Part shown: positions 1 through 60,721 of the stretch, piece after piece
How positions within the stretch are numbered: position 1 is the first letter of the stretch
Layout: the number at the start of each line of letters is the position of its first letter
Origin: Chloroflexota bacterium
GTDB lineage: Bacteria; Chloroflexota; Limnocylindria; Limnocylindrales; CSP1-4
DNA length: 60,721 bases
NCBI GenBank assembly: GCA_031431395.1
Contig: JANPDJ010000001.1
Location: forward strand, 1-60,721
Reading direction: 5' to 3'
Notes under the pieces: model-generated
The model's input: the letters and a program-made list of their open reading frames with translations, nothing else
Databases searched by the model: none
Told to the model about the DNA's origin: nothing
Made by a program: the position numbers and the translations under genes

Positions 1-746
1 ACGGCATCAAGATGATGGCCACCGGCGGCTACATGACCACGACCACCACCCCGGGCGAGGCCGCCTACCCGCGCGAGGTCTTCGAAGCGGCCGTGGAGGA
101 AGCCCACCGTCGCGGCCGGTACATCACGGCGCACGCCCACGGCGTCGAAGGGATGCGCCTGGCATCCGAGGCCGGCATCGACTGCCTCCAGCACGCCTCG
201 ATGATCGGGCCGGACGGGACCTGGCAGTTCTCGGAGGACGTCGCCCGCGGGATGGCTGCCCGGGGCACCCGCGCTGCGATGACGATGGCGCAGGGCATGC
301 GCGTGACGCGCGAATCCGGCGCGGCCGTGGACTGGCGGGCGGCGAAGCGCGGCGACCGCCTCAACATCGGAATGTGGATGGCGGATGCGCGCCAGCTCGC
401 CGATGCCGGGGTGGAGCTGGTCATCGGGACGGACATGTCGAGCGTGGTCGACACGGACCACGGCGAGGAGACCATCCTCGAGATCGAGGCATTCGTGGAA
501 ATCGGCTACACGCCGCTCATGGCGATCCGCGCCGCCACGGGCGCGGCAGCCGCGAATCTCAAGATCGAGGGCGTGACCGGCCGCCTTGTGCCCGGCCTGT
601 CGGCCGATGTGCTCGTGGTGAACGGCCGGCCCGACCGCGACATCCACGACCTCCGGAACGGGCGCCTGGTCCTGCGTGCGGGCCGCCCGGTCCTGCCCAC
701 GCCGCTGGCGCCGCCGCCGCTCCGACTCCCGGTGCAGCCCGCCTGA
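1..746 (+). CDS. Amidohydrolase-superfamily hydrolase, C-terminal part (5' end outside window)
   Basis: Reading frame is open to the window edge (..GIKMMATGG). Motifs ITAHAHG, CLQHAS and VIGTD are typical of metal-dependent amidohydrolases. Confidence 0.7.
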   Translation, partial: GIKMMATGGYMTTTTTPGEAAYPREVFEAAVEEAHRRGRYITAHAHGVEGMRLASEAGIDCLQHASMIGPDGTWQFSEDVARGMAARGTRAAMTMAQGMRVTRESGAAVDWRAAKRGDRLNIGMWMADARQLADAGVELVIGTDMSSVVDTDHGEETILEIEAFVEIGYTPLMAIRAATGAAAANLKIEGVTGRLVPGLSADVLVVNGRPDRDIHDLRNGRLVLRAGRPVLPTPLAPPPLRLPVQPA

Positions 747-855
747 CGTCGCCTGGCCGGGGCGCGGCGACGGCGCGACGGCTTGCGACCGCGGCGACAG
801 CCCGACCGCGGGCCCGGCTGCCCGGCCGTCCTGCCCGACCCGACGCGTTCGCGCG

Positions 856-1803
856 CTACTTCGCGAAGACGTTCCCGGCCGCCTGGCCCCACTTCTGCAG
901 GATCTCCAGGTACGCGCCGTCGTTCACCATGGAGGACAGGGCCCGCTGGACGGCCGCCTTCAGGTCGGGGTGGTCCTTGCCGATGCTGATGCCCTCCTTC
1001 GTGACGCCCAGGGTCAGCCCGGACAGCTCCAGCGCATCGGGATGCAGCACGACGAAGTAGGCCGCCAGCGGCGAGTCCGTGAAGTACGCGTCCACCTGGC
1101 CCCCCTGGAGGGCGACCAGCGCGTCATCGTCCTTCTCGAACGTCTTCAGGCTGATCCTGGCCTTGCCGGCCTTGCTGCACTGCGCCGACAGGCCCTGGCC
1201 GTCGTAGTCGCCGGTTCCGTTGATGAAATCCACTTCGGCCGAAGCAGCCTGGGCGGCGATCACCTTGCCGCACAGGTCCTGCTGGGTCTTGATGTTCTGC
1301 GGGTTGCCCTTGGCGACGAGGAACGACTGGCCGGCCTTGAAGTAGGTGATCATGTCCACCTGCTTCTTGCGGGCGGCCGTGATCCGCTGGGCCGACACGA
1401 TGATGTCGCACTTGCGCGCGTTCAACGCATCCACCAGGTTGTCGAAGAGGGTGTCCACGAAGACCGCCGTCAGGCCCAGGCGCCGGCCGATCTCCGTGGC
1501 GATCTCGACATCGGATCCCGCCGGGTTGCCGCCGGTCTCGTAGTACTCCTGCGGAACGTAGCTGAGGTCCGAACAGATCATGAGCCTGCCCGGGAACAGG
1601 AGTTGATCGGAGGGGACGTTCGCGATCGCCGTTGGGGAGGCCACCTCCGACGGGCTCGCGGACGCCGGGGCGGCGCTGGCAGTCGCGGCGGATCCGCTCG
1701 GGGCGGCGCTCTTGCCGGCGCTTGGACTCGGGCTGGACGATCCGCACGCGGACACGAAGACGATCGCCAGGGCGATGGCGAACCGGGAACGAAGTGCGTG
1801 CAC
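856..1803 (-). CDS. ABC transporter substrate-binding lipoprotein, family 3 (polar amino acid type)
   Basis: GTG start chosen inside ORF 856..1932. It is followed by a signal peptide and lipobox (IVFVSAC) and a Ser/Ala-rich linker. The SBP_bac_3-like body includes DVEIATEIGRRLGL and CDIIVSAQRIT. Confidence 0.75.
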   Translation of the reverse strand: MHALRSRFAIALAIVFVSACGSSSPSPSAGKSAAPSGSAATASAAPASASPSEVASPTAIANVPSDQLLFPGRLMICSDLSYVPQEYYETGGNPAGSDVEIATEIGRRLGLTAVFVDTLFDNLVDALNARKCDIIVSAQRITAARKKQVDMITYFKAGQSFLVAKGNPQNIKTQQDLCGKVIAAQAASAEVDFINGTGDYDGQGLSAQCSKAGKARISLKTFEKDDDALVALQGGQVDAYFTDSPLAAYFVVLHPDALELSGLTLGVTKEGISIGKDHPDLKAAVQRALSSMVNDGAYLEILQKWGQAAGNVFAK

Positions 1804-1955
1804 GGGGACTGACCTCAACGTGGGAGCGCTGCTGGACGGGGAGTCGCGCGGCGGCTGCCGGAGCGCAAGTCCGGGCAGGGTACACCCGACCCGCGGAATA
1901 GGACGCGGCGGTCGTCGCGATTGGTGCGCCATCGAGGCGCCCGGCTCCGGCGCTG

Positions 1956-2378
1956 CTACGGCCCCTGGGGCGACTGGAAGATCTCGAAGGTGGCACGACC
2001 CAGGACCACCAGTCCCACGCCCACGAGCCAGAGGCCAGGCGAGCGGTCGGGCAGCCCAAGGACGCCCCTTCCCCAGAGCTCGAAGGCCCGCAGCAGCACG
2101 CCGATGAGGCCGACAAGGAACAGCACGAGGTACGGCGGCCAGCGGTCGAGTCCCACGGGCCGGTCGCCCGCCGCGTATGGGAGCGTAACGAGCCCAAGCG
2201 TGGCGAGTGCCACGAGGAACACGAGGATGCCACTCGCCTCGAAGGCGTTGCCCGTCACTGCCGGCAGGCCCCCGACCTGCCCCCCGGCCGTGTACCAGGG
2301 AAGCACGCAGCCGGCAAGGAGGATGAGGGCAGACCCGGCGGCCATCCAGCGCCCGCGGCCGACAGGGTAGCGATACAT
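1956..2378 (-). CDS. Small integral membrane protein (about 4 hydrophobic helices), function unknown
   Basis: 140-aa ORF with repeated hydrophobic stretches (ALILLAGCVLPW, ILVFLVALATLGLV, YLVLFLVGLIGVLL, LWLVGVGLVVLG). Same strand as its neighbours. Confidence 0.5.
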   Translation of the reverse strand: MYRYPVGRGRWMAAGSALILLAGCVLPWYTAGGQVGGLPAVTGNAFEASGILVFLVALATLGLVTLPYAAGDRPVGLDRWPPYLVLFLVGLIGVLLRAFELWGRGVLGLPDRSPGLWLVGVGLVVLGRATFEIFQSPQGP

Positions 2379-2394
2379 CTACTGGGCCCCGGAG

Positions 2395-2961
2395 CTACTG
2401 GGTCTCGTAGACGCTGGGCCGCAGCACGCCCACAAAGATAAGGTTGCGGTACAACTCACCGTAGTCGAGGCCGTAGCCGACAACGAACTGGTCGGGAATC
2501 GAGAAGCCCACGTAGTCGATGGGGATGTCCACGAGGCGGCGGGCCGGCTTGTCGAGCAGCGCGCAGATCCGCAGCGATCGCGGGTTCTTGCCCCGCAGGT
2601 AGCGGAGTAGGTAGTTCAGCGTGAGGCCGGTGTCGATGATGTCCTCCACGAGGAGGACATCCGAGCCGTCGATGGACGCACTGAGGTCCTTGAGGATCCG
2701 GACCAGGCCCGAGGATTCGGTGGTCTGGCCCCCGTACGACGAGACCTCCATCAGGTCGATCCGGACCGGGATCGTGATCGCCCGCATCAGGTCGGCCATG
2801 AACGGCAGCGATCCTTTGAGCACGCTCACGAGGGTCAGCTCACGCCCGGCGTACGTCTCGCTGATCTGTGCGCCCAACTCCGATACCCGGGCCGCGATCT
2901 GCTCGGCATCCAGCAGAACCCGCTCGACGTCCGCCTCGAGGTCCGGCTGCTGGGCTGTCAC
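2395..2961 (-). CDS. hpt: Hypoxanthine-guanine phosphoribosyltransferase
   Basis: PRPP-binding loop VLLVEDIIDTGLTL; full-length resemblance to Hpt (LKGSLPFMADL, VVGYGLDY). GTG start overlaps the upstream stop (GTGA). Confidence 0.9.
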   Translation of the reverse strand: MTAQQPDLEADVERVLLDAEQIAARVSELGAQISETYAGRELTLVSVLKGSLPFMADLMRAITIPVRIDLMEVSSYGGQTTESSGLVRILKDLSASIDGSDVLLVEDIIDTGLTLNYLLRYLRGKNPRSLRICALLDKPARRLVDIPIDYVGFSIPDQFVVGYGLDYGELYRNLIFVGVLRPSVYETQ

Positions 2962-3548
2962 GCCTCAGGTCCGCCGGCGCCAACGAGGACCGCCGCGTGC
3001 GAGCGCCGGCGCCGCCGCGGCCGACGCGAGCAGCAGGGGGATGCGGCCTGCACCGTGGCAAGTGTTTCGGGATGTAGTGATCCCGGCGCCGCGATGGCCT
3101 CCGGAAGGCGGTCGGCGACACCCTCCGGCAGCACCTGCCCCTGGGTGCCCGACAGGGCCTCGACAAGAGCGAGCCTGCCGTACTTGAGCATCAGCGCCCG
3201 GAAGTCGCGTGCGTACAGGAGCTTGATGCCGATGTCCGGGTACAACTCCCGCAGGCGGCGCAACTTCCGGTTCTTCTTGCGCACGAGCGGCTGCCGGAGC
3301 GTCGTCAACTCGAGGTAGGTGTCGAAGTCCGGCAGGTAGAAGTCCGGGGAGAAGCTCTCCACCACGGCCCCGTCCATGTTCCACAGGATGGGGAACACGT
3401 GCGGCTCGTACTCCCAGCTGACCGCGTAGAAGTCGAGGATCCGCGCAAACTCGGTTTCGCTGGCATGGGCAAAGGCGGCTCTGCTGGGGGAGCGCTTCGC
3501 GACGGAAGCGGCGGGGCCGGAAGCAGGCGTCGCGGCGTCCCCGTCCAT
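2958..3548 (-). CDS. Conserved-looking hypothetical protein, translationally coupled to hpt
   Basis: 196-aa ORF whose stop overlaps the hpt start by 4 nt. The core SPDFYLPDFDTYLELTT...KKNRK could be a PD-(D/E)xK-like nuclease motif, but this is only a guess. Confidence 0.5.
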   Translation of the reverse strand: MDGDAATPASGPAASVAKRSPSRAAFAHASETEFARILDFYAVSWEYEPHVFPILWNMDGAVVESFSPDFYLPDFDTYLELTTLRQPLVRKKNRKLRRLRELYPDIGIKLLYARDFRALMLKYGRLALVEALSGTQGQVLPEGVADRLPEAIAAPGSLHPETLATVQAASPCCSRRPRRRRRSHAAVLVGAGGPEA

Positions 3549-3660
3549 CAGCGGGCGAACTGCCTCGCCGGGATGAGACGTGCCGTCGTGGGGTCTGCCA
3601 TCGGCCCTGAGTCTACCCGTTCCGTGGTCGCCGGGCGCAACCGTCCATCATCGGGTAGGT

Positions 3661-3679
3661 CATACCCCCGGGGAGTATG
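3661..3679. promoter_or_regulatory. CsoR-type operator-like palindrome CATACCCCCGGGGAGTATG, overlapping a possible -10 (TATGAT, 3676-3681)
   Basis: 19-nt inverted repeat with one mismatched pair, about 60 nt upstream of csoR. Its ATAC-C/G-tract-GTAT shape matches known CsoR operators. Confidence 0.5.
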
Positions 3680-3737
3680 ATGCGCGCGACAGGCTCAGGA
3701 CCCAGGCCGATTCTCGCCGCAGGAGTGCCCCTTCCCG

Positions 3738-4136
3738 ATGGCCGCAGCGGACCGCCCAGTTCCCGCAGCCGCCACGTCGGCGAGCCACGCAGACGGTCAT
3801 GGGCGCACGGCCGGGCCGGCCGCCCCCTCGTTCCGGCATTCCTACAGCAAGGACAAGACGCTGCTCACACGCCGCCTGAGCCGGATCGAGGGGCAGGTGC
3901 GCGGCATCGCCCGGATGATCGAGCGCGAGGAATACTGCGTGGACATCCTCCAGCAGACCTCTGCGCTGCGGGCCGCAGTGGATGCCCTTGCCGTGCTGGT
4001 CCTGGAGGATCATGTCCAGGGTTGCGTGCGCACGGCCGCCGAGCGGGGGGAAGCGGACGCCTACGTCCAGGAGGTGCTGGAGGTCGTGCGCCGTACGCTG
4101 GGCCGGCCCGTCCGCGGGAGCGGCCGCACAACATAG
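3738..4136 (+). CDS. csoR: CsoR/RcnR-family metal-sensing transcriptional repressor
   Basis: LLTRRLSRIEGQVRGIARMIEREEYCVDILQQTSA..LEDHVQGC is the DUF156 fold with the C..H-x3-C ligand pattern. Start uncertain. Confidence 0.85.
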   Translation: MAAADRPVPAAATSASHADGHGRTAGPAAPSFRHSYSKDKTLLTRRLSRIEGQVRGIARMIEREEYCVDILQQTSALRAAVDALAVLVLEDHVQGCVRTAAERGEADAYVQEVLEVVRRTLGRPVRGSGRTT

Positions 4137-4152
4137 CGCGGCGGCCAGGTAC

Positions 4153-4193
4153 TTATCCACGTTGTTCCGCGACGCCGCGCAGTTCGTGGATAA
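4153..4193. repeat. Perfect 9-bp inverted repeat TTATCCACG-N23-CGTGGATAA (DnaA-box-like 9-mers)
   Basis: Read directly from the sequence. Each arm matches the TTATCCACA DnaA box at 8 of 9 positions. It lies just upstream of a TTGACA(4199)-18-TACCGT(4223) promoter-like pair in front of rsmG. Confidence 0.6.
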
Positions 4194-4399
4194 CCACGTT
4201 GACACGGCGAGTTGCCCCCGTCTACCGTCCGGCGACCGCACTCGGGCAGGGCTCGACCGGGTAACGTGGCTGGGACGGGGACCGGGGAGACTCGGCCGTG
4301 AACACCCGACCAGCCAGGGAAAACCGTGATGCCGCAGGGTGCGAGGCGATCGAGGATGGGAGCGGTTCGCGTGGGCTCCACGACGCGAGGAGCGTCGGG

Positions 4400-5311
4400 A
4401 TGAGCCCGGCACGTGAGCCGCTTCCGCCACGCCCCCGGCCCGGCGAATCCGCATCCGGTGCCGGCCCGGTTCGCGGGTCGCCGGTGGATCGCCCTCCGCT
4501 TCCAACAGATCCCGCAGGGCTCCCGCCGCTCCCGGAGCGCTTCCACGACGTCCTGCGGGACGGCCTGGCAACCATGGGACTTGACCTGTCGCGTACCCAA
4601 CTCCACGCCCTCGACGCGTATGTCCGGCTGCTGCTGGCATGGACAGATGCGATCAACCTGACCGCGATCCGCGAACCGGCGGCTGTCGCGCGCGATCATC
4701 TACTTGACAGCCTCTCGGCGGTGGCGCTGCTGCGTGAAACGGGCGCCCGCCGGATCCTGGATCTCGGCAGCGGCGGCGGCCTGCCCGGCATCCCCATCGG
4801 GATTGCGCTCCCCGCGGCTCACGTGCTTCTCGTGGAATCGATCGCCAAGAAGGCAGCGTTCCTGCGGACGGCCGTCCGCGCGATTGGTGCGGATCGCCGC
4901 ATCGAGGTGGCCGCGGAGCGCGCCGAGGCCCTTGCCTCGCCGGGTCGTGGTCGCGATTCGTTCGACGCCGTCACCGTTCGCGGCGTCGCCGGGCTCCCCG
5001 AGTTGATCGAACTGTCGTTCCCGCTCCTGCGGATCGGCGGCCAGGTCATCGCGTGGAAGCGCGAGCCGCAGCAGGCCGACATCGATGCCGGCAGGGAGCC
5101 CCTCCATCGGGAACTGGCGGCGGGACGGAACGCGGCGCGGGTGCTCGGCGGAGAGCTCGATATTGTCCCGGTCACAGTCGAGGGCCTCGAGCACCACCGG
5201 CTGGTCGTCGTCGCGAAGCGGCGTGCGACGCCGGTCCGGTTTCCCCGCTCCCCCGGGGAGCGGCGTGCAGAGCCCCTTGGGGCCCTGCTCCACGGGGCTC
5301 TGCACGGGTAG
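4400..5311 (+). CDS. rsmG: 16S rRNA (guanine527-N7)-methyltransferase RsmG/GidB
   Basis: LLLAWTDAINLTAIREPAAVARDHLLDS and the SAM motif ILDLGSGGGLPGIPIGI. Start set at an internal ATG of ORF 4298..5311 and is uncertain; there is a Pro-rich N-terminal extension. Confidence 0.8.
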   Translation: MSPAREPLPPRPRPGESASGAGPVRGSPVDRPPLPTDPAGLPPLPERFHDVLRDGLATMGLDLSRTQLHALDAYVRLLLAWTDAINLTAIREPAAVARDHLLDSLSAVALLRETGARRILDLGSGGGLPGIPIGIALPAAHVLLVESIAKKAAFLRTAVRAIGADRRIEVAAERAEALASPGRGRDSFDAVTVRGVAGLPELIELSFPLLRIGGQVIAWKREPQQADIDAGREPLHRELAAGRNAARVLGGELDIVPVTVEGLEHHRLVVVAKRRATPVRFPRSPGERRAEPLGALLHGALHG

Positions 5312-5383
5312 GGCCCATCCGTGCTCGCGCGGGCCCACGACCCACCGGCAGCCATCGCGGTGGCCGCGCTACCCTGACCACAC

Positions 5384-6106
5384 ATGCGAATTCTCGTGGT
5401 CTCCGACGTTCATGCGAACCTGCGCGCCCTGGACGCCGTCATCGACGCGGCCGGCAGCGTGGACGCGCTGTGGCACCTGGGCGACGTCGTGGGGTATGGG
5501 CCGGATCCGGACGCCGTGGTCGGGCGGTTGCGCGCGCTCGGCGCCGTCGGCGTTTGCGGCAACCACGACGCGGCAGCGCTGGGCGGCCGGGAGATCGAGC
5601 AGTTCAACGTTGATGCGCGCCGCGCCATGGAGTGGACGAAGGGCACGATCTCGTCCCAGACGCAGGAATGGCTGGCGGCACAGCCGCTCCGGCGAGAGGA
5701 CGGCCCGTACAGCCTGGTCCACGGGAGCCCGCGCGATCCGATCTGGGAGTACATCACCTCCGCGCCTGTCGCGCGAGCCAACCTCGCGATCCTCGGCACC
5801 TCCATTGGGCTCTTCGGCCACACGCACCTCCCGATCGTCTACCGCGACGAGCACGGGATGATCGAGACCATCTCGCCGTCGCACGGCTCGACGATCCGCC
5901 TGGACGATCGCCGGACCCTGCTGAACCCGGGCAGCGTTGGCCAGCCTCGCGACGGCGATCGGCGGGCGGCCTTTTTCGTGCTGGACACGGAACGCAGCGA
6001 GGGGCGTTGGGGGCGCGTGGCGTACGACATCGCCGGCACGCAGGCGGACATGCGCGCGGCAAAGCTGCCGGAGCGGCTGATCGCCCGGCTGGACCATGGG
6101 CTCTGA
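5384..6106 (+). CDS. Metallophosphoesterase (YfcE/MJ0936-like)
   Basis: MRILVVSDVHAN, GDVVGYGPDP, CGNHD and GHTH are the calcineurin-like phosphoesterase signature. Confidence 0.85.
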   Translation: MRILVVSDVHANLRALDAVIDAAGSVDALWHLGDVVGYGPDPDAVVGRLRALGAVGVCGNHDAAALGGREIEQFNVDARRAMEWTKGTISSQTQEWLAAQPLRREDGPYSLVHGSPRDPIWEYITSAPVARANLAILGTSIGLFGHTHLPIVYRDEHGMIETISPSHGSTIRLDDRRTLLNPGSVGQPRDGDRRAAFFVLDTERSEGRWGRVAYDIAGTQADMRAAKLPERLIARLDHGL

Positions 6107-6227
6107 TCGCCCGGCGCCGCGGCTTGGCCGCGTGGTAGCGTCCGCGGCGATGTTCATGTGCCTACGCGGATACGACATGGATGCGCCCGCTGCAGATCGC
6201 GCTGCCCCGAACGTCGGCTGCTGACCC

Positions 6228-8282
6228 GTGCCACGACCGGATGACGCCACGACCGGCCCGGAGGCGGGACCGGGCGGACACGATGCCAACGCCGCCCTGA
6301 AGGGCCGCAAGCTCGGTGACCGCCGCGTACGAGTGGACCGGCCACATAGCCCGTACTTCCGCTACACCCGTGCCGGACTGGAGGCACGCGAGGCGGCCAG
6401 CATCCCCAACACGCCCGCAGGGCGACTCCAGGCCCGGATCCGGCGAACGTTCATCGGCCGGCCGCTGGCGTCGGAAGAGGAGATCGGCGAGCGGCTCTCG
6501 AAGAAGAAGGCCCTGGCCATCTTCAGTTCGGATGCGATCTCGTCGTCGGCGTACGCAACCGAGGAAATCCTGCGGGTCCTGATCCTCGCGGGAGCGGCCG
6601 CGCTCGCCTTCGGGCTCGAGATCAGCATCGCGATTGCCCTGCTCCTGGCGGTCGTCGCGATCAGCTACCGCCAGGTCTGCCGCTCGTACCCCAACGGCGG
6701 CGGCTCCTACTCCGTGTCGCGGGCCAATTTCGGACGGCTCGCGTCCCTGGTCGCCGCGTCGGCCCTGCTGATCGACTACGTGATGACCGTGGCCGTCTCC
6801 ACGTCGTCGGCCGTGGAGCAGATCACGTCCGCCGTCCCGGAGCTGCTCGACGAACGCGTGTTGATCGGCGTGATCGCGATCGTGCTGATCACCCTCGGCA
6901 ACCTCCGGGGTCTGCGCGAGTCGGGCAACATCTTCGCCGTCCCGACGTACCTGTTTCTCGGTTCGGCGCTGCTGATGATCGGGATCGGCGTGTTCCGGAT
7001 CGTCGTCCTTGGCGAGGGAAGCTCGTATGCGGACGGCCTTGCGGCGCAGGCGCCGAAGACGGCCGAGTCGGTCGGCGTGCTGCTCCTCCTGCGGGCCTTT
7101 GCGGCAGGCTCCGTCGCCTTGACGGGGACGGAGGCGATCGCCACCGGCGTTCAGGCGTTCAAGCCGCCCGAATCCAAGAACGCGTCGCAGACGCTGGCGA
7201 TCATGGCCGTCCTCCTGGGGGTGCTGTTCATCGGCATCTCGTTCCTGGCGGTGAATTTCGCGATCGAACCGATCACGTCGCCGGCGACAAAGACGGTGAT
7301 CTCACAGGTGGCAGGTCGGGTCTACGGCGACGGAACGATCCCGTTCTTCCTGTTCCAGGCGTTCACGGCACTGCTCCTGTTCCTTGCCGCGAACACGTCC
7401 TTCGCCGCGTTCCCGCGCCTCGCCGCCATCCTGGCTGAGGACGGGTTCATGCCGCGGCAGTTCAGCTTCCGCGGCGACCGCCTGGCGTTCTCGTGGGGCA
7501 TCGTCGTGCTGGGCCTGGTCGCGGCGTCGCTGGTGGTGATCTTCCACGGCGAGACGCATCTGCTGATCCCGCTGTATGCCATCGGCGTGTTCATCGACTT
7601 CACGATCAGCCAGGCCGGCATGATCCGGCACTGGCTCACGACCCGTGAGCCGGGCTGGCGCCGCCGGCTGGCGATCAACGCGACCGGCTGTGTTCTGACG
7701 TTCACGGTCGGCGTCATCGTCACCATCGCGAAGGCACCGCAGTCGCTCATTGTGCTGATCCTCATCCCGGTACTGGTCAGCCTGATGCTGTTCATCCGGC
7801 GCCAGTACGACGCCCACGAGCGCGAGTTGTTCGTACCTGAACACGCGCTGATCGCCGGCCCGCATCGCGAGCAGCGCGTCGTGATCCCGGTGAACGGCAT
7901 CAACCGCGCCGTCGTCCAAGCCGTCAACTTCGGGCGCACGCTCGCCAAGGATGTCCGCGCCGTCTATGTCACGGACGACACGGAGGAGGCCGACCGGCTG
8001 CGCAGCCGGTGGGAACGCCAGTTGCCGGGGGTGGTGCTGGTCATCGTCGAATCCCCGTACCGCGCCCTCATCGAACCCGTGATCGCCTATCTCGATGTCC
8101 TGGAGAACACGTGGCCGACGGATAAGGAAGCCGCGCTGACGATCGTGGTCCTGCCGGAATACGTGGCGCGGCACTGGTGGGAGCGCCTGCTGTACAACCA
8201 GTCGGCCATGCGACTCAAGGCGGCGCTGGTCGGCCGCGAGCGAACGGTGATTGCCGACGTGCCGTATCGTCGGGAGCGATGA
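6228..8282 (+). CDS. kimA: KimA-like K+/H+ symporter (APC superfamily permease with C-terminal cytoplasmic domain), paralog 1
   Basis: Motif-by-motif resemblance to B. subtilis KimA as I recall it: LSKKKALAIFSSDAISSSAYATEEIL, SYRQVCRSYPNGGGSY, LIDYVMTVAVS, NLRGLRESGNIF, ANTSFAAFPRL, RGDRLAFSWG, LIPLYAIGVF. C-terminal SPYRALIEP and LYNQSA. Confidence 0.7.
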   Translation: MPRPDDATTGPEAGPGGHDANAALKGRKLGDRRVRVDRPHSPYFRYTRAGLEAREAASIPNTPAGRLQARIRRTFIGRPLASEEEIGERLSKKKALAIFSSDAISSSAYATEEILRVLILAGAAALAFGLEISIAIALLLAVVAISYRQVCRSYPNGGGSYSVSRANFGRLASLVAASALLIDYVMTVAVSTSSAVEQITSAVPELLDERVLIGVIAIVLITLGNLRGLRESGNIFAVPTYLFLGSALLMIGIGVFRIVVLGEGSSYADGLAAQAPKTAESVGVLLLLRAFAAGSVALTGTEAIATGVQAFKPPESKNASQTLAIMAVLLGVLFIGISFLAVNFAIEPITSPATKTVISQVAGRVYGDGTIPFFLFQAFTALLLFLAANTSFAAFPRLAAILAEDGFMPRQFSFRGDRLAFSWGIVVLGLVAASLVVIFHGETHLLIPLYAIGVFIDFTISQAGMIRHWLTTREPGWRRRLAINATGCVLTFTVGVIVTIAKAPQSLIVLILIPVLVSLMLFIRRQYDAHERELFVPEHALIAGPHREQRVVIPVNGINRAVVQAVNFGRTLAKDVRAVYVTDDTEEADRLRSRWERQLPGVVLVIVESPYRALIEPVIAYLDVLENTWPTDKEAALTIVVLPEYVARHWWERLLYNQSAMRLKAALVGRERTVIADVPYRRER

Positions 8283-8347
8283 CAGCGCCCAACGCGGGCC
8301 GTCGCCGGGCCGCGCCCGCGGCCAGCCGATATCCAACCTGGTGATGG

Positions 8348-10429
8348 ATGCCACGAACCCCGGAAGACCCTGACGGCGCGCCCGACGCCGATGGTCACCA
8401 GCTCAAGGGGCGCAAGCCCGGCGACCGGAGGGTGCGGATCGAGCGCCCGCACGCACCATTCTTCCGCTACATGGGACCAGGCCAACTGGTCGCAAAGCCT
8501 GCCGCGAGCCGCCCCACGACCGGCCTCGGCCTGGCATTCGCCCGAGTCAGGGCGGCCACGCTGGGACGGCCCCTGGCGAACGAAGAGGAGATCGGCGAGC
8601 GCCTGACGAAGAAGAAGGCGCTGGCGATCTTCAGCTCCGACGCGATCTCGTCCTCCGCCTACGCCACGGAGGAGATCCTGCGCGTCCTGATCCTGGCCGG
8701 GGCCGGGGCGCTGATGGTCTCCATCCACGTCGCGGTCGCGATCGCCATCCTGCTGGCCGTTGTGTCCATCTCGTACCGGCAGGTGTGCCGGGCGTACCCC
8801 GGCGGCGGTGGCGCCTACGTGGTGGCGCGGGAGAACCTGGCCCCGATCTTCGGGCTGATCGCGGCCGCCGCTCTGCTCATCGACTACGTGATGACAGTCG
8901 CCGTGTCCACCTCGTCGGCGCTCGACCAGATCTTCTCGATCGTCCCGGACCTGTCCGATCTGCGCGTCGAGATCGGCCTCCTCTCGATCGGACTCGTCAT
9001 GGTCGCGAACCTGCGCGGGCTGCGTGAGTCCGGCAACATCTTCGCGGTTCCCACGTACCTGTTCATCGGCCTGGCCCTGAGCATCGTCGCATCCGGTATC
9101 TGGCACATCGCGACGGGCAGCGCGCACCCGCTGCCGCGCCAGCCAAATGCGGAGCCACTGGGAACCCAGGCGATCGGCATCGTCCTCATCCTCAAGGCCT
9201 TCGCCAGCGGGTCCGTCGCTCTCACCGGCGTCGAGGCGATCGCCAACGGTGTCCCGGCGTTCAAGCCGCCTGAAGCAAGGAACGCCGCGAACACGATGAC
9301 CGCGATGGCGGTGCTCCTCGCGATCCTCTTCATCGGGATCACGGTGGTCGCTCACGCGTACGACGTTGTGCCATCGGTGGGCGGCGCGCCGTCCGTGGTC
9401 GCGCTCGTGGCGACCACGGCGTTCGGCACGGGCCCGCTCTACTACCTGTTCCAGGTCGCGACGGCACTGATCCTGTTCCTGGCCGCCAACACCAGCTTCA
9501 ACGCGTTCCCGCGCCTCGCGGCGATCCTGGCCGAAGACGGCTACATGCCCCGCCAGTTCAGCTTCCGGGGCGACCGCCTGGCGTACTCGTACGGGATCAT
9601 GGCGCTGGCCGGGATCGCCGCGGTGCTGCTGGTGCTGTTCGGTGGCGTGACGACGCTGCTCATCCCGCTGTACTCGGTGGGCGTGTTCGTCTGTTTCACC
9701 CTGTCGCAGGTCGGCATGGTCCGCCACTGGCGGACGGTTCGCGGGCCGGGGTGGTCGTGGCGGGCGATCGTGAACGGATCCGGCGCGGTGATGACCTTCA
9801 TCGTGCTCGGCATCGTTGTCACAGAGAAGTTCAGCGGCGGGGCGTACCTGGTCGTGATCCTCATCCCGACGATCGTGGGCGTGATGCTCTTCATCAGTCG
9901 CCAGTACCGCTCGACGGGGACGCAGCTCGCGATCCGGCCCGATTTCATTGCGGCTCCCACTAATCGGACGCATCGGGCGATCGTGCCGGTGCCGGGCATC
10001 AACCGGGCGGTGATCCAGGCCGTCAACGTGGCCCGTTCCATCAGCCCGGACACGCTTGCCGTCTTCATCGCGCTGGAGGCCGACGAGGCCGCGATTCTCC
10101 GACGCCAGTGGGAGCGCCAGGTGCCCGGCGTGCCCCTGGTCGTCGTGGAGTCGCCGTACCGCGCCCTGACCGGGCCCTTGCTGGCGTACCTGGATGTCCT
10201 CGATCACGCGCGCAAGGAAGGCCAGCAGGCGCCGATCACCTTCGTTGTGATCCCGGAGTTCGTGGCTCGGACATGGTGGGAGCGGATCCTGTACAACCAG
10301 TCGGTTCGCCGGTTGCGCAGCGCGCTCATCGGCCGGCCGCACACGGTCGTGGTGAACGTCCCCTACCGGCGCGAGGAACCGGAACCGGCCAGTCACGAGC
10401 CGGGACAGCCGAGGACGCACGGGCGGTGA
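8348..10429 (+). CDS. kimA: KimA-like K+/H+ symporter, paralog 2 (tandem duplicate)
   Basis: Same motif set as paralog 1 (LTKKKALAIFSSDAISSSAYATEEIL, SYRQVCRAYPGGGGAY, ANTSFNAFPRL, SPYRALTGP, LYNQSV). The two copies are clearly diverged rather than recent. Confidence 0.7.
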   Translation: MPRTPEDPDGAPDADGHQLKGRKPGDRRVRIERPHAPFFRYMGPGQLVAKPAASRPTTGLGLAFARVRAATLGRPLANEEEIGERLTKKKALAIFSSDAISSSAYATEEILRVLILAGAGALMVSIHVAVAIAILLAVVSISYRQVCRAYPGGGGAYVVARENLAPIFGLIAAAALLIDYVMTVAVSTSSALDQIFSIVPDLSDLRVEIGLLSIGLVMVANLRGLRESGNIFAVPTYLFIGLALSIVASGIWHIATGSAHPLPRQPNAEPLGTQAIGIVLILKAFASGSVALTGVEAIANGVPAFKPPEARNAANTMTAMAVLLAILFIGITVVAHAYDVVPSVGGAPSVVALVATTAFGTGPLYYLFQVATALILFLAANTSFNAFPRLAAILAEDGYMPRQFSFRGDRLAYSYGIMALAGIAAVLLVLFGGVTTLLIPLYSVGVFVCFTLSQVGMVRHWRTVRGPGWSWRAIVNGSGAVMTFIVLGIVVTEKFSGGAYLVVILIPTIVGVMLFISRQYRSTGTQLAIRPDFIAAPTNRTHRAIVPVPGINRAVIQAVNVARSISPDTLAVFIALEADEAAILRRQWERQVPGVPLVVVESPYRALTGPLLAYLDVLDHARKEGQQAPITFVVIPEFVARTWWERILYNQSVRRLRSALIGRPHTVVVNVPYRREEPEPASHEPGQPRTHGR

Positions 10430-10556
10430 TCCCGGTCGGCCCGCCCTGATGACAAGCCGTTGGAGCAGAGTGGTATCGTGACCGCGAATTGTCGAGCCGG
10501 CGCGGGCCTGATCCGGACCCGCCCACAGACCTCACTGCATCAATGGGAGCTGCCGC

Positions 10557-11015
10557 TTGCCCACCCTTCCTGAGCCGGCGTTTCGACGCGCCGTGCTGGG
10601 CCTGACCGGCGGCCCGGGCGACGAGCGGATGGTCCGCATCGCCTGCCAGTTGGCGAAGCCCCACAGGAGCGAGATCATCGGGGTCCATGTCGTCGAGATC
10701 GATTGGACGTTGCCGCTCGACGCGGACATCGCCGGCCGCAGCGAGGATGTCCAGCGGGTGCTCGACGTGGCCGAAGCGGCTGCCGAGGACACCGGCTACG
10801 CGCTGACGCCGGTGCTGCTCCAGGCGCGCGACGTCGGCGCGGCCCTCGTCGACGAGGCCAGCGAGCGCGGCGCCGACCTGTTGATGCTGAGCCTGGCCTA
10901 CCGGACGAGGTTCGGCGGCGACTTCGCGATCGGCCAGACGATTCCGTACGTGCTCAAGAACGCGCCCTGCGCCGTGTGGGTGGTGCGCGAGCCAATGCCC
11001 GGAGGCCAGCCATGA
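10557..11015 (+). CDS. Universal stress protein (UspA family)
   Basis: IIGVHVVEI..., ERGADLLMLSLAYRTRFGG..IGQTIPYVLKNAPCAVWVV. TTG start; stop overlaps the next start (ATGA). Confidence 0.75.
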   Translation: MPTLPEPAFRRAVLGLTGGPGDERMVRIACQLAKPHRSEIIGVHVVEIDWTLPLDADIAGRSEDVQRVLDVAEAAAEDTGYALTPVLLQARDVGAALVDEASERGADLLMLSLAYRTRFGGDFAIGQTIPYVLKNAPCAVWVVREPMPGGQP

Positions 11016-11560
11016 ACGTCGTGATCGTCGGATGCGGCCGTGTGGGTGCCCTGGTGGCGGCAACGATGGACGCGGCGGGTCACGCCGTGACGATCCTCGA
11101 CATTTCCACCCTTGCGTTCGACCGCCTCCCGGATACCTTCAAGGGCACGGCGATCCGCGGCAACGGCACCGATGAGGACATCCTGCGGCGGGCGGGCACC
11201 CAGGACGTGGACCTGTTCCTGGCCCTGACGGAGGGCGACAACCGCAACGTGATGTCCGCACAGATCGCGGCAGAGGTCTTCGACGCCAAGCGCGTCATCG
11301 CGAAGATCAACGATCCGCTTCGGGCGGAAGCGTATGCAGACCTCGGGATCGGGACGATCTGCCGGACGACGATCCTGACGGACGCGATCCTCGGGTATGT
11401 CGGCGTGCCCGGCACAGGCTCCACTGGTGTTCGGGCTCCGGCAGGCGCCCACCCGGGTGCGGACCATCCACCGGTCCTGGGAGCAGTGAGTGCAGCAGCA
11501 GTCAACCCAGCCGCGGGCGCGGCGGCCCCGAACGGCCGCGCCGTAGCTTCGGAGGCCTGA
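11012..11560 (+). CDS. trkA: TrkA/CeoB-like RCK_N (NAD-binding) protein with disordered tail, no RCK_C
   Basis: MNVVIVGCGRVGALVA Rossmann motif, then LTEGDNRNVMSAQIA. Ends in a Gly/Ala/Pro-rich tail. Confidence 0.8.
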   Translation: MNVVIVGCGRVGALVAATMDAAGHAVTILDISTLAFDRLPDTFKGTAIRGNGTDEDILRRAGTQDVDLFLALTEGDNRNVMSAQIAAEVFDAKRVIAKINDPLRAEAYADLGIGTICRTTILTDAILGYVGVPGTGSTGVRAPAGAHPGADHPPVLGAVSAAAVNPAAGAAAPNGRAVASEA

Positions 11561-11562
11561 TC

Positions 11563-12240
11563 GTGTTCGTCCTGGTTGTCGGCGGCGGCAAGGTGGGCTA
11601 CTACCTGACGCGCGAGTTGATCCAGTCCAACCACGAAGTGGTCCTCATGGAGAAGGATCGCGCCCGGGCCGGCCAGATCGCCGATGAGATCGGGTCCGTG
11701 GTGATCGCCCGCGACGGGTGCGAGGGCAAGTACCTCGCGGAGGCGGGTGCCAACCGGGCGGACATCGTCGCGGCGGTCACCGGTGACGACGAGGACAACC
11801 TCGTCATCTGCCAGATGGCGAAGCACCACTTCGCGGTGCCACGCACGATTGCACGCGTCAACAATCCGGCCAACGAGGTGCTCTTCAAGCACCTTGGCGT
11901 GGACGAACTGATCTCGCCGACGCGCATGGTCCTCGCGTCCATCGAGCAGGACATCCCCGTCAACGAGTTGCTGCACCTCGCGGCCCTGGGCAGCGGCGAA
12001 CTGGAGCTGATCGAGGCGCACCTTGCGCCGGGCTCACCGGCGATCGGCCTCGCGACCGGTGACCTCGATATCCCCGATGGGTGCACCCTTTTCGCGGTGA
12101 TCCGCAATGGGCGCGCGACACGCCTGGCGCCGGACACGATCCTGCTGGAGGGCGACAAGGTCCTGGCCATCGGCCAGAGCGAATGCAAGGTCGCGCTTCA
12201 CGCCCAGTTCATCGGGACGTCCGAGCCCCTCATCCCCTGA
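11563..12240 (+). CDS. trkA: TrkA/CeoC-like RCK_N + RCK_C potassium-transport regulatory protein
   Basis: VLVVGGGKVGYYLTREL, VTGDDEDNLVICQMAK. The C-terminal RCK_C-like part includes ELIEAHLAPGSPAIG and LLEGDKVLAIG. Confidence 0.85.
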   Translation: MFVLVVGGGKVGYYLTRELIQSNHEVVLMEKDRARAGQIADEIGSVVIARDGCEGKYLAEAGANRADIVAAVTGDDEDNLVICQMAKHHFAVPRTIARVNNPANEVLFKHLGVDELISPTRMVLASIEQDIPVNELLHLAALGSGELELIEAHLAPGSPAIGLATGDLDIPDGCTLFAVIRNGRATRLAPDTILLEGDKVLAIGQSECKVALHAQFIGTSEPLIP

Positions 12241-13813
12241 CGGCAGCGCCCGCCCGCTTGCGAACGAGGGCTCGCCACGTCATCGCCCAGCGCGCAGGAT
12301 CGTCGGCGGCTTCTTCGTCCAGGATTGCCACCGGGCCGCGGTGCGGTGCCGACCGAACCTCTGCCGGCGCCGTCCGTGCTTCGTCGGCGATGGCCGCAAG
12401 GATGGCTGCCAGCTCGTCCAGGTCGTCTTTCGAGACCATCTCCGTGGGTTCCAGGGTCATCGGCTCCGGCACCAGCATGGGATGGTGGCTCGTGTAGTAG
12501 GGCTGGAGGCCGTAGTCCGTCGTGCGGCGCACGATGTCGTCCGTGGTGACGCCGGTCTCGGCGGTCAATTGCGCCCACGACCAGCGGACCTGGTCGAGGC
12601 GGGGCCCGCTCCCCTCGTACGGCATGGTGAGACCGGGGACCTGGGCGAGGAGGTGCACGAGGTAGTTGTTGTTGAGCACCGCCGTCTCGGCGACCGTTCG
12701 CAACCCGTCCGCTCCCAGCGCAAGGAGCCACGCGTACGCCCGGACCACCACCTGGAAGTTGCCGGCCCACGCGCGAACCCGCCCGACGGACTGCGGCCGG
12801 TCGCGGTCAAGGATGTAGCCGTCGCCGGCGAAGCGCACGACGGGCGACGGCAGGAACGGCGCCAGGTCCGCACGAACACCAACGGCCGACGCGCCGGGGC
12901 CGACCGAGTTGTGGGGCGCCCCGAATGTCTTGTGGAGGTTGAACTGGCCCAGGTCGAAGCCCGCGTCCGCGGCCCGCGCGATGCCCAGCAGCGGGTTGCC
13001 GTTCGCCTGGTCGTAGGCGCACAGCCCCCCGGCCTCGTGGACGAGCCGGACGAACTCCCCGACGTGGGGGTTGAAGATGCCCGTGTCCTCGGGGTTCGTG
13101 AGCATCAGCCCGGCGGTCCGCGGCGAAATCGCGGCGCGTAGCGCATCCACGTCCGGGAATCCGCGTTCACCGGGCATCAGCGAGATGACGCGGAACCCGG
13201 CGGTTGCGGCGCCGGCGGCGTTGGCCGGATGCGAGAAGGTCGTCGTGATGATCTCGTCGCGGCGGTGGCCTTCCCCCCGGGCCTCGTGCCAGGCGCGGAT
13301 GATGAGCGCGCTGGTGTAGATGCCCTGGCTGCCGCCGCCACCCTGGAAGCTGAACGCGCCGAAGCCCGACACGGCCTTCAGCAGCTGCTCGCAGCGCCAG
13401 CTGATCTCCAGCAACCCCTGGACGCTCTCGGGATCCTGGTCCGGGTGCAGGTCGAGAAGCTTGGGGCTGCGGGCGATCAGCTCGCCGACGAGCGGGCTGT
13501 ACTTCATCGTGCAGGTGCCCAGGGTGTCCGCTACGAGGTGGGCGCCCTGGCTCATCTGCGACAACCGCAGGAAATGGCGCAGGACGAGCGGTTGGGCCAG
13601 CTCCGGGAGCCGGGGCGCGACTGCACGCCGGAGCGCGGCCGGGATCGCCGCAAGCGCAGCGTCCTGCCCGGCGGCGACCTCGGGATCCAGGGGCGGCAGG
13701 ATCAGGCCGCGCTGGCCGGGCGTGCCGAGTTCCGTGACGAGCGGCTCGTTCCAGCGGACGCCCTGGTAGTGGCGGCCGGCGGGCTCCCGACCCGGCGCTC
13801 CGGTGGGCGTCAC
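12230..13813 (-). CDS. gcvPB: Glycine dehydrogenase (decarboxylating) subunit 2-like PLP enzyme
   Basis: Full-length GcvPB-like. PLP-lysine motif FNLHKTFGAPHNSVGPG (canonical form is NLHKTF..PHGGGGPG). GTG start overlaps the gcvPA stop. Confidence 0.8.
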   Translation of the reverse strand: MTPTGAPGREPAGRHYQGVRWNEPLVTELGTPGQRGLILPPLDPEVAAGQDAALAAIPAALRRAVAPRLPELAQPLVLRHFLRLSQMSQGAHLVADTLGTCTMKYSPLVGELIARSPKLLDLHPDQDPESVQGLLEISWRCEQLLKAVSGFGAFSFQGGGGSQGIYTSALIIRAWHEARGEGHRRDEIITTTFSHPANAAGAATAGFRVISLMPGERGFPDVDALRAAISPRTAGLMLTNPEDTGIFNPHVGEFVRLVHEAGGLCAYDQANGNPLLGIARAADAGFDLGQFNLHKTFGAPHNSVGPGASAVGVRADLAPFLPSPVVRFAGDGYILDRDRPQSVGRVRAWAGNFQVVVRAYAWLLALGADGLRTVAETAVLNNNYLVHLLAQVPGLTMPYEGSGPRLDQVRWSWAQLTAETGVTTDDIVRRTTDYGLQPYYTSHHPMLVPEPMTLEPTEMVSKDDLDELAAILAAIADEARTAPAEVRSAPHRGPVAILDEEAADDPARWAMTWRALVRKRAGAAVRG

Positions 13814-15195
13814 CGCAGCACCTCGGAGAGGGTGTCCGCAAGGCGGTCGATCTCCGCCTGTCCGTGGGTCTCGGTCACCGCATAGAGGGCCGACTCACCG
13901 AGCCAGGGCAGGTCGGCCGACAGGTCCCGGCCCCCGAAGATGCCGCGCTCCCGCAGCGCCGCGTTGACCCGGGCCACAGAGCGCCCAGTCCCGCCGAAGT
14001 CCACGACCACTTCGCGGATGTGCGCGCGGCCCATTCGCGGGACACGGATCCCCGGGATGGCACCGAGCCGCCGCACCAGGTATGCGGTGCGAGCTGCCAG
14101 TCCCTCGCCGAGTTCCTGGATCCCGGCGGGACCCAGCAGCGAGAGGTACACGGCCGCGGCGATTCCCCACAGCCACTGCGAGGTGCCCGTGTAGTCCTGC
14201 GCGTCGCCGCGCAGGTCGTAGGACGTGGAGCTCAGCATGGACCACGCGAACCCGGTCGCGGATCCGTCCCGGGTGGGCACGGCGCTGATGAGGATCGAGG
14301 GGTTCTCGCGCATGTAGTCCGCGTCGTCACGGTGGGCGATGAAGCCCACCTGGCCGCCGCCGAAGAGCGGATGGACCCCCAGGGGTTGGGCGTCGCCGGC
14401 CACGATGTCCGCCCCGTAGGCGCCTGGCGCCTCGAGGACGCCCAGCGTCGAGGGGTCCACGCTGACGACCAGCAGCGCCCCTGCCGCGTGCGTCGCGTCG
14501 CAGATCTCCGGGACATGCTCCTCGACGAATCCCAGGTACGACGGGTTTTCCACGAGGACGCCGGCCACGTCCGGGCCCATCATCACGGCCAGCGCGTCGA
14601 GATCGACCATCCCGGTCGTGCGGTCGGCCGGCACGATCTCCACCCGGGCCCGGCGGGCGAAGGTGGCCAGGTGCTGGTGCGTGGCAGGGTTGGCGGTCTC
14701 CGGGACGAGAATCCGCGGCCTGCCCGTGAGCCGGGTGGCCATGAGGAGGGCGCTGGACGTCGCGGTGATCCCGTCGTACGTGGGCGCACTGACCACGTCC
14801 ATCCCCACCAGCTCGCCGATGAGGCTCTGGAACTCGAAGATCGCCTGGTACTTGCCCAGGTCCGCGTACGGACCGCCGCCATACGAGGTGACGAACTCCG
14901 CCCGGTTGATGATCTCGTCCACCACGGCGGGCACATTGCCGGCCCAGCATCCGCCGCCCAGAAAGCTCAGCGCCTCGCCCGTGTGCGTGTTCCGTTCGAG
15001 GAGGCCGCCCACATGCCGTCGCAGTGCCACCTCGTCTGTCATGGGCGGCGGAAGATCCAGCGCAGTCCGGAGCCGCAGCGCTTCCGGGACCGAGGCGTAC
15101 AGGGCCTCCACCGAATCGACCCCGATCGCCGCCAGCATCTCCGCGCGGACGCCGGGCGCGGAGTTGGGGATGTACGGGTGTGCCCGCCCGGTCAT
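13810..15195 (-). CDS. gcvPA: Glycine dehydrogenase (decarboxylating) subunit 1-like
   Basis: HPYIPNSAPGVRAEMLAAIGV, FLGGGCW and EFQSLIGELVGMDV are typical of GcvPA. Start set at an internal ATG that forms an ATGA overlap with the upstream ORF. Confidence 0.8.
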   Translation of the reverse strand: MTGRAHPYIPNSAPGVRAEMLAAIGVDSVEALYASVPEALRLRTALDLPPPMTDEVALRRHVGGLLERNTHTGEALSFLGGGCWAGNVPAVVDEIINRAEFVTSYGGGPYADLGKYQAIFEFQSLIGELVGMDVVSAPTYDGITATSSALLMATRLTGRPRILVPETANPATHQHLATFARRARVEIVPADRTTGMVDLDALAVMMGPDVAGVLVENPSYLGFVEEHVPEICDATHAAGALLVVSVDPSTLGVLEAPGAYGADIVAGDAQPLGVHPLFGGGQVGFIAHRDDADYMRENPSILISAVPTRDGSATGFAWSMLSSTSYDLRGDAQDYTGTSQWLWGIAAAVYLSLLGPAGIQELGEGLAARTAYLVRRLGAIPGIRVPRMGRAHIREVVVDFGGTGRSVARVNAALRERGIFGGRDLSADLPWLGESALYAVTETHGQAEIDRLADTLSEVLR

Positions 15196-15920
15196 CCCGC
15201 CAGCCCGTCCCACCACGTGCCGGCCGGCGAGAGGCTGGACTCGCCGAGGGCCACGTGCGTGGACGAGAACGGCCGCCCGAGATGGCGCTCCCACCAGGGG
15301 TCCACCCACGGATCACCGGGTACGAGGTCCCCGTCGATCTGGAGGTCTGCCCCATCGAACCCGGCCAGCATCCCCACGATGTCCCGCTCCGGCGTGAACG
15401 TGCCCGCCATGGCGGCCGTCCAGATGGGCTCTTCCGGCTGCGTCCAGCGTGCCTCGATCGTGGGCCCGCCGGCTGCCCGGATGGTCCAGCCGACGCCGTC
15501 CACCGTCCACGGGTGACGGTGGAAGGTGGCCGCCCCTGCGTTCTGGTCGAGGCTGGTGCCGATGCCGCGCGAGACGTCGCGGGTCGTCGTCAGGTGCCGC
15601 AGGCGAGCCTGCATGCGGGCCGCCATGTCCGCTGAATCCGTGAGGGTGAGGTCAAGCTCGCGACCGCCGGCGTCGCGCGTCCGGAGAAACGCGACGTGGC
15701 CGGTGCCAAGCTCCGGCGAGTACCCCACGGCGTAGACCGTGAAATACGCCGCCGCGCCCGAGGACGCCCGCAGGTCGATCACGAAATGATCGAAGCACTG
15801 CAGGATCCGTCCGGGATGGATCGCCGCCGGCCCATTCGCCACGTCGCGACTGTATACGCTGCAGGTGGGAGATTCCACGGCTGGCTGCAACAGGGGGACC
15901 GCGACGTGGACCAGGTTCAA
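15192..15920 (-). CDS. Hypothetical protein translationally coupled to gcvPA
   Basis: 242-aa ORF with non-repetitive, Trp-rich composition unlike the antisense shadow ORFs. Its stop overlaps the gcvPA ATG. I recognise no family. The 5' end is uncertain because it would overlap the divergent M20 start. Confidence 0.5.
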   Translation of the reverse strand: MNLVHVAVPLLQPAVESPTCSVYSRDVANGPAAIHPGRILQCFDHFVIDLRASSGAAAYFTVYAVGYSPELGTGHVAFLRTRDAGGRELDLTLTDSADMAARMQARLRHLTTTRDVSRGIGTSLDQNAGAATFHRHPWTVDGVGWTIRAAGGPTIEARWTQPEEPIWTAAMAGTFTPERDIVGMLAGFDGADLQIDGDLVPGDPWVDPWWERHLGRPFSSTHVALGESSLSPAGTWWDGLAG

Positions 15921-17231
15921 GCGATTGCCGCCGCCTCCGCGGCCATCGATGCGGCACGAGGCGAGATCATCTCAACGCTGCGCGCGCTCATCGCGGTGCC
16001 CAGCGTCAACCCGAACTACCCGCACTTCGACGGTGTGCCCGCCGGCAGTGGGACGGGCGAGACGGCGGCCCAGGCGGTGCTCAGGAAGGTCTACGAAGCG
16101 GCCGGGTGCGAGATCGACCAGTTCGAAGCGGTCGCCGGGCGGGCGAACCTCGTCGGCGTGCAACGCGGCTCGGGTGCCGTGGATGCCAGGACGCTGATCT
16201 TCAACGGCCACGTGGACACAGTGGCGCCAGGACGGCCGGATGCATGGTCATCCGGGGATCCCTTCGACGGGCGGATCGAGGGGGACCTCCTCTACGGCCT
16301 CGGCGCCTCCGACCAGAAGTCCGGCCTGGTGGCACAGGCCTGGGCGGTCCGGGCCCTGGCGGCGGCCGGCATCCGCCTGCGCGGCGACCTCACCGTGGAG
16401 AGCGTCGTCGGCGAGGAGATGATGGAGCACCACTCCGGCGTGACCGCCACGATCGAACGGGGCCATCGGGCCGACGCGGCGATCGTCTCCGAGCCAACGT
16501 CGTTCTCCGGCGCGCCAACACTCGCGCCGTGCTCCGGCGGAGGCACGACGTTCACGGTCCGCATCGACGGGCTCACCGCCCATTCCTGCGCGCGCGGGAA
16601 CCACATCTGGCCTGGCGGCACGGGCGAGCGGCACGCGGTCAACGCGATCGAGAAGGCGTTCGTGGTGACGCAGGCCTTGCGCCGCCTGGAGGAGGAGTGG
16701 GGCAGGACGCGGGCTCACCCGCTCTTCCCGCCGGGCTACTTCACGATCGGGCCCGACACGTTCATGGGCACCCTCCACGGGCAGACATTCAGCTGGGCGG
16801 TGGCCAACCAGGTGAACCTCGAGTACCTGGTCATGTACGAGCCGACGCGGACGCAGGCCGAGGTGCGTGTGGAAATCGAGGCATACCTTGGGCGTATCTT
16901 CGACACCGATCCCTGGCTGCGCGAGCACCGGCCGGCGATCGAATGGCCGCACAACTGGCCCCCGTACGACACGCCGGTGGCCCATCCGCTCGTCACCACG
17001 ATGCAGTCCGCGCACCAGGCGGCCCTCTCCGCGCCCGTGGAGGTCGCCGGGTTCGCGGCCGTGGACGACGCGACGTTCTTCGAGCGTGCCGGGATCCCCG
17101 CGGTCTCCTACGGCCCAGGCAGCATCCTGACGTGCCATTGTTTCGACGAGCACGTCCCCATCAGCGACGTGATCCGGGCGGCGAAGGTCTACGCGGCGAC
17201 CGCGATCCAGTGGTGTGGAGTCGAACGATGA
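15906..17231 (+). CDS. M20-family metallopeptidase / deacylase (ArgE/DapE-like)
   Basis: LIAVPSVNP, LIFNGHVDTV, YGLGASDQKSG, ESVVGEEM and GPGS...CH are M20 signatures. GTG start chosen inside ORF 15696..17231. Confidence 0.8.
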   Translation: MDQVQAIAAASAAIDAARGEIISTLRALIAVPSVNPNYPHFDGVPAGSGTGETAAQAVLRKVYEAAGCEIDQFEAVAGRANLVGVQRGSGAVDARTLIFNGHVDTVAPGRPDAWSSGDPFDGRIEGDLLYGLGASDQKSGLVAQAWAVRALAAAGIRLRGDLTVESVVGEEMMEHHSGVTATIERGHRADAAIVSEPTSFSGAPTLAPCSGGGTTFTVRIDGLTAHSCARGNHIWPGGTGERHAVNAIEKAFVVTQALRRLEEEWGRTRAHPLFPPGYFTIGPDTFMGTLHGQTFSWAVANQVNLEYLVMYEPTRTQAEVRVEIEAYLGRIFDTDPWLREHRPAIEWPHNWPPYDTPVAHPLVTTMQSAHQAALSAPVEVAGFAAVDDATFFERAGIPAVSYGPGSILTCHCFDEHVPISDVIRAAKVYAATAIQWCGVER

Positions 17232-18946
17232 TGGAAGCCATCTCCGCCGTCCTGGGACATCGCCAGCCGGGCGGCGCCGCCCGGGAACACCTCCGGACGC
17301 TGTTCGAACGACTGGCCGCCGGGGACCTGAGCCTGGAGCAGTTCCTCTGGGCCGCCCGCGACGCCGGCATCGACCGGCGCGACGCGGCCCAGCTCGCGGT
17401 GGCCGCACGGGCGTCGGCAACGCCCGGGTCCGTCAGCACCGGCGGCGGGACGCCCGCGCATCCCGCTGGCGCGGACGGCGTCCTGCGGATCGGACTGTGG
17501 CTGCCCGTTGACGGAATGGACCCCGCGATCTCCACGTACCGCACGTCGCGCCTGCTGACCGAGCAGCTGTACTCGACGCTGATGGCGCTGGGCCCCGACG
17601 GGCGACCGTACCCGGATCTCGCCGAGTGGATCGAGGTGTCCGACGACGGACGCACGTACACGTTCGGGATCGTCCCCGGCGTGCGCTTCCACGACGGGTC
17701 GCCGCTCACGGCGGACGACGTGGCCTTCTCGCTGAACCGCCTCCTCGAGATGGGCGAGGCATACCACTTCGACCCGTGGATGGTCTCGGTGGCCGGCGCG
17801 GACGTCGTGGACCCACTCACCGTGAGGCTGCGGCTGACGCAGGCCACCGGGCCCATCCTCACCTGGCTGGCATTCTGCGGAACGGGCGCCGTGCCCCGCG
17901 CGGCCGTGGAGAGCGGACGCGATCTCAACCGCGAGCCAATCGGCAGCGGTCCGTTCCGCCTGGCCCGGCCGTGGGCCGGCCGGGAATCCGGGGAGCCCAT
18001 CCGGCTGGAGCGCCACGACGCCTCCGCGCGGGGCGGCAGGCCGTTCACGCCGCGTCTTGCCGGCCTGGAGTTCTCGGCAATCACGTCGGCGGACGAGCGG
18101 GTGGCTGCGCTCCTGGCCGGACGCATCGACGTTGACGCGCTGATGGCGCCGGAGGCATTCGGGCCGCTCGCGGCGACACCCGGATTCATCGCGCACGAGA
18201 CGCCGGACAGCCGCTGGCACTGGCTGGTGGTGAACTGCCGCCAGGCTCCCCTGGGCGATGTGCGCGTCCGCCGCGCCATCGCGCTGGCGATCGACCGCCA
18301 CGAGTTGCTGGACCGCGGGTTCCTCGGGCACGGCCTTCCGATCGGGGCCGGAGTGATCGCGCCGTGGTCCTTCGCGGCGGCCCCGGATCTCCAGGGGTTC
18401 GGCCCTCGAGCGGACATCGCGGGTGCGAAGGCACTCCTCGCCGACGCCGGCGTGGCGCCGGGCACGAAGCTCGTGATCACCGCTTCGGATTCGCTGCTGA
18501 TCGCCCTGCGCCAGGCGGAGATGATCGCGGCCCAGCTGCGGGCCGTTGGCCTGGGCGCCGAGGTCCGCGCGGTGGACGCGGCCGCATACGCCGCGTCGGT
18601 GTCGCGTGACGGCGACTTCCAGCTCGCCACCTCGTACTGGGGCAGCCCCATCTGGGACCCGGACGATTTCGTCTACATGGGGTTCCGTTCCGGGGCCCGG
18701 TATGACGCCGGCTCCTGCTCGTCACCCGACCTCGACGCGTTGATGGACCGGGGACGCGGAACCCTCGTCCAGGCGGAACGACGTGCCGCCTACGTGGCCC
18801 TCCAGGCCCAGGCTGTGGAGCAGCTGCCGGTGATCCCCACGATCCAGCCGGGCATGCTCCGGGGGACAACGTCGCGCCTCGCCGGGTATGCCCCCACGCC
18901 GTGCGCCCAGCTGCGGACACTCCGCGACGCCTGGCTGGAGGTCTGA
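17228..18946 (+). CDS. Family-5 (peptide/nickel type) solute-binding-protein homolog with no recognisable signal peptide
   Basis: LRIGLW...MDPA, YSTLMALGPDGRPYPDLAEWIEVSDDGRTYTFGIVPGVRFHDGSPLTADDVAFS. Start ATGATG overlaps the M20 stop. The N-terminal ~85 aa are hydrophilic and helical-looking. Confidence 0.75.
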   Translation: MMEAISAVLGHRQPGGAAREHLRTLFERLAAGDLSLEQFLWAARDAGIDRRDAAQLAVAARASATPGSVSTGGGTPAHPAGADGVLRIGLWLPVDGMDPAISTYRTSRLLTEQLYSTLMALGPDGRPYPDLAEWIEVSDDGRTYTFGIVPGVRFHDGSPLTADDVAFSLNRLLEMGEAYHFDPWMVSVAGADVVDPLTVRLRLTQATGPILTWLAFCGTGAVPRAAVESGRDLNREPIGSGPFRLARPWAGRESGEPIRLERHDASARGGRPFTPRLAGLEFSAITSADERVAALLAGRIDVDALMAPEAFGPLAATPGFIAHETPDSRWHWLVVNCRQAPLGDVRVRRAIALAIDRHELLDRGFLGHGLPIGAGVIAPWSFAAAPDLQGFGPRADIAGAKALLADAGVAPGTKLVITASDSLLIALRQAEMIAAQLRAVGLGAEVRAVDAAAYAASVSRDGDFQLATSYWGSPIWDPDDFVYMGFRSGARYDAGSCSSPDLDALMDRGRGTLVQAERRAAYVALQAQAVEQLPVIPTIQPGMLRGTTSRLAGYAPTPCAQLRTLRDAWLEV

Positions 18947-18993
18947 CCGGCCCAACCCGGCGGTGCCCCCGGACAACGCCGGGAACCGAACTC

Positions 18994-19023
18994 TTGACAA
19001 CGTGATTGGCAGGGTTCTACCAT
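18994..19023 (+). promoter_or_regulatory. Sigma-70-like promoter TTGACA-18-TACCAT, positioned for a leaderless hspR mRNA
   Basis: TTGACA at 18994-18999 and TACCAT at 19018-19023. The hspR ATG at 19030 is 7 nt after the -10, and there is no SD sequence. Confidence 0.55.
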
Positions 19024-19029
19024 CACGTC

Positions 19030-19410
19030 ATGGCAACCCGCCCCCTCGATCGGGATCCACAGCGGCCGGTCTACGTCATCAGTGTGGCTGCCGGGATTCT
19101 CAGCGTGCATCCGCGGACCCTGCGGATCTACGAGGACGAGGGTCTGATCGCACCGGCGCGGACGCCCTCCAACATTCGCCTGTACAGCGAACAGGACATC
19201 CGGCGGGTCCTCTGGATCCGCCACCTCACCCAGGAACGCGGGGTCAATCTCGCGGGCGTCCGAATCCTCTTCGAACTCGAAGAACGGTTGGGTGCGCGAA
19301 TCCTGGAGGTGCTCTTCGACGAAGGAGTCCGGGCACAGGAAGCCATGGACGCAACCCCCGAGGAAGACCGGCCCGTCCGGTCCGGCGCCCGCCGGAATTG
19401 CCAGCCGTGA
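19030..19410 (+). CDS. hspR: MerR-family heat-shock repressor HspR
   Basis: VYVISVAAGILSVHPRTLRIYEDEGLIAPARTPSNIRLYSEQDIRRVLWIRHLTQERGVNLAGVR is HspR/CbpM-like. ATG at 19030 preferred over the TTG at 19006. Confidence 0.8.
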   Translation: MATRPLDRDPQRPVYVISVAAGILSVHPRTLRIYEDEGLIAPARTPSNIRLYSEQDIRRVLWIRHLTQERGVNLAGVRILFELEERLGARILEVLFDEGVRAQEAMDATPEEDRPVRSGARRNCQP

Positions 19411-19507
19411 GGGATCCCGTCACGTCGCGTTCCCAACGTGGAGCACCGTGCTTCGCACAGACCCAGATCGTGGACGGTCCAGCCGCCACGTGCAGCAGGA
19501 GAACCTG

Positions 19508-22075
19508 ATGGCGCCTCGCACGCCGAAGTCCAAGACCACCCCGCAGCCCACGGTGACCACGGGTCAGACCCGCGAGCTGCCGCTCGTCGCTCTCCGGGAG
19601 ACCGTCATCTTCCCCGAGATGATCGTGCCGCTCCAGGTGGGCCGCGAGAAGAGCGTGGCCGCGCTCAACGCGGCTGTTGCCAATGGCGGCCCGATTGCGC
19701 TGGTGACCCAGCGGCAGGCGGACCAGGAGGACATCGGGTCCCCGGGCGAGCTGTATCCCGTCGGCACGCTCGCGAAGATCGCGCAGATCGTCCAGCTCCA
19801 GGACGGCACCGTGCGCGCCATCGTCCAGGGCCAGGGCCGGCTCCGCGTCCACGGCTTCACGCAGACGTCGCCGTACATCATCGCCACGATCGAAGAGCTG
19901 GTGGATGCGACACCGGCGGGCGTCGAGGTCCAGGCGCTCATGCGCACGGTCCAGGGCCAGATCGAGCAGTACGTCGCGAGCGGCGCGCCGGTTCCGCCGG
20001 AGGCCGCGGTCGCTGCGCGGAACATCACGGAGCCCGGCCTCCTCGCGGATATGGTGGCATACAGCCCGGACATGTCCACGGAGCAGCGCCAGGAACTCCT
20101 GGAGACGGTTGACGTCATCGAGCGCCTGAAGCTCGTTTCCAACTTCCTCTCCCGCCAGATCGAGATTCTGGAGCTCAAGGGTCGCATCCAGTCCGAAGTG
20201 AAGTCGGAGATGGACAAGACCCAGCGCGAGTACATCCTGCGCGAGCAGCTGAAGGCCATCCAGCGCGAGCTCGGCGAGGACGATCCGCAGCAGGCCGAGA
20301 TCAACGAGCTTCGCGAGAAGGTGGAGCAGGCCGGCATGCCGGAGGAGATCCGGACACGGGCGATCAAGGAGATCGACCGGATGAGCCGCATCCCGTCCGC
20401 CTCCCCGGAGGTCGGGGTCATCCGGACGTACGTGGACTGGCTCGTGGGGCTGCCGTGGAACGTCGCCACGGAGGACAACCTCGATATCAAGGAAGCCGCC
20501 CGGATCCTGGACGAGGACCACTACGGTCTGGAGAAGATCAAGGAGCGGATCCTGGAATACCTCGCCGTCCGGGCGCTGGCATCCAAGATCCGCAGCCCCA
20601 TCCTCGCGTTCGTCGGACCGCCCGGCGTCGGCAAGACGTCGCTCGGCAAGAGCGTGGCGCGGGCCATGGGCCGCAAGTTCGTGCGAATGAGCCTGGGCGG
20701 CATCCACGACGAGGCGGAGATCCGCGGCCACCGTCGCACCTACATCGGGGCGCTGCCCGGCAGGGTCATCCAGAACGTCAAGACGGCCGGCTCCAACAAC
20801 CCGGTCTTCATGCTCGACGAAGTGGACAAGATCGGCATGGACTTCCGGGGCGACCCATCGTCCGCGCTGCTGGAAGTCCTCGATCCGGAGCAGAACAACA
20901 CGTTCCAGGACAACTACCTGGAGGTTCCGTTCGACCTTAGCAAGGTGCTGTTCATCGCAACGGCCAACCTGCTGGATCCCATCCCGCCCCCCCTCCGCGA
21001 CCGGATGGAGATCGTCTACCTGCCGGGCTACACCCAGCAGGAGAAAATCGAGATCGGGAAGCGGTTCCTCATCCCCAAGCAGATGGAGAACCACGGGCTG
21101 ACCGCAAAGACCATCCAGATCACGGACGAGGCGATGGTCAAGCTCGTCCAGGCCTACACCAAGGAAGCCGGCGTCCGGAACCTGGAGCGCGAGATCGCCA
21201 ACATCATGCGCAAGGTCGCCCGCACCGTGGTCGAAGGGCGAAAGCGCAAAACGATCGTGGACGTCAGGAAGCTGGAGCAGTACCTGGGCCCGCCGCGCTT
21301 CGAATACGGCGAGCTCGAGGCAACAGACCAGACGGGTGCAGCAACCGGCCTCGTGGTCACGGAAGTCGGCGGTGACGTCGTCGCCGTCGAAGTGACCAGG
21401 ATGGAAGGCAAGGAGGACTTCATCCTCACCGGCCAGCTCGGCGAGGTGATGCGCGAGTCTGCTCGGGCGGCCCTGTCCTGGATCCGGGCCAACGCGAACC
21501 AGCTGGGCATCACGCGCGAGCAGTTCGAGAAGAACACCCTCCACATCCACGTCCCGGCCGGCGGGATCCCCAAGGACGGGCCTTCCGCCGGCGTCACCAT
21601 GGCCACCGCGATGGTGAGCGCCTTCACCGGCATCCCGGTCCGCAAGGACGTCGCAATGACCGGCGAAATCACCCTCCGGGGCCGGGTGCTCCCGATCGGT
21701 GGGCTCAAGAGCAAGATCCTGGCCGCGCATCTCGCTGGTGCCAGGATCGTGATCCTGCCAAAGAAGAACGAGAAGGATCTGCGCGACATCCCGGACGAGA
21801 TCCGCAAGCAGATCAAGCTGGTCCTCGCGGACTCCATGGAGCAGGTGCTCGAGGCAGCGCTCCGGCGCATGCCCATGCCGCTCCGGGTGGAGCCCGCGAA
21901 GATCCCGGAGGGCGACCGGACGCACGGCGAGGCGGAGCCGGAGAGCCGGGTCCGACGCCCGAGCTTCCCGCCCACGGACCAGCCCCCGGTGGCGGTCCAG
22001 GGACCGGCACCGCGGCCACCCGAGCCCGGGAGGCGGGCGGCGGCGATCACGCCGCAGCCCCACACTGGACGGTAG
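19508..22075 (+). CDS. lon: ATP-dependent Lon protease (LonA)
   Basis: LPLVALRETVIFPEM (LON N domain), Walker A GPPGVGKTS, PKDGPSAG catalytic Ser motif and MTGEITLRG. AGGAG SD before the ATG. Confidence 0.95.
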   Translation: MAPRTPKSKTTPQPTVTTGQTRELPLVALRETVIFPEMIVPLQVGREKSVAALNAAVANGGPIALVTQRQADQEDIGSPGELYPVGTLAKIAQIVQLQDGTVRAIVQGQGRLRVHGFTQTSPYIIATIEELVDATPAGVEVQALMRTVQGQIEQYVASGAPVPPEAAVAARNITEPGLLADMVAYSPDMSTEQRQELLETVDVIERLKLVSNFLSRQIEILELKGRIQSEVKSEMDKTQREYILREQLKAIQRELGEDDPQQAEINELREKVEQAGMPEEIRTRAIKEIDRMSRIPSASPEVGVIRTYVDWLVGLPWNVATEDNLDIKEAARILDEDHYGLEKIKERILEYLAVRALASKIRSPILAFVGPPGVGKTSLGKSVARAMGRKFVRMSLGGIHDEAEIRGHRRTYIGALPGRVIQNVKTAGSNNPVFMLDEVDKIGMDFRGDPSSALLEVLDPEQNNTFQDNYLEVPFDLSKVLFIATANLLDPIPPPLRDRMEIVYLPGYTQQEKIEIGKRFLIPKQMENHGLTAKTIQITDEAMVKLVQAYTKEAGVRNLEREIANIMRKVARTVVEGRKRKTIVDVRKLEQYLGPPRFEYGELEATDQTGAATGLVVTEVGGDVVAVEVTRMEGKEDFILTGQLGEVMRESARAALSWIRANANQLGITREQFEKNTLHIHVPAGGIPKDGPSAGVTMATAMVSAFTGIPVRKDVAMTGEITLRGRVLPIGGLKSKILAAHLAGARIVILPKKNEKDLRDIPDEIRKQIKLVLADSMEQVLEAALRRMPMPLRVEPAKIPEGDRTHGEAEPESRVRRPSFPPTDQPPVAVQGPAPRPPEPGRRAAAITPQPHTGR

Positions 22076-22092
22076 GACAACCCGAACCACGC

Positions 22093-22124
22093 AGGCCCGG
22101 CCACGCCAACAGCGGGCCGGGCCT
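22093..22124 (+). terminator. Hairpin after lon: 10-bp perfect GC stem, 12-nt loop, weak T tract
   Basis: AGGCCCGGCC (22093-22102) pairs with GGCCGGGCCT (22115-22124), followed by CTTGCACTT. Confidence 0.45.
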
Positions 22125-22179
22125 CTTGCACTTCCGCGGTAGAAGCGGCCGCGCCGCAATCGACCCGAGGACCAGACCA

Positions 22180-23274
22180 GTGGACTACAAGGACTACTAC
22201 AAGACGCTCGGGGTTTCTCGCACCGCGACGCAGGCCGAGATCAAGAAGGCCTTCCGCAAGCTCGCGCGGCAGAGCCATCCGGACGTAAAGCCGGGCGACA
22301 GCACCGCGGAGCTGCGCTTCAAGGACATCAACGAGGCTAACGAGGTCCTCTCCGACCCGGCCAAGCGAACGCAGTACGATGAGCTGGGCGCGAACTGGGA
22401 GGCCTACTCGAGGGCCGGTGCGGGCAGTCCGGGCGGGGGCGGCTCCGGCGGGCCGAGCCCATTCGGGGCAGGCGGACCCTTCCAGGGCTTCGGCGGCCAG
22501 GGCGGCAGCGTCCGCTACGAGTTCCGGGGCCCGGGCGGTGGCGCCGGCGCGGAGCAGTTCAGCGACTTCTTCCGGATGTTCTTCGGCGAGCAGGCGGGCG
22601 GCGCAGGCGGCGCAGGCGGCGGCGCGGGAGCGACGGGCTCACGACGCGGCGGGGGACGAGGTCAGCGCACCCAGGCCCGCAGCGGGCCAACGATCGAAGA
22701 TCTCCTCGCAGGCGCGGGCGGCACTTACGGGACCGAACCCGGCGCGGCGCGGCCGGCGGCTGCAGAGGCCCAGGCGCAGATCACCCTCGAAGAGGCATTC
22801 CACGGCACGACGCGCCTCGTGGACGTGGATGGTCGCCGGCTCGAGGTGAAGGTGCCCGCCGGCGTGGACACCGGCAGCCGGATCCGCCTGCGTGGCAAAG
22901 GGGGCGGAACAGGCGAGGCGGCGCGCGACCTGTACATCGTGCCGAAGGTGGAATCACACCCCGTGTTCACCCGGACCGGGGCGGACCTTGCGCGTGAGAT
23001 CAGGATCACGCTGGGCGAGGCGCTCCTGGGCGGCGAGATCCCCGTGCGGACGCTCAAGGGCCGCGTCCTCCTGACGATCCCACCGGGAACCCAGCACGGG
23101 CGCACCTTCCGGCTCACCGGCCAGGGCATGCCGCGTCTCAAGGGCGAGGGCAGCGGGGACCTGTATGTCCGCGTGAGCATCGCGCTCCCCACGAACCTCT
23201 CCGACGAGGCGAAGGAGGCCGCCGCGCACTTCCTGAGCCTGGTGGATCAGCCGGATCCCCGCCCACCCGCGTGA
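22180..23274 (+). CDS. cbpA: DnaJ-class J-domain co-chaperone without zinc finger (CbpA type)
   Basis: DYYKTLGVSRTATQAEIKKAFRKLARQSHPD, a long Gly-rich region, and a C-terminal substrate-binding domain. No CxxCxGxG repeats. GTG start at 22180. Confidence 0.85.
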   Translation: MDYKDYYKTLGVSRTATQAEIKKAFRKLARQSHPDVKPGDSTAELRFKDINEANEVLSDPAKRTQYDELGANWEAYSRAGAGSPGGGGSGGPSPFGAGGPFQGFGGQGGSVRYEFRGPGGGAGAEQFSDFFRMFFGEQAGGAGGAGGGAGATGSRRGGGRGQRTQARSGPTIEDLLAGAGGTYGTEPGAARPAAAEAQAQITLEEAFHGTTRLVDVDGRRLEVKVPAGVDTGSRIRLRGKGGGTGEAARDLYIVPKVESHPVFTRTGADLAREIRITLGEALLGGEIPVRTLKGRVLLTIPPGTQHGRTFRLTGQGMPRLKGEGSGDLYVRVSIALPTNLSDEAKEAAAHFLSLVDQPDPRPPA

Positions 23275-23328
23275 CCCGCGGCGGCTCGAGGCCTGCCAGG
23301 GACCTGCGGCGGCTCGCCAAGGTGCCCA

Positions 23329-23357
23329 TTGACATTGGTAGCATCCCTGACAATACT
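23329..23357 (+). promoter_or_regulatory. Near-consensus promoter TTGACA-17-AATACT in an AT-rich island upstream of clpB
   Basis: TTGACA at 23329-23334 and AATACT at 23352-23357. This would give a ~55-nt 5' UTR ending in AGGAGG (23401-23406). Confidence 0.6.
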
Positions 23358-23419
23358 ATTGATACGTTTGGACTTGAAGATGGACCTGGGCCCACGCCTC
23401 AGGAGGTAACCACAACACC

Positions 23420-26152
23420 ATGAACCTGGACCGATTCACGCAGAAGGCGCAGGAGGCGATCGTCGCCGCGCAGCGCCTCGCCGAAACCCTGCAGAGCCCG
23501 TTGCTCGACGCGGAGCACATCCTCGCCGCACTCCTGGATCCTGAGGACGGCGTCCCGGCGGAGACCCTCCGCCGATTGGGCGTGGACCTGCCCGGCCTTC
23601 GGGGCGACCTGGCGGCGCTCCTGTCCCGGCGCGCGCGGATCCAGGGCGGCAGCCTCGCCCTGGGGCCAAGGGCCAAGCAGGCGCTTGAGCTGGCCCAGGC
23701 GGAGGCCCGGAGGCTGCAGGACGACTACGTCTCCACGGAACACCTGCTTCTCGGCGTTGCGGAGGTCGGCGGGGAGGGCGCCCAGCTGCTGGAACGGTTC
23801 GGTGCCAGCCGCGAGGCGATTCTCCATGCACTGCAGAGCGTCCGTGGTGGTCAGCGCGTCGCCAGCCAGAACCCCGAAACCACCTACCAGGCGCTGGAGA
23901 AGTACGGCCGCGACCTGACCCAGGAGGCCCGTGCCGGCAGACTTGACCCAGTCATCGGCCGCGACGAGGAGATCCGGCGGACGATCCAGGTTCTCAGCCG
24001 CCGGACCAAGAACAACCCCGTGCTGATCGGCGAACCGGGCGTGGGCAAGACGGCCATCGTGGAGGGCCTGGCCCAGCGCATCGTGCGCGGCGATGTACCG
24101 GAGGGCCTGAAGGACAAGCGCGTGGTGTCGCTGGACCTCGGGGCGCTGATCGCCGGTGCCAAGTTCCGGGGCGAGTTCGAGGAACGCCTCAAGGCCGTCC
24201 TCAAGGAGATCAAGGACGCCGAGGGCCGGGTCATCCTGTTCATCGACGAGTTGCACACCGTGGTGGGAGCCGGCGCGGCCGAAGGGGCGATGGACGCCTC
24301 CAACCTGCTGAAGCCCATGCTGGCCCGCGGCGAGCTGCACACCATCGGCGCCACCACCCTCGACGAGTACCGCAAGCGGATCGAGAAGGACGCAGCCCTG
24401 GAGCGCCGCTTTCAGCCCATCGTCGTGGATCAGCCCACGGTGGACGAGACCATCTCGATCCTGCGCGGCCTCCGCGAGCGGTACGAGGTGCATCACGGCG
24501 TCCGGATCACGGACTCCGCGCTGGTGGCGGCGGCCACGCTCAGCAGCCGCTACATCACAGAGCGGTTCCTGCCCGACAAGGCCATCGACCTCGTCGACGA
24601 GGCCGCCAGCCGGCTGCGGATGGAGATCGATTCCATGCCGGTCGAGCTGGACGAACTCGAGCGGCGCCGGATCCAGCTGGAGATCGAGCGTGAGGCCCTG
24701 CGCAAGGAGAAGGACGACGCGTCGAAGGCGCGGCTCGAGGCGCTGGAGCGGGAGCTGGCCGACATCGAGGAGCAGGCCGGCGCGATGAAGCAGCGCTGGA
24801 CCGCCGAGAAGGACGCGATCCAGGCGATCCGCACCTCGAAGACGGAGCTGGAGCAACTCCAGGTCCGCATCGACCAGGCCCAGCGCGAGACGGACTACGA
24901 GACGGCGGCGAAGCTTCGGTACGGCACGTTGCCGGAGTTGCAGGACCGGCTGCGCGGGCAGGAGGCCGCCCTGGCCGCCCTCCAGGGCCCGGGCTCGATG
25001 CTGAAGGAGGAGGTGACGGCGGACGAGATCGCCCAGATCGTCTCGGCTTGGACGGGCGTGCCCGTGACGAGGATGCTCGAGGGAGAGATCGCGAAGCTGA
25101 TCCATATGGAGGAGCGACTCCACCAGCGCGTCGTCGGCCAGGACGAGGCCATCGAAGCGGTGTCCGACGCCGTCCGCCGCGCACGTGCCGGGCTCAAGGA
25201 TCCGCGCCGGCCCACGGGTTCGTTCCTGTTCCTGGGGCCCACCGGCGTCGGCAAGACCGAACTCGCGCGCGCACTCGCCGAGTTCCTCTTCGACGACGAC
25301 CAGGCGATGGTCCGCATCGACATGAGCGAGTACATGGAGAAGTTCTCCGTGTCGCGGCTGATCGGGGCACCCCCCGGCTACGTGGGCTACGAGGAAGGCG
25401 GCCAGCTGACAGAGGCGGTCCGGCGGCGGCCGTACCAGGTGATCCTGCTCGACGAGATCGAGAAGGCGCATCCGGACGTGTTCAACGTGCTTCTGCAGGT
25501 CCTCGACGACGGCCGGTTGACCGACGGCCAGGGGAGGACCGTGAACTTCAAGGACACCGTCCTGATCATGACCAGCAACGTCGGCAGCCAGGTGATCGCG
25601 CAGTTTGCCGGCCGCCCCGGGGACTCGCAGAGCTACGAGGACATGAAGCGCGAGATCACCGATGCCCTGCGGCTGCAGTTCCGGCCCGAGTTCCTCAACC
25701 GGGTGGACGAGGTGATCGTGTTCCACGCCCTCACGGAGGCCGAACTGGCGGCGATCGTGGACCTGCTGCTGGCAGACCTCCAGAAGCGGCTGGTCGAGCA
25801 CGACCTGGTGCTCGAGATGACGCCGGCAGGACGGGCGCTGATCGCCCGCGAAGGAACGGACCTCGCGTACGGTGCGCGGCCGCTCAAGCGGACCATCCAG
25901 CGTCTCGTGGAGAACCCCCTCGCGCGCGCCCTGCTCCGGGGCCAGTTCCCGCCGGGCTCGCGGATCAAGGTGGACGCCGACACCCTCGGCGGCACGCTTG
26001 TCTTCTCGGCCGATGGGACGACCGTCGTGGCCGAGACCGCCGACCGCCGTGATGCCAGGGCCGGCGGGACCCCCGCACCTGCGCGCGCCGGCGCCGGCGC
26101 CGGCCTCTGGACGCCCCGGTCGGACGAGAAGGGCCCCGAGCGTCTCAACTAG
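23420..26152 (+). CDS. clpB: Chaperone disaggregase ClpB
   Basis: Two AAA+ modules (GEPGVGKT and GPTGVGKTE), a long coiled-coil middle domain ([19 protein letters not shown]...), and a Clp N domain. Confidence 0.95.
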
Positions 26153-26229
26153 CCAGCTTCGGACGCGGAGCCGCGGGCGGCGCTGACGGCTGGACGGCAC
26201 CGACGCAGAATTCCGGCATCCTTCCCGCG

Positions 26230-26865
26230 ATGCAGCTTTCCGTCGTCGTGGCGCAACTCCGCGCCCTCCCTGATCCCCTGCCCGAGGCACCGGCCGCGCT
26301 GATGCCCCTGATCCTTGCCGGGCCAACCCGGCCCGCGGTCCCTCTTGCCGAACTCCGGTCCATTCCGGCAGCGGTCCTCGTCCTCCTGGTAGCCGGCGCC
26401 GACGGCGACGCGCGCGTGATCCTCACGGAACGCGTCATCGGCGGCCGGCACCACAGCGGCGAAGTGAGCTTCCCGGGCGGCCGCGCCGAGCCGGAGGACG
26501 CCGATCCGGCCGCGACGGCCCTCCGCGAGGCAGCGGAGGAAGTGGGGCTGGATGCCACCGCGTCAGGCGTGGAGATCGTCGGTGTGCTCGGCAGTGTCTG
26601 GATCCCCGTCAGCGGTTTCCGGCTGACCCCGGTCCTGGCCGTGGCGTGGCGGCGACCGGCACTGACGGCCGCCCCGGCAGAGGTCGGCCGGATCCTGGAA
26701 GCGCCCCTGACGGCGTTTCTCACCGGCGCGGAGATCCGGCAAGTCGAGGCGCAGGTGGGCGAACGCAGGCTCCGCTACGGAGCCTACCCGGTGGAGGATC
26801 TCCTGGTCTGGGGTGCGACGGCGCGGGTCCTCGGCCAACTGGGGGCGATCCTCGGCGGATCCTGA
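26230..26865 (+). CDS. Nudix hydrolase, CoA-pyrophosphatase-like
   Basis: Nudix box GGRAEPEDADPAATALREAAEEVGL, preceded by VILTERV..HSGEVSFPGG. Confidence 0.8.
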   Translation: MQLSVVVAQLRALPDPLPEAPAALMPLILAGPTRPAVPLAELRSIPAAVLVLLVAGADGDARVILTERVIGGRHHSGEVSFPGGRAEPEDADPAATALREAAEEVGLDATASGVEIVGVLGSVWIPVSGFRLTPVLAVAWRRPALTAAPAEVGRILEAPLTAFLTGAEIRQVEAQVGERRLRYGAYPVEDLLVWGATARVLGQLGAILGGS

Positions 26866-26924
26866 CGCACGCCGCGGCCGGCGCATGGCACGGCCGGCGA
26901 ATGGCGCGTCGAGAACCGTCCGTG

Positions 26925-27386
26925 CTAGAAGGGCTCGCCCTCCTTCGGGTCGTACCGGGGGCTGGATCCCACGGTCAGTCGACCGGGTGATGAGCCGGCG
27001 GCCGGTGACCCGGAGCGCACTTCGCGGCCGGTGCCTTCCACGATCATGCCCGGGGCCGCCTCGCCTGCCCCAAGCTCCACCACGATCGCCCGCATGCGGC
27101 TCTGGTCCGTCCACGCAGCGTGGGGGACCTGCGGCGGCCAGAACACCGCTTCACCGGCCGCCACGAGCCCCTGCTCTTCACCCACCCGCACGAAACCCCC
27201 GCCTTCGATCACCACGAACCACGTGGCGTTGGGGTTTGAATGCGGCTCGATCGCGGCGTTCCGGCCGAAGGCAAGCTCGGAGATGACGCCACCGGGGCCG
27301 GAGACGATCACCTGACCGGCCACGTTGAGGGAGCCGGCGGGCCCTTCCGGCCGGCGATGACCCACACCGAACCGGACGATCTCCAT
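26925..27386 (-). CDS. Cupin-domain protein
   Basis: AIEPHSNPNATWFVVIEGGGFV...GEAVFWPPQVPHA are the two cupin motifs. Confidence 0.7.
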   Translation of the reverse strand: MEIVRFGVGHRRPEGPAGSLNVAGQVIVSGPGGVISELAFGRNAAIEPHSNPNATWFVVIEGGGFVRVGEEQGLVAAGEAVFWPPQVPHAAWTDQSRMRAIVVELGAGEAAPGMIVEGTGREVRSGSPAAGSSPGRLTVGSSPRYDPKEGEPF

Positions 27387-27408
27387 CCGTGCCCTCCGGC
27401 TCCGGCGT

Positions 27409-27855
27409 CTAGCGGCGGCGGCGCTTTGGGCGGTTGGGCCGGGAGCTCTGCTTCGTCCGGATCGTGCTCTCGGGATGCGCGAACTTCAGGCGCGAGAAGT
27501 AGCGCTGGCGCGCGAGCTTGTGCTCATACGCCGCGAGGATGGGCGGGAAGCGGATGAACCGCGTCCACACGAAGACCCCAAGGACAATGGGCAGGGTCAG
27601 CACGACGAACAGAAAGTCGAACACGAAGAGCGCTTCCGTCAGCAGCAGCCCGAAGCCGATGACGCCCGTCCACAGGAGGTACTCGTACATGTCCAGGTAC
27701 GGCGGGTGGTTGCGAAGCTGCCGCGTGCGCACGTTGTAAAGGATCACGACGACGACGAGCAGGATCAGCGCGGCGATCCAGGTGGGATAGAACAGGTCGT
27801 GGAAATTGCGGCTGTTGAACGGAAGGAACAGGTATTCCCAGGGCAGCAGTTTCAC
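27409..27855 (-). CDS. Small membrane protein with basic C-terminal tail
   Basis: GTG start chosen inside ORF 27409..28089. Three hydrophobic helices (WIAALILLVVVVILY, LLWTGVIGFGLLL, FLFVVLTLPIVLGVFVW). Tail KQSSRPNRPKRRRR. Confidence 0.55.
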   Translation of the reverse strand: MKLLPWEYLFLPFNSRNFHDLFYPTWIAALILLVVVVILYNVRTRQLRNHPPYLDMYEYLLWTGVIGFGLLLTEALFVFDFLFVVLTLPIVLGVFVWTRFIRFPPILAAYEHKLARQRYFSRLKFAHPESTIRTKQSSRPNRPKRRRR

Positions 27856-27945
27856 GTGTCGCTCCGGTGGGTATCTGAAGTCCGGCACTGGCGGCCGGCA
27901 CGGTGGGGCGCAGACGGTCCCGCGCCCGCAGGGCCATCGCCTCCT

Positions 27946-27979
27946 CCCGAGTATGCCATGCGCCCGCGGTATACTCGGG
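27946..27979. repeat. Perfect 9-bp inverted repeat CCCGAGTAT-N16-ATACTCGGG in the divergent purH / membrane-protein intergenic region
   Basis: Read directly. The right arm overlaps a TATACT -10-like hexamer (27970-27975). Confidence 0.6.
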
Positions 27980-28111
27980 CGCAGGGAGACACCCCCGGTT
28001 TTGAACGACCGCGGGGCACGGACAGGATCGCAGCGAGCCCAGTGGCGCGCCTGGTGGCGCTCGACAAGGAACCGCCGCGGGTCGATCACCTTGGGACGGG
28101 AGGAAGCCCCG

Positions 28112-29659
28112 GTGCGAGCCCTTCTCTCGGTCGCGAACCGCGATGGGATCTCGGCACTGGCGCGCGATCTGCTGGCGCTCGGCGTCCAGATCTACGCGAC
28201 AGACGGGACGCGCGAACATCTCGCCGCCGACGGGGTCGACGTCGGCTCCGTCTCGACACTCACCCAGGTGCCGGCGCTGGTCGGCGGCCAGGTGAAGACC
28301 TTCCACCCCGCGGTCTACGCCGGGATCCTCGCGCGCCGGGACGACCCGGTCCAGCTCGCCGAGCTCGAGGACCAGGGCATCGGCCTCATCGATATCGTGG
28401 TCGTGAACGTGAAGGCGTTCTCGCCGGCGGTGGTCTCCGGCCAACTGCCCATCCAGGATGCGCTCGAGATCGTGGACGTGGGTGGCGTCGCTCTCCTCGG
28501 TGCCGCTGCACGAAATGCCGCCGGCGTCACCGCGGTGCCGTCTCCGCAGCACTACGCACGTCTGGCGCGCGAGCTGCAGGAACTGGGCACGGTTTCGATC
28601 GAGTTGCGCCAGCAGCTCGCCGCGGAGGCGTTCGGGCTGATCGCCGCCTACCACGCGGAGATCGCCGCCTACCTGCACCAGGCGTCCGGGAACATCTTCC
28701 CGCCGCGACTCGCCCTCGTACTGGAGAAGGTCCGCGACCTGCCCTACGGCGAGAACCCCCAGCAGCGGGCGGCGTTCTATCGCGAGACCACGCACCGGAG
28801 CGGGACGCTGGCGGACGCGAGCTACCTGCAGGGTGGCTCGTCCAGTTTCAACAACCTCCTGGACCTGGATGCGGCGTACCGGATCGCACGGGACTTCACC
28901 GCACCTACGGTCGCGATCGTCAAGCACACGGACCCCGTGGGACTTGCCTCTGACGACGAACTGGTGGAGGCCTACCGCCGGGCACTCGAGACCGATTCCG
29001 TGGCCTCGTTCGGCGGGATCGTGGGCGTGAACCGGCAGATGGACGGGGCGACAGCGCGGGAGATTGCGGCCAATTCCTACGAGGCTGTGGTGGCCCCCTC
29101 GTACAGCGACGCCGCGTTGGGCATCCTGCGCCAGAAATCGGGCCTGGAGATCCTCGCCGTCCCGCCGGATCCCACGGAAGGGCTGCGCGACTACGGCATC
29201 GCGACCCTGGATTTCCGGCGTGTCGCCGGCGGCCTGCTCGTCGAAACCCAGGACGAACTGGGCCTGGATCGCGGCCGCCTGCAGGTCGTCACGAAGCGCC
29301 GGCCCACGCTCGAAGAACTGACCGACCTCCTGTTCGCTTGGCGTGCGGTGCGGCACGTGCGCTCAAACGCGATCGTCCTCGCGAAGAACGCAGCGACCAT
29401 CGGCGTCGGCGCCGGGCAGGCCTCGCGCCAGGTCGCTGTGGAAATCGCCCTGCGACGTGCGGGTGACCGCGCCAAACTGGGCGTGATGGCCAGCGACGCC
29501 TACTTCCCGTTCCCGGATGGCATCCAGGCCGCGGCTCTTGCCGGCGTCACCGCCATCATCCAGCCCGGTGGGTCCACACGCGACCAGATGGCGATCGAGG
29601 TCGCCGATCGGCATCACCTGGCGATGGTCTTCACGGGCCGTCGCCACTTCCGCCAGTAG
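28112..29659 (+). CDS. purH: Bifunctional AICAR transformylase / IMP cyclohydrolase
   Basis: ALLSVANRDGI..YATDGT..LTQVPALVGGQVKTFHPAVYAGIL (MGS-like domain), then KHTDPVG and the IGVGAGQASR motif. GTG start with a GGGAGGAAG SD. Confidence 0.92.
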   Translation: MRALLSVANRDGISALARDLLALGVQIYATDGTREHLAADGVDVGSVSTLTQVPALVGGQVKTFHPAVYAGILARRDDPVQLAELEDQGIGLIDIVVVNVKAFSPAVVSGQLPIQDALEIVDVGGVALLGAAARNAAGVTAVPSPQHYARLARELQELGTVSIELRQQLAAEAFGLIAAYHAEIAAYLHQASGNIFPPRLALVLEKVRDLPYGENPQQRAAFYRETTHRSGTLADASYLQGGSSSFNNLLDLDAAYRIARDFTAPTVAIVKHTDPVGLASDDELVEAYRRALETDSVASFGGIVGVNRQMDGATAREIAANSYEAVVAPSYSDAALGILRQKSGLEILAVPPDPTEGLRDYGIATLDFRRVAGGLLVETQDELGLDRGRLQVVTKRRPTLEELTDLLFAWRAVRHVRSNAIVLAKNAATIGVGAGQASRQVAVEIALRRAGDRAKLGVMASDAYFPFPDGIQAAALAGVTAIIQPGGSTRDQMAIEVADRHHLAMVFTGRRHFRQ

Positions 29660-29682
29660 CAACCCCGCATCCGGAGGCGCCC

Positions 29683-30705
29683 GTGTCCCCCACCCAGCAG
29701 CCCGCGCCGCGCAACACCATGGAGAAGCTGCTCGCCCTCGAGATGGTCCGCGTGACCGAGGCGGCGGCAATCGCGTGCGCGCGCTACATGGGACGCGGCG
29801 ACCGCCACGAAGCCGACCGCGCTGCAACCGAGGCAATGCGCAAGGCGATGGACGAGCTGGACATCGCGGCGACGATCGTGATCGGCGAGGGCGAGCGCGA
29901 CGAGGCCCCCATGCTCTACATCGGCGAGCGCCTGGGCCGCCGCGGGAGCCGGGACGGCGCCGCTGCGCCCGAGGTGGACATCGCCGTGGATCCCCTCGAA
30001 GGCACCAACCTTGTAGCAACGGGCTCCGCCGACGCGATCACCGTGCTGGCCGCCTCGGAGAAGGGCGGTCTCCTGAACGCGCCGGACACCTACTTCGAGA
30101 AGTTGGCAGTGGGTCCCGTCGCGGCCGGCAAGGTGGACATCCGGCTGTCGCCCACGGAGAACCTGCACCGGATCGCCGAGGCCCTCGGACGCGGCGTGAA
30201 CGACATCACGGTGATCATCCTGGACCGGCCGCGCCACGAAGACCTCATCCGCGAAGTGCGGGAGGCCGGGGCCCGGATCAAGCTCATCACGGACGGTGAC
30301 GTCATCGCCGCCATTTCGTGCGCGGTCTCGGGCACGGGCGTCCATGCGGTCATGGGCACGGGCGGGGCGCCGGAGGGTGTCCTGGCGGCCGCGGCGCTGC
30401 GCTGCCTGGGCGGCGAGATCCAGACGCGGTTCAAGTTCCGGAACGAATCGGAGCGGCAGCGCGCCCGGGCCATGGGCCACACGGACGAATCGCACGTCTT
30501 CACGACGGAGGAACTGGCGTCCGGCCAGGACCTTGTCTTCGCGGCCACCGGCGTCACGGACGGCCAGCTGCTGAAGGGCGTCCGGTACTTCGGCGGCGGC
30601 GCTCGCACGCACTCCATCGTGATGGCGTACAGCACCAAGCAGATCCGGTTCGTCGATACGGTCCACATGTTCGACCGGAACCGCCCGCCGTCGGTCCGGA
30701 TCTAG
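29683..30705 (+). CDS. glpX: Class II fructose-1,6-bisphosphatase (GlpX)
   Basis: LEMVRVTEAAAIA, GEGERDEAPMLYIGE, DPLEGTN and GTGGAPEGV. The alternative ATG at 29719 is also possible. Confidence 0.9.
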   Translation: MSPTQQPAPRNTMEKLLALEMVRVTEAAAIACARYMGRGDRHEADRAATEAMRKAMDELDIAATIVIGEGERDEAPMLYIGERLGRRGSRDGAAAPEVDIAVDPLEGTNLVATGSADAITVLAASEKGGLLNAPDTYFEKLAVGPVAAGKVDIRLSPTENLHRIAEALGRGVNDITVIILDRPRHEDLIREVREAGARIKLITDGDVIAAISCAVSGTGVHAVMGTGGAPEGVLAAAALRCLGGEIQTRFKFRNESERQRARAMGHTDESHVFTTEELASGQDLVFAATGVTDGQLLKGVRYFGGGARTHSIVMAYSTKQIRFVDTVHMFDRNRPPSVRI

Positions 30706-31394
30706 GGTCGCGCCCGCCCGGGCCCGGGCCCCGGCCCGTCGGGAGCCCATTCGCCGGTATCGGCGTCCCATCGTCCGATCGCCCGCACGGCATCCGCCGG
30801 CTCCGCCCGAGCCCGGCGATCGCGCGCCTGCACAACCGTCTCGTCCCAGCCGGGAGGCTCCTGGTCCGGTGCGACATCGGCCCACGGCGCGAGGACGAAC
30901 AGGCGCTGCCGCGCCGACTCGTGCGGCACGATCAGCAGGGCACCGCCCGCGACCGCGGATCTCGTGGACATGCCCCGGGGCGGTCGCGGGACTGCGACCG
31001 CGTGTGTCCCGTACGCCTCCAGGTCGAGGTCGATCTCTCGCGGGCCCCATCGTCCGCGCCGGCGCCGCCCGAAACGCCGCTCGATACCTTTCAGCGCCAC
31101 GAGGAGGGCCACCGCGCCCGCTTCCGGGTCCGGCCCGGCAGGCAGGTCCACGAGGGCGACGGCATTGCAGAACTCGGGCTGGTCCGTGACGCCAACGGGA
31201 ACCGTGGCATAGAGACGCGACACGGCGACCACGGTCGCTCCGGGCAGGGCCCCCAGGGCATGGATCGCACGCGCGATGGTCCCCGGCGCATCACCGACGT
31301 TCGCCCCCAACCCGATGACCGCCCGAACCTGCTCGCCCACTGCTCCCTCATGTTCGCCTGATGTGCCGATCATGGCCTGCGACGAGCCCATCAT
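30702..31394 (-). CDS. folK: 2-amino-4-hydroxy-6-hydroxymethyldihydropteridine diphosphokinase (HPPK)
   Basis: AVIGLGANVGD, VSRLYATVPVG..DQPEFCNAV, WGPREIDLDL, LIVPH...RLFVLAPW. Confidence 0.85.
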   Translation of the reverse strand: MMGSSQAMIGTSGEHEGAVGEQVRAVIGLGANVGDAPGTIARAIHALGALPGATVVAVSRLYATVPVGVTDQPEFCNAVALVDLPAGPDPEAGAVALLVALKGIERRFGRRRRGRWGPREIDLDLEAYGTHAVAVPRPPRGMSTRSAVAGGALLIVPHESARQRLFVLAPWADVAPDQEPPGWDETVVQARDRRARAEPADAVRAIGRWDADTGEWAPDGPGPGPGRARP

Positions 31395-31483
31395 CGCCCC
31401 GGCGGCTGCCTCGCGCTCGAATCCGACCGTGATGAGCGGCGGCGGCGCACGTGCGAATTCGCGCGGGGCGTGAGAATGGCGCG

Positions 31484-32638
31484 ATGCGGCCCGTCGTGAC
31501 CCTCATCCTGGTTCCACCGCGTTCGGCGCCCGAACACACGCCGGCCGCCTGGCTCGAGTCGGCACGCGAGGCGGGCGCAGAGCGGCACCGCGCGGCGTTC
31601 AGCCGACTCGGGACGGACGCCCGCGTGGTCCGTGAGCCGCCGGACGGACGCCCGTTCGGGCGGCGACTCCGGGAGTTGGTCGCCCCGATCGCTGCCTCCG
31701 CAGCGCAGCGCCGGGTTGGCCTGATCCTGGTGAGCGGAGGAGCGCTGCCCCTGGCCGACCCCGCGGATCTCGAGGCCTTCGTCGCGACCGCGCGTGCGAC
31801 TGCACGACGGGCGTGCACCAACAGCTTCTACTCGGCCGACGCGATCGCCGTTTCGGACGCGCGCCTCCTCCTCGCCATGCCGGACCTGCCATCCGACAAC
31901 GCCCTGCCACGCTGGCTTGCAGAGGTCGCCGGCATCCCCGTCGCCGGCCTCCGCCACCGGCCCCGGCTGGAGTTCGACATCGACTCGCCGATCGACCTGC
32001 TCCTGCTCGCCCGCGACCAGGGCTGCCCGGCCGAATTCGCGACCCTTGCCGCGGAGATCGCGGCTGCCAACCAGCGGGCTGTCGCCGCGCTCCGGGGAGT
32101 GGCGGCGACCCTCGGCAACCGCCGGGCGGAGGTCGTCGTCTCGGGTCGCACGTCGTCGCGCGCGCTCGCATGGCTGGAGAGCCATGCCAGCTGCCGGGTT
32201 CGCGCTCTCATCGAGGAGCGGGGGCTGAAGGCGAGCACTTCGCTCGCCTTCAGCGGCGACGCCGCGCAGGACCCGACCGACGGTCGCCGGCGTCCGCCGC
32301 GATCCGCGCTGGGCCTGATCCTGGATGCGCGCGGACCGGGTGCCCTGGGCGCAGTCCTAGCTGAGTTGGGCGATGCTGCGGTCATTGACACGCGGGTCCT
32401 GCTGGCCCACCGGCTGGGAGCCGGGGAAGCACGCTGGCCCTCGCTCGCCGACCGCCTGGCGTCCGACCTGCTCCTGCCGGAGGAGATCGCGGACGGCTGG
32501 CTCCGAGAACTCACCCTGGCGGCCCTGGAGGCGCCCATCCCGGTGCTCCTCGGCGGGCACACCCTCGTGGGACCGGGTCTGCCGCTGATCGCAGGCCACG
32601 CCGCCACCTCCGCCCTCGACGCCGCGGACAGAGGCTGA
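31484..32638 (+). CDS. Hypothetical protein; stop overlaps the MidA start (TGATG)
   Basis: Ala/Arg-rich but non-repetitive ORF (LILVSGGALPLADPADLEAFV, NSFYSADAIAVSD). I recognise no family. Start uncertain (ORF begins at 31451). Confidence 0.5.
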   Translation: MRPVVTLILVPPRSAPEHTPAAWLESAREAGAERHRAAFSRLGTDARVVREPPDGRPFGRRLRELVAPIAASAAQRRVGLILVSGGALPLADPADLEAFVATARATARRACTNSFYSADAIAVSDARLLLAMPDLPSDNALPRWLAEVAGIPVAGLRHRPRLEFDIDSPIDLLLLARDQGCPAEFATLAAEIAAANQRAVAALRGVAATLGNRRAEVVVSGRTSSRALAWLESHASCRVRALIEERGLKASTSLAFSGDAAQDPTDGRRRPPRSALGLILDARGPGALGAVLAELGDAAVIDTRVLLAHRLGAGEARWPSLADRLASDLLLPEEIADGWLRELTLAALEAPIPVLLGGHTLVGPGLPLIAGHAATSALDAADRG

Positions 32639-33834
32639 TGGACGGTGGCCTGCGCCGCGATCCGAGGCCGGGTGGCCCGACGCTCCATTCGGATCCGGAC
32701 GTGGTCGCGCTGATCCGGGACGAGATCGCCCGCACTGGCCCGATCACGTTCGCCCGCTTCATGGATCTCGCGCTGTACGCACCGGCCCTGGGCTACTACA
32801 CCTCGCCGCCGACGAGAATCGGGCGGCGAGGCGACTTCCTCACGGCACCCGAAACGCACCCGATCTTCGGCGCAGCGCTCGCCCGGCAGGTCGCCGACGC
32901 CTGGCATCGACTCGGCAGACCGCCGGAGTTCACGGTCCGCGAATACGGGGCTGGTCGGGGCGCTCTCGCCGAGGCGATCATCCGGACCCTCGCGGCCGAC
33001 GAACCGGAACTGGCCCACGCTCTGCGGTACGAGGCCGTGGAGATCAATCCCCATCGCCGGGACGAACTCGTCCGACGCCTCGCCGATGCGCTGCCGGGTG
33101 CGGCCTTCTCAGCCCTTGGTCCCGCGACGGCAGCCGGATCGGCACCGGCGCCCGCCGGGCTCGTCCTCGCAAACGAGTTTCTCGATGCGTTCCCGGTCCA
33201 TCGCGTGGAGCAGACGGCTGGCGGCCTGCGCGAGCTCTACGTGGACTGGCGGGACGAGGCCCTCGTCGACGTGCCGGGGCCGGCCTCGACGCCCCTCCTG
33301 GCCGAGCGGCTGGAAGCCGAAGGGATCCGGTTGGAAGCAGGGCAGCGGGCCGAGATCGCCCTGGGCCTGGACGGCTGGCTGGCCGAGGTGGCCCGCTGGC
33401 TCCGGCGCGGCTTCGTCATCGTCATCGACTACGGCTACCCGGCGGACGACCTGTACGCGCGCCGGCGGCGCGCCGGCACCCTCATGGGCTACGTGGATCA
33501 CCACCCCGTGGACGATCCGCTTGTCGCTGTGGGCCGCCAGGACCTGACAACCCACGTGGACTTCACTGCCGTCGAGCGCGCCGCGACGGCAGCGGGGCTC
33601 ACGACCATCGGGTCCACGACGCAGGCCTCGTTCCTCGTCTCGCTCGGGCTCGAGGACCTGCTGGAGCGGGCCCGGTCAAGCCCGGACCTGCGGCTGGAGG
33701 AATACCTCGAACTGCGGTCGGGCATCGTGCGCCTGCTCGATCCGCGTCACACGGGTGGATTTCGCGTGCTGGTACTGGGCCACGACGCGGACGCCGGGCA
33801 GCCGCTGCTGGGCTTGCACCGAGTTTCGCGGTGA
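32638..33834 (+). CDS. MidA/NDUFAF7-family (DUF185) SAM-dependent methyltransferase
   Basis: ITFARFMDLALYAPALGYY, GDFLTAPETHPIFG, EYGAGRGALA and ANEFLDAFPVHRV are hallmark MidA motifs. Confidence 0.85.
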   Translation: MDGGLRRDPRPGGPTLHSDPDVVALIRDEIARTGPITFARFMDLALYAPALGYYTSPPTRIGRRGDFLTAPETHPIFGAALARQVADAWHRLGRPPEFTVREYGAGRGALAEAIIRTLAADEPELAHALRYEAVEINPHRRDELVRRLADALPGAAFSALGPATAAGSAPAPAGLVLANEFLDAFPVHRVEQTAGGLRELYVDWRDEALVDVPGPASTPLLAERLEAEGIRLEAGQRAEIALGLDGWLAEVARWLRRGFVIVIDYGYPADDLYARRRRAGTLMGYVDHHPVDDPLVAVGRQDLTTHVDFTAVERAATAAGLTTIGSTTQASFLVSLGLEDLLERARSSPDLRLEEYLELRSGIVRLLDPRHTGGFRVLVLGHDADAGQPLLGLHRVSR

Positions 33835-33967
33835 CGCGCTGCTAGAATTGCGGCACGCGCAGGCCCTGCGTGGCCCGGTTTCACCTGCCCGCATGCAGGC
33901 CTCCGGACAGGCCGGGTCGGAGCGGCACCTCTTCTCGTGACTGCGCGCAACGTGTCGTGAGGATCGC

Positions 33968-34324
33968 GTGACCGGGATCTGGTACATCCTTGGGTTTGCC
34001 TTCGCCGGCCTGTCGTTCGTGTTCCTCACGATCGGCGCGGCATGGCTGATCTCCCATCGGAATCGCGGCGATGTCCACAAGGGCCTGCCGTACGAGAGCG
34101 GGATCGACACGTACGGCGATCCCCACGGGCGGTTCGGCCTGTCCTTCTACATCTATGCGTTGCTGTTCGTCGCGTTCGACATCGAGGTGATCTTCATCTA
34201 CCTCTGGGCGATCGTGTTCCGCGACCTCCTGATGAGCGGCTTCGTGAGCATGCTGATCTTCGTCGCCATCCTCCTGCTCGGCCTCGCCTACGCCTGGCGA
34301 AAGGGCGTCCTCACATGGCGCTGA
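33968..34324 (+). CDS. nuoA: NADH-quinone oxidoreductase subunit A
   Basis: 118 aa, 3 TM helices. [28 protein letters not shown]. Confidence 0.92.
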
Positions 34325-35088
34325 GCGGTCCGGGGGAAGGTGCCACGGGTGATTCGGGCGGGACTCCAGAGAGCGGCGGCGGCATGACGGCCCGTGAGTC
34401 GAGCCGATCCTCCAGCCTGCCGGCCGTCATCGAGACGGGCGACTCGGCCGTCATGGAACCCATCGTGGTCCCGAACACCCTCTGGCAGTCCACCAATCCG
34501 GCCGCGTACAGCGGCGGCACGCCCACCGACATCACGCACCTCCGCGAGCTTGGGCTCACGGAGGCCATGCGCCACAACGATGCCCGCTGGGGCGCCCTCG
34601 AGGTGATCCCCACCAAGGCGGACTACGTCCTGGACCTTCTCCGCGCAAACAGCCTGTGGCCGCTCTTGTCGGGCCTGGCCTGCTGCGCCATCGAGATGAT
34701 GTCGGCGGCCACCAGCAAGAACGACATGGACCGCTGGGGCATGTTCCCGTTCCGCGCCAGCCCGCGCCAGGCGGACGTGCTGATCGTCGCCGGGACGCTC
34801 ACCACCAAGATGGCCGGGCCGCTTGTGCGGCTCTGGGAGCAGATGCCAGAGCCAAAGTGGTGCGTGGCCATGGGCGATTGCACGATCTCCGGCGGCCGGT
34901 ACAAGCGGTCCTACTCCACGGTGGAAGGCATCGACCGCGTGATGCCCGTGGACGTCTATGTCCCCGGCTGCCCGCCCCGCCCGGAGGGCCTCATCTACGG
35001 GATGATGCGGCTCCAGCAGTTGATCAAAGACCGCCGGGGTCACTGGCCCGAGCGGGCGGTCGGCCCAACCGTTCCGGATCGTGTCTAG
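34315..35088 (+). CDS. nuoB: NADH-quinone oxidoreductase subunit B (N2 cluster) with a long N-terminal extension
   Basis: [43 protein letters not shown]. Start uncertain; ATG at 34315 overlaps the nuoA end. Confidence 0.88.
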
Positions 35089-35097
35089 GCCAGCCTG

Positions 35098-35649
35098 ATG
35101 GATCGTGCGCTCAAGCTGCGCCTGGAAGCGCGCTTCACGGATCGGCTGACCGGGCCGGTGCGCCAGCGCCATGACGCGACGGAGATCCGTATCGGGGCCG
35201 GCGACGTGCCGGACACGCTGCGCACCCTCCACGACGACCCGTCGTTCCGGTTCGAGTTCCTGTCGGACCTGGCCGGCGTCGACACGGGGCTCGTCATGCA
35301 GGTCGTGTACCACCTGTGGAGCGAGACCACCTCGGACTGGCTGAGGGTCATCGCGGACGGGCTGTCGCGCGAGGATCCGCGCGTCCCTTCCATCACGTTC
35401 CTCTGGCAGGGCGCGGAGTGGATGGAACGCGAGGCCTACGACATGTTCGGCATCACGTTCGAGGGGAACCGGGACCTGCGGCGGATCTACATGCCCCCGG
35501 ACTACACGAGTTTCCCTCTCCGCAAGGACTTCTTCCTGGCCGACGATGCCGCCCGCTCGCCGGGCGCCGGCGTGCGCCACCAGGAGCAGACCCACACGCC
35601 CCGCAACGCGCCCCCGGGACGCGCCATCCGCGTGGCTAAGGAGGCCTGA
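35098..35649 (+). CDS. nuoC: NADH-quinone oxidoreductase subunit C
   Basis: FEFLSDLAGVD, PSITFLWQGAEWMEREAYDMFGITFEGN.DLRRI. Confidence 0.9.
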   Translation: MDRALKLRLEARFTDRLTGPVRQRHDATEIRIGAGDVPDTLRTLHDDPSFRFEFLSDLAGVDTGLVMQVVYHLWSETTSDWLRVIADGLSREDPRVPSITFLWQGAEWMEREAYDMFGITFEGNRDLRRIYMPPDYTSFPLRKDFFLADDAARSPGAGVRHQEQTHTPRNAPPGRAIRVAKEA

Positions 35650-36882
35650 GTGACCGCTCAACCAGGCTCCGGGACCCGCCGCGCATCCAGCGACGATCCG
35701 CGCGTGATGCTCGACATCGACGCCGGGGCGTACGAGCCGGTGCCGCCGTACCCGCCCCGCACGGAGCGTGAAGCCGAGTTCTACACGCTCGCCGACGGCG
35801 AGATGTTCGTGAACATGGGCCCGCAGCACCCCTCCACGCACGGCGTTCTGCGGGTCGTGCTGAAGCTCCGCGGCGAGCAGGTCGTGGACCTGGACCCCGT
35901 CCTCGGCTACCTCCATCGCGGCGTGGAGAAACTGGCGGAGAACGCGGACTACCACCACACCATCGCCTACATGGACCCGCTCGAGTACATCTCCTCGCTG
36001 TTCTGCGAGTGGCCGGCAGTGATGGCCTTCGAGAAGCTGCTCGACGTGGAGGTGCCCCGTCGCGCGGAGTACATCCGTGTCCTGTCCACGGAGCTGAACC
36101 GGGTCGCCAGCCATGCCCTGTTCATGGGCTGGTTCGCGCTTGACCTGGGCGGCCTGACGCCGGTCCTCTGGAGCTTCATCGAACGCGACGAGATCGTGGA
36201 GATGCTGGGCGCGCTGACCGGGGCGCGGATGCTCTTCAACTACATGCGGATCGGCGGCGTCAACGGAGATCTGAACCACGAGTTCATGAGCCGCCTGGGA
36301 GCGTGGATGAGCCGCGCCGGCACGCATATCGACTCGAACACGAAGCTGCTCAACGAGAACGAGATCTTCGTCCGCCGCTCGCGAGGTCTCGGTGTCGTGG
36401 ACCGCGAGACGGCGGTCCGGATGTGCATGACGGGACCCAACCTGCGCGCAACGGGCGTGCCATTCGACGTCCGCCGCGCACACCCCTACAGCGTGTTTCC
36501 GGAGCTGGACTTCGACATCCCCACACGGACGGAGGGCGATTCGCTCGCACGCTACCTCCTCCGCGTGGACGAGATCAAGCAGAGCCTGCGAATCATCGAC
36601 CAGTGCCTCCACCAGATGCCTGACGGCCCGATCATGGCGAAACTGCCGCGCAGGCTGACACCCCGACCCGGCCGTGCCTACGCTGCCGTGGAGAGCCCCC
36701 GGGGGCAGTACGCCGTGTACGCGATGAGCGACGGCACGGACCAGCCGTTCCGGCTGCGCATCCACGATCCCTCGTTCGTCCATCTCCAGAGCGTCGGCCT
36801 CCTGATGCCGGGCAATCTCGTCGCGGACACGATGGCGATCATGGCCTCGCTGGACCCGGTCATGGGGGGCGTGGACAAGTGA
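35650..36882 (+). CDS. nuoD: NADH-quinone oxidoreductase subunit D
   Basis: NMGPQHPSTHGVLRVVL, GYLHRGVEKL, YMRIGGV, ESPRGQYAVY, DPVMGGVDK. Confidence 0.95.
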   Translation: MTAQPGSGTRRASSDDPRVMLDIDAGAYEPVPPYPPRTEREAEFYTLADGEMFVNMGPQHPSTHGVLRVVLKLRGEQVVDLDPVLGYLHRGVEKLAENADYHHTIAYMDPLEYISSLFCEWPAVMAFEKLLDVEVPRRAEYIRVLSTELNRVASHALFMGWFALDLGGLTPVLWSFIERDEIVEMLGALTGARMLFNYMRIGGVNGDLNHEFMSRLGAWMSRAGTHIDSNTKLLNENEIFVRRSRGLGVVDRETAVRMCMTGPNLRATGVPFDVRRAHPYSVFPELDFDIPTRTEGDSLARYLLRVDEIKQSLRIIDQCLHQMPDGPIMAKLPRRLTPRPGRAYAAVESPRGQYAVYAMSDGTDQPFRLRIHDPSFVHLQSVGLLMPGNLVADTMAIMASLDPVMGGVDK

Positions 36883-36913
36883 TCGCGCGACGTTCCGGCC
36901 GGAGCCGGGCTCG

Positions 36914-38254
36914 ATGACGTCCGTTTCGCGCGCCTGGGGCCGGCTGACCCTGCCGGGCAAGATCATCTTCACCCTGGTGCCGCTCCTGCTGGCGATGACG
37001 GTCGGCCTGCTCGTCGCGGTGGTGCTCGTCGGGCCCTACGTCCTGCAGTTCCTGGGCGACAACCTGCCCCTCGTGCGCTTCGTCGTCGCGGCCACGGCCG
37101 TGCTCCTGATGTCGATCCCCACGGCCTTCATCATCATCTACATGGAGATGAAGGTCATCGCGCTGATGAACCTTCGCATCGGACCGGACCGCGTTGGACC
37201 CTACGGGTCGCTCCTGTCGGTGGTCCACGGGCTCAAGGTCCTCATGAAGGAGGACTTCACCCCAACCGGGGCGGATGCGCCCGTGTTCACCCTCGCGCCC
37301 GCCGTGGTCTACCTGGGCGCGGTGATGTCGCTGCTCGTGATTCCGTTCGCCCCGGGGCTCTTCGGGCAGGACTTCAACATCGGCCTGCTGTATTTCTTCG
37401 CGGTGAGCGGCCTCAGTGTCGTCGGCCTGATGATGGCCGGCTGGTCCAGCTACAACAAGTACTCGCTGCTGGGCGGCCTGCGGTCCGCGGCCCAGGTGAT
37501 CAGCTACGAGATCCCGCTCACCCTTTCGGTGGTGGGCCTGCTCCTGCTGGCCGGCACGATGAGCCTCAACACGATCGTCCTCAACCAGTCCGGCACTGCG
37601 CTCGACTGGTACATCTTCCGCCAGCCGCTGGGGTTCCTGATCTTCTTCATCGCCGCGACCGCGGAGGCCAACCGCACGCCGTTCGACCTCACGGAGGCCG
37701 ACTCGGAGATCGTCGCGGGCTTCGCCACGGAGTACTCGGGGATGCGCTTCGGGTTCCTCTTCTTCGCCGAGTACGTCGGGGTGTTCGTCGTTTCTGCGAT
37801 GACGGTGACCCTGTTCTTCGGCGGCTGGAACGCCCCCTTCAACTGGCCGTGGCCGGTCACCGCCAGTCTCGACCCGGGCAGCCTGGGCATCCTGCTACTC
37901 ATCCTGGTCGCCATCGTCCCGGTCCTTGGGACCCTGCTGTTCGCCGCGCCGTTCTGGCTGCTCCGCTCGTCGATGCCGGGCTGGCAGGCGCTGATCATCG
38001 GCTTCCTGATCTTCAATTTCGTGGCCGTGGGAGCTGTCCTCGGGTGGGCATTCATCAGCTTTGACTGGGTCGTGGGTCTGCTCTGGTTTATGCTGAAGAC
38101 CTACGGTTTCGTGTTCACCTTCGTCTGGATGCGGGGGACGTTGCCGCGCGTCCGGATCGACCAGCTGATGGGATTCGCCTGGAAATGGCTGCTGCCCGCC
38201 TCCCTGCTGAACCTGTTCGTGACGGCCGGTGCGCTCATCGTGCTGAACCGCTGA
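36914..38254 (+). CDS. nuoH: NADH-quinone oxidoreductase subunit H (long form)
   Basis: MEMKVIALMNLRIGPDRVGPYG..LKVLMKEDF, AEANRTPFDLTEADSEIVAGFATEYSGMRF. Confidence 0.92.
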   Translation: MTSVSRAWGRLTLPGKIIFTLVPLLLAMTVGLLVAVVLVGPYVLQFLGDNLPLVRFVVAATAVLLMSIPTAFIIIYMEMKVIALMNLRIGPDRVGPYGSLLSVVHGLKVLMKEDFTPTGADAPVFTLAPAVVYLGAVMSLLVIPFAPGLFGQDFNIGLLYFFAVSGLSVVGLMMAGWSSYNKYSLLGGLRSAAQVISYEIPLTLSVVGLLLLAGTMSLNTIVLNQSGTALDWYIFRQPLGFLIFFIAATAEANRTPFDLTEADSEIVAGFATEYSGMRFGFLFFAEYVGVFVVSAMTVTLFFGGWNAPFNWPWPVTASLDPGSLGILLLILVAIVPVLGTLLFAAPFWLLRSSMPGWQALIIGFLIFNFVAVGAVLGWAFISFDWVVGLLWFMLKTYGFVFTFVWMRGTLPRVRIDQLMGFAWKWLLPASLLNLFVTAGALIVLNR

Positions 38255-38312
38255 GCCGCGTTCAAATGAGCTGTCCGTCGACCCGCTCCCGCGTGTCCAT
38301 CGAGGCCGTGCG

Positions 38313-39140
38313 ATGAGCTTCATCCCCGGGATCGGGATCGCAAAGGGCATGGCCCTGACGCTGCTCCGATTCTTCCAGCCCAAGGTGACCATCCGCTACC
38401 CGGAAGTCGCCGCGGATGTCTCCCCGAAGTTCCGGGGCCGCCTGCAGCTCCTCTACGACGAGTGGGGCACGCTCAAGTGCGAGACCTGCTTCCAGTGCGC
38501 GCAGGCCTGCCCCATCGAGTGCATCGACATGGGCGGGACGGACACCAAGGGCCGGTATCACGTCCACTGGGGCGCGGCGGAAACGTACGGCGAGCGGCGC
38601 GATGAATCCGCGCTGCGGCGTTCGGGCAGGCCGGTCCCGGACGAGGCCTACAGCCACGATCAGCCCATGAATCTCGAGGCCGTGGACGCGATCCTCGCGG
38701 CGTATGACCACGATCCAGGGTCGATGCTCCAGATCCTGGGCGACGTGCAGGACACCTACGGCTACCTGCCCGTGGCGGCGCTGAAGCGGATCAGCACGTC
38801 CACCGGTGCCTGGTACGCGATGATCTACGGTACTGCGTCGTACTACCGCCATCTGCGATTCGATCCGCCGGGCCAGTCCGTCGGCATCTGCCGCTGCACG
38901 AGCTGCCTGATCAGCGGGGGTGGTCGGATCCAGGAGGCGCTGGAACGCGGGCTCCGGGCCAGCCTCGGCAAGACTCCGTTGAGCGGCGGGATCCGGCTGG
39001 AACAGCTGCCCAACCATGTCGCGGGCGCGTCATCGCCTCTCGTGATGGTCGCCGGCGAGCCCGTCGCACTGACGCCGGAAACGGCGGAGCCCTGGGCTCG
39101 TGGCCTGGCGCCACAGTCCGGCACCCGGGCACAGGCCTGA
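38313..39140 (+). CDS. Fusion protein: NuoI N-terminal half (one 4Fe-4S motif) + NuoE-like thioredoxin-fold domain
   Basis: Residues 1-88: PKVTIRYPE, KFRGRL, and C56-x2-C59-x2-C62-x3-C66-P (38478-38513). A second ferredoxin motif is absent in all frames. Residues ~118-250: YDHDPGSMLQILGDVQDTYGYLP..IYGTASYYRHLRFDPPGQSVGICRCTSCLISGG (NuoE-like). Confidence 0.8.
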   Translation: MSFIPGIGIAKGMALTLLRFFQPKVTIRYPEVAADVSPKFRGRLQLLYDEWGTLKCETCFQCAQACPIECIDMGGTDTKGRYHVHWGAAETYGERRDESALRRSGRPVPDEAYSHDQPMNLEAVDAILAAYDHDPGSMLQILGDVQDTYGYLPVAALKRISTSTGAWYAMIYGTASYYRHLRFDPPGQSVGICRCTSCLISGGGRIQEALERGLRASLGKTPLSGGIRLEQLPNHVAGASSPLVMVAGEPVALTPETAEPWARGLAPQSGTRAQA

Positions 39141-39144
39141 GGTC

Positions 39145-40476
39145 ATGACAACGCTGCTCGCCACACCGGCCGGCTGGCCGCAGATCCTGCTGGCACGAGC
39201 CAGGAAAGCCGCGCCCGTCGGCAGCCCCGGCTCGGCGACGGCGACCGGCCCGTTCGCAGGACTCCGGATCGCGATCGAGCGGCTCGGCCCGGAAGGCACG
39301 ATCAGAGCGATCGAGCAGTCGGGCCTGCGCGGCCGAGGTGGGGCAGGCTTTCCCACCGGCACGAAATGGCGCAAGGCCGCCGCCACCGAGGCATCGCGCC
39401 GGTACGTCGTCGCCAACGGATACGGCGCCGATCCGGCCGTCTCCATCGACCAGGTCCTCATGGAGCGGGACCCGTTCGGGCTGCTTGAGGGCGTCGCCAT
39501 CGCCGCGTACGCAATCGGCGCGTCCGAGGCCGTCATCGCGGTGCGCGCGGAATACGCGGAGGCCGCCCGCGGACTGGAGGCCGCCATCCTGGCGGCAGAG
39601 GCAGCCGGGTTCCTGGGCGCGGACATCCTGAGCTCGGGCGTCGATCTGACCGTCACGGTCCGGACCGTGCAGGGCGCCTACATGCTGGGCGAGGAGACGG
39701 TCCTCCTGAAGGCCCTCGAAGGCAAGCGCGGGCAGCCGGAACAGCGGCCGCCGCACCCGGCGGAGCGGGGGATGTTCGGGCAGCCCACGGTCGTCCAGAA
39801 CATCGCCACCCTGATCGCCGTCCCGTGGATCCTCGTGAACGGCGCGGAGGCGTGGCGGGCCATCGGCACGCCGGACGCACCCGGAACCGTGCTCGTCCAG
39901 GTCAGCGGCGCGGCCGCGAACGGGATCGCGGAGGTGCCCACGGGCACCACCTTGGCGCAGATCATCGACCTTGCGGGCGGCGTGGTGCCGGGCCGTCGGG
40001 TGAAGGCAGTCCTCGTCGGCGGGCCATCCGGCGGGCTCCTGCCGGCGACGGCACTGGACACCCCGTATGACTTCGGGCCGTTGCGCGCCGCGGGCGCCCA
40101 CGTGGGCTCTGGCTCCATCGTGGTCGCCGACGAGCGGACGTGCGTGGTGGACCTGGCTCGCCTCCTGACGGCGTTCTGCGCCGACGAGGCATGCGGCAAG
40201 ACCATCCCGTGCCGGATCGGGACACGCCGGATCGCCGAGATCGGGGACCGCGTGACGAGCGGTCGGCCGCGCCCCACGGACCTGCAGCTCCTGGCGGACC
40301 TCAGCCATGATGTGGTCGCGTCCGCGCTATGCGATCACGAGCGCCTGGCGACCCTTCCGTACGCCAGCGCGATGCGATACTTCCGCTCCGAGCTCGACGA
40401 CCACGTTCTCCGCAGCTCCTGCCCGGCCGGTGTCTGCCGCCCCATCGCGGTGGCCGGCGTTGCGGCGGGCTACTGA
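39145..40476 (+). CDS. nuoF: NuoF-like subunit with divergent FMN/NADH and N3-cluster signatures
   Basis: GLRGRGGAGFPTGTKW, QGAYMLGEETVLLKALEGKRGQPEQRPPHP, PTVVQNIAT. However, it has ANGYGADPAVS in place of CNADESEPGT, and C350-GK-T353-IP-C356...C396 in place of CxxCxxC...C. Confidence 0.85.
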   Translation: MTTLLATPAGWPQILLARARKAAPVGSPGSATATGPFAGLRIAIERLGPEGTIRAIEQSGLRGRGGAGFPTGTKWRKAAATEASRRYVVANGYGADPAVSIDQVLMERDPFGLLEGVAIAAYAIGASEAVIAVRAEYAEAARGLEAAILAAEAAGFLGADILSSGVDLTVTVRTVQGAYMLGEETVLLKALEGKRGQPEQRPPHPAERGMFGQPTVVQNIATLIAVPWILVNGAEAWRAIGTPDAPGTVLVQVSGAAANGIAEVPTGTTLAQIIDLAGGVVPGRRVKAVLVGGPSGGLLPATALDTPYDFGPLRAAGAHVGSGSIVVADERTCVVDLARLLTAFCADEACGKTIPCRIGTRRIAEIGDRVTSGRPRPTDLQLLADLSHDVVASALCDHERLATLPYASAMRYFRSELDDHVLRSSCPAGVCRPIAVAGVAAGY

Positions 40477-40485
40477 GGCCTTCCG

Positions 40486-43080
40486 ATGACCGATCTCGCC
40501 ATCCGACCCAGAGCCACGCTCGATCCCCTCGCGCATGCCGAGACGCTGCTGGACACCCAGGCGCCGCAGCGGCCGACGGCCACGCCCCGGATCCGGATCG
40601 AGGTGGACGGGCGCGTCGTGGAAGGCCTGGAGGGCCAGACCATCCTCGAGGTCTGTCGCGACAACGGCATCGAGATCCCCACGCTCTGCTACGAGCCCAA
40701 GCTGCCGGGCTTCGGGGCATGCCGGATGTGCGTCGTCGAGGTGGAGGGCGAGGAGCATCCGCCCATCTCCTGCTCGCGCGCCTGCGAAGACGGCATGAAG
40801 GTCCAGACGCAGACGGAAGAGGTGCGGCGCCTCCGCCGGACCAACCTCGAGCTGATCTTCAGCGACCACAACGCGTACTGCCTGCCGCCGTGCCAGAACA
40901 AGTGCCCCAGCCACATCGACATCCCGGGCTTCCTGAAGCAGAACGCGGAGGCGAACTGGCGCGAGTCCGTGCGGATCTTCAAGCGGACCATCCCGTTCCC
41001 TTCGGTCCTGGGGCGGGTCTGTCCAGCCCCGTGCGAGGAGCACTGCCGTCGCGACGAGGTGGACGAGGCGATCGCGATCCGCGACTCGCACCGATATGCC
41101 GGCGACCAGGTGATCAGGGCGATGCTCAACGAGAACGTGGACCCGCCGGTCCCGTTCGAGGTCCAGCCCCGGAGCGGACGCCGGATCGCCGTGATCGGAT
41201 CCGGGCCGGCGGGCGCCACCGCTGCGTACTACCTCCTGATCGCCGGCCACGACGTGACCATCTTCGAACGGGACCCCATGCCGGGCGGGATGCTCCGCTA
41301 CGGCATCCCGCAGTACCGGCTTCCCAAGGTGGAGGTCCTCGAGGCGGAGTACGAGGGCATCGTGCGGCTCGGCGGCCGGTTCGTGACGAACCAGGGCCTC
41401 GGGCGCGATTTCACGCTGGACGACCTGCAGAACCAGGGGTTCGACGCGGTCTGCGTCGCCATCGGCTGCTACGACACGAACAAGCTGGGGATCCCCGGCG
41501 AAGACGGCACCGGCGTCATCGACGGCCTGGACTACCTGCGCACGGCCACCCTGGGCCTCGAATACCCGGGCCACGCCGGGAGCCGCGTCGTGGTCATCGG
41601 CGGCGGCTTCACCTCGATGGACTGCACCCGCACGTCCGTCCGGCTGGGCGCGGCGGAGGTCACGCTGGTCTACCGGCGCGACATGAAGGACATGCCCGCC
41701 TCCGACGAGGTGCACGAGGCCATCGAGGAAGGCGCCACGGCGATCTTCCAGGCGGGCCCGGTCCGGATCGTGACCGACGCCACCAACACGGTCACGGGCG
41801 TGGAGTTCATCCGGATGAAGCTTGGCGAGCCGGATGCGTCCGGTCGCCGCCGCCCGGAGCCTGCCCCCGGTACCGAGTTCACGATCCCGTGCGACCGCGT
41901 CCTCCTGGCCATCGGCCAGGGCCCGGACCTGACATGGATCGGCCCCGGCTCCGATGGACCGAAGGCCAGCAAGCAGCGCCGCCTCGTTGCCGACGCGGTC
42001 ACCTTCGAGACCGGACGGCCGGGTGTCTTCGGCACAGGTGACGTGCGCATCGGCGCGGCGACCGTCGTGCAGGCCATCGCGGAGGGCCGCCGGGCCGCCT
42101 ATGCCGTGGATGCGTACGTCAAGGGCCTGGACCTGGCCGCCATCCGGACCCGCCAGACGCTGGCCGAGCCCCAGCCCGAGTTCCTGTCCATCGTGCCGTT
42201 CACCAGCGAGATCAAGGAGCCCCGCATCCGCCTGAAGAAGATGGAGGCGGAGGCCAGGAATCGCAGTTACATCGAGTACGAGATCCCCTACACGCGGGCC
42301 GAGGCGGTCGCGGAGTCCACGCGCTGCCTCCAGTGCACCTGCGAGGCGATCGGCTTCTGCGACCTGCGGCGGCTGGGGATCGAGTACGGCACAACCCTTG
42401 CGACGCTCGAGCCGCACCACAACTCCGGTGCAGGCTACCGCTCCGTGACCGAGAACCGGTTCACCGGCTACAACCACGACTACATCCGCGATGACTCACA
42501 CGCGTTCATCCTGCGCGAGCCGTCCCGCTGCATCGACTGCGGCCGTTGCGCGCAGGTCTGCTCGGAAGTGGTGGGCGCGGCCTGCTACGACTTCATGCGG
42601 ATCGGCTTCGACACCCTGGTGACGACGCCGCTGGATATGAGCCTCAACGACACGCCGTGCGTCTCGTGCGGCCGCTGCGCCGAGACCTGCCCCACGGGCG
42701 CGCTCATGCCCAAACCGCGGGTGCTGCAGAAGTACGAGGTCGACGAAAGCCGCTGCATCCTGTGCGGCATCTGCGTGGACGCCTGCCCGTATGACGCGCT
42801 CCGCGACAGCACGGAATTCGAGCTGTCCCACGAGTCGCGGGCAGAACCCATGATCGACCTGCTGTCCTACTCCGCCGTCAACCAGGAGACGGAAGTCACG
42901 TACATCCGGCGCGAGCGCGACTGGGCGGAGCGCGCCATGGCGGACGGCCGGCTGCTGGACACCGGACGCCTGCTGCCGATGCTGCCGGCGTCCATCGCGA
43001 ACGGCAACGGGAATGGACATGGCAACGGCCACGCGCACGACCACGGAGGCGCGGGCGCCACCGCGGGGCGGCACAAGTAA
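40486..43080 (+). CDS. Chimeric Fe-S flavoprotein: NuoG-type 2Fe-2S N-terminus + GltD-like FAD/NAD(P)H domain + 2x[4Fe-4S] region + NuoI C-terminal half
   Basis: - 2Fe-2S: TLCYEPKLPGFGACRMCVVEV...SC.
- GltD part: SDHNAYCLPPCQNKCPSHIDIPGFL, GRVCPAPCEEHC, IAVIGSGPAGATAAYYL, GGMLRYGIPQYRLPK, VVVIGGGFTSMDC, VFGTGDV.
- 2x[4Fe-4S]: RCIDCGRCAQVC and CVSCGRCAETCPTGAL.
- NuoI-like end: KYEVDESRCILCGICVDACPYDAL..FEL...DLL.
- No molybdopterin-like NuoG body. Confidence 0.85.
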   Translation: MTDLAIRPRATLDPLAHAETLLDTQAPQRPTATPRIRIEVDGRVVEGLEGQTILEVCRDNGIEIPTLCYEPKLPGFGACRMCVVEVEGEEHPPISCSRACEDGMKVQTQTEEVRRLRRTNLELIFSDHNAYCLPPCQNKCPSHIDIPGFLKQNAEANWRESVRIFKRTIPFPSVLGRVCPAPCEEHCRRDEVDEAIAIRDSHRYAGDQVIRAMLNENVDPPVPFEVQPRSGRRIAVIGSGPAGATAAYYLLIAGHDVTIFERDPMPGGMLRYGIPQYRLPKVEVLEAEYEGIVRLGGRFVTNQGLGRDFTLDDLQNQGFDAVCVAIGCYDTNKLGIPGEDGTGVIDGLDYLRTATLGLEYPGHAGSRVVVIGGGFTSMDCTRTSVRLGAAEVTLVYRRDMKDMPASDEVHEAIEEGATAIFQAGPVRIVTDATNTVTGVEFIRMKLGEPDASGRRRPEPAPGTEFTIPCDRVLLAIGQGPDLTWIGPGSDGPKASKQRRLVADAVTFETGRPGVFGTGDVRIGAATVVQAIAEGRRAAYAVDAYVKGLDLAAIRTRQTLAEPQPEFLSIVPFTSEIKEPRIRLKKMEAEARNRSYIEYEIPYTRAEAVAESTRCLQCTCEAIGFCDLRRLGIEYGTTLATLEPHHNSGAGYRSVTENRFTGYNHDYIRDDSHAFILREPSRCIDCGRCAQVCSEVVGAACYDFMRIGFDTLVTTPLDMSLNDTPCVSCGRCAETCPTGALMPKPRVLQKYEVDESRCILCGICVDACPYDALRDSTEFELSHESRAEPMIDLLSYSAVNQETEVTYIRRERDWAERAMADGRLLDTGRLLPMLPASIANGNGNGHGNGHAHDHGGAGATAGRHK

Positions 43081-43154
43081 CGGGCAAGAAGCGCCCGGGC
43101 GGAGGCAGCGCCCGGGGTGCAACCACAACACGAAGAAGAGGAGAGGCGTAGGCG

Positions 43155-43691
43155 TTGGCGATCCCGTCAACCGTGCCGTTCATCGGGCTGAGCTGGGACG
43201 ACGTGCTGTTCCTGCTCTTTGCGACCACGATGATCGGGACGGCTCTGCTTGTCGTGTCGATGCGCGACATCATTCGCTGCGGCCTGGCGATGATGGCGTC
43301 ATTCGGCGCACTCGCCGGCATCTACGTCCTGCTGGGCGCCCCGCTCGTGGCTGCAGCCCAGGTACTGATCTACATCGGCGCCATCGCGGTTCTCATCCTG
43401 TTCGCCATCATGCTCACCCAGTCGAAGGCCGCGCCCGCCCGCCTCGTGTTCCAGACGCAGGCAGTTCCGGCCGGCATCGCCGCCGTGATCCTCGCCGTGG
43501 TCATCGCATTGACGGTCACGGCCACGGACTGGGGCGCGGTCACGAGCCGCCTCGGCACCGCGACGGACGAACTTGCGAGGCTGCTCTTCCGTGACTACGT
43601 GCTGCCGTTCGAGATCGTCAGCGTCCTGCTGCTGGCCGCGGTCATCGGCGGGGTATTCCTCGCGAAGCGCGAGGAAGGCGGGCCGCAATGA
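43155..43691 (+). CDS. nuoJ: NADH-quinone oxidoreductase subunit J
   Basis: TTG start after a purine-rich SD. AAAQVLIYIGAIAVLILFAIML, FEIVSVLLLAAVIG. Confidence 0.88.
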   Translation: MAIPSTVPFIGLSWDDVLFLLFATTMIGTALLVVSMRDIIRCGLAMMASFGALAGIYVLLGAPLVAAAQVLIYIGAIAVLILFAIMLTQSKAAPARLVFQTQAVPAGIAAVILAVVIALTVTATDWGAVTSRLGTATDELARLLFRDYVLPFEIVSVLLLAAVIGGVFLAKREEGGPQ

Positions 43692-43999
43692 GCAACTCGC
43701 TCGACGCCTACCTCGTGCTGTCCGGGATCATCTTTGCCATCGGCACATTCGGCTTCCTGGCGCGCCGGAACGCCATCAGCATGCTCATGTCCATCGAACT
43801 CATGCTGAATGCCGTCAACCTCGCGATCGTCGCGTTCGGGTCGTTCGTGGAGGCGCTCAGGACGGCGTCCTCCGTCATCGCACTGATCGTGATGGCCGTC
43901 GCGGCGGCGGAAGCCACCGTGGGCCTCGCGATCGTGATCGCCATCTACCGCAACCGCCGCACGCCGCTGGTCGATGAGTACGACACGCTGCGCCAGTAA
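43688..43999 (+). CDS. nuoK: NADH-quinone oxidoreductase subunit K
   Basis: 103 aa. MLMSIELMLNAVNLA, AAAEATVGLAIVIAIYR. ATGA overlap with nuoJ. Confidence 0.92.
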   Translation: MSNSLDAYLVLSGIIFAIGTFGFLARRNAISMLMSIELMLNAVNLAIVAFGSFVEALRTASSVIALIVMAVAAAEATVGLAIVIAIYRNRRTPLVDEYDTLRQ

Positions 44000-44014
44000 C
44001 CCGATCGAGGCCTG

Positions 44015-45964
44015 ATGGAGACCCTGATCCCGCTCATTCCGGCCCTGCCCCTGGCCGGGTTCGTCTTCACCGGGCTGTTCGGCCGGCGGCTGGGCAAGCG
44101 CGCCTCACTCGTGCCCGTGCTTGCGGTCGTGGCCTCCTGGATGATCGCCATGGTGGTCGTCTACAACGCGCTCACCGGCTCGGGCGCCTTCGCGGGCGGC
44201 CAGGGCGTGGAGGTCCACCTCTGGAACTGGATCCCGGCGGGCGCGTTCCAGGTCCAGTTCGGCTTCTACGCGGACAACCTCACGGCCTGCCTCCTGATCG
44301 TGGTCACCACGATCGGCATGCTCGTGCACGTCTACTCGCTCGGATACATGAGCCACGACCCCGGGTACTGGCGCTTCTTCGCCTACCTGAACCTGTTCAT
44401 GTTCTCGATGCTGCTCCTGGTCCTCGCGGACAACTTCCTGCTCGTATTCGCGGGCTGGGAGCTGGTGGGCCTGTCCAGCTACCTGCTCATCGGGTTCTGG
44501 TACCGCAGGCGGTCGGCCGCCCTTGCCGCCAAGAAGGCCTTCATCGTGAACCGCGTCGGAGACGTGGGGTTCGCCCTGGGGATCATGGCGATCTTCGTGT
44601 CGCTGGGCACGCTCAACATCCGCGAAGTCATCGAGCGGATCGGCACCCTCGACCACACTCAGATCACGGTGATCGCCCTGCTGCTCTTCGCGGGCGCCAT
44701 GGGCAAGAGCGCCCAGTTCCCGCTCCACGTGTGGCTCCCGGACGCGATGGAGGGCCCCACGCCCGTGTCCGCCCTGATCCACGCGGCGACGATGGTCAAC
44801 GCGGGCGTCTACCTGGTGGCCCGGGCGAACCCGATCTTCGCCCACGCGCCGGAGGCGATGGTGGTGGTCGCGGCCGTCGGCATCTTCACCGCAATCCTGG
44901 CCGCGTCCATCGCGTTCACCCAGACCGACATCAAGCGTGTGCTCGCGTACTCCACGCTGAGCCAGCTGGGCTACATGTTCGCCGCGCTCGGCGTGGGAGC
45001 ATGGACGGCGGCCATCTTCCATCTCATGTCGCACGGCTTCTTCAAGGGCCTGCTGTTCCTTGATTCGGGCTCGGTGATCCACGCCGTGGACGGGGAACAG
45101 GACATGCGCCGGATGGGTGGACTGCGCCGCCGGATCCCCATCACGTACGCGACGATGTTCATCGGGTCCGTGGCCATCTCCGGCATCCCACCCCTCGCCG
45201 GTTTCTTCAGCAAGGACGAGATCCTGGGCGAGGCCTTCAAGAACGGCTTCCTGTGGGTCTGGGCCATCGGCCTCCTCGTGGCTGGCATGACGGCGTTCTA
45301 CATGTTCCGGCTCATGGGCCTCACGTTCTGGGGCAAGAGCCGCGTGGACCCGGCCGTCGAGCCGCACATTCATGAGTCACCGCGATCCATGACCCTGCCG
45401 CTGCTCGTCCTGGCCGTCCCGAGCGTCCTCCTCGGCCTGGCGATCGGCTGGCCCCTCGGGAGCGGCCAGCTCCGCACCTGGCTCGAGCCCGTGTTCCACG
45501 AAGCGGTGGAGCTCGCGGCGCGCCCGGAAGCCGCGTATGCCTTCTTCGGGGTTGACGGCGCCCTCCTGATCACGAGCGTCGCCGTGGCCACCCTGGGAAT
45601 CATCGGCGCGTGGGCGCTCTTCGGACTCGAGCTCCCGGGCATCCGGCGCGCCGGCAACCCGGATCGCGTCCGCAGCCTCGCGGGCCGGATGCCGTTCCTG
45701 TACCGCGCGTCGCTCAACAAATGGTGGTTCGACGAGCTCTACGACCTCCTGTTCATCCGCATCGGCGGCCGGATCGCGGCCTTCCTCTGGTGGTTCGACC
45801 GGGCGGTGGTGGACGGAACGGTGAACGGCGTGGGGGCGCTCACCGCGGACGCCGGGCGCGGCCTGCGGCGCTTCCAGACCGGCCACGTGCAGAACTACGC
45901 CCTCGGCATCGCGATCGGCCTGATCGTCATGGCGGGCGGCTATCTCGTGATTGCGGGGCGGTAG
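44015..45964 (+). CDS. nuoL: NADH-quinone oxidoreductase subunit L
   Basis: FAGWELVGLSSYLLIGFW, GKSAQFPLHVWLPDAMEGPTPVSALIHAATMV, and a C-terminal lateral-helix region. Confidence 0.95.
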   Translation: METLIPLIPALPLAGFVFTGLFGRRLGKRASLVPVLAVVASWMIAMVVVYNALTGSGAFAGGQGVEVHLWNWIPAGAFQVQFGFYADNLTACLLIVVTTIGMLVHVYSLGYMSHDPGYWRFFAYLNLFMFSMLLLVLADNFLLVFAGWELVGLSSYLLIGFWYRRRSAALAAKKAFIVNRVGDVGFALGIMAIFVSLGTLNIREVIERIGTLDHTQITVIALLLFAGAMGKSAQFPLHVWLPDAMEGPTPVSALIHAATMVNAGVYLVARANPIFAHAPEAMVVVAAVGIFTAILAASIAFTQTDIKRVLAYSTLSQLGYMFAALGVGAWTAAIFHLMSHGFFKGLLFLDSGSVIHAVDGEQDMRRMGGLRRRIPITYATMFIGSVAISGIPPLAGFFSKDEILGEAFKNGFLWVWAIGLLVAGMTAFYMFRLMGLTFWGKSRVDPAVEPHIHESPRSMTLPLLVLAVPSVLLGLAIGWPLGSGQLRTWLEPVFHEAVELAARPEAAYAFFGVDGALLITSVAVATLGIIGAWALFGLELPGIRRAGNPDRVRSLAGRMPFLYRASLNKWWFDELYDLLFIRIGGRIAAFLWWFDRAVVDGTVNGVGALTADAGRGLRRFQTGHVQNYALGIAIGLIVMAGGYLVIAGR

Positions 45965-45967
45965 GCA

Positions 45968-47506
45968 ATGGACATCACCGGCCTGCCGATCCTGACGCTG
46001 ATCACCTTCGCGCCGCTGGTGGGGGCGATCCTCATCGCGTTCATCCCGCGAAGCAGCGCCGGCCTGGTCCGGGCAACGGCACTGGGGACGAGCCTTGTGT
46101 CGTGGGCGCTGTCGCTGTTCCTGCTCGTTGGTTTCCTGCCCTCGCACCCGAACTTCCAGTTCGTGGAGCGGGCGGACTGGATCTCCGCATTCGGGATCCA
46201 GTACAAGCTTGGCGTTGACGGCCTCTCGCTCGTCATGGTGGTTCTGACCACCACGCTCACGTGGATCTCGATCCTCGCCAGCTTCGGGCCGATCAAGGAA
46301 CGGGTGAAGGAGTACATGATCTCCTTCCTCATCCTCGAGGTCGGCATGCTCGGCGTGTTCGTTGCCCTCGACCTGTTCCTCTTCTACATCTTCTTCGAGA
46401 TCGTTCTCGTGCCGATGTACCTGATCATCGGCATCTGGGGCGGGGCAAACCGCATCTACGCGACGATCAAGTTCGTCCTGTACACGCTGGTGGGCTCTCT
46501 GCTGATGCTGGTGGGCATCCTGGCCACCGCATTCGCCTTCCAGGCGGCGCACGGGGGCAACTGGGCGGGAGCCTTCGACTACGAGACGCTGCGCCAGTTC
46601 AGCTTCGACAGCACCCTGCAGTTGTTCGCATTCCTCGCCTTCTTCCTGGCGTTTGCGATCAAGATCCCGATGTTCCCGTTCCACACGTGGCTGCCCGACG
46701 CCCACGTGGAGGCTCCCACCGCCGGCTCCGTGATCCTGGCGGGGGTTCTCCTCAAGCTGGGTGGATACGGGTTCATCCGTTTCGCGGTTCCGCTCTTCCC
46801 CGAGGCCGCCCATACCTACGCGCCGGCGATCATCCTGCTGAGCGTCATCGCGATCATCTACGGGGCCATCGTGGCTCTCGTCCAACCAGACCTGAAGAAG
46901 CTGGTGGCCTATTCATCGGTCAGCCACATGGGCTTCGTGACGCTGGGCATCTTCGTGTTCCAGGAGCAGGGACTCCAGGGCGCGATCCTGCAGATGGTCA
47001 ACCACGGGCTGATCACGGGCGCGCTGTTCCTCCTCGTCGGGGTGCTCTACGAGCGGACCCACGACCGGACGATTGCGAAGATGGGCGGGCTTTCGGCGCA
47101 GATGCCCGTCTATGCCGTCGCCTTCGGGTTCTTCATGCTGGCCTCGGCCGGGTTGCCCGGGCTCTCCGGCTTCATCGGCGAGTTCCTCGTCTTCGTGGGC
47201 TCCTTCGCGTATTCCCCGGCCGTCGCGGCAGCGTCAACGATCGTGATGGTCTTTGCCGCCGGGTACCTGCTCTGGATGTTCCAGCGGATGTTCTTCGGCG
47301 AACTGTCTGACTTCTTCAAGAACGCCATCGGCCACCTCGACGACCTGCGGCCGACGGAAGTGCTGACGCTGGTCCCGCTCGGCGTGCTGGTTGTCGTCTT
47401 CGGCCTGTTCCCGGGCCTCCTTCTCACGCTTGTCCAGGGCACGGTCACGGAGGTGCTCCACGGCGCCGCACAGGCGAGCGCCATCAACCTGGCGTTCTGG
47501 CAGTAG
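45968..47506 (+). CDS. nuoM: NADH-quinone oxidoreductase subunit M
   Basis: FYIFFEIVLVPMYLIIGIWGG, KIPMFPFHTWLPDAHVEAPTAGSVILAGVLLK. Confidence 0.95.
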   Translation: MDITGLPILTLITFAPLVGAILIAFIPRSSAGLVRATALGTSLVSWALSLFLLVGFLPSHPNFQFVERADWISAFGIQYKLGVDGLSLVMVVLTTTLTWISILASFGPIKERVKEYMISFLILEVGMLGVFVALDLFLFYIFFEIVLVPMYLIIGIWGGANRIYATIKFVLYTLVGSLLMLVGILATAFAFQAAHGGNWAGAFDYETLRQFSFDSTLQLFAFLAFFLAFAIKIPMFPFHTWLPDAHVEAPTAGSVILAGVLLKLGGYGFIRFAVPLFPEAAHTYAPAIILLSVIAIIYGAIVALVQPDLKKLVAYSSVSHMGFVTLGIFVFQEQGLQGAILQMVNHGLITGALFLLVGVLYERTHDRTIAKMGGLSAQMPVYAVAFGFFMLASAGLPGLSGFIGEFLVFVGSFAYSPAVAAASTIVMVFAAGYLLWMFQRMFFGELSDFFKNAIGHLDDLRPTEVLTLVPLGVLVVVFGLFPGLLLTLVQGTVTEVLHGAAQASAINLAFWQ

Positions 47507-47514
47507 GGGCGGGC

Positions 47515-48978
47515 GTGAGCGCGGCTGATTTCTCCACCATTTCGCCCGTCGTCGCGGCCGTTCTTGTCGCGGCCGCGATTCTTCTCGTCGACATCGTGCG
47601 GCCGGGTTCGCGCACCCTGGCCATCGCCACGTCGCTCCTGGGTCTCGCGATCGTCGCGGCGGTCGTCCTCTGGGCGGGCCAGTCCACGGCCGACGCGTTC
47701 GACGGGGCCTACCGGCAGGACGCGCTGACCACCTTCCTCGACCTGCTGTTCGTGGCGATCGTGGCGTTCACGATCGTCTTCGCCCCGGACTACCTGGAGT
47801 CGCGCGATCTGCCCTTCGCGGAGTTCGCGGCGGTCCTCGTGTTCGCCATGACGGGCGCGATGCTCCTCGCGGCAGCGTCCGACCTCCTGGTGCTCTTCCT
47901 GGGCCTCGAGTTGATGGTCATCCCGGGCTATCTCCTTGCCGGATTCGCCAAGCGGGACGCACTCTCGACTGAAGGCGCCATCAAGTACTTCCTCCTCGGG
48001 TCGTTCTCGTCGGCCATCTTCCTGTTCGGCCTTGTGTTCACCTGGGGGCTGACGGGCTCCACCCGGATCGATGACGTTGCCCGGCATCTCACGGACATGC
48101 TCTCGGGCGGAGCCTCGATGTCGGCCGGGCTCGCGATGGGCCTGGCGTTCATGACCACGGGCGTCGCCTTCAAGATCGCGGCCGTGCCGTTCCACTACTG
48201 GACGCCGGACGCGTACCAGGGCTCACCGACACCCATCACCGGCTACCTCTCCGTGGGCCCGAAAGTGGGCGCATTCGCCCTCATCCTGCGGCTGTTCATC
48301 GGGGCGCTGGATCCGCTGAAGACCGACTGGTTGCCGGTCATGGAGATCCTCGCCGCGCTCACGATGACCATGGGCAACCTGGTCGCCCTGACACAGAGCA
48401 ACGTCAAGCGGATGCTGGCGTACTCGTCGATCGCGCACACCGGCTACATCCTCGTCGGTCTGGCTGCGTATGCCGCCGGCCGGATCGAGGGCCTGGAGGG
48501 CGTGCTGTTCTACGCCGCGGCCTACACGTTCATGAACCTGGGGGCGTTCGCCGTTGTCGCGGCGCTGCAGCGGCGGCCCGGCGTCACGTCGCACCTGGAC
48601 ACGTTCGCAGGACTCGGCCGCCGCGAGCCCATCCTCGGCGTTCTGATGACGCTGTTCCTGCTGTCACTCACGGGGATACCGCCGCTGGCCGGCTTCTTCG
48701 GCAAGGCCTACGTCATCCTGGCGGCTGTCCAGGCGGGCGGCACGCTGACGATCCTTGCGGTCATCGCCGTCCTCAACGCGGCGGCGGCGGCCTTCTACTA
48801 CCTGCGCGTCGTCGTCTACATGTACATGCGCGAGCCCACGTCGGAAGCCGAGCCGCCGAAGCACGGATCCCTCGTCTGGGCGGGCCTCTGGGCGGCCAGC
48901 GCGCTGACGATCGCGATCGGTGTGTTCCCGGGACCGCTGCTCGACGCCGTCCACCACGCGGCACTCGCCCTGCCGTAG
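47515..48978 (+). CDS. nuoN: NADH-quinone oxidoreductase subunit N
   Basis: FLGLELMVIPGY, FKIAAVPFHYWTPDAYQGSPTPITGYLS, KRMLAYSSIAHTGY. GTG start. Confidence 0.93.
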   Translation: MSAADFSTISPVVAAVLVAAAILLVDIVRPGSRTLAIATSLLGLAIVAAVVLWAGQSTADAFDGAYRQDALTTFLDLLFVAIVAFTIVFAPDYLESRDLPFAEFAAVLVFAMTGAMLLAAASDLLVLFLGLELMVIPGYLLAGFAKRDALSTEGAIKYFLLGSFSSAIFLFGLVFTWGLTGSTRIDDVARHLTDMLSGGASMSAGLAMGLAFMTTGVAFKIAAVPFHYWTPDAYQGSPTPITGYLSVGPKVGAFALILRLFIGALDPLKTDWLPVMEILAALTMTMGNLVALTQSNVKRMLAYSSIAHTGYILVGLAAYAAGRIEGLEGVLFYAAAYTFMNLGAFAVVAALQRRPGVTSHLDTFAGLGRREPILGVLMTLFLLSLTGIPPLAGFFGKAYVILAAVQAGGTLTILAVIAVLNAAAAAFYYLRVVVYMYMREPTSEAEPPKHGSLVWAGLWAASALTIAIGVFPGPLLDAVHHAALALP

Positions 48979-48983
48979 GGCGC

Positions 48984-49050
48984 GGCCGACTCGCACGCGG
49001 CCGGCTGTCAGGCCGACTCGCACGCGGCCCGCTCGCACGCGGCCCGCTCG
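48984..49050. repeat. Short degenerate direct repeats (GGCCGACTCGCACGCGGCC twice; CGCTCGCACGCGGCC-like units)
   Basis: Identical 19-mers at 48984-49002 and 49011-49029, followed by two shorter related units. Located in the convergent intergenic region after nuoN. Confidence 0.7.
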
Positions 49051-49051
49051 C

Positions 49052-49075
49052 GGCCCGGGCCGCGCCGCCCGGGCC
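49052..49075. terminator. GC hairpin (9-bp perfect stem, 6-nt loop) between the convergent genes nuoN and the TlpA-like gene
   Basis: GGCCCGGGC-CGCGCC-GCCCGGGCC, followed by ATTTC. Confidence 0.45.
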
Positions 49076-49091
49076 ATTTCGCCCGGCGAGT

Positions 49092-49832
49092 TCAGGGCGT
49101 GACGGTCACGCCGGGCAGGATGAGCGCAAGGCTCTGCGCCATCTGATCGGGCCCGATGCCTCCCAGGGCCCCATCCCGGACGATCCCCGTGGCGTCGATC
49201 CAGAAATGGACCGGCAGGGCGACCGCACCCCAGGTCTTCTGCGCGGAACCATCGGTGTCGAGCGCGACCGCGAACGTTGCCCCTGTCTCCCCCACGAAGG
49301 ACTGGACGACCTGGGTGTCCTCACGGATATCCACGGCCAGGACCACCAGGCCGGTCTCCGCGTAGCGCGCCTGGAAGCCGCTCATGACCGGGAACTCGTC
49401 ACGGCAGGGCGGGCAGTAGGTGCCCATGAAGGTGACCCAGACGGGCCTGCCCTTGAGCTTGGCGAGGTCGATCGTGTCGCCGCCGAGAAGCGGCAGCACC
49501 AGCCGGGGCGCGGGCTCGCCGACATGAAACCTGCCGGGGATCGGGGAGCGCGGGGGGAGTGTCGGCCGGGGCGCAGGCGAGGCATCCGAGGGGGCCGCTT
49601 CTGACGGGACGGCCGACCCAGAGGGTGGCGGCGTGGACGACGCCGAACGGGCCGGCGAGGCGGACGGCGCGGCCGAGGCAGACGCACGGGGCGCCGTCGG
49701 CGAGACACGCGCCGTGTCAGTTCCCAGCGGCGGCACCAGATCCGGCCCGTACATGAACAGTGCGACCAGGAGGATCGCCGCGGTCAGGATCCCGCCGAGG
49801 AGGCCGATCACGACAGCGAATCTCGACGACAT
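49092..49832 (-). CDS. Membrane-anchored TlpA/ResA-like thiol:disulfide oxidoreductase
   Basis: N-terminal TM helix (FAVVIGLLGGILTAAILLVALF) and a Pro/Ser/Ala linker. The redoxin domain carries active site TYCPPCRDEFP. Start at an internal ATG of ORF 49092..49889. Confidence 0.8.
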   Translation of the reverse strand: MSSRFAVVIGLLGGILTAAILLVALFMYGPDLVPPLGTDTARVSPTAPRASASAAPSASPARSASSTPPPSGSAVPSEAAPSDASPAPRPTLPPRSPIPGRFHVGEPAPRLVLPLLGGDTIDLAKLKGRPVWVTFMGTYCPPCRDEFPVMSGFQARYAETGLVVLAVDIREDTQVVQSFVGETGATFAVALDTDGSAQKTWGAVALPVHFWIDATGIVRDGALGGIGPDQMAQSLALILPGVTVTP

Positions 49833-50000
49833 GCCCGGGAGCGTAGCAGTGCAGCCCGGCGGGCGATCGCAACCGAGAGGCGATCGCAACCGGCCGGCGA
49901 TGAACGTGGCGCCGTCGACGACCGTGACGCAACCAGGAAGAAACTGGCCCCTGTCGGCGAACGCGACCCTCGAACCCTGCTGGTAGCATGGCGCCGCCTC

Positions 50001-50861
50001 ATGGGATCCCTCGCCAGAATGATCCGCTCTCGGGTGCTCCCCGCGATCCTCGCGGCGCTCGGGGTGTCCTTCATCGCCATCGGCCTGCTCGTCTACACGA
50101 TGGGTCCGGGCGGGGATCTCTTCCCCTACTCGGGAGAGGTCGCCGCCCGTTCGTCTCCCACCGGCGCCGCCGACCCCACCGGCGGCGGGCCCGCGGGCAG
50201 CCCGTCACCTGTTGTCCCGGGGACGGGCGGTCCGTTCCCAACGGTGACGTCCACACCCGGCCCCAGCCCGTCCGCCGCGTCACCCAGTCCCATCCTCTCG
50301 CCGGGTGGTTCCGCGGGTCCGACTGCCGGTGCGACGGGCCCGGCGGCCAGTCCATCCGTAACGGCGAAGCCGGCGAGTGCCCGAGTCGCCACACGGGTCG
50401 TGGTCGCAGCCCTGGGCATCGACCTGCCCGTCGTCCGCCAGCCGGGGGCCACGTCGTACCCGTTGTGCAACGTGGCGATGTACCTCGAGGACCTGCCGCC
50501 ACCGGGTGGCAAGGGCGCGACGTACCTGTACGCCCATGCCCGCGCGGGCATGTTCCTGCCACTCCTCGACCAGAGCGGGATCGACAACGGCCGGGGCATG
50601 CTCGGTATGCTGGTGCAGGTCTACACGAACGACAACCGGTACTTCCTGTACGAGATCACGGAGGTCCGCCGGCACCAGACCGACTCGGCAGACGCGCTGG
50701 CAGACGCGTTCGCCGCGAAGACTCCGCAACTCTGGCTTCAGACATCAGAGGGTCCGCGCGGCACCCCGGGCAAGCTCCAGGTGGTCGCGATGCCTCTGAG
50801 CAGCGGCCCAGCTTCGCCGGCGGATGCCCACCCGACGGCTGCGCCGGTGGTGTGCGGCTGA
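50001..50861 (+). CDS. Sortase-fold protein with TM anchor and P/S/G linker; Ser in place of the catalytic Cys
   Basis: VVVAALGIDLPVV, TYLYAHAR, VQVYTNDNRYFLYEI, and LWLQTSEGP...GKLQVVAMPL where sortases have TLxTC...R.VV. Confidence 0.55.
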   Translation: MGSLARMIRSRVLPAILAALGVSFIAIGLLVYTMGPGGDLFPYSGEVAARSSPTGAADPTGGGPAGSPSPVVPGTGGPFPTVTSTPGPSPSAASPSPILSPGGSAGPTAGATGPAASPSVTAKPASARVATRVVVAALGIDLPVVRQPGATSYPLCNVAMYLEDLPPPGGKGATYLYAHARAGMFLPLLDQSGIDNGRGMLGMLVQVYTNDNRYFLYEITEVRRHQTDSADALADAFAAKTPQLWLQTSEGPRGTPGKLQVVAMPLSSGPASPADAHPTAAPVVCG

Positions 50862-50943
50862 GCCGATCGTGGGCGGGTGACCAGCGGCCGCTGATCCGCG
50901 TTCGGTTTGCCCCTCCGGCGAATTGCTCCTCCGTTGTCCGGCG

Positions 50944-51987
50944 TCAGGTCCAGCCGAGCCGGCGGAAGAACGTGTACAGGCCGGTGGCCGCCGCGACGGT
51001 GATCGCAGCAACAATCCAGAAGCCGGCCGATTCCGCGCCGGCGAACGCGGTGCCCGCCTCGCTCATGCCGAAGATCCCGGCGATCGCGCCGATACCGGCA
51101 AGAATCACGGTGATCCCCGTGAGCCGTTTCATGATGAGCGACAAGTTGTTGTTGACCGTGGAGAGGTAGACCTCCAGGGCGCTGCTCACCAGCTCACGGT
51201 AGCTGTCCAATTCGTCGGTCAGCCGGATGAGGTGGTCATAGACGTCGCGGAAATAGACGATCTCCTCGCGGTCGATGAGCGCGAGGTCGCGGTTTGTCAG
51301 CTGGTTGAAGATCTCGCGGACGGGCGCGACGGCGCGCCGGGCCGTGAGGAGATCCTTCTTCAGCTGGAACAGGCGGGCAAGCACACGCGAATCCGCGTGT
51401 GTGACCACCTCGTCCTCGATCGTGTCGATCTCGTCTCCCATCAGGTCGATGAACGGGAAATAGCTGTCCACGACCGAGTCCACGAGGGCCCAGAGAAGGT
51501 GGTCCGGGCCGTGGCGCATGATGGGCCCGAGTCCCTCGCGAAGGTGGATCGTGGCACGCGGATCCCAGCGCGCCTCGTGGACGGTCAGGAGAACGTTCGG
51601 CCCCAGGACGAGGTCGATTTCGCTGCGGAGCATCTCGCCGCGGTACTCAAGGGCGAACAGGACGATGTGGCACAGCTCGTCCGTGACTTCGATCTTGGCG
51701 CGCTGGTTGCCCTCGAGGATGTCCTCCGCGATCAGGTGATGCAGGTTCAGGAGCCGGGCCACCTCGCTGACCTGATCGGGGGACGGGTCGGTCAGGTCCA
51801 CCCACAGCGTGGTGGCGGGGTCCTGCAACGAAGCCCGGATGTCGCCGAAACCCTGCCACTCCCGGACCTCGTCGTCCTTCCATGCGGCGACGCGGACGAA
51901 CGAAGGCACGGGGGCAGCGACGTGCTGCGGCCGCGCGTCGCGCGTCGTGCGCTCAGTGCCCGAAGGTGAGCCCGGACTCATCGCCAT
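50944..51987 (-). CDS. corA: CorA-family divalent cation channel with GMS in place of GMN
   Basis: LWVDLTDP, LHHLIAEDIL, LTGITVILAGIGAIAGIFGMSE, and two C-terminal TM helices. Start uncertain; ATG 51987 or 51981 would overlap the MFS 3' end. Confidence 0.75.
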   Translation of the reverse strand: MAMSPGSPSGTERTTRDARPQHVAAPVPSFVRVAAWKDDEVREWQGFGDIRASLQDPATTLWVDLTDPSPDQVSEVARLLNLHHLIAEDILEGNQRAKIEVTDELCHIVLFALEYRGEMLRSEIDLVLGPNVLLTVHEARWDPRATIHLREGLGPIMRHGPDHLLWALVDSVVDSYFPFIDLMGDEIDTIEDEVVTHADSRVLARLFQLKKDLLTARRAVAPVREIFNQLTNRDLALIDREEIVYFRDVYDHLIRLTDELDSYRELVSSALEVYLSTVNNNLSLIMKRLTGITVILAGIGAIAGIFGMSEAGTAFAGAESAGFWIVAAITVAAATGLYTFFRRLGWT

Positions 51988-53623
51988 CGCGTCCTCCACG
52001 AACCTGTGCCGCACTACTGTCGCGGCCCTGGACGTTTCCCCCGGCCTGGACGTTTCCCCCGGCATTCCGTCGAGTTCGGAGTGTCAGGGCCGGCGGGATC
52101 GCCACGAGCGTCAGAGCGCCTGCAACCAGGGACAACCCCACCATGATGCGCGCCGCCTCGCCCGCCGCCCACTGTTCGAGCGCATCCACCACGAGGCCGT
52201 CCTTCAGCGACCGATCGCGCAGGGAGGGTGCCACGAACTGGCGGTACGCGTCCGGTGTCGCGTACACCTGGGCCGTGAGGCGCTCGATCGTGGTGGAGCC
52301 GTACGCGACCAGCACGGACAGTCCCACGGCCATGCCGATCATCCGCGCGACCGTGACGGTTGCAGACGCCATCCCGAAGAACTTCGGGCCCACGGCCGCA
52401 ACAGCCGCCGCCGACCGAGGGGTCACCGTCAGACCGAAACCCAGCCCGAACCCTGCGAGACCCACGGCCACCTCATCGATCCGCGTCGCCGGCGACCAGC
52501 CGCCCATCTGCCAGAGCGATGCGGCACTCAGGAGGAGACCGGCGAGCGTGACGATGCGCAGCGAGAGGTGGCGCACGGCGAAGCCCGACGCGAGCGCGCC
52601 CAGGGCCGTGGCACCGGCCAGGGCGCCCAGGGCAATCCGCTGCTGGTCGGGGCCCCCGTACATGACGCGGTCCACGAAGACCGCGCCGCCCACGATCGCC
52701 GTCGCGAAGGCGTACCCCGTCAGCAGCGAGACGAGGGCCGCGGAGCTGAACGTGCCGCTGCGGAACAGCCGCAGGTCCAGGAACGGATCCGGCCGCCGGA
52801 TGCCGGCGACGATCGCGAGCGCGCCGAATGCCACTCCGATGAGCAGCAGCGGAACCGGCGGATACGAGAGATCAAGGATTCGCTTGACGAACTGGTCGTC
52901 GAGAACGGTCAGGCCGCCCAGGAGCGCGGCCAGGGCGCCGCTGAACAGCAGTGCGCCCGGCAGGTCCAGGCCGCCCTTCCGGCGAGGCGTCTCCCAGCCA
53001 CTGCTGGCCGCCCATCCAACGACCAGTGCGATGATGCCGATGGGAACGTTTACGTAGAACACCCAGCGCCAAGCGGGGGTGAGCGTGTCGGCCAGCAGAC
53101 CTGCGGTAATGCCCCGCTGGGCAAGGGCCGTCTCGGCGTGGATGCCCTGCAGCACGGCGGCGCCCACGAACGGCCCAGCGGCCATGCCGAGGAACGTCAG
53201 GGCCCCGATGATCCCCAGGGCCGCCGGGCGGCCGAATCCTTCGAAGAGATGCGAAGCGGCCGCCGTGGCGACCGGCACGATGATCCCGCCGCCCAGCGCC
53301 TGGACAAGACGCGCGGCGATCAGCTCGTCAAGCGACTGCGCCCGGCCGGCCAGCAGCGATCCGACCGTGAACGCGACGAGCGCGAACAGGAAGAGCCGCC
53401 GGGCTCCCCACACGTCCGCGATCCGCCCTGAAAGTGGCATCGCGACCACGTAAACCAGGAGATACCCGTTGATGATCCAGGAGGCGTGCCGCAGCTGCGT
53501 CCAGTCTGCGAGATCGGCGAGGATGGACGGCAAGGCAACCGCCGTGATCATCAACTCCAGGCCGGCCAGGAAGGCCCCCGCGCCGAGCATCGCGAGCAGA
53601 GCGATGGAGTTCCGGCGATCCAC
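51953..53623 (-). CDS. MFS transporter, DHA2 (EmrB/QacA, 14-TM) type
   Basis: FLAGLELMITAVALPSI, MPLSGRIADVWGARR, many TM helices. GTG start chosen inside ORF 51953..53806. Confidence 0.8.
   Translation of the reverse strand: MDRRNSIALLAMLGAGAFLAGLELMITAVALPSILADLADWTQLRHASWIINGYLLVYVVAMPLSGRIADVWGARRLFLFALVAFTVGSLLAGRAQSLDELIAARLVQALGGGIIVPVATAAASHLFEGFGRPAALGIIGALTFLGMAAGPFVGAAVLQGIHAETALAQRGITAGLLADTLTPAWRWVFYVNVPIGIIALVVGWAASSGWETPRRKGGLDLPGALLFSGALAALLGGLTVLDDQFVKRILDLSYPPVPLLLIGVAFGALAIVAGIRRPDPFLDLRLFRSGTFSSAALVSLLTGYAFATAIVGGAVFVDRVMYGGPDQQRIALGALAGATALGALASGFAVRHLSLRIVTLAGLLLSAASLWQMGGWSPATRIDEVAVGLAGFGLGFGLTVTPRSAAAVAAVGPKFFGMASATVTVARMIGMAVGLSVLVAYGSTTIERLTAQVYATPDAYRQFVAPSLRDRSLKDGLVVDALEQWAAGEAARIMVGLSLVAGALTLVAIPPALTLRTRRNAGGNVQAGGNVQGRDSSAAQVRGGRDGDESGLTFGH
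52028..52063. repeat. Perfect 18-bp tandem duplication (CTGGACGTTTCCCCCGGC x2) in the MFS C-terminal tail
   Basis: Read directly. It encodes GGNVQA-GGNVQG in the MFS frame. Confidence 0.9.
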
Positions 53624-53669
53624 GGCCCGAGTGTAGCGCCGGGTCGGGAGTGAACCGCGCGACCGGAGG

Positions 53670-54338
53670 GTGCTTCCCCGAGCTTCGACTACTCTGCCAG
53701 CATGCGCAACAGCTCCCTGCAGCCCGCCGCCGGAGCCCGGTGACGTGCTGGACTTCCACGCGGTCCACCAGCGAACCCTCACCCTCCAGCAGCTTGCCGT
53801 TGGCATGACGAAGGCCGATCTGGCCGCCGCGATGAACGCCCTCTACGACGACGTGCTGGCGCGGATCCGCGAGGCATCGGACGCCGACATCACGTTCCCA
53901 CCCGTGGATCCGCAGGCCAACGACGAGTTCGCGTCCGAGACGGTCGAGGTGGACCTTGCCTGGACGCTCGGACACGTGATCGTGCACCTCACCGCGAGCG
54001 CAGAAGAGGCCGCCTTCATCGCCGCGGAGCTGGCGCGTGGAGTGGCCCGCGAGGGTCGTTCGCGGTGGGAGACGCCGTGGACCTCGGTCGAGACGGCGGA
54101 CGCAGCCCGCGGCCGGATCGAGGACAGCCGGCGGATGATCCTCGCGACGCTCGACGTCTGGCCGGACCCACCGCACCTGGACGTGACGCTCCCCGGATCG
54201 ACCGGGCCGCGCAACGCGATCGTCCGGTTCCTCTCAGGCCTGAATCACGCGGACTCGCACGCGGAGCAGGTATCCGAGATCGTGCGTCAGGCGCGCGCCG
54301 CGACGCAGTCGTCACGGGCGGACGCCGGCCCCGGCTGA
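53670..54338 (+). CDS. DinB-superfamily protein
   Basis: LAWTLGHVIVHLTASAEEAAF and GLNHADSHAEQV are the His-rich four-helix DinB pattern. Start uncertain. Confidence 0.6.
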   Translation: MLPRASTTLPACATAPCSPPPEPGDVLDFHAVHQRTLTLQQLAVGMTKADLAAAMNALYDDVLARIREASDADITFPPVDPQANDEFASETVEVDLAWTLGHVIVHLTASAEEAAFIAAELARGVAREGRSRWETPWTSVETADAARGRIEDSRRMILATLDVWPDPPHLDVTLPGSTGPRNAIVRFLSGLNHADSHAEQVSEIVRQARAATQSSRADAGPG

Positions 54339-54415
54339 CGCCCCCGGGCCCTCGGCTGACGCGCAGCCGGCCCCGAGGCAGCGGTCGTCCGCCGCCCCCC
54401 CCGCCCCGCGAACCC

Positions 54416-56128
54416 TCAGTGCGCCCCGAACGTCGACAGTCGCGTGGTCTCCTTCGTGATCACGTCCACCAGCGCGGGCTGGCCTCCCTGGACGACGCGC
54501 AGTGCGCGCTGGAACGCCGCCCGCAGCTCGCCGGGCTCCTCCACGCGCTCCGAGTACCAGCCGAGTGCCTTCGCGAGGGCCGCGTAGTCTCCGCCCTGCC
54601 GGATGGCGTGGTACCGCCGGTCGGACTCGGGGAAGTTCGGCGGGTAGCCGCTGAACACGGAGTCGTGCTTGATGACGGTGAGGATCGGGATGTTCTCGCG
54701 CGATGCAGTCTCGAGGTCCATCCCGGTCATGCCGATTGCGCCGTCGCCCATGACATTGACCACGGTCCGGTCCGGGTTCGCCAGCTTGGCGCCCATGGCC
54801 AGGCCCAAGGAGAAGCCGAGCTGCGTGGAGTGGCCCCAGCCCAGGTACGACCGCGGCGTCGTGGACTCGTAGAACACGCACTGGATGTCGCGCGACGCAC
54901 CGGACTCATGGGTGAGCATGGTCGTGTCGGGGTCCAGGACGCCCCACAGTTCCCGGAACATCCGGTAGCCGTTGATGGGCGTCCCCGAGTCGGCGAACTC
55001 GCTCTCGTACTCCGCGCGCCACTTGGCCTTGATGGACGCGATCGTGCGCGCCACGTGCGGCCGCCGATCACGCTCTGCTGCCCCGACGCGCCCGCGCAAC
55101 TCCTCGAGGAGCTGGGCGAGGAACAGCTTCGCGTCGGCGTTGATCGCCACATCTGTCGCGTAGACCTTGTTGAGGTCGCGCGGATCGTTGGTGGCGTGAA
55201 TGAGCACCTTGCCCGGCGGGATGGACGGCGCGAACGCGCTCTGCGACAGGCTGGACCCCACCGCGAGGACGAGGTCGCTCTCCTTGAGGTAGTGAACCGC
55301 CATGGCCGTCTTGGCGTGCCCGCCTGTTCCGGCGGACAGCTCGTGGCGCTCGTTGAAGGCGCTCTTGCCCATGAGGGTGTTCATCACGGGTGCGCCAAGC
55401 AGTTCCGCCAGCTCCTGCAGTTCCGCGGTGGCCCCGGCGTAGAGGACGCCGTTGCCCGCCCAGATGAGCGGCATCCTGGCCCGAAGGAGAAGATCCGCGG
55501 CCTCGCGGACCGCCCCGGGATCCGCCGCCGACCGGACTCGAGCCACCGGCCGATAGGAGAGGGCGCCGGGGAACGCGGCATCCGCCACGTCCTCCGTCAT
55601 GTCCACCATGGCGGGCGCGGGACGGCCGGACCGCAGTGCCTGGAAGGCCTGGCGGAGGCGGTAGGGAACCTCTCCCGCGGAGCCCGGCGACGCCGAGTAC
55701 TTCGTGACGAGCTTGTAGTGCGGCTCGTTCTGAAACGTGGGGTGCTCGCCGAACTTCGTGCGCGGGGGCGAGCCGGGGATGTACAGGATGGGCGTGGAAT
55801 CGGTGAACGAGTGGACGATGCCGGGAAAGGCGTTCTCGGAGCCGGCCAGCTCCTGCACGGCACACACGCCGATCTGCGCGCCGTTGGTCGAACGCGATAC
55901 GCCGTCCGCCATGTTCCCGGCCACGCGTTCCTGGCGGGTGAGGATCAGGCGGATCCCGGACCGGGAGATCGCCTCCGCGATCGGGCTCGCCGGAAAGAAG
56001 AAGACCTGCTCCACGCCTTCGCGCTTGAGCACCTCGGCCAGGGCGTCGGCCCCCGTCATCGTCCCGGCAGCATGGCCGCCGCCTGACGACGCATCCGGGC
56101 TCGCGCTGCGCTGTGCATCGGTTGTCAT
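54416..56128 (-). CDS. Thiamine-diphosphate-dependent enzyme (acetolactate synthase / sulfoacetaldehyde acetyltransferase-like)
   Basis: GADALAEVLKREGVEQVFFFP, RQERVAGNMADG, and the TPP motif GDGAIGMTGMDLETA..NIPILTVIKHD. Confidence 0.85.
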   Translation of the reverse strand: MTTDAQRSASPDASSGGGHAAGTMTGADALAEVLKREGVEQVFFFPASPIAEAISRSGIRLILTRQERVAGNMADGVSRSTNGAQIGVCAVQELAGSENAFPGIVHSFTDSTPILYIPGSPPRTKFGEHPTFQNEPHYKLVTKYSASPGSAGEVPYRLRQAFQALRSGRPAPAMVDMTEDVADAAFPGALSYRPVARVRSAADPGAVREAADLLLRARMPLIWAGNGVLYAGATAELQELAELLGAPVMNTLMGKSAFNERHELSAGTGGHAKTAMAVHYLKESDLVLAVGSSLSQSAFAPSIPPGKVLIHATNDPRDLNKVYATDVAINADAKLFLAQLLEELRGRVGAAERDRRPHVARTIASIKAKWRAEYESEFADSGTPINGYRMFRELWGVLDPDTTMLTHESGASRDIQCVFYESTTPRSYLGWGHSTQLGFSLGLAMGAKLANPDRTVVNVMGDGAIGMTGMDLETASRENIPILTVIKHDSVFSGYPPNFPESDRRYHAIRQGGDYAALAKALGWYSERVEEPGELRAAFQRALRVVQGGQPALVDVITKETTRLSTFGAH

Positions 56129-56970
56129 GCCCCATGTCCTCCCGTCGCGACCGGAAGCCGGACGCGTCGCTGCTGTGCTTCACCCTGTGGTGGGAACGTG
56201 TAGAGATCCGCCCGGACCCCGTCGATCCGGATCGGCTGCGCGTAGTGATAGACCTCGATGCCGGGCGCGAGACTGGTCCTGGTTCGCACGATGAAGTCCG
56301 CCCAGTCCGGCGCGTTCAGCGCCACGTAGGCAAGCTCCAGGCCGGTGAGCAGGTCTCCGGGCTCCCGCGCCAGGTCCGGGAAGAGCACGGGGCCCGTGTC
56401 GGTCTGGTAGACCCAGTCGCGCTCGTTCCCGTTCATCGTCTTGACCGGGAACTCCAGGTTCGCGACGTAGCGATCGCTCTCCAGGCGGATGACGGCCACC
56501 AGCGGCCGGTTCGCCACGGTGGCCTCCACGATCTCGTGCGCCCCGGGGAGCGGGACGCCCTCGTACTCGACGAGGTCCAGGTGGACCCGATCGAACGTGG
56601 TGTCGATGGGCACGCGCAACCGATCGCTCTGCTCGCCGGATCCCGGGGGATACGCCTGGGCGACCGTCCCGGCCTGGGCGAACGTCTTGATCTGCATGAA
56701 ATCCGCGTCGCTGAAGATGGGCTTGAAATCGGCATTGGGCAGCAGCCACAGGTCGGCGTCCGCGCCTACCCGCTCCGTCTTGCAGCTGACGCCAAGCACG
56801 AACGCGTGGACCTTGCCGCTGCTGCGCTCGGTGATCCGCAGCCGGCAGTCCAGCAGCACCCGGGCGTTGTTCATGGGATAGGGCGGCTTGTGGCTCAGGG
56901 TCCGGGGCGGCATCCTGTCAAGGTCGATCCGGAACATGACCGACGAACGCCCGAAATCGAGCACCTTCAA
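56125..56970 (-). CDS. Hypothetical protein translationally coupled to the TPP enzyme
   Basis: TTG start with GGAGG 7 nt upstream (alternative ATG at 56937). Its stop overlaps the TPP-enzyme ATG (ATGA). Balanced composition. I recognise no family. Confidence 0.5.
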   Translation of the reverse strand: MKVLDFGRSSVMFRIDLDRMPPRTLSHKPPYPMNNARVLLDCRLRITERSSGKVHAFVLGVSCKTERVGADADLWLLPNADFKPIFSDADFMQIKTFAQAGTVAQAYPPGSGEQSDRLRVPIDTTFDRVHLDLVEYEGVPLPGAHEIVEATVANRPLVAVIRLESDRYVANLEFPVKTMNGNERDWVYQTDTGPVLFPDLAREPGDLLTGLELAYVALNAPDWADFIVRTRTSLAPGIEVYHYAQPIRIDGVRADLYTFPPQGEAQQRRVRLPVATGGHGA

Positions 56971-57066
56971 CGCGTGACCTCCGCGGCAACCAGGTGAGAG
57001 CGCGCACGACGCAAGGTACACGGACGACGGGCTCAAGATGGGCCGCGCACGCGGCCGGAGAAGCAG

Positions 57067-58185
57067 ATGACGACGAACGAAGCCGACGTGCCGCGCAGAA
57101 CCGGCCAGCCCCCGGACGGACGGGCCTGGGCCCCGGGGCACATGGACGCGGGTGCGCTGCACCGCGACGCGATCGTGATCGACGCGCTCGACGTGAGCGT
57201 GATGGATCGCACCCACCTCGAGCACATGCGCGCCGGCGGGGTGACCGCGGCGAACCACACGATCACGCTGGGTGACGGCCATGACTTCCGCGAGGCGGTG
57301 GACCGGATTCTCGTCGTGGACGACTTCCTGGACGCCAACGCCGACCTCGCCCGGAAAGTGACCTCGGCCGCCGGGATCCGCGCAGCGAAGGCGGACGGCG
57401 TCGTGGGCCTTGCCTACGGGTTCCAGAACGCGACCCCGTTCGAGGGCGACGAACGCCTGATCCGCGTCTTTGCCGCGCTGGGTGTGCGGATCGTCCAGCT
57501 CGCCTACATGACGGCCAACCTGCTCGCGGACGGTTGCCTGGAGCCACGGAATGCCGGCCTGACCGAATTCGGGCGGGCCGTGACGCGGGAGCTCAACCGG
57601 GCGCGCTTGCTGATCGATCTCTCGCATGTCGGCGACCGGTCCACCCTCGAGGCGATCGACGCGTCGGAAGCCCCGGTGGCCTTTACGCACGCCAACGCCC
57701 GGGCGCTCTCACCGTCGCCGCGGAACAAGACCGACGAGGCGATCCGGGCGCTCGCCGCGCGCGGCGGCGTCATCGGGTTCTCCTCGCTGCCGTCGTTCGT
57801 CAGCGAGGACCCGCGGGACGCCACCCTGGAGCGGTACCTCGACCACATCGACCACGTGGTGCAGCTGGTCGGCGTGAGCCACGTGGGACTCGGGCTCGAC
57901 TTCATCGAGGGCCACGTTCCCGGTTCGCTGCAACCGCGGGCGCCGAGGTGGGGCGGCGCGAACCTGCCGGCAGGCTCAACCGGTCTCTCGAAGATGCTCC
58001 CCGAGCGGCTCCGCGCCGACGCGGCGGCGCTCCTGTATCTGCCGTATGCGCCCGGAATCGCCGGCTCCGTCGAACTGCCGAACGTCACCGCGGGGCTGGC
58101 CCGCCGCGGCTACGGCGAGGCCGACATCCGGGCAATCCTCGGGGGCAACTGGCTTCGCCTGTTCGAGCTGGTCTGGGGCAGGTAG
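57067..58185 (+). CDS. Membrane (renal-type) dipeptidase, peptidase family M19
   Basis: VIDALD, VQLAYMTANLLADG, LIDLSHVGDRS, FTHANARAL..PRNKTDE, GVSHVGLGLDF. Confidence 0.85.
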   Translation: MTTNEADVPRRTGQPPDGRAWAPGHMDAGALHRDAIVIDALDVSVMDRTHLEHMRAGGVTAANHTITLGDGHDFREAVDRILVVDDFLDANADLARKVTSAAGIRAAKADGVVGLAYGFQNATPFEGDERLIRVFAALGVRIVQLAYMTANLLADGCLEPRNAGLTEFGRAVTRELNRARLLIDLSHVGDRSTLEAIDASEAPVAFTHANARALSPSPRNKTDEAIRALAARGGVIGFSSLPSFVSEDPRDATLERYLDHIDHVVQLVGVSHVGLGLDFIEGHVPGSLQPRAPRWGGANLPAGSTGLSKMLPERLRADAAALLYLPYAPGIAGSVELPNVTAGLARRGYGEADIRAILGGNWLRLFELVWGR

Positions 58186-58199
58186 CCCGGCGACCGGTC

Positions 58200-58955
58200 T
58201 CAGGTGGCGCGCGCCACCTTCAGCTCGTTCTCGAACCCGCTCATGATCAGGCCCAGGTCCGTGGCGACGTTGATGAACTGGAAGCCCAGGTCCAGGTGCC
58301 GGCGCGCCGTGGCTCCGTCGCCCAGCACGATCCCCGAAGCGATCCCGCGCGCGCGGCAGACGTCGGCGATGTGCTTCACGGCCTTGGCATGCACGGGCCC
58401 CCGGTCGGTGGGCGCGAGGCCCAGCCCAATCGCGAGGTCCGACGGGCCGATGAGGATGGCGTCAACGCCAGGGGTAGCGGCGATCGCGTCAACGTTCGCC
58501 AGGCCCGTCGCCGTCTCGACCATCACGATGCAGGCAACCTCGCCGAGCTTCTTCGGGTCGTAGCCCTCCATCACGATGCCGATGCGATTGGGCCCGAAGG
58601 ACCGCTCGCCGTCCGGCGGGTAGCGGCAGGCGCGCGCGGCGGCCAGGGCTTCGGCCGCGGTGTTCACGAGCGGGACGACGACGCCGTACGCGCCCGCATC
58701 GAGCGCCCGGCCGATGAGCGTCAGGTCGTTCGCGGCGACCCGTGCAACGGGTGCGACGTCGCGCCCGATGAGCGCGCGGAAGCACTGGGCCAGGTCGGCG
58801 TCGGTCACGAGACCGTGCTGCTGGTCCCACAGGATGAAGTCGGAATCGACCGTTGCCGCGTATTCGGCGAGGGCCGGGTTCGCGGTGGAGCACCACAGGC
58901 CGAGCGTCGGCTTGCCTGCGCGCCACTTGGCCAGGAGCGGGTTCTGGAACGCCAT
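58200..58955 (-). CDS. HpcH/HpaI-family aldolase
   Basis: GLWCSTANPALAEYAA.. DFILWDQQHG, VVPLVNTA, MVETATGLANVDAIAATPGVDAILIGPSDL. Confidence 0.85.
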   Translation of the reverse strand: MAFQNPLLAKWRAGKPTLGLWCSTANPALAEYAATVDSDFILWDQQHGLVTDADLAQCFRALIGRDVAPVARVAANDLTLIGRALDAGAYGVVVPLVNTAAEALAAARACRYPPDGERSFGPNRIGIVMEGYDPKKLGEVACIVMVETATGLANVDAIAATPGVDAILIGPSDLAIGLGLAPTDRGPVHAKAVKHIADVCRARGIASGIVLGDGATARRHLDLGFQFINVATDLGLIMSGFENELKVARAT

Positions 58956-58976
58956 CTCGTGCTCCTCCTGTTTCCT

Positions 58977-60125
58977 TCAGCCTGCTGGTGCAGGCGCAAA
59001 GCGGTCGACGCGAAAGCGGTCGATCGGGTGGGGCGTGGTTCCCTTCGTGGCGAGGTCGGCGAGGATCCGCCCGATGACCGGAGCGAACTTGAACGCATGG
59101 CTCAGTCCCACGACAATCGAGACGCGCCCGTCGGTCCCGGGCGCATGGCCGAGCAGGAAGTCCTCGTCCGGCGTCAGGGTATAGAGGCACCTCCCGGAGC
59201 TGTCGAAGGCGAGGTTGGACGAGGGGAACCGGTCACGAAGGTATTCTGTCAGCCCGCGTTGCTCCTCCTCTCCGGGGCCCCGCCCGATCGCAGCCGGCTC
59301 CGCCTCCGGCCCCGGTGTGTCGTCGGCAATCTTGAGGCCGGGACCGTGGTCCGGAAAGCCGTAGTACATCGTGTCGTAATCCGCCCAGACGGGGATCCGG
59401 GACGGCGCCACTGCCAGCTGGTCGGCGGGCCGCATCGTGAACCAGGTCTGCCGGGTCACGCGGATCGGCAGGCGAAGATCCGGAAGCAGCGCGCCGGTCC
59501 AGGCGCCAGCGGCGATGACGGCGTGGCGGGCCGTGATGTCCCCGGACGGCGTTCGCAGGCGGATGCCTCCGCCCTCGACGTCGAGCGCCAGCACGTGGGT
59601 GTCCTCCCGGATCCGGGCCCCGGCCGCCCGGGCCCCCTCGGCGAACGCGGTCACGGCGGCGTCGGCGTCGATCATTCCGCCATCCGGGCTGAACACGCCC
59701 ACGGCCCCGGGCGTCATGGCGAACGCCGGGAACCGGCGCCGCGCGTCACCTTCGTCGAGGATCTCGCAGGCCATGCCGGCATCGGCCATGACGGCGAGGT
59801 TCCGCTGCATCCTGGCATTGCCGGGGCGGGCGAAGAACAACGTGCCGCAGTTCCAGAAGATCCGGCGGCCCGACTCGGCCTCTAGTGCCCGCCACCCATC
59901 GACAGCCGGTCGGAGCAGGGCGAGGTATTCGGGCGCGTGGTAGAGGAAGCGCAGGGCCCGCGAGCGTCCGTGGGAGGAGCCGCCGGCATGGCCGGGACGG
60001 AACCGCTCGATCCCGACGGCGTTCACGCCGTCGCCGGCCAGGGCCCGCAGCGCCGAAGCGCCCAGGACACCCAGCCCGACGACCGCGACATCGACGTCGT
60101 CAAGAACGGGCAACGGGTCCACCAC
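58977..60125 (-). CDS. FAD-dependent amine oxidase, monomeric sarcosine oxidase / N-methyltryptophan oxidase family
   Basis: DVAVVGLGVLGASA dinucleotide motif, GGSSHGRSRALR, GRCLYTLTPDEDF (flavinylation-Cys context) and SHAFKF. GTG start with a GGGAG SD. Confidence 0.8.
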   Translation of the reverse strand: MVDPLPVLDDVDVAVVGLGVLGASALRALAGDGVNAVGIERFRPGHAGGSSHGRSRALRFLYHAPEYLALLRPAVDGWRALEAESGRRIFWNCGTLFFARPGNARMQRNLAVMADAGMACEILDEGDARRRFPAFAMTPGAVGVFSPDGGMIDADAAVTAFAEGARAAGARIREDTHVLALDVEGGGIRLRTPSGDITARHAVIAAGAWTGALLPDLRLPIRVTRQTWFTMRPADQLAVAPSRIPVWADYDTMYYGFPDHGPGLKIADDTPGPEAEPAAIGRGPGEEEQRGLTEYLRDRFPSSNLAFDSSGRCLYTLTPDEDFLLGHAPGTDGRVSIVVGLSHAFKFAPVIGRILADLATKGTTPHPIDRFRVDRFAPAPAG

Positions 60126-60484
60126 GCACTCCCGCCATCATCGTCCAAATTGACACGCAGGATTCGCAGTCGCGCCGGACAGCCGGCCCGACGATGCGAG
60201 GATGTCCCGATCTTCACCCGGTATTCGCCCGGGGACTGATAGGCGCCCGACCGCCGCGCTCGACGACGGTCGGCGAGAGATCTTCCGCACGAAGCGTTCT
60301 AACGCCGGTGACTCCTGGGGCAATCCGCGCACCTTGCAGTCGTCCCACGCATGTCTGGGGCTCCACGGTTGCACGGTCGCTGTACCAGTCATGGCACGAA
60401 TGGCTGGGGCTCCGGGGCGTCGCGAGGAGCTCGGCCGTGCGATTCGCACCCGCCTGCCGGCCTCGACGCACCCGCTGGACCACC

Positions 60485-60512
60485 TTGACACGGTCTTCGC
60501 CCGTGGTAGCAT
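60485..60512 (+). promoter_or_regulatory. Promoter TTGACA-16-(TGg)TAGCAT upstream of the ArsR-family gene
   Basis: TTGACA at 60485-60490 and an extended -10 TGGTAGCAT at 60504-60512. The ATG at 60527 would leave a 5' UTR of only about 7 nt. Confidence 0.55.
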
Positions 60513-60526
60513 CAACGCCGCTTTAT

Positions 60527-60721
60527 ATGAATGGCCGTTTGTACGACGTCCGCTCATCCTCGGCCGTTCGGCCGGCACGTCCAGCCTGGAGCACCCCCCT
60601 GACCGTGGCCTCACCCGCACGGATCCGCGCCACGATCGCGAGCGTGGTTGACCAGCCGGAAGACCTGCGCGAGCTGCGGCTGTTTCACAAGGCCCTCTCG
60701 GACGTGAACCGGCTCCGGATC
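60527..60721 (+). CDS. ArsR/SmtB-family transcriptional regulator, N-terminal part (runs off the window)
   Basis: My own translation of this frame: MNGRLYDVRSSS...DQPEDLRELRLFHKALSDVNRLRI. It matches the ArsR helix-1 signature (F.ALSD.NRLRIL). Not in the supplied ORF track because it has no stop in the window. Confidence 0.6.
   Translation, partial: MNGRLYDVRSSSAVRPARPAWSTPLTVASPARIRATIASVVDQPEDLRELRLFHKALSDVNRLRI

Follow-up and report, generated by a model that had tools for sequence, protein, structure and literature searches.

KimA of Bacillus subtilis (YdaO; PDB 6S3K, 8B70 and 8B71) functions without RCK proteins, and the KimA papers that we consulted describe no RCK partners for it (PMC6994465, PMC10284832). 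The TrkA-type proteins TM1088A and TM1088B of Thermotoga (PDB 3L4B), a short subunit with RCK_N only followed by a long RCK_N-RCK_C subunit, form an A4B4 octameric gating ring, whose known partner is the channel TrkH, TM1089 (PMC4380455). Separate RCK proteins also control secondary transporters, rather than channels, in KhtT-KhtU and CpeA-CpeB (PMC7132281, PMC11067040), although these transporters have the CPA2 fold and KimA that of LeuT/APC. A tandem pair of half-size TrkA proteins, CeoB and CeoC, is likewise known from the 'Trk system' of Mycobacterium tuberculosis (PMC6375644, PMC8358298, PMC13163235); the CeoBC literature that we searched leaves the membrane subunit unnamed and makes no mention of TrkH, TrkG, Rv2690 or KimA. 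A review on Streptomyces records KimA-like genes and notes that TrkH is absent; TrkA goes unmentioned.

We analysed a window of 60,721 nt from a soil or freshwater Chloroflexota bacterium, in which five ORFs occupy the same strand between positions 6228 and 12240 (+):

kimA1, 6228..8282, + strand: 684 aa, KimA-type K+/H+ symporter paralogue (PDB phmmer; Pfam AA_permease_2)
kimA2, 8348..10429, + strand: 693 aa, second KimA-type K+/H+ symporter paralogue (PDB phmmer; Pfam AA_permease_2)
usp, 10557..11015, + strand: 152 aa, stand-alone universal stress protein with a TTG start (Pfam Usp)
trkA1, 11012..11560, + strand: 182 aa, short RCK subunit, 'p1' paralogue (Pfam TrkA_N)
trkA2, 11563..12240, + strand: 225 aa, long RCK subunit, 'p2' paralogue (Pfam TrkA_N and TrkA_C)

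The successive gaps between these genes are 65, 127, -4 and 2 nt, with the stop codon of usp overlapping the start of trkA1 (ATGA), and GGAGG or GGGAG occurs 8-9 nt 5' of usp, trkA1 and trkA2, the 2-nt trkA1/trkA2 junction being preceded by GGAGG. An earlier note on this DNA had described a KimA-type pair, a USP and two TrkA/RCK genes with tight junctions, and its coordinates were borne out. A 285-aa ORF from position 10703 was discarded as an overlong frame, the true start of trkA1 being the ATG at 11012. Scanning positions 5000-12800 revealed no promoter-like sites and one terminator-like site, inside kimA1, which is below shuffle expectation and uninformative. At the gathering threshold, the window gave no Rfam match. 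A ydaO c-di-AMP riboswitch was discarded: at E<=1, the region 5' of kimA1 likewise had no relevant match, and the locus differs in this from B. subtilis kimA.

Both permeases had KimA (6s3k) as their sole match in phmmer searches of the PDB (KimA1, E 7e-137, residues 70-681 against 4-604; KimA2, E 4e-143, residues 67-674 against 5-604). As the earlier note had proposed, these alignments span the full length and include the C-terminal cytoplasmic domain, which is swapped in B. subtilis KimA (BsKimA); the refutation it had named, that the permeases are amino-acid transporters, failed on the PDB matches and the key residues alike. KimA1 has a LeuT-fold membrane domain and the C-terminal cytoplasmic domain. 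Identity to BsKimA is 39.7% for KimA1 and 44% for KimA2 (40-44% over the whole length), and the two are 58.8% identical to each other. When compared with the residues listed in PMC10284832 and PMC6994465, the K+-coordinating D36, Y43, T230 and Y377 are identical in KimA1 and KimA2, as are D117, T121, S125 and E233, and the tunnel residues and most c-di-AMP contacts are kept. The c-di-AMP pocket retains R337, L461, P479, N580, Q581 and S582; V506 is kept or replaced by Ile, whereas Tyr takes the place of H579 and either His or Thr that of V457. Unlike BsKimA, the two proteins are encoded by tandem paralogues that share a gene row with USP and RCK genes, and each carries a basic N-terminal extension of ~65 aa. 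In the KimA tree, KimA1 and KimA2 fall into sister clades, with several genera in each. Homology and residue conservation place KimA1 and KimA2 in the KimA branch of the KUP family, as predicted proton-coupled K+ importers. Direct inhibition by c-di-AMP is also probable, as suggested by the mostly conserved pocket and by a CdaA-like DAC gene on contig C100 of the same genome.

TrkA1 and TrkA2 correspond one to one with the Thermotoga subunits. The Pfam domain TrkA_N spans residues 3-116 of TrkA1, whose PDB matches include TM1088A (E 1e-20) and TrkA 4j9u (E 1e-22), whereas TrkA2 contains TrkA_N and TrkA_C (RCK_N and RCK_C) and matches TM1088B over its full length (E 4e-29), as well as TrkA 4g65 (E 6e-41). 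The TrkA1-TM1088A and TrkA2-TM1088B matches are reciprocal best, indicating that TrkA1 and TrkA2 are, by sequence, orthologues of the two-subunit TrkA of Thermotoga. As with TM1088A/B, a short subunit precedes a long one, and their genes abut and are translationally coupled; in contrast, the pair here follows kimA genes and has usp joined to its 5' end. By homology to TM1088A/B (PDB 3L4B), TrkA1 and TrkA2 would form an A4B4 ring. Nucleotide-binding motifs are present in TrkA1 (GCGRVG, then ILD, with the acidic D30 after beta-2) and in TrkA2 (GGGKVG, then LME, with an acidic residue after beta-2), and orthologues of TrkA2 in the family are 59-82% identical. In an RCK_N tree that included pairs from actinobacteria other than M. 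tuberculosis, TrkA1 fell into clade p1 (SH-aLRT 96) and TrkA2 into clade p2 (85). Each clade holds sequences from Actinomycetota, Anaerolineae and the window, thus uniting Chloroflexota and Actinomycetota, and we therefore consider the pair to be ancient and its gene order fixed.

The two RCK proteins of the earlier note are thus both TrkA-type, by their TrkA_N domains, but Pfam detected no TrkA_C, and hence no RCK_C, in TrkA1, which has instead a non-conserved, low-complexity tail rich in Ala, Gly and Pro. The c-di-AMP motif of RCK_C domains of the KtrA/KtrC/CpeA type, (I/L)(I/L)x2DxRx5N(I/L)(I/L) (PMC7132281), was absent from both TrkA1 and TrkA2 with strict and loose patterns. The note's argument for c-di-AMP control through RCK_C consequently failed, with one subunit lacking the domain and the other the published motif, and TrkA2 differs in the latter from the RCK_C domains of KhtT-KhtU and CpeA-CpeB, which bind c-di-AMP.

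The product of usp matched Pfam Usp (PF00582, E 1e-14) and is 59-68% identical to its orthologues from nine relatives. The best PDB fold matches of its AF2 model (pLDDT 81.7) were USPs (TM 0.6-0.8), including the USP domain of KdpD (7ji4) and TeaD (3hgm), a USP that its PDB title assigns to TeaABC, a transporter of the TRAP type. Unlike these structural neighbours, the window USP is coupled to RCK genes, instead of to a TRAP system or a kinase, and has neither the ATP motif nor the KdpD c-di-AMP motif; the ATP-binding subclass is defined by G-2x-G-9x-G(S/T), for which a regular expression found no match in it or in the nine orthologues. We also considered paralogy between the USP and the cytoplasmic domain of KimA. 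This was not supported: the hhalign probability was 19% over 34 columns, and the 50 best fold matches of the model did not include KimA.

A genome-wide search, as the earlier note had called for, confirmed its observation that TrkH/KtrB is missing, with no match to PF02386 in the whole assembly (a MAG of 3.22 Mb in 375 contigs, 92.9% complete). Neither Kup, KdpA nor a third KimA was found in this genome, and KimA1 and KimA2 are its only recognisable active K+ uptake systems. The locus could still be an ordinary Trk system whose trkH fell into the missing part of a fragmented assembly, since this type of ring works with TrkH in Thermotoga (PMC4380455), but we consider this highly improbable. 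The same HMM detected TrkH/KtrB in 11 of 14 control genomes, whereas TrkH was not found in 22 of 24 relatives in the family, including assemblies of 1, 5, 7, 8, 9 and 10 contigs, nor in 19 of 20 other genomes with KimA-TrkA adjacency. Moreover, in both TrkH-bearing genomes of the family, TrkH is accompanied by an adjacent TrkA of its own, distinct from the pair, and this TrkA is an outgroup in the TrkA tree. In its lack of a TrkH partner, here and in almost all its family, the pair departs from TM1088A/B. Canonical Kup was rejected as a hidden partner, occurring in just 5 of 101 sampled Chloroflexota genomes, two of them among the 23 pair-bearing genomes with neither KimA nor TrkH.

The linkage of the pair with kimA extends well beyond this genome. 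The order kimA-usp-trkA1-trkA2 is kept in all 23 family genomes that have the pair, whereas a streamlined sister family (16 genomes, 1.0-1.4 Mb) contains KimA and lacks the TrkA pair. In 21 of 80 species loci, KimA has a tandem TrkA pair directly beside it; such adjacency appears in three separate KimA clades and in three gene layouts, and TrkH is present in 1 of 20 genomes showing it versus 11 of 20 KimA genomes without it. In a sample of Actinomycetota other than M. tuberculosis, 21 of the 23 assessable CeoC-type (p2-type) pairs adjoin KimA, agreeing with the adjacency of a permease and ceoB/ceoC that the earlier note had cited for mycobacteria. Presumably, going by gene numbering, Rv2690c abuts ceoB (Rv2691). 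KimA is present in 25 of 25 pair-bearing actinobacterial genomes as compared with 11 of 46 others, and TrkH is absent from 20 of those 25 and never adjacent to the pair. These CeoB/CeoC-type pairs divide between clades p1 and p2 as TrkA1 and TrkA2 do, but both subunits are ~225 aa, a length that corresponds to RCK_N and RCK_C together, their genes are usually divergent from kimA, and no adjoining USP gene was detected.

The situation is different across Chloroflexota, where 82 of 101 sampled genomes have the pair. KimA occurs in 39 of these (14 with the genes adjacent, 25 with them unlinked), 20 have TrkH instead of KimA (8 adjacent), and 23 have neither. Since KimA is also found in 16 of the 19 genomes without the pair, there is no positive co-occurrence at genome level in this phylum; the co-occurrence of kimA and trkA, for which the earlier note had called for statistics, holds in Actinomycetota but not in Chloroflexota. 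Dehalococcoidia-like genomes of this phylum also show usp-trkA1-trkA2 located after trkA-trkH. The module thus behaves in Chloroflexota as a portable accessory that is found after either TrkAH or KimA.

We interpret the whole locus as a potassium-uptake gene row, in which the translationally coupled usp, trkA1 and trkA2 would encode a cytoplasmic nucleotide-sensing module. The ring would ancestrally have served TrkH and, judging from gene order, would most likely have been retained in a TrkH-less lineage by acting on KimA. K+ import would in this way be matched to the ATP/ADP or NAD(H) state, and the USP may provide a further stress input. We know of no RCK-regulated transporter of the APC superfamily. 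Weighing the linkage against the occurrence of the module apart from KimA, we therefore regard direct regulation of KimA by the TrkA1/TrkA2 module as plausible, with about an even chance of being correct on the conserved gene order that suggests it. The proposal of the earlier note that RCK proteins regulate KimA accordingly keeps the support of linkage in the family and in Actinomycetota, and is weakened by a module that is often unlinked or found with TrkH. The broader scenario, in which an RCK ring of the TM1088A/B (CeoB/CeoC) type switched partner from the TrkH channel to the LeuT-fold KimA, the USP serving as third subunit in Chloroflexota, is put forward more tentatively, at slightly below an even chance.

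The N-terminal extension of KimA (GRKPGDRRVR...FRY) was examined as a TrkA docking site and rejected as a correlate of adjacency, being a subfamily trait: 17 adjacent TrkA pairs accompany KimAs with the extension and 14 accompany KimAs without it, and 19 extension-bearing KimAs have no adjacent pair. Likewise, none of 10 long KimA representatives was a Rosetta-stone fusion with RCK, their additions being DUF4118 or OB-fold domains. The lack of a KimA-RCK fusion was counted against KimA regulation, together with the KimA proteins of B. subtilis and of the sister family, which occur without RCK proteins and without the pair, respectively, and with TrkH being the documented partner of this type of ring (PMC4380455).

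The module could instead be co-expressed with KimA and act on a different membrane protein, its position beside kimA reflecting only a shared K+-homeostasis regulon (cf. KhtT-KhtU and CpeA-CpeB). Candidate targets would be a transporter of the AI-2E family or a CPA2-type cation/proton antiporter without an RCK domain of its own, encoded on contig C336 of this genome, RCK proteins being known regulators of CPA2 antiporters (PMC7132281). The 23 of 82 pair-bearing Chloroflexota genomes that lack both KimA and TrkH fit this explanation, as do AI-2E transporters (PF01594) located <=4 kb from the pair in seven loci lacking KimA and TrkH, from three families, and the independence of KimA from RCK partners in Bacillus and the streamlined sister family. 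However, the surroundings of the pair in the window and in the family contain neither a CPA2 nor an AI-2E gene, synteny with KimA is maintained in 23/23 family and 21/23 actinobacterial cases, and the actinobacterial pair never occurs without KimA (25/25), so that we judge a different target unlikely, at between one chance in five and one in four. Less probable again is a soluble sensor of nucleotides or cations that acts on enzymes or transcription and has no dedicated transporter, its proximity to kimA being historical. It would account for the 25 of 39 Chloroflexota genomes in which both are present and unlinked, and for several loci without any transporter neighbour (e.g. L116-L118, L126-L128 and L133-L134), but all characterised homologues (TM1088A/B, TrkA and KtrA) are gating subunits of transporters (PMC4380455), and where the module has a linked partner, a K+ importer (KimA or TrkAH) precedes it, giving transporter-(usp)-trkA1-trkA2.

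All the parts of this locus belong to known families, and their combination is undescribed in the literature that we searched, in which no published statement of a KimA-TrkA pairing was found. If the TrkA1/TrkA2 ring regulates KimA, RCK-controlled transporters would extend to the APC/LeuT fold, and this would explain the conserved TrkA pair in many TrkH-less Actinomycetota and Chloroflexota and would give the potassium phenotypes of CeoBC a concrete transporter to test. Should the switch of partner be true, KimA would be the first RCK-regulated transporter of the APC superfamily, and CeoBC, the mycobacterial 'Trk' system, would have a named membrane component.

Five plus-strand ORFs fill positions 6228–12240 of the window, with the following genes in and around this row:

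5384–6106, metallophosphoesterase gene, upstream of the row
6228–8282, plus strand, kimA1, 684 aa, Pfam AA_permease_2
8348–10429, plus strand, kimA2, 693 aa, Pfam AA_permease_2
10557–11015, plus strand, usp, 152 aa, TTG start, Pfam Usp
11012–11560, plus strand, trkA1, 182 aa, Pfam TrkA_N only
11563–12240, plus strand, trkA2, 225 aa, Pfam TrkA_N plus TrkA_C
12230–13813, minus strand, gcvPB (GcvPB-type glycine dehydrogenase subunit), convergent, with an 11-nt overlap at the trkA2 end

Intergenic spacing from kimA1 to trkA2 is 65, 127, −4 and 2 nt, the negative value being an ATGA overlap between usp and trkA1, and usp, trkA1 and trkA2 are each preceded at 8–9 nt by GGAGG or GGGAG. The genome has a G+C content of ~70% but is not actinobacterial. 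A 285-aa ORF starting at 10703 was rejected as an overlong frame and not the real trkA1, and a simple promoter and terminator scan of the row was uninformative.

The sole PDB sequence matched by KimA1 and KimA2 was that of B. subtilis KimA (6s3k, 8b70, 8b71), in both cases end to end and including the C-terminal cytoplasmic domain (E 7e-137 and 4e-143, respectively). In a three-way alignment, KimA1 and KimA2 showed 39.7% and 44.0% identity to the B. subtilis protein and 58.8% to each other, retaining all four K+ ligands of KimA, D36, Y43, T230 and Y377 (PMC10284832), as well as its tunnel and coupling residues D117, T121, S125 and E233 (PMC6994465). The full-length match to KimA only and the conserved ligands bear out the earlier note, which had assigned both permeases to the KimA type, cytoplasmic domain included, and demonstrate that the window holds two genuine KimA importers. 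Among the aligned c-di-AMP contact positions, R337, L461, P479, N580, Q581 and S582 are retained, with Tyr in place of H579 and His or Thr in place of V457. A CdaA-like diadenylate cyclase with a membrane anchor is encoded in the same genome, and an Rfam search found neither a ydaO riboswitch nor any other family.

Both permeases begin with a basic N-terminal extension (6228–6430 in KimA1 and 8348–8550 in KimA2), with a motif of roughly G-(R/K)-x-P-G-D-(R/K)-x-V-R...F-R...G-x-L-x-A-T. This conserved extension marks a sizeable subfamily of KimA proteins found in Chloroflexota, Dormibacterota and certain other lineages, is missing from Bacillus KimA and the streamlined Limnocylindrus-like family, and did not track with TrkA adjacency. 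Additional C-terminal domains occur in some KimA homologues: an OB-fold in protein P0242, and in P0235 DUF4118, a family associated with the membrane region of KdpD. We found no KimA-RCK fusions among 10 long KimA representatives, and no relationship was detectable between the USP and the KimA cytoplasmic domain.

Searches of the PDB gave as best match of TrkA1 the Thermotoga protein TM1088A, which contains RCK_N only (E 1e-20), and as that of TrkA2 its companion TM1088B, over the full length (E 4e-29); both also matched Vibrio TrkA. TM1088A and TM1088B are encoded by overlapping genes and form an A4B4 octameric gating ring in the crystal, the partner of which is the TrkH TM1089 (PMC4380455). 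TrkA1 and TrkA2 both retain GxGxxG and, after beta-2, the acidic residue, and the c-di-AMP motif published for RCK_C domains (PMC7132281) is absent from TrkA2. The last ~50 residues of TrkA1 are Ala/Gly/Pro-rich and unconserved, its counterparts in relatives measuring 135–200 aa. The window contains a TM1088-type two-subunit TrkA with a USP welded to it; both genes read earlier as RCK do encode RCK proteins, but RCK_C is found only in TrkA2. An RCK_N domain tree of 95 TrkA-like proteins separated a first-gene clade, p1 (SH-aLRT 96), from a second-gene clade, p2 (85), each holding Anaerolineae, Actinomycetota and other Chloroflexota, indicating that TrkA1 and TrkA2 are orthologous to the actinobacterial CeoB/CeoC-type pair. 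On this tree, the pair is ancient. In most Chloroflexota, p1 proteins have 135–200 aa, leaving no room for an RCK_C domain.

No TrkH/KtrB, Kup, KdpA or third KimA was found across G000, the assembly of this genome (3.22 Mb, 375 contigs, 92.9% complete). The absence of TrkH/KtrB, pointed out earlier for the surroundings of the RCK pair, thus holds across this assembly, and KimA1 and KimA2 are consequently the only recognisable active K+ importers of G000. Other K+-related or antiporter genes were:

C62:21554–22687, minus strand, MthK-like channel with fused RCK
C29:19474–20661, plus strand, membrane protein with fused RCK_N
C247, second Ion_trans_2 channel
C2, NhaP-like antiporter
C336, CPA2 antiporter without RCK

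The C62 channel has the filter-like sequence TVGYK where TVGYG is expected, and the membrane part joined to RCK_N in the C29 protein lacks a recognisable K+ filter.

KimA occurred in 23 of 24 genomes of the same family, and these 23 also contained a TrkA2 orthologue (59–82% identity) on the kimA contig, 1–2 kb downstream of a kimA, with a short trkA1 in between. Only two of the 24 contained TrkH, in both cases directly adjoined by a distinct TrkA gene that was an outgroup in the TrkA tree. The 16 genomes of the streamlined sister family (1.0–1.4 Mb) have a single KimA and lack both the TrkA pair and TrkH. When species-representative genomes were scanned, 80 KimA loci from many phyla emerged, 21 of them with a directly abutting tandem TrkA pair: kimA-usp-trkA1-trkA2 in Limnocylindria-like Chloroflexota, kimA-trkA-trkA in Anaerolineae, with both TrkA full length and no USP, and a pair divergent from kimA in Actinomycetota. 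None of the Firmicutes, Cyanobacteria and Nitrospirota loci in this set had such a pair. The three adjacency sets formed separate clades in the KimA tree, with non-adjacent clades in between. Among genomes with KimA-TrkA adjacency, 1/20 yielded TrkH, versus 11/20 KimA genomes without it, counts that are descriptive only because related genomes are not independent. At L028 (G017:C2, 5634–8735), a third KimA paralogue lineage has as divergent neighbour an MthK-like channel (Ion_trans_2 plus RCK_N plus RCK_C), not a TrkA pair.

Among 71 Actinomycetota genomes, 25 contained a close p2 orthologue, which lay within ~3 kb of KimA in 21, at contig edges in two and non-adjacent in two. KimA was present in all 25, as compared with 11/46 of the others; TrkH was missing from 20/25 and never near the pair, its neighbours being lower-identity TrkA matches, i.e. 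canonical KtrA/TrkA. The KimA linkage of the TrkA pair is strong and repeated in three lineages.

The Chloroflexota data show that the TrkA module is not KimA-specific. Of 101 genomes, 82 contained a TrkA2-like gene: 39 with KimA (adjacent in 14), 20 with TrkH and no KimA (adjacent in eight) and 23 with neither, only two of which had Kup; KimA was also present in 16/19 genomes lacking the pair. The Dehalococcoidia-like row L135 (G101:C1:129000–146000; 8026–12422, minus strand) reads trkA-trkH-usp-trkA1-trkA2, with gaps of a few to ~80 nt, and the same spacing occurs in G113, G168, G142 and G088. Here the trio follows a TrkH already provided with its own full-length TrkA (454 aa, domains N-C-N-C), an arrangement recalling the KtrA/KtrC hierarchy of Bacillus. 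A USP precedes the pair in 9/20 loci where the pair is not beside KimA. At one of these 20, L132 (G177:C2, 9685–11229, minus strand), an ordinary 514-aa APC amino-acid permease (AA_permease and AA_permease_2, no KimA C-terminal domain) immediately precedes usp-trkA1-trkA2 in the same orientation.

The main rival explanation is that the module is co-expressed with KimA and acts on a different target, e.g. a CPA2 or AI-2E transporter. An AI-2E transporter (PF01594) lies within 4 kb of the pair in seven of those 20 loci (L119–L125, from three families without KimA and TrkH), directly adjoining it in L124 and L125, and may be another partner of the pair or merely reflect shared synteny. On the other side stand the repeated linkage to KimA and the lack of any other recognisable active importer in G000. 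We give direct regulation of KimA roughly even chances. The CeoBC literature searched names neither TrkH, TrkG, Rv2690 nor KimA, and CeoB, TrkH and 'membrane' came together only in unrelated literature; a Streptomyces review describes two KimA-like genes and no TrkH/KtrB, leaving TrkA unmentioned. We found no published proposal of a KimA-TrkA partnership, although most subscription journals lay outside the search and absence is unproven.

Together, our results indicate that usp-trkA1-trkA2 behaves as a portable K+-uptake accessory, which follows TrkAH or KimA and can stand alone; in this organism, the predicted TrkA ring and the USP would act on KimA.

Follow-up and report, generated by a model that had tools for sequence, protein, structure and literature searches.

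Complex I is seen as modular, with the subunits of its Q-module as fixed parts. Operons of the 11-subunit type, nuoABCDHIJKLMN (PMC3144371), carry nuoI as one gene and encode no flavoprotein input; canonical 14-subunit operons place the input genes E, F and G between D and H. An alternative electron input is described for the predicted Nuo-Bfu and Mbh-Bfu complexes (Schut et al. 2022, PMC9304861), where a Bfu-type module lies mid-operon among complex I-like or hydrogenase-like genes, and Nuo-Bfu has been reported in Deferribacteres, Proteobacteria, Planctomycetes and Nitrospirae. In mbx-like operons (Degli Esposti 2015, PMC4758237), a GltD-type NAD(P)-binding flavoprotein is found at the NuoI position. 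Structures are available for the soluble StnABC (8oh5) and NfnABC (9n5u) (PMC10482914, PMC12018979), electron-bifurcating transhydrogenases of the Nfn-Bfu type, which use NADPH to reduce NAD and ferredoxin. Here, we describe an operon of the Chloroflexota in which NuoI, a core Fe-S subunit, is cut and its halves are fused to what is likely a borrowed module of the StnABC family. No description of a split NuoI was found in the literature searched, and a complex I with NuoI split by a transhydrogenase-type cassette has apparently not been described there before.

The window is a 60,721-nt stretch of DNA from a Chloroflexota bacterium (GCA_031431395.1, JANPDJ010000001.1:1-60721). Positions 33968-48978 hold 13 genes, all on the + strand, and Pfam and NCBIfam matches for all 13 bear out the originally predicted order; with domains named, it reads A-B-C-D-H-[I'+E-like]-[F-like]-[2Fe2S/GltD/ferredoxin+I'']-J-K-L-M-N. 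All 11 subunits of the complex I core (A, B, C, D, H, I, J, K, L, M and N) are encoded, NuoI as two halves. As also predicted, nuoH is the next gene after nuoD (nuoD up to 36882, nuoH from 36914), and none of E, F or G separates the two. The features are as follows.

32638..33834, + strand: MidA/NDUFAF7-like methyltransferase, just 5' of nuoA (PF02636, E 6.8e-58)
33968..34324, + strand: nuoA (PF00507, E 1.7e-31)
34315..35088, + strand: nuoB (PF01058, E 8.8e-27)
35098..35649, + strand: nuoC (PF00329, E 1.8e-36)
35650..36882, + strand: nuoD (PF00346, E 4.9e-85; NCBIfam NuoD, E 1e-129 to 1e-131)
36914..38254, + strand: nuoH (PF00146, E 3.3e-103)
38313-39140, + strand: I'E, NuoI (NF004537, residues 9-83) plus a NuoE-type fold (PF01257, residues 125-251)
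38313..38570, + strand: I', N-terminal half of NuoI (NF004537 positions 23-99; TIGR01971 positions 1-66)
38658..39140, + strand: NuoE/StnA/NfnC-like domain of I'E (PF01257, E 5e-19; best PDB matches 9n5u_C, 9bov_C and 8oh5_A)
39100..40476, + strand: F-like, NuoF/StnB-like (PF01512, PF10589)
40486-43080, + strand: G'I'', 864 aa (PF13510, 2Fe-2S; PF14691 and PF07992, GltD-type; 4Fe-4S dicluster; C-terminal half of NuoI)
40486..42690, + strand: StnC/NfnA-like part of G'I'' (PF13510, PF14691, PF07992; NCBIfam PRK12814, E 1e-167)
G'I'' residues 35-110: 2Fe-2S domain
G'I'' residues 132-546: GltD-type domain with two 4Fe-4S clusters and FAD and NADPH sites
G'I'' residues 614-625: C-x2-C-x-C-x5-C cluster
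G'I'' residues 682-735: 2x[4Fe-4S] ferredoxin-like domain
42709..42885, + strand: I'', C-terminal half of NuoI (NF004537 positions 100-147; TIGR01971 positions 71-114; alignment with intact NuoI)
43155..43691, + strand: nuoJ (PF00499, E 2.1e-32)
43688..43999, + strand: nuoK (PF00420, E 3e-25)
44015..45964, + strand: nuoL (PF00361, PF00662, PF01010)
45968..47506, + strand: nuoM (PF00361, PF01059)
47515..48978, + strand: nuoN (PF00361)

The nuoB product has a Gly/Ser-rich N-terminal extension of ~100 aa, and the translation of 34042-35088 contains the motifs CCAIEM, GDC and GCPP, whose cysteines we take to be the four ligands of cluster N2. The methyltransferase upstream of nuoA is a possible complex I maturation factor. 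The MidA/NDUFAF7-like family also occurs downstream of G'I'' in a locus of another family (L097).

The cut in NuoI falls between its two CxxCxxCxxxCP motifs. I' makes up residues 1-86 of I'E, which has 275 aa in all, and comprises the N-terminal helix and the first motif (C56, C59, C62 and C66), whose cysteines are invariant among 10 homologues. I'' (G'I'' residues 742-789 in the NF004537 alignment) holds the second motif (C757, C760, C763 and C767) and the FELS tail, and is joined C-terminally to the StnC-like protein, where the FdhF-like domain of StnC would begin. The E-, F- and G-like genes thus lie between the two halves, in agreement with the original prediction. A NuoI polypeptide with both motifs is absent, the first being in the product of 38313-39140 and the second at the end of the product of 40486-43080; no intact complex I-type nuoI was found in the rest of the genome (92.9% complete), whose one further NuoI-like gene is part of a hydrogenase-like cluster. 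AlphaFold2 gave pLDDT values below 50 for residues 1-117 of the I'E protein, weak evidence that this part is not confidently folded alone; for the 864-aa G'I'' run without an alignment, the pLDDT of 31 was unusable.

The split was found in ~91 of 400 evenly sampled Chloroflexota genomes, roughly a quarter, and the gene order is identical in 78 of 80 loci of other species, including megabase contigs, so that neither chance nor assembly error accounts for it. The same junctions recur in hundreds of genomes, among them megabase long-read contigs, with conserved linkers and open reading frames. This conservation refutes the view that the split is not real, whether as an assembly chimera, a decaying pseudogene, or a removable mobile element, intron or intein that would restore NuoI. 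The NuoI halves are moreover located far from nuoH and nuoJ in several families, no Hint or intein domain was detected in Pfam scans, nothing turned up in favour of this view, and we give it practically no credence.

An early reading of the window that the cut was not clean was rejected: the NF004537 coordinates of the two halves abut at 99/100 without overlap, so the cut is clean. This bears on a stepwise route to the same end state, in which the cassette first came to lie beside nuoI or between two copies of it, followed by complementary loss and separate fusions. Two in-frame fusions from one event are demanding, the early reading had noted a weak (R/K)Y-x-V repeat in both NuoI halves, and in a MAFFT alignment the stretch ETYGERRDESALR of I' is paired with ERYxERYEI of intact NuoI. 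Against these points stand the non-overlapping coordinates and the finding that no genome among those searched has the cassette beside an intact or duplicated nuoI, and we regard the stepwise route as unlikely.

Three split layouts were distinguished, ABCDH-IEFG, BD-IEFG with ACHJKLMN, and B-IEFG with ACDH. The order ABCDH-I'..I'' is found throughout clade X2 of the F tree and in G211, which is basal in clade X1; higher up within X1, the BD- and B-only clusters occupy nested positions. This nesting polarises the layouts, with ABCDH-I'..I'' as the ancestral one and the BD- and B-only clusters as later fragmentations, as read from the sequence tree. Intact 11-subunit operons ABCDHIJKLMN are also present in Chloroflexota (L111-L114). 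The family f24, known from complete genomes and carrying the B-IEFG form, was considered as possibly made up of phototrophic Chloroflexaceae; no reaction-centre genes were found in 5 genomes.

The original prediction held that the topology reflects insertion of a soluble oxidoreductase cassette, with origins incongruent with those of the complex I genes, and this is supported. Among solved structures, each of the three cassette proteins best matches the soluble StnABC (8oh5, 9bov) and NfnABC (9n5u), and the gene order E-like, F-like, GltD fusion is that of stnA-B-C. In F trees built from 150 representatives drawn from 1.8 billion proteins, the split-type F proteins form one clade (SH-aLRT 92) whose sisters are long Bfu-type proteins. 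Judged by their sequences, the genes between the nuoI halves are homologues of the soluble Nfn-Bfu/StnABC transhydrogenase and not displaced NuoEFG. The "G-like" protein, which had been taken for NuoG, proved to be a fusion of the StnC/NfnA type, in which NuoG is represented by its N-terminal Fe-S parts alone, together with a flavoprotein domain of the GltD type. G'I'' aligns with 9bov_A over residues 36-767 (E 4e-161) and with 8oh5_C (E 1.9e-144). The former alignment stops at residue 699 of the 1178-residue chain, and in place of the FdhF-like domain the C-terminal half of NuoI follows.

These results also bear on a rearranged 14-gene operon, in which the operon's own NuoE, NuoF and NuoG would have moved from the D-H gap into nuoI and diverged, NuoG gaining a GltD domain. 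The E-like and F-like proteins do match NuoE and NuoF models, and a 14-subunit ancestor is compatible with the core-subunit tree. However, the F-like protein scores 359 bits to StnB versus 244-292 bits to bacterial complex I NuoF; it is distant in the tree from Chloroflexota 14-subunit NuoF, including that of the split-carrying genomes G018, G066 and G211; the alignment of the third protein with StnC-type chains spans 730 residues, the GltD insertion included; and other gene orders exist among the relatives compared, as nested fragmentations of the window order, none being a canonical D-E-F-G-H intermediate. Such a rearrangement is therefore very improbable, and insertion, as originally proposed, is supported by the cassette origin and the lack of canonical intermediates.

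No free-standing donor operon was found. On contig C103 the genome has a second NuoF-like gene, which was rejected as a donor: it is an FdsB-type NuoE+F fusion, adjoins a formate dehydrogenase and is distant in the tree. No link to the split-type system was found for Caur_1185, the stray nuoF listed in the Chloroflexus genome paper.

The recipient had been predicted to be of the 11-subunit type. The adjacency of nuoD and nuoH agrees with this and is the one feature behind the label; a concatenated tree of 10 core subunits did not group the split type with 11-subunit operons, and its sister could be of the 11- or 14-subunit type. In this tree, the relations of the four groups are weakly supported (58/10 and 74/73; split-type monophyly 74/73).

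The cassette proteins differ in what they have kept. In G'I'', the cluster cysteines are invariant in 11 sequences, and GSGPAG, GGGFTSMD and YRR are also conserved. The E-like domain of the window retains its first Cys pair and has lost the second, and with it the canonical 2Fe-2S site; this site is lost in every lineage, f1-f3 lacking the second Cys pair and f4 and f9 the whole thioredoxin-like domain. The F-like frame encodes 458 aa, and translation may in fact begin further downstream. The protein has neither the N-terminal nor the C-terminal Fe-S domain of StnB, has no Fer4 domain, and aligns only to residues 124-527 of the 584-aa StnB. Its FMN/NADH motif reads ANGYGADPA versus the family consensus CNADEGDPG (NADE to NGYG). 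A change of NADE (to NAY/NGY) is shared by all split-type F proteins. The N3 motif CGKCxxC reads CGKTIPC in the window. Given the invariant cluster ligands and FAD and NADPH motifs of G'I'', the loss of the E-like cluster and the remodelled flavin site of the F-like subunit, the FAD in the GltD-type subunit is probably where electrons enter, with NAD(P)H as the donor. The preference for NADPH is our reading of a single feature, the retained YRR motif of GltD-type enzymes. A PntB is present in the genome, which neither demands nor excludes an NADPH-driven pump.

The F-like subunit may still bind flavin and NADH, as its Gly-rich loop and GEET motif are kept and the N3 cysteines are complete in X1. 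A working two-flavin or confurcating input would then have the F-like subunit bind FMN and NADH, the complex oxidising NADH and NADPH, or NAD(P)H and ferredoxin, as proposed for Nuo-Bfu. The SLBB part is likewise conserved, all four N3 cysteines are kept in f4, f9 and other X1 lineages, the F-like subunit is present in every lineage, and Nuo-Bfu is predicted in other phyla (PMC9304861). Set against this, every member has Tyr or Met in place of the FMN-contact Asp, one N3 Cys is gone in f1-f3, the BfuC-type 2Fe-2S cluster, part of the bifurcating site (PMC12018979), is lost in every lineage, and the ferredoxin-binding C-terminal domain of BfuB is absent. We consider this input rather doubtful and favour entry at the GltD-type FAD.

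The likely history begins with a Chloroflexota ancestor whose nuo operon had nuoD beside nuoH, like 11-subunit operons. A three-gene operon of the Nfn-Bfu/StnABC family would have entered nuoI in the region coding for the loop between the cluster motifs, the first half of NuoI becoming joined to the StnA/NuoE-like protein and the second half taking the place of the inactive FdhF-like tail of the StnC-like protein. The insertion was apparently single and ancient, with the operon later broken up in some lineages; insertion, in one event or in several steps, is the mechanism we infer. I' and I'' would fold together into one 2x[4Fe-4S] unit with clusters N6a and N6b, a joint fold that would fasten the foreign module onto NuoB, NuoD and NuoH. 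The FAD of the GltD-type domain would be reduced by NAD(P)H, most likely NADPH, and electrons would pass along the conserved cluster chain of this protein to N6a/N6b, N2 in NuoB and quinone, and so power the usual proton pump. Having lost the parts needed for electron bifurcation, the E-like and F-like subunits would probably serve mainly as scaffold.

More tentatively, the enzyme could be a proton-pumping NADPH:quinone oxidoreductase and the sole complex I in a class that is abundant in soil and fresh water, with the foreign module held by an N6a/N6b fold made from two polypeptides. If so, the split core subunit would itself be the dock for the module, and complex I would be fed from the NADPH pool instead of, or besides, the NADH pool. 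The operon offers a complex I whose possible use of NADPH can be put to the test, as well as a dated and polarised example of a new electron-input module grafted onto a pump apparently of the 11-subunit type, a question usually limited to the origin of NuoEFG. As a natural split-ferredoxin assembly, it could guide the engineering of new inputs.

Among known systems, StnABC and NfnABC share with the window three genes in identical order, NuoF-like and NuoE-like partners, and a large subunit that, like G'I'', combines NuoG-like 4Fe-4S clusters and a 2Fe-2S domain at the N-terminus with an inserted FAD/NADPH domain of the GltD type. They are soluble, whereas the window cassette lies within a membrane complex I operon; the large subunit of StnABC has an FdhF-like tail, whereas that of the window has half of NuoI, the other half being on the NuoE-like protein. 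StnA and BfuC carry a four-Cys 2Fe-2S cluster whose canonical site the small subunit of the window has lost, and the F-like subunit lacks both the intact FMN/NADH motif and the C-terminal 2x[4Fe-4S] ferredoxin-binding domain of BfuB and StnB, so bifurcation is not expected. The 11-subunit operons have the same 11 core genes in the same order, with nuoD followed by nuoH, and in the window nuoI is split around a flavoprotein cassette. With canonical 14-subunit complex I, the window has in common the Q- and P-modules, the N2 ligands of NuoB and a hydrophilic E/F/G-like input that contains a chain of 4Fe-4S clusters besides a 2Fe-2S domain, but its input genes lie inside nuoI and belong to another NuoF-family branch, an extra GltD-type FAD/NADPH site is conserved, and the FMN site is remodelled. 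The predicted Nuo-Bfu likewise has a Bfu-type module mid-operon as an alternative electron input; there, BfuABC lie between D and H, NuoI is intact, the bifurcating core is complete and a GltD domain is lacking, whereas the window cassette lies in nuoI after nuoH. Finally, the mbx-like flavoprotein substitutes for NuoI in a ferredoxin:NADP-type complex, whereas the window has a true Nuo operon that keeps both halves of NuoI, joined to a module of three proteins.

The operon in the window (G+C about 70% across the region) consists of 13 genes, all on the + strand, that either overlap slightly or lie only a short distance apart. NuoA, B, C, D, H, J, K, L, M and N are unambiguous by Pfam and NCBIfam. 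As the original prediction had stated, nuoD is followed directly by nuoH (the former ends at 36882 and the latter begins at 36914), and three genes lie between nuoH and nuoJ:

38313-39140, + strand: I'E gene, 275 aa, NuoI N-terminus with the first motif CETCFQCAQACP, fused to a NuoE-like domain
39100-40476, + strand: F-like gene, NuoF-like (PF01512, PF10589)
40486-43080, + strand: G'I'' gene, 864 aa, large subunit with the second NuoI motif near its end

Residues 9-83 of I'E correspond to positions 23-99 of the NCBIfam NuoI model NF004537 and are followed by a conserved linker and a NuoE-type thioredoxin-like domain (PF01257). In G'I'', a NuoG/HoxU-type 2Fe-2S domain precedes a GltD-type domain (FAD and NADPH folds), more 4Fe-4S motifs and finally the second NuoI motif (KYEVDESRCILCGICVDACPYDAL, then a FELS tail) at residues 742-789, equivalent to model positions 100-147. 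Because the pieces abut in model coordinates (99 and 100), the break in NuoI is clean and falls between the two cluster motifs, and alignment with intact NuoI of related genomes gave the same picture. The domain matches and model coordinates thus bear out the predicted placement of the E/F/G-like genes between the halves of NuoI.

NuoB of the window is extended at its N-terminus by a Gly-, Ser- and Thr-rich stretch of about 100 residues (34315-34620), which is absent from the short NuoB homologs (182-199 aa) of other families. G'I'' ends in an Asn/Gly/His-rich tail (42990-43077; NGNGNGHGNGHAHDHGG) found in the closest relatives only and absent from other families. Upstream of nuoA, at a distance of 133 nt and in the same orientation, lies a gene for a MidA/NDUFAF7-type methyltransferase (PF02636; 32638-33834), and the same protein family occurs in family f4 just downstream of the B-D-I'E-F-G'I'' cluster (locus L097, 15031-16119). 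Its position beside split-type genes in both cases may reflect a conserved connection with the maturation of the split-type complex.

We compared the three cassette proteins with all PDB chains using phmmer. The best entries common to all three were 9bov/9bp5, 8oh5/8oh9 and 9n5u. The large subunit matches 9bov_A (E 4e-161, residues 36-767) and 8oh5_C (E 1.9e-144); the F-like protein scores 359 bits against 8oh5_B, compared with 292 bits for the best complex I NuoF and 244-264 bits for most bacterial NuoF; and the E-like domain is best matched by 9n5u_C, 9bov_C and 8oh5_A. The entry 8oh5 is the StnABC transhydrogenase of Sporomusa ovata, whose StnC is NuoG-like but contains a GltD-type NADPH/FAD domain as an insertion and ends in an FdhF-like domain that is inactive (PMC10482914), and 9n5u is the Nfn-Bfu enzyme NfnABC of Thermococcus sibiricus (PMC12018979). 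The order stnA-stnB-stnC is that of the E-like, F-like and GltD-fusion genes of the window. The large subunit aligns with StnC-type chains up to the start of their FdhF-like domain, where it has the C-half of NuoI instead, and the very start of the StnA-like fold is preceded by the N-half of NuoI and a 30-residue linker. The cassette boundaries thus coincide with domain boundaries of an stnABC-type operon.

The F-like protein was searched against 1.84 billion cluster representatives, and trees were built from the 150 best matches, the F-like proteins of all layouts and the canonical NuoF of Chloroflexota 14-subunit operons. With canonical NuoF/FdsB as the root of the IQ-TREE tree, the split-type F proteins are all united in a single clade (SH-aLRT 92). 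Its nearest neighbors are about 600 aa long and have ferredoxin motifs at the C-terminus (Bfu type), and the representatives basal to both of its subclades are Chloroflexota as well. The canonical NuoF of three genomes that also carry the split type (G018, G066 and G211) falls in the distant NuoF clade. The predicted incongruence of origins is therefore seen even within single genomes. The motif table shows that the family motif CNADEGDPG is changed to N-(A/G)-Y in nearly all split-type F proteins and to N-L-M in family f3, and this change is a shared derived character of the group.

A scan for the I'E fusion, using one genome per species, found several hundred stretches, and the best 80 were taken for mapping with tblastn using the window proteins. 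These 80 are all from Chloroflexota, labelled mostly Limnocylindria/Limnocylindrales. The order A B C D H I' E F G' I'' J K L M N was found in 78, complete in every mapped locus whose contig was long enough. The remaining two (L046, 10001-10867; L052, 5784-6581) are lone second I'E fusion genes without nuo neighbors, the former adjoining a 2-oxoglutarate dehydrogenase gene, in genomes that also carry the full split operon. Among 400 evenly drawn Chloroflexota genomes, 43 have the window-type fusion (families f1, f2 and f3, the window's own class) and 48 more a divergent form (f4, f9, f19, f24, f28 and f46), giving about 91 for both. One contig labelled Candidatus Polarisedimenticolia (Acidobacteriota; L079) has a split operon that is 80% identical to that of the window across residues 1-186 of I'E; it is probably a mis-binned Chloroflexota contig and not a second phylum.

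Besides intact operons, four layouts were found:

Families f1-f3: full single operon; in f3 with an extra 1.7-1.9 kb between I'' of the G'I'' gene and nuoJ (L105, 14400-16300; also L106 and L107)
Genome G211 (f19): A-B-C-D-H-I'E-F-G'I'', followed after 5.7 kb of unrelated genes by a canonical A-B-CD-E-F-G... operon
Family f4 (of the window's class): B-D-I'E-F-G'I'' at one locus and A-C-H-J-K-L-M-N at another
Families f9, f24, f28 and f46: B-I'E-F-G'I'' amid unrelated genes; f9 has in addition an A-C-D-H locus and, separately, genes for a canonical 14-subunit complex

The open reading frames in the extra f3 stretch had no Pfam match. In G211 the split-type operon is partial, lacking J-N, and the canonical operon follows on the same strand (contig C115; L128/L130). 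The f4 genomes have a single NuoB and a single NuoH each. NuoD of the A-C-D-H loci groups with NuoD of f4 (98) and of the single operons (87), and the dispersed pieces are therefore of the same kind of complex. In some Chloroflexota, nuoD and an intact nuoI form an isolated two-gene unit among unrelated genes (L110, 8735-10412; also L109), so scattering of nuo genes is common in the phylum.

In the F tree, all members of clade X2 (f1-f3) have the full order, and clade X1 leads from G211 (ABCDH-IEFG) near its base through f4 (BD-IEFG) to the B-IEFG group. The order A-B-C-D-H-I'...I'' occurs on both sides of the deepest split, and the phylum's intact ABCDHIJKLMN operons (L111-L114) are collinear with it. 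This order is thus most simply read as the ancestral arrangement, from which the other layouts arose later by fragmentation. Synteny across relatives revealed these other orders, and in none of the split-type variants found do E, F and G separate D from H.

Cassette identity, F-tree incongruence, the clean cut and the layouts together support the proposed insertion of an oxidoreductase cassette into nuoI. A tree of ten concatenated core subunits (3022 columns) contains four solid groups: 14-subunit, 11-subunit, split single-operon and split dispersed. The two split groups are joined weakly (74/73), with no intact type placed as their sister, and the ancestor may thus have been not an old 11-subunit lineage but an operon from which EFG had only recently been lost. 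That NuoI is cleanly cut favors one insertion; a stepwise route via duplicated or adjacent nuoI copies is less likely, and the loci and layouts examined contain no intermediates for either route.

In the NuoI-type 2x[4Fe-4S] ferredoxin fold, each cluster is bound by three cysteines of one motif and the fourth of the other. Thus, I' and I'' would have to fold together to form N6a and N6b, which would tie the E-like and GltD-type proteins to the Q-module. In an alignment of 11 large subunits from both clades, the cluster ligands are all invariant (11/11):

Invariant cluster ligands of G'I''
C68, C79, C82, C96
H128, C132, C136, C140
C179, C183, C187
C614, C617, C619, C625
C682, C685, C688, C692
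C725, C728, C731, C735
C757, C760, C763, C767

The window protein also has an FAD fold (GSGPAG), a second dinucleotide fold (GGGFTSMD) and a YRR motif, and the large subunit looks fully functional. Judged from their sequences, the E-like and F-like subunits are both eroded. In f1-f3 the second Cys pair of the E-like domain is gone, and in f4 and f9 the entire thioredoxin-like domain is lost. In the F-like protein, StnB's N-terminal domain and its C-terminal, ferredoxin-binding domain are both missing, the FMN-contact Asp is replaced in all members, and one N3 cysteine is lost in f1-f3. Electron bifurcation would not be expected, since the bifurcating site of Nfn-Bfu includes the small-subunit 2Fe-2S cluster (PMC12018979). 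Most likely, NAD(P)H would reduce the FAD, and electrons would pass through the GltD clusters, the NuoG-like clusters, N6a/N6b and N2 to quinone; the NuoG-like leg corresponds to a branch called a non-functional remnant in StnC (PMC10482914). A single feature, the retained YRR motif, favors NADPH as the putative donor. A second, NADH-linked entry at the F-like subunit is possible, since its Gly-rich loop and GEET motif are kept.

In the rest of the assembly (3.2 Mb, completeness 92.9%), NuoD-like and NuoI-like genes occur only on contig C131 (L095), in a hydrogenase-like cluster whose large subunit is a NuoC/D-type fusion bearing a NiFe-hydrogenase signature and which also encodes a small ferredoxin and an antiporter subunit; this is a fragment of a group-4 hydrogenase-like membrane complex. 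The sole other NuoF-like gene (contig C103, L094) is an FdsB-type NuoE+F fusion beside a molybdopterin formate dehydrogenase, a soluble, NAD-linked enzyme of which the fusion is a subunit. As these genes belong to other systems, the split operon is the only complex I in the assembled sequence. PntB is also encoded.

In the literature searched, we came upon neither a split NuoI nor an Nfn/Stn-type module within nuoI, and this design does not appear in a survey of complex I variants from 2025 (PMC12361115). Operons with 11 subunits have been listed for Chloroflexi (Moparthi and Hägerhäll 2011, PMC3144371), and mbx-like operons have a GltD-type flavoprotein in the place of NuoI (Degli Esposti 2015, PMC4758237). 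Mbh-Bfu has been predicted in Dehalococcoides, and Nuo-Bfu, in which NuoI is intact and BfuABC lies between D and H, in other phyla (Schut et al. 2022, PMC9304861). The split-NuoI operon is a complex I with an alternative input module, for which a mechanism is proposed from the proteins encoded; the features set out here are its alternative layouts, the polarity given by the F tree, the shared NADE-to-NAY change, and an invariant large subunit as opposed to eroded small ones.

Follow-up and report, generated by a model that had tools for sequence, protein, structure and literature searches.

The window, that is the whole stretch of 60,721 nucleotides analysed here, carries on its forward strand a nuo operon in which nuoA, B, C, D and H lie upstream, and nuoJ, K, L, M and N downstream, of three open reading frames, ORF1, ORF2 and ORF3 (Table 1). 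The original prediction had placed three such frames between nuoH and nuoJ; they were found at the coordinates it gave, and HMM scans matched every domain it had assigned to them. The DNA comes from a Chloroflexota bacterium of soil or freshwater, hundreds of whose relatives share the split nuoI described below. The other genes neighbouring the nuo locus in the window are housekeeping genes. The nuo unit may begin with the NDUFAF7-like gene, whose product is likely a factor for complex I assembly. Judged from its residues, the complex I core is functional, with N2 ligands in NuoB and the quinone-site His and Tyr in NuoD. An intact nuoI and a molybdopterin-type NuoG body were both missing from the window and from all 90 related loci examined, in agreement with their predicted absence from the operon.

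Table 1. Coordinates of the nuo locus and of the domains encoded by ORF1 to ORF3.
Feature	Position	Strand	Remarks
NDUFAF7-like methyltransferase (PF02636)	32638-33834	+	Methyltransf_28, 196.5 bits; directly upstream of nuoA
nuoA	33968-34324	+	Oxidored_q4, 108.8 bits
nuoB	34384-35088	+	Start codon approximate; N2 ligands CCxxE...C...CPP present in translation
nuoC	35098-35649	+	Complex1_30kDa
nuoD	35650-36882	+	Quinone-site His (HPSTHG) and Tyr (DPLEYI) kept
nuoH	36914-38254	+	446 aa, unusually long: N-terminal extension and internal insertion
ORF1	38313-39140	+	275 aa
ORF1 residues 1-84, NuoI N-terminal half	38313-38564	+	Amphipathic helix, PKVTIRYPE and KFRGR motifs, one CxxCxxCxxxCP
ORF1 residues 85-115, linker	38565-38657	+	HWGxxExYxERRxxSALRRxGRxVPD; strongly conserved, 12/31 positions invariant
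ORF1 residues 116-265, NuoE/NfnC-like thioredoxin-fold domain	38658-39107	+	PF01257; AF2 pLDDT 70-95
ORF2, NuoF/NfnB-core-like flavoprotein	39145-40476	+	443 aa from ATG, alternative start GTG at 39142; FMN loop, GEET motif, N3/B1-type cluster motif
ORF3	40486-43080	+	864 aa
ORF3 residues 35-110, NuoG/HydA-type N-terminal [2Fe-2S] domain	40588-40815	+	Fer2_4; equivalent to cluster A1/N1b
ORF3 residues 128-547, GltD/NfnL-like domain	40867-42126	+	Two [4Fe-4S] sites, FAD GxGxxG, NADPH Rossmann fold
ORF3 residues 614-625, [4Fe-4S] motif	42325-42360	+	CLQCxCx5C, invariant
ORF3 residues 675-740, ferredoxin-like 2x[4Fe-4S], Fer4_Nqo3 type	42508-42705	+	C682/685/688/692 and C725/728/731/735
ORF3 residues 745-800, NuoI C-terminal half	42718-42885	+	KYEVDESRCILCGICVDACPYDAL..FELSHESRAEPMIDL; occupies the place of the NfnA/StnC Fdh-like domain
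ORF3 tail	42886-43080	+	Partly conserved helix, then variable His/Gly/Asn-rich end
nuoJ	43155-43691	+	
nuoK	43688-43999	+	
nuoL	44015-45964	+	
nuoM	45968-47506	+	
nuoN	47515-48978	+	nuoJ-N block spans 43155-48978

The central feature of the locus is that nuoI is split, with one half at each end of the cassette formed by the three frames; this proposal of the original prediction was borne out by HMM scans and by alignment to solved NuoI structures. Residues 9-84 of ORF1 match only the N-terminal half of NuoI models (positions 13-89 of 180 in NF004536 and 1-66 of 121 in TIGR01971), while residues 745-788 of ORF3 match the complementary positions 71-114 of 121 in TIGR01971, and the top four family matches of this C-half alone are all NuoI. 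With E-values of 1e-10 to 1e-15 for each half and conservation over hundreds of genomes, these matches are far beyond chance. Rejoined in silico, the halves give a single-stretch match to TIGR01971 positions 1-114 of 121, and residues 9-125 align to solved NDUFS8/NuoI (TYKY) chains; the eight Cys all line up, and a single 5-residue gap falls at the splice. The alignment to solved NuoI extends beyond the Cys motifs to the N-terminal helix with PKVTIRYPE/KFRGR and to the FELSxxxR tail. Against the curated NuoI cut-off of 113 bits, the halves score 49.9 and 52 and the rejoined sequence 96.5, all below it. The motif Cys of the N-half (C56, C59, C62 and C66) are each invariant in 75/75 homologues. 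In AF2 models the N-half alone has a pLDDT of 27-51, compared with 70-95 for the fused E-domain, which would be weakly consistent with a half-domain needing a partner; the linker lies below 50, and the ORF3 model, with a mean of 42, was too poor for use.

Between the two halves, the remaining domains resemble the input modules of flavin-based oxidoreductases. Residues 125-251 of ORF1 match PF01257, the NuoE-type thioredoxin-like [2Fe-2S] domain; ORF1 retains the first Cys pair of this domain (C193 and C198, plus C195) but not the second, and its H235 is invariant. In Foldseek comparison the TM of this domain is 0.83-0.86 to NfnC/StnA, against 0.52-0.69 to respiratory NuoE, the best match being NfnC (TM 0.83). 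ORF2 matches Complex1_51K, SLBB and NADH_4Fe-4S; the N-terminal [2Fe-2S] and C-terminal 2x[4Fe-4S] of bifurcating BfuB (B2, B3, B4) were absent from it in the domain scan. Its N3/B1 cluster motif reads CGKTIPC, with Thr for the second Cys, and the nucleotide/flavin motif NGDEGDPG has become NGY(E/G)ADPA; the GRGGAGF loop and the GEETVLL motif are still conserved, and C351, C357, C397 and H399 are invariant. ORF2 scores 359, 355 and 350 bits to StnB, HydB and NfnB, compared with 244-292 to respiratory NuoF. In ORF3, matches were obtained to Fer4_20 (132-209), Pyr_redox_2 (233-534) and Fer4_Nqo3/Fer4 (675-773). The NADPH Rossmann fold contains an invariant VYRRDMKDMPA; specificity of the GltD-like domain for NADPH is assigned by homology. 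At the proximal cluster of this domain, an invariant His202 takes the place of Lys170 of Csac NfnA (PMC11829005). Nowhere in the cassette is conservation higher than in the ferredoxin-like domain, with 60/70 positions invariant. ORF3 scores 541 bits to Caldicellulosiruptor (Csac) NfnA (query 36-767 vs chain 4-699) and 486 to Sporomusa StnC, and the homology stops at the start of their Fdh-like domain.

Relatives of ORF1 were found in at least 579 genome stretches, almost all from Limnocylindria. Gene order was compared in 80 fetched genomes or loci, counting those long enough, and in every such locus the order nuoA-(B)-C-D-H-ORF1-ORF2-ORF3-J-K-L-M-N recurred with the same fusions; the original prediction had suggested such a search of related genomes. 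For ORF1 and for ORF3 alike, no fewer than 120 protein clusters, drawn from NCBI, JGI, ENA and Logan assemblies, show these lengths and junctions. All cluster Cys are invariant across 58-75 homologues; conservation is 0.87 in the FAD domain, 0.97 in the ferredoxin domain and 0.85-0.88 in the NuoI halves, and lower in the E-like domain (0.70) and the F-like subunit (0.71). GC3 is 0.87-0.92 in the three frames, matching a true coding frame. The arrangement is a class-wide trait of Limnocylindria and not a one-off. An assembly or frameshift artefact that falsely split nuoI and fused its neighbours, an objection that the original prediction had itself raised, draws only on the a priori chance attached to a metagenome-derived contig; it has next to no likelihood beside the recurrence of these junctions in independent genomes and the fit of GC3, and was rejected on the distribution of the frames. 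The split also reaches beyond this layout. A sister family (L087, L089; one member labelled Thermoleophilia) has the same split nuoI with a complete bifurcating cassette inside, including a full BfuB (N-terminal [2Fe-2S] and C-terminal 2x[4Fe-4S]) and a four-Cys NuoE-type cluster. L083 has the layout of the window, and L082 a different domain layout with the same two NuoI halves. The position of the cassette, exactly that of nuoI in 11-subunit operons, is strictly conserved in three divergent families. An orphan paralogue of ORF1 lies away from nuo genes in L043 and L049, and L085 is a soluble, POR-linked relative with similar lone motifs.

Taken together, the three proteins of the cassette are homologous by sequence to the soluble NfnABC/StnABC (Bfu-family) transhydrogenases. 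For each of the three frames, the best match in sequence and in fold is to those of Sporomusa ovata, Caldicellulosiruptor saccharolyticus and Thermococcus sibiricus (PDB 8oh5, 9bov, 9n5u). They have the same three subunits, whose genes follow one another as in the window, the NuoE-like first, the NuoF-like next and the A subunit last. The A subunit also has the same plan: it starts with a [2Fe-2S] domain, carries a GltD/NfnL-like FAD-NADPH insertion that holds two clusters, and has 2x[4Fe-4S] of the ferredoxin type. However, NfnABC/StnABC are soluble, tetrameric or monomeric, and bifurcating; the additional [2Fe-2S] and 2x[4Fe-4S] domains of their B subunit have no counterpart here, their C subunit lacks the N-terminal NuoI half, and where the NuoI C-half stands here, their A subunit finishes with an inactive Fdh-like domain, on a dead-end branch (A2-A4-A5, C1/C2) of the published electron paths (PMC11829005, PMC10482914). 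Cluster A7 has Lys in these enzymes and His here, and the ligands of C1 and B1 differ in the present cassette. The original description of the cassette as an Nfn-like module thus stands as regards its closest relatives by bits and TM, whereas Nfn-like behaviour is not expected, because the parts that define bifurcating Bfu enzymes are lost.

Among complex I systems, the canonical 14-subunit enzyme (NuoA-N; Thermus, E. coli, mitochondria) has the same membrane arm and Q-module, related NuoE/F/G(N) folds and the same logic of flavin, Fe-S chain, N6a/N6b, N2 and quinone. It differs in having nuoEFG between nuoD and nuoH, nuoI as one polypeptide, a NuoG with a molybdopterin-like body, no FAD/NADPH domain and specificity for NADH, while the input genes here lie inside nuoI and are nearer to Bfu-type enzymes than to respiratory NuoEF. 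The 11-subunit "ancestral" complex I, NDH-1 and Fpo (NUO11) share the core order A-B-C-D-H-I-J-K-L-M-N and an input not from NuoEFG, but they keep an intact NuoI/NdhI/FpoI on which a separate donor docks (ferredoxin in cyanobacterial NDH-1; FpoF with F420H2), and none has an input module spliced into nuoI. In the predicted Nuo-Bfu of Geobacter, Deferribacteres, Planctomycetes and Nitrospirae, a Bfu-type ABC likewise lies mid-operon as the proposed feeder of complex I; it is described as a 14-subunit NuoA-N with BfuABC in place of NuoEFG, keeps a bifurcating BfuB, and is reported with no mention of NuoI or of a GltD/NADPH domain (Schut et al. 2022, PMC9304861). In Thermotoga and proteobacteria, Mbx-like operons resemble the locus in placing a GltD-like NAD(P)(H) flavoprotein on a complex-I-related membrane module at the position of NuoI, for which it is said to substitute, but they are Mrp/Mbx-type and non-quinone, without the NuoE/F/G(N) trio or a split NuoI (Degli Esposti 2015, PMC4758237). 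Full-text search of the searchable literature found no description of the split-nuoI cassette, consistent with the earlier remark that no example was known.

The explanation that fits best, with a probability of roughly 0.62, is a complex I with an 11-subunit core (NuoA, B, C, D, H, I, J, K, L, M, N) in which nuoI is split by an NfnABC/StnABC-derived cassette, the whole acting as a non-bifurcating NAD(P)H:quinone enzyme. It draws directly on gene anatomy, homologies, ligand conservation and distribution, and it predicts further how the halves would assemble in trans, which cofactors would be bound, which nucleotides would be used and which way electrons would flow. The three-gene cassette interrupts nuoI between its two [4Fe-4S] motifs, so that the N-half is fused ahead of the NuoE/NfnC-like subunit and the C-half after the NfnA-like subunit, in place of the inactive formate-dehydrogenase-like domain. 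In dicluster ferredoxin folds each cluster is held by three Cys of one motif and a fourth of the other, and a single CxxCxxCxxxCP is unable to complete a cluster; the halves would therefore have to meet to bind N6a and N6b. From this 3+1 ligation, the invariance of the eight Cys and the obligate co-occurrence of the halves, we infer that the lone motifs reassemble in trans, which would rebuild the wire to N2 and quinone and clamp the cassette onto NuoB/D/H, the Q-module. Electrons of NADPH would pass from the FAD of the GltD-like domain to the two clusters of that domain, on to the CLQC cluster and the pair in the ferredoxin-like domain, and from there to N6a/N6b, N2 and quinone, and this flow would drive proton pumping; the branch that is a dead end in soluble Nfn/Stn would here be the outlet. 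NADH is probably a second input, through the FMN of the NuoF-like subunit and the N-terminal [2Fe-2S] to the same junction, but this is uncertain, since the FMN-side sites are altered (CGKTIPC, the missing second Cys pair of the NuoE type, NGY(E/G)ADPA). Since the B subunit has no ferredoxin-reducing domains here and the clusters beside the FMN have altered ligands, non-bifurcating oxidation of NAD(P)H by quinone is expected. A point against the explanation is that canonical NuoI is fed by N5, a His-ligated cluster of NuoG, and that such a geometry is not known to apply here. Another is that, in the absence of bifurcation, an open connection between FAD and FMN would make the enzyme an uncoupled transhydrogenase unless it were gated.

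The altered FMN side bears on whether NADPH could be the only fuel, with the GltD-like FAD as the sole working inlet, the NuoE-like and NuoF-like parts as scaffold or electron sink and the FMN site inactive or non-physiological. The lower conservation of these parts compared with the FAD-to-NuoI path (0.87-0.97), the Thr in B1/N3, the loss of the second Cys pair of C1/N1a and the replaced NGDEGDPG motif would agree with this; it is nevertheless unlikely, as the FMN loop and GEETVLL are retained, the ORF2 Cys and His residues listed above are invariant, and an ORF2 identity of 53-72% over the class, similar to that of NuoJ, indicates purifying selection. Bifurcation or confurcation as in soluble NfnABC, coupling NADPH, NADH and ferredoxin with quinone as an extra partner, would suit the homology of the whole cassette and the complete BfuB and four-Cys cluster of the sister family. 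It is highly improbable in the lineage of the window, where ORF2 retains three domains only and the C1 and B1 ligands are altered: non-bifurcating homologues lack exactly the B2/B3/B4 sites, and deletion of B3/B4 abolishes bifurcation (PMC11829005).

Operation in reverse, in which proton motive force drives quinol electrons through N2 and N6 to FAD to make NADPH and/or NADH, as an energy-linked NADP+ reductase and not a respiratory inlet, is quite improbable. Complex I is reversible, but nothing in the sequence sets the direction, NAD(P)H is normally in surplus in heterotrophs and no lithotrophic context was seen in the window. The FAD site of Nfn/Stn works both ways (PMC10482914), and the lineage is reported to be aerobic and to carry heliorhodopsins (bioRxiv 2021.02.01.429150), both of which would be compatible with such a role. 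There is likewise very little chance that the three proteins are not complex I subunits at all, forming instead a soluble oxidoreductase encoded inside the nuo operon whose lone motifs are unpaired ferredoxin remnants, while the core uses another NuoI or donor. The sub-threshold NuoI scores, the orphan paralogue and the POR-linked relative could be taken that way, but the helix and tail that align to solved NuoI, the strict position of the cassette, the lack of an intact nuoI in the loci examined and the inability of a lone motif to complete a cluster all speak against it. If the split-NuoI explanation is true, Limnocylindria would have an undescribed way to plug a new fuel inlet into a proton pump.

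The nuo genes of the window (G+C about 70%) are contiguous and form one operon in which NuoA, B, C, D, H, J, K, L, M and N are all encoded, as assigned by Pfam or, for NuoB, by translation. The ligands of the NuoB cluster N2 are kept in the translated sequence (CCxxE, C, CPP), as are the quinone-site His (HPSTHG) and Tyr (DPLEYI) of NuoD. The canonical layout of the N-module is not observed: nuoH follows directly after nuoD, with no nuoE, F or G between them. The original prediction had placed three ORFs of 275, 443 and 864 aa between nuoH and nuoJ. These were recovered at those lengths, each of the domains proposed for them was found in the Pfam and NCBIfam scans, and the GC3 of the ORFs, 0.87-0.92, confirms their reading frames. 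No molybdopterin domain was detected in ORF3 by the Pfam scan, and the window contains neither a molybdopterin-type NuoG nor a second nuoE or nuoF. An intact nuoI was found neither in the window nor in 90 related loci, in keeping with the original prediction that the operon holds no intact nuoI and no NuoG body of the molybdopterin type. Scans for promoters and terminators, Rfam families and tRNAs added nothing.

Several neighboring features were also observed. Directly upstream of nuoA is a gene of the PF02636 (Methyltransf_28) family, to which the complex I assembly factor NDUFAF7 also belongs. In mitochondria, NDUFAF7 methylates the homologue of NuoD. The gene suggests that the Q-module of the window may have a dedicated maturation step. 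NuoH of the window has 446 aa, as opposed to 321-375 aa in related split-nuoI operons, with an N-terminal extension of ~55 residues and ~80 added residues within the Pfam match; the surplus probably represents extra transmembrane helices. Two further ORFs of 395 and 521 aa are well framed (GC3 0.82-0.84) and have no Pfam match at E < 1e-5.

Positions of the nuo operon, the inserted cassette and neighboring genes in the window
Feature	Position	Strand	Found by or length
ORF without Pfam match	31451-32638	+	395 aa
PF02636 gene	32638-33834	+	
nuoA	33968-34324	+	Pfam
nuoB	about 34384-35088	+	translation
nuoC	35098-35649	+	Pfam
nuoD	35650-36882	+	Pfam
nuoH	36914-38254	+	Pfam
ORF1	38313-39140	+	275 aa
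ORF2	39145-40476	+	443 aa
ORF3	40486-43080	+	864 aa
nuoJ, K, L, M, N	43155-48978	+	Pfam
ORF without Pfam match	56125-57690	-	521 aa

The two CxxCxxCxxxCP motifs of NuoI, instead of sharing one polypeptide, are located on the two proteins that flank the cassette. Residues 9-84 of ORF1 match the N-terminal half of NuoI models only (TIGR01971 positions 1-66 of 121, 49.9 bits), while residues 745-788 of ORF3 match positions 71-114 (52.0 bits), both scores lying below the curated cut-off of 113.05 bits. When ORF1 residues 1-81 were joined in silico to ORF3 from residue 749 on, a single unbroken match to positions 1-114 of the 121 was obtained, at 96.5 bits, also below the cut-off. Residues 9-125 of the rejoined sequence align with solved TYKY/NDUFS8/NuoI chains (7ar7_I, 82.8 bits; 9f5x_G; others) with only one gap, of 5 residues, exactly at the splice, and all eight Cys are in register. 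The NuoI-specific flanks are likewise present, comprising the N-terminal helix with PKxTxxYPE/RFRG and the C-terminal FE(L/F)xxxxR, which align with the solved chains as GMALTLLRFFQPKVTIRYPE...SPKFRG and FELSHESRAE, respectively. For the C-half alone, the four best family matches are all NuoI, and the match runs past the Fer4 motif. The earlier proposal that the two lone Cys motifs derive from NuoI is thus borne out by the rejoined alignment.

ORF3 contains three CxxCxxCxxxC(P) motifs, and because the first two correspond in the alignment to the ferredoxin-like pair of NfnA, the third is left with no internal partner. In folds of the dicluster ferredoxin type, the ligands of each cluster are three Cys of one motif plus a single Cys of the other, so a lone motif needs a second. 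Assignment of the third motif to an N7/A5-type cluster of a truncated Fdh domain was considered and rejected, since the motif is CxxCxxCxxxCP with NuoI flanks and not CxxCxxxC. In the AF2 model of ORF1 only the E-like domain was resolved (pLDDT 70-95); the isolated NuoI N-half has a pLDDT of 27-51, which is weakly consistent with a fold that would depend on a partner. The AF2 model of ORF3, with a mean pLDDT of 42 from a 28-sequence alignment whose members are all at least 82% identical, was unusable. Within ORF1 residues 70-115 (window 38520-38657), an extra Cys, C70 (in CPIEC), is invariant. After the lone NuoI motif there also lies an invariant 30-residue segment, HWGxxExYxERRxxSALRRxGRxVPD, whose conservation equals that of the cluster motif and for which canonical NuoI and NuoE have no equivalent.

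As a unit, the cassette is closest to the solved soluble NfnABC/StnABC transhydrogenases of the Bfu family, which provide the best PDB sequence and Foldseek matches and substantiate the suspected kinship with Nfn. ORF3 matches NfnA of Caldicellulosiruptor saccharolyticus (9bov_A) with 541 bits, query 36-767 against chain 4-699, followed by Sporomusa StnC (8oh5_C, 486 bits) and Thermococcus NfnA (479 bits). ORF2 matches StnB, HydB and NfnB with 359, 355 and 350 bits, compared with 292 bits for mycobacterial NuoF and 244 bits for Thermus Nqo1. The best sequence matches of the ORF1 E-domain are NfnC and StnA, to which Foldseek gives a TM of 0.83-0.86, against 0.52-0.69 to respiratory NuoE. As in NfnABC/StnABC, a NuoE-like C subunit, a NuoF-like B subunit and an A subunit with [2Fe-2S], GltD-like FAD/NADPH and ferredoxin-like clusters are encoded together. 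The difference lies at the end of the A subunit: in NfnA and StnC the residues past ~700 form an inactive formate-dehydrogenase-like domain, whereas in ORF3 the homology stops at about residue 767, no Fdh/NuoG-like ending is found, and the NuoI C-half is present instead. The cluster branch in this Fdh-like domain has been called a dead-end “evolutionary remnant” (A2-A4-A5 in PMC11829005; C1/C2 in PMC10482914).

Residues 125-251 of ORF1 form a PF01257 NuoE-type domain, ORF2 consists of Complex1_51K, SLBB and NADH_4Fe-4S with no other Pfam or NCBIfam domain, and ORF3 comprises Fer2_4 (35-110), Fer4_20 (132-209), Pyr_redox_2 (233-534) and Fer4_Nqo3/Fer4 (675-773). The [2Fe-2S] Cys, both GltD-domain clusters and the FAD GxGxxG motif are kept in ORF3. 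After the second Rossmann strand follows an invariant VYRRDMKDMPA, as in NADPH-binding NfnA, which points to a putative NADPH specificity. An invariant His202 (codon 41089-41091) replaces the A7 Lys ligand (K170 in C. saccharolyticus NfnA). This Lys beside the FAD (A7 in NfnA, C7 in StnC) is also His in three of the distant relatives (L083, L085 and L087), including the soluble POR-linked locus L085. ORF2 retains the GRGGAGF loop and the GEET motif, and NGDEGDPG has become NGY(E/G)ADPA. The second Cys of N3/B1 is Thr in 60 of 62 homologues, and an invariant His is located two residues past the fourth. In the E-domain of ORF1 the second C1 Cys pair is absent and His235 is invariant. The window thus has neither the four-Cys C1 [2Fe-2S] nor the four-Cys B1 [4Fe-4S] site that flank FMN. 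The C-terminus of ORF3, residues 838-864 (42997-43077, + strand), is a His/Gly/Asn-rich low-complexity tail (NGNGNGHGNGHAHDHGG...) whose length varies among homologues.

For ORF1, the assemblies of NCBI, JGI, ENA and Logan gave at least 120 clusters of full-length homologues, at 60-92% identity, and for ORF3 at least 120 clusters at 81% identity or more. When one genome per GTDB species was scanned, at least 579 stretches with an ORF1 relative were obtained, and the 80 loci fetched from these are nearly all Chloroflexota MAGs labelled Limnocylindria or Limnocylindrales. Each sufficiently long locus of the 80 has the order nuoA-(B)-C-D-H-ORF1-ORF2-ORF3-J-K-L-M-N, which answers the proposed search of related genomes for the same gene order and fusions. 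The predicted cluster ligands are all invariant across 58-75 homologues. Conservation reaches 0.97 in the ferredoxin-like domain, 0.90 at the CLQC cluster, 0.87 in the FAD domain and 0.85-0.88 in the NuoI halves, and falls to 0.70 in the NuoE-like domain and 0.71 in the NuoF-like subunit. In the source annotations, the proteins bear general names (“NADH:ubiquinone oxidoreductase subunit E”, “FAD-dependent oxidoreductase”, “formate dehydrogenase major subunit”); pathway calls built on such NuoE, NuoF, FAD-dependent oxidoreductase and formate dehydrogenase names would presumably overlook both NuoI and NuoG. An orphan paralogue of the NuoI(N)-NuoE fusion was observed away from nuo genes in two loci, L043 (10001-10867, 288 aa, motifs intact) and L049 (5784-6581), from MAGs that also carry the full operon (L036 and L008); in L043 its neighbors are genes for a 2-oxoglutarate dehydrogenase and a DUF255 protein. 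Either a second isoform of the docking subunit or an effect of binning could account for this extra copy.

When ORF1 was the query of an exhaustive search, distant NuoI(N)-NuoE fusions at ~30% identity were also recovered. The P0326 family (L087, L089/L090), a sister family with at least 120 clusters and one member labelled Thermoleophilia, has the layout nuoA-B-C-D-H, I(N)-E fusion, BfuB, ORF3-like protein, nuoJ-N (L087, 6255-20762; L089, 602-15092). Here, the fusion has 253 aa and a normal four-Cys NuoE cluster, and the ORF3-like protein has 824 aa and the C-terminal end RYDLDESRCIFCGDCVEACPYDALEQTSYFELASYSRTDLV. BfuB is of the full bifurcating type (636-643 aa) with the B2-B5 sites present, carrying an N-terminal [2Fe-2S] thioredoxin-like domain, a canonical CGKCxPC and a C-terminal 2x[4Fe-4S] ferredoxin domain. 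Judging from its sequence, this family may have bifurcation hardware connected to a proton pump. The layout of L083 equals that of the window. In L082 (359-11571) the cassette domains are distributed otherwise, with nuoH followed by the I(N)-E fusion, a protein of 1048 aa that joins NuoF and GltD, one of 265 aa that joins NuoG(N) and NuoI(C), and nuoJ-N; nuoI is split in the same way. The subunits of the distant split-nuoI operons are all 36-55% identical to those of the window, which would fit a single ancient origin of the split operon, in which case the cassette of Limnocylindria would be a pruned form. Furthermore, a soluble POR-linked NfnABC-like locus (L085, 97-7726; L086) has an E-like subunit with an N-terminal lone CxxCxxCxxxCP and an A subunit with a third motif (SFRVDESRCIMCRECVGVCPVDAL) followed by a PorB/TPP domain. 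This hints that the split dicluster “plug” could be a general docking device for Bfu-type modules.

Taken together, we assign a probability of roughly 0.45 to a previously unrecognised class of complex I, present in at least two bacterial lineages, the class Limnocylindria of Chloroflexota and the family with the Thermoleophilia-labelled member, in which an NfnABC-type module is spliced into nuoI and docked via the split dicluster. In the most likely mechanism, the NuoI halves would reassemble into the N6a/N6b domain, rebuilding the wire to N2 and tying both ends of the cassette to the Q-module. Electrons from NADPH would pass to FAD, the two GltD-domain clusters, the CLQC cluster and the ferredoxin-like pair, and would then leave by the branch that is blind in soluble Nfn/Stn, through N6a/N6b and N2 to quinone. 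NADH oxidized at FMN would probably reach the same junction through the N-terminal [2Fe-2S] cluster. Which cofactors the altered sites hold and which way the electrons run are inferred, as is the specificity for NADPH. The conservation gradient suggests that the NADPH path would be the main one. An NADPH-only enzyme, with the E and F parts as scaffold, differs from this reading solely in whether the FMN site works, and is unlikely, if the most credible of the alternatives: the GRGGAGF and GEET motifs are retained beside altered C1 and B1 ligands.

As the ferredoxin branch is missing, the enzyme is expected to be a non-bifurcating NAD(P)H:quinone oxidoreductase. Bifurcation retained in the window lineage is highly improbable and was rejected, because the B2-B4 domains are absent from ORF2, which lacks all extra BfuB sites B2-B5 and aligns solely to residues 125-527 of the 584-residue StnB chain. 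Non-bifurcating relatives also lack the B2-B5 cluster sites, and deletion of B3/B4 in a related hydrogenase abolished bifurcation (PMC11829005). In the L087 family, its retention is plausible. Operation in reverse, making NADPH along the same chain, is given little weight. A soluble enzyme unrelated to the complex I core is very unlikely. A frameshift or misassembly as the source of the split nuoI, which the original prediction had named as fatal to it, was dismissed because of the wide distribution, and the probability of an artefact is negligible.

Soluble Nfn-Bfu has been described, and a 14-subunit Nuo-Bfu predicted for Geobacter and others, in a study that never mentions NuoI and gives no GltD domain for Nuo-Bfu (Schut et al. 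2022, PMC9304861). That Nuo-Bfu is a NuoA-N complex with BfuABC for NuoEFG, whereas the window has 13 genes, a split nuoI, a GltD domain and an ORF2 that is not of the bifurcating BfuB type. In Mbx-like operons, a GltD-like protein stands in place of NuoI (Degli Esposti 2015, PMC4758237), and a survey of complex I variants reports only C/D and B/C/D fusions (bioRxiv 2025.03.13.643058). In the literature open to full-text search, neither a split nuoI nor the placement of an Nfn cassette within a nuo operon was found to have been described.

If the proposed class is real, the form found in Limnocylindria would be the first natural complex I that oxidises NADPH and pumps protons. Complex I is regarded as NADH-specific, and NADPH use is not known other than through engineering of NuoF; the electron donor of many 11-subunit complexes is still debated. 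The locus would offer a natural and widespread candidate, defined at the sequence level, for proton pumping driven by NADPH in a lineage that is abundant in soil and freshwater. For the evolution of complex I, it would provide a concrete route for attaching an already formed soluble redox module to the 11-subunit core, namely insertion of its operon into the connecting ferredoxin subunit, whose split domain then serves as both wire and clamp. The branch regarded as a dead end in NfnA/StnC would here become a productive outlet. Moreover, the un-pruned sister form would wire a bifurcating or confurcating flavin module (NADPH, NADH, ferredoxin) to quinone reduction and proton pumping, so that in this family the coupling of bifurcation hardware to a proton pump could be put to the test.
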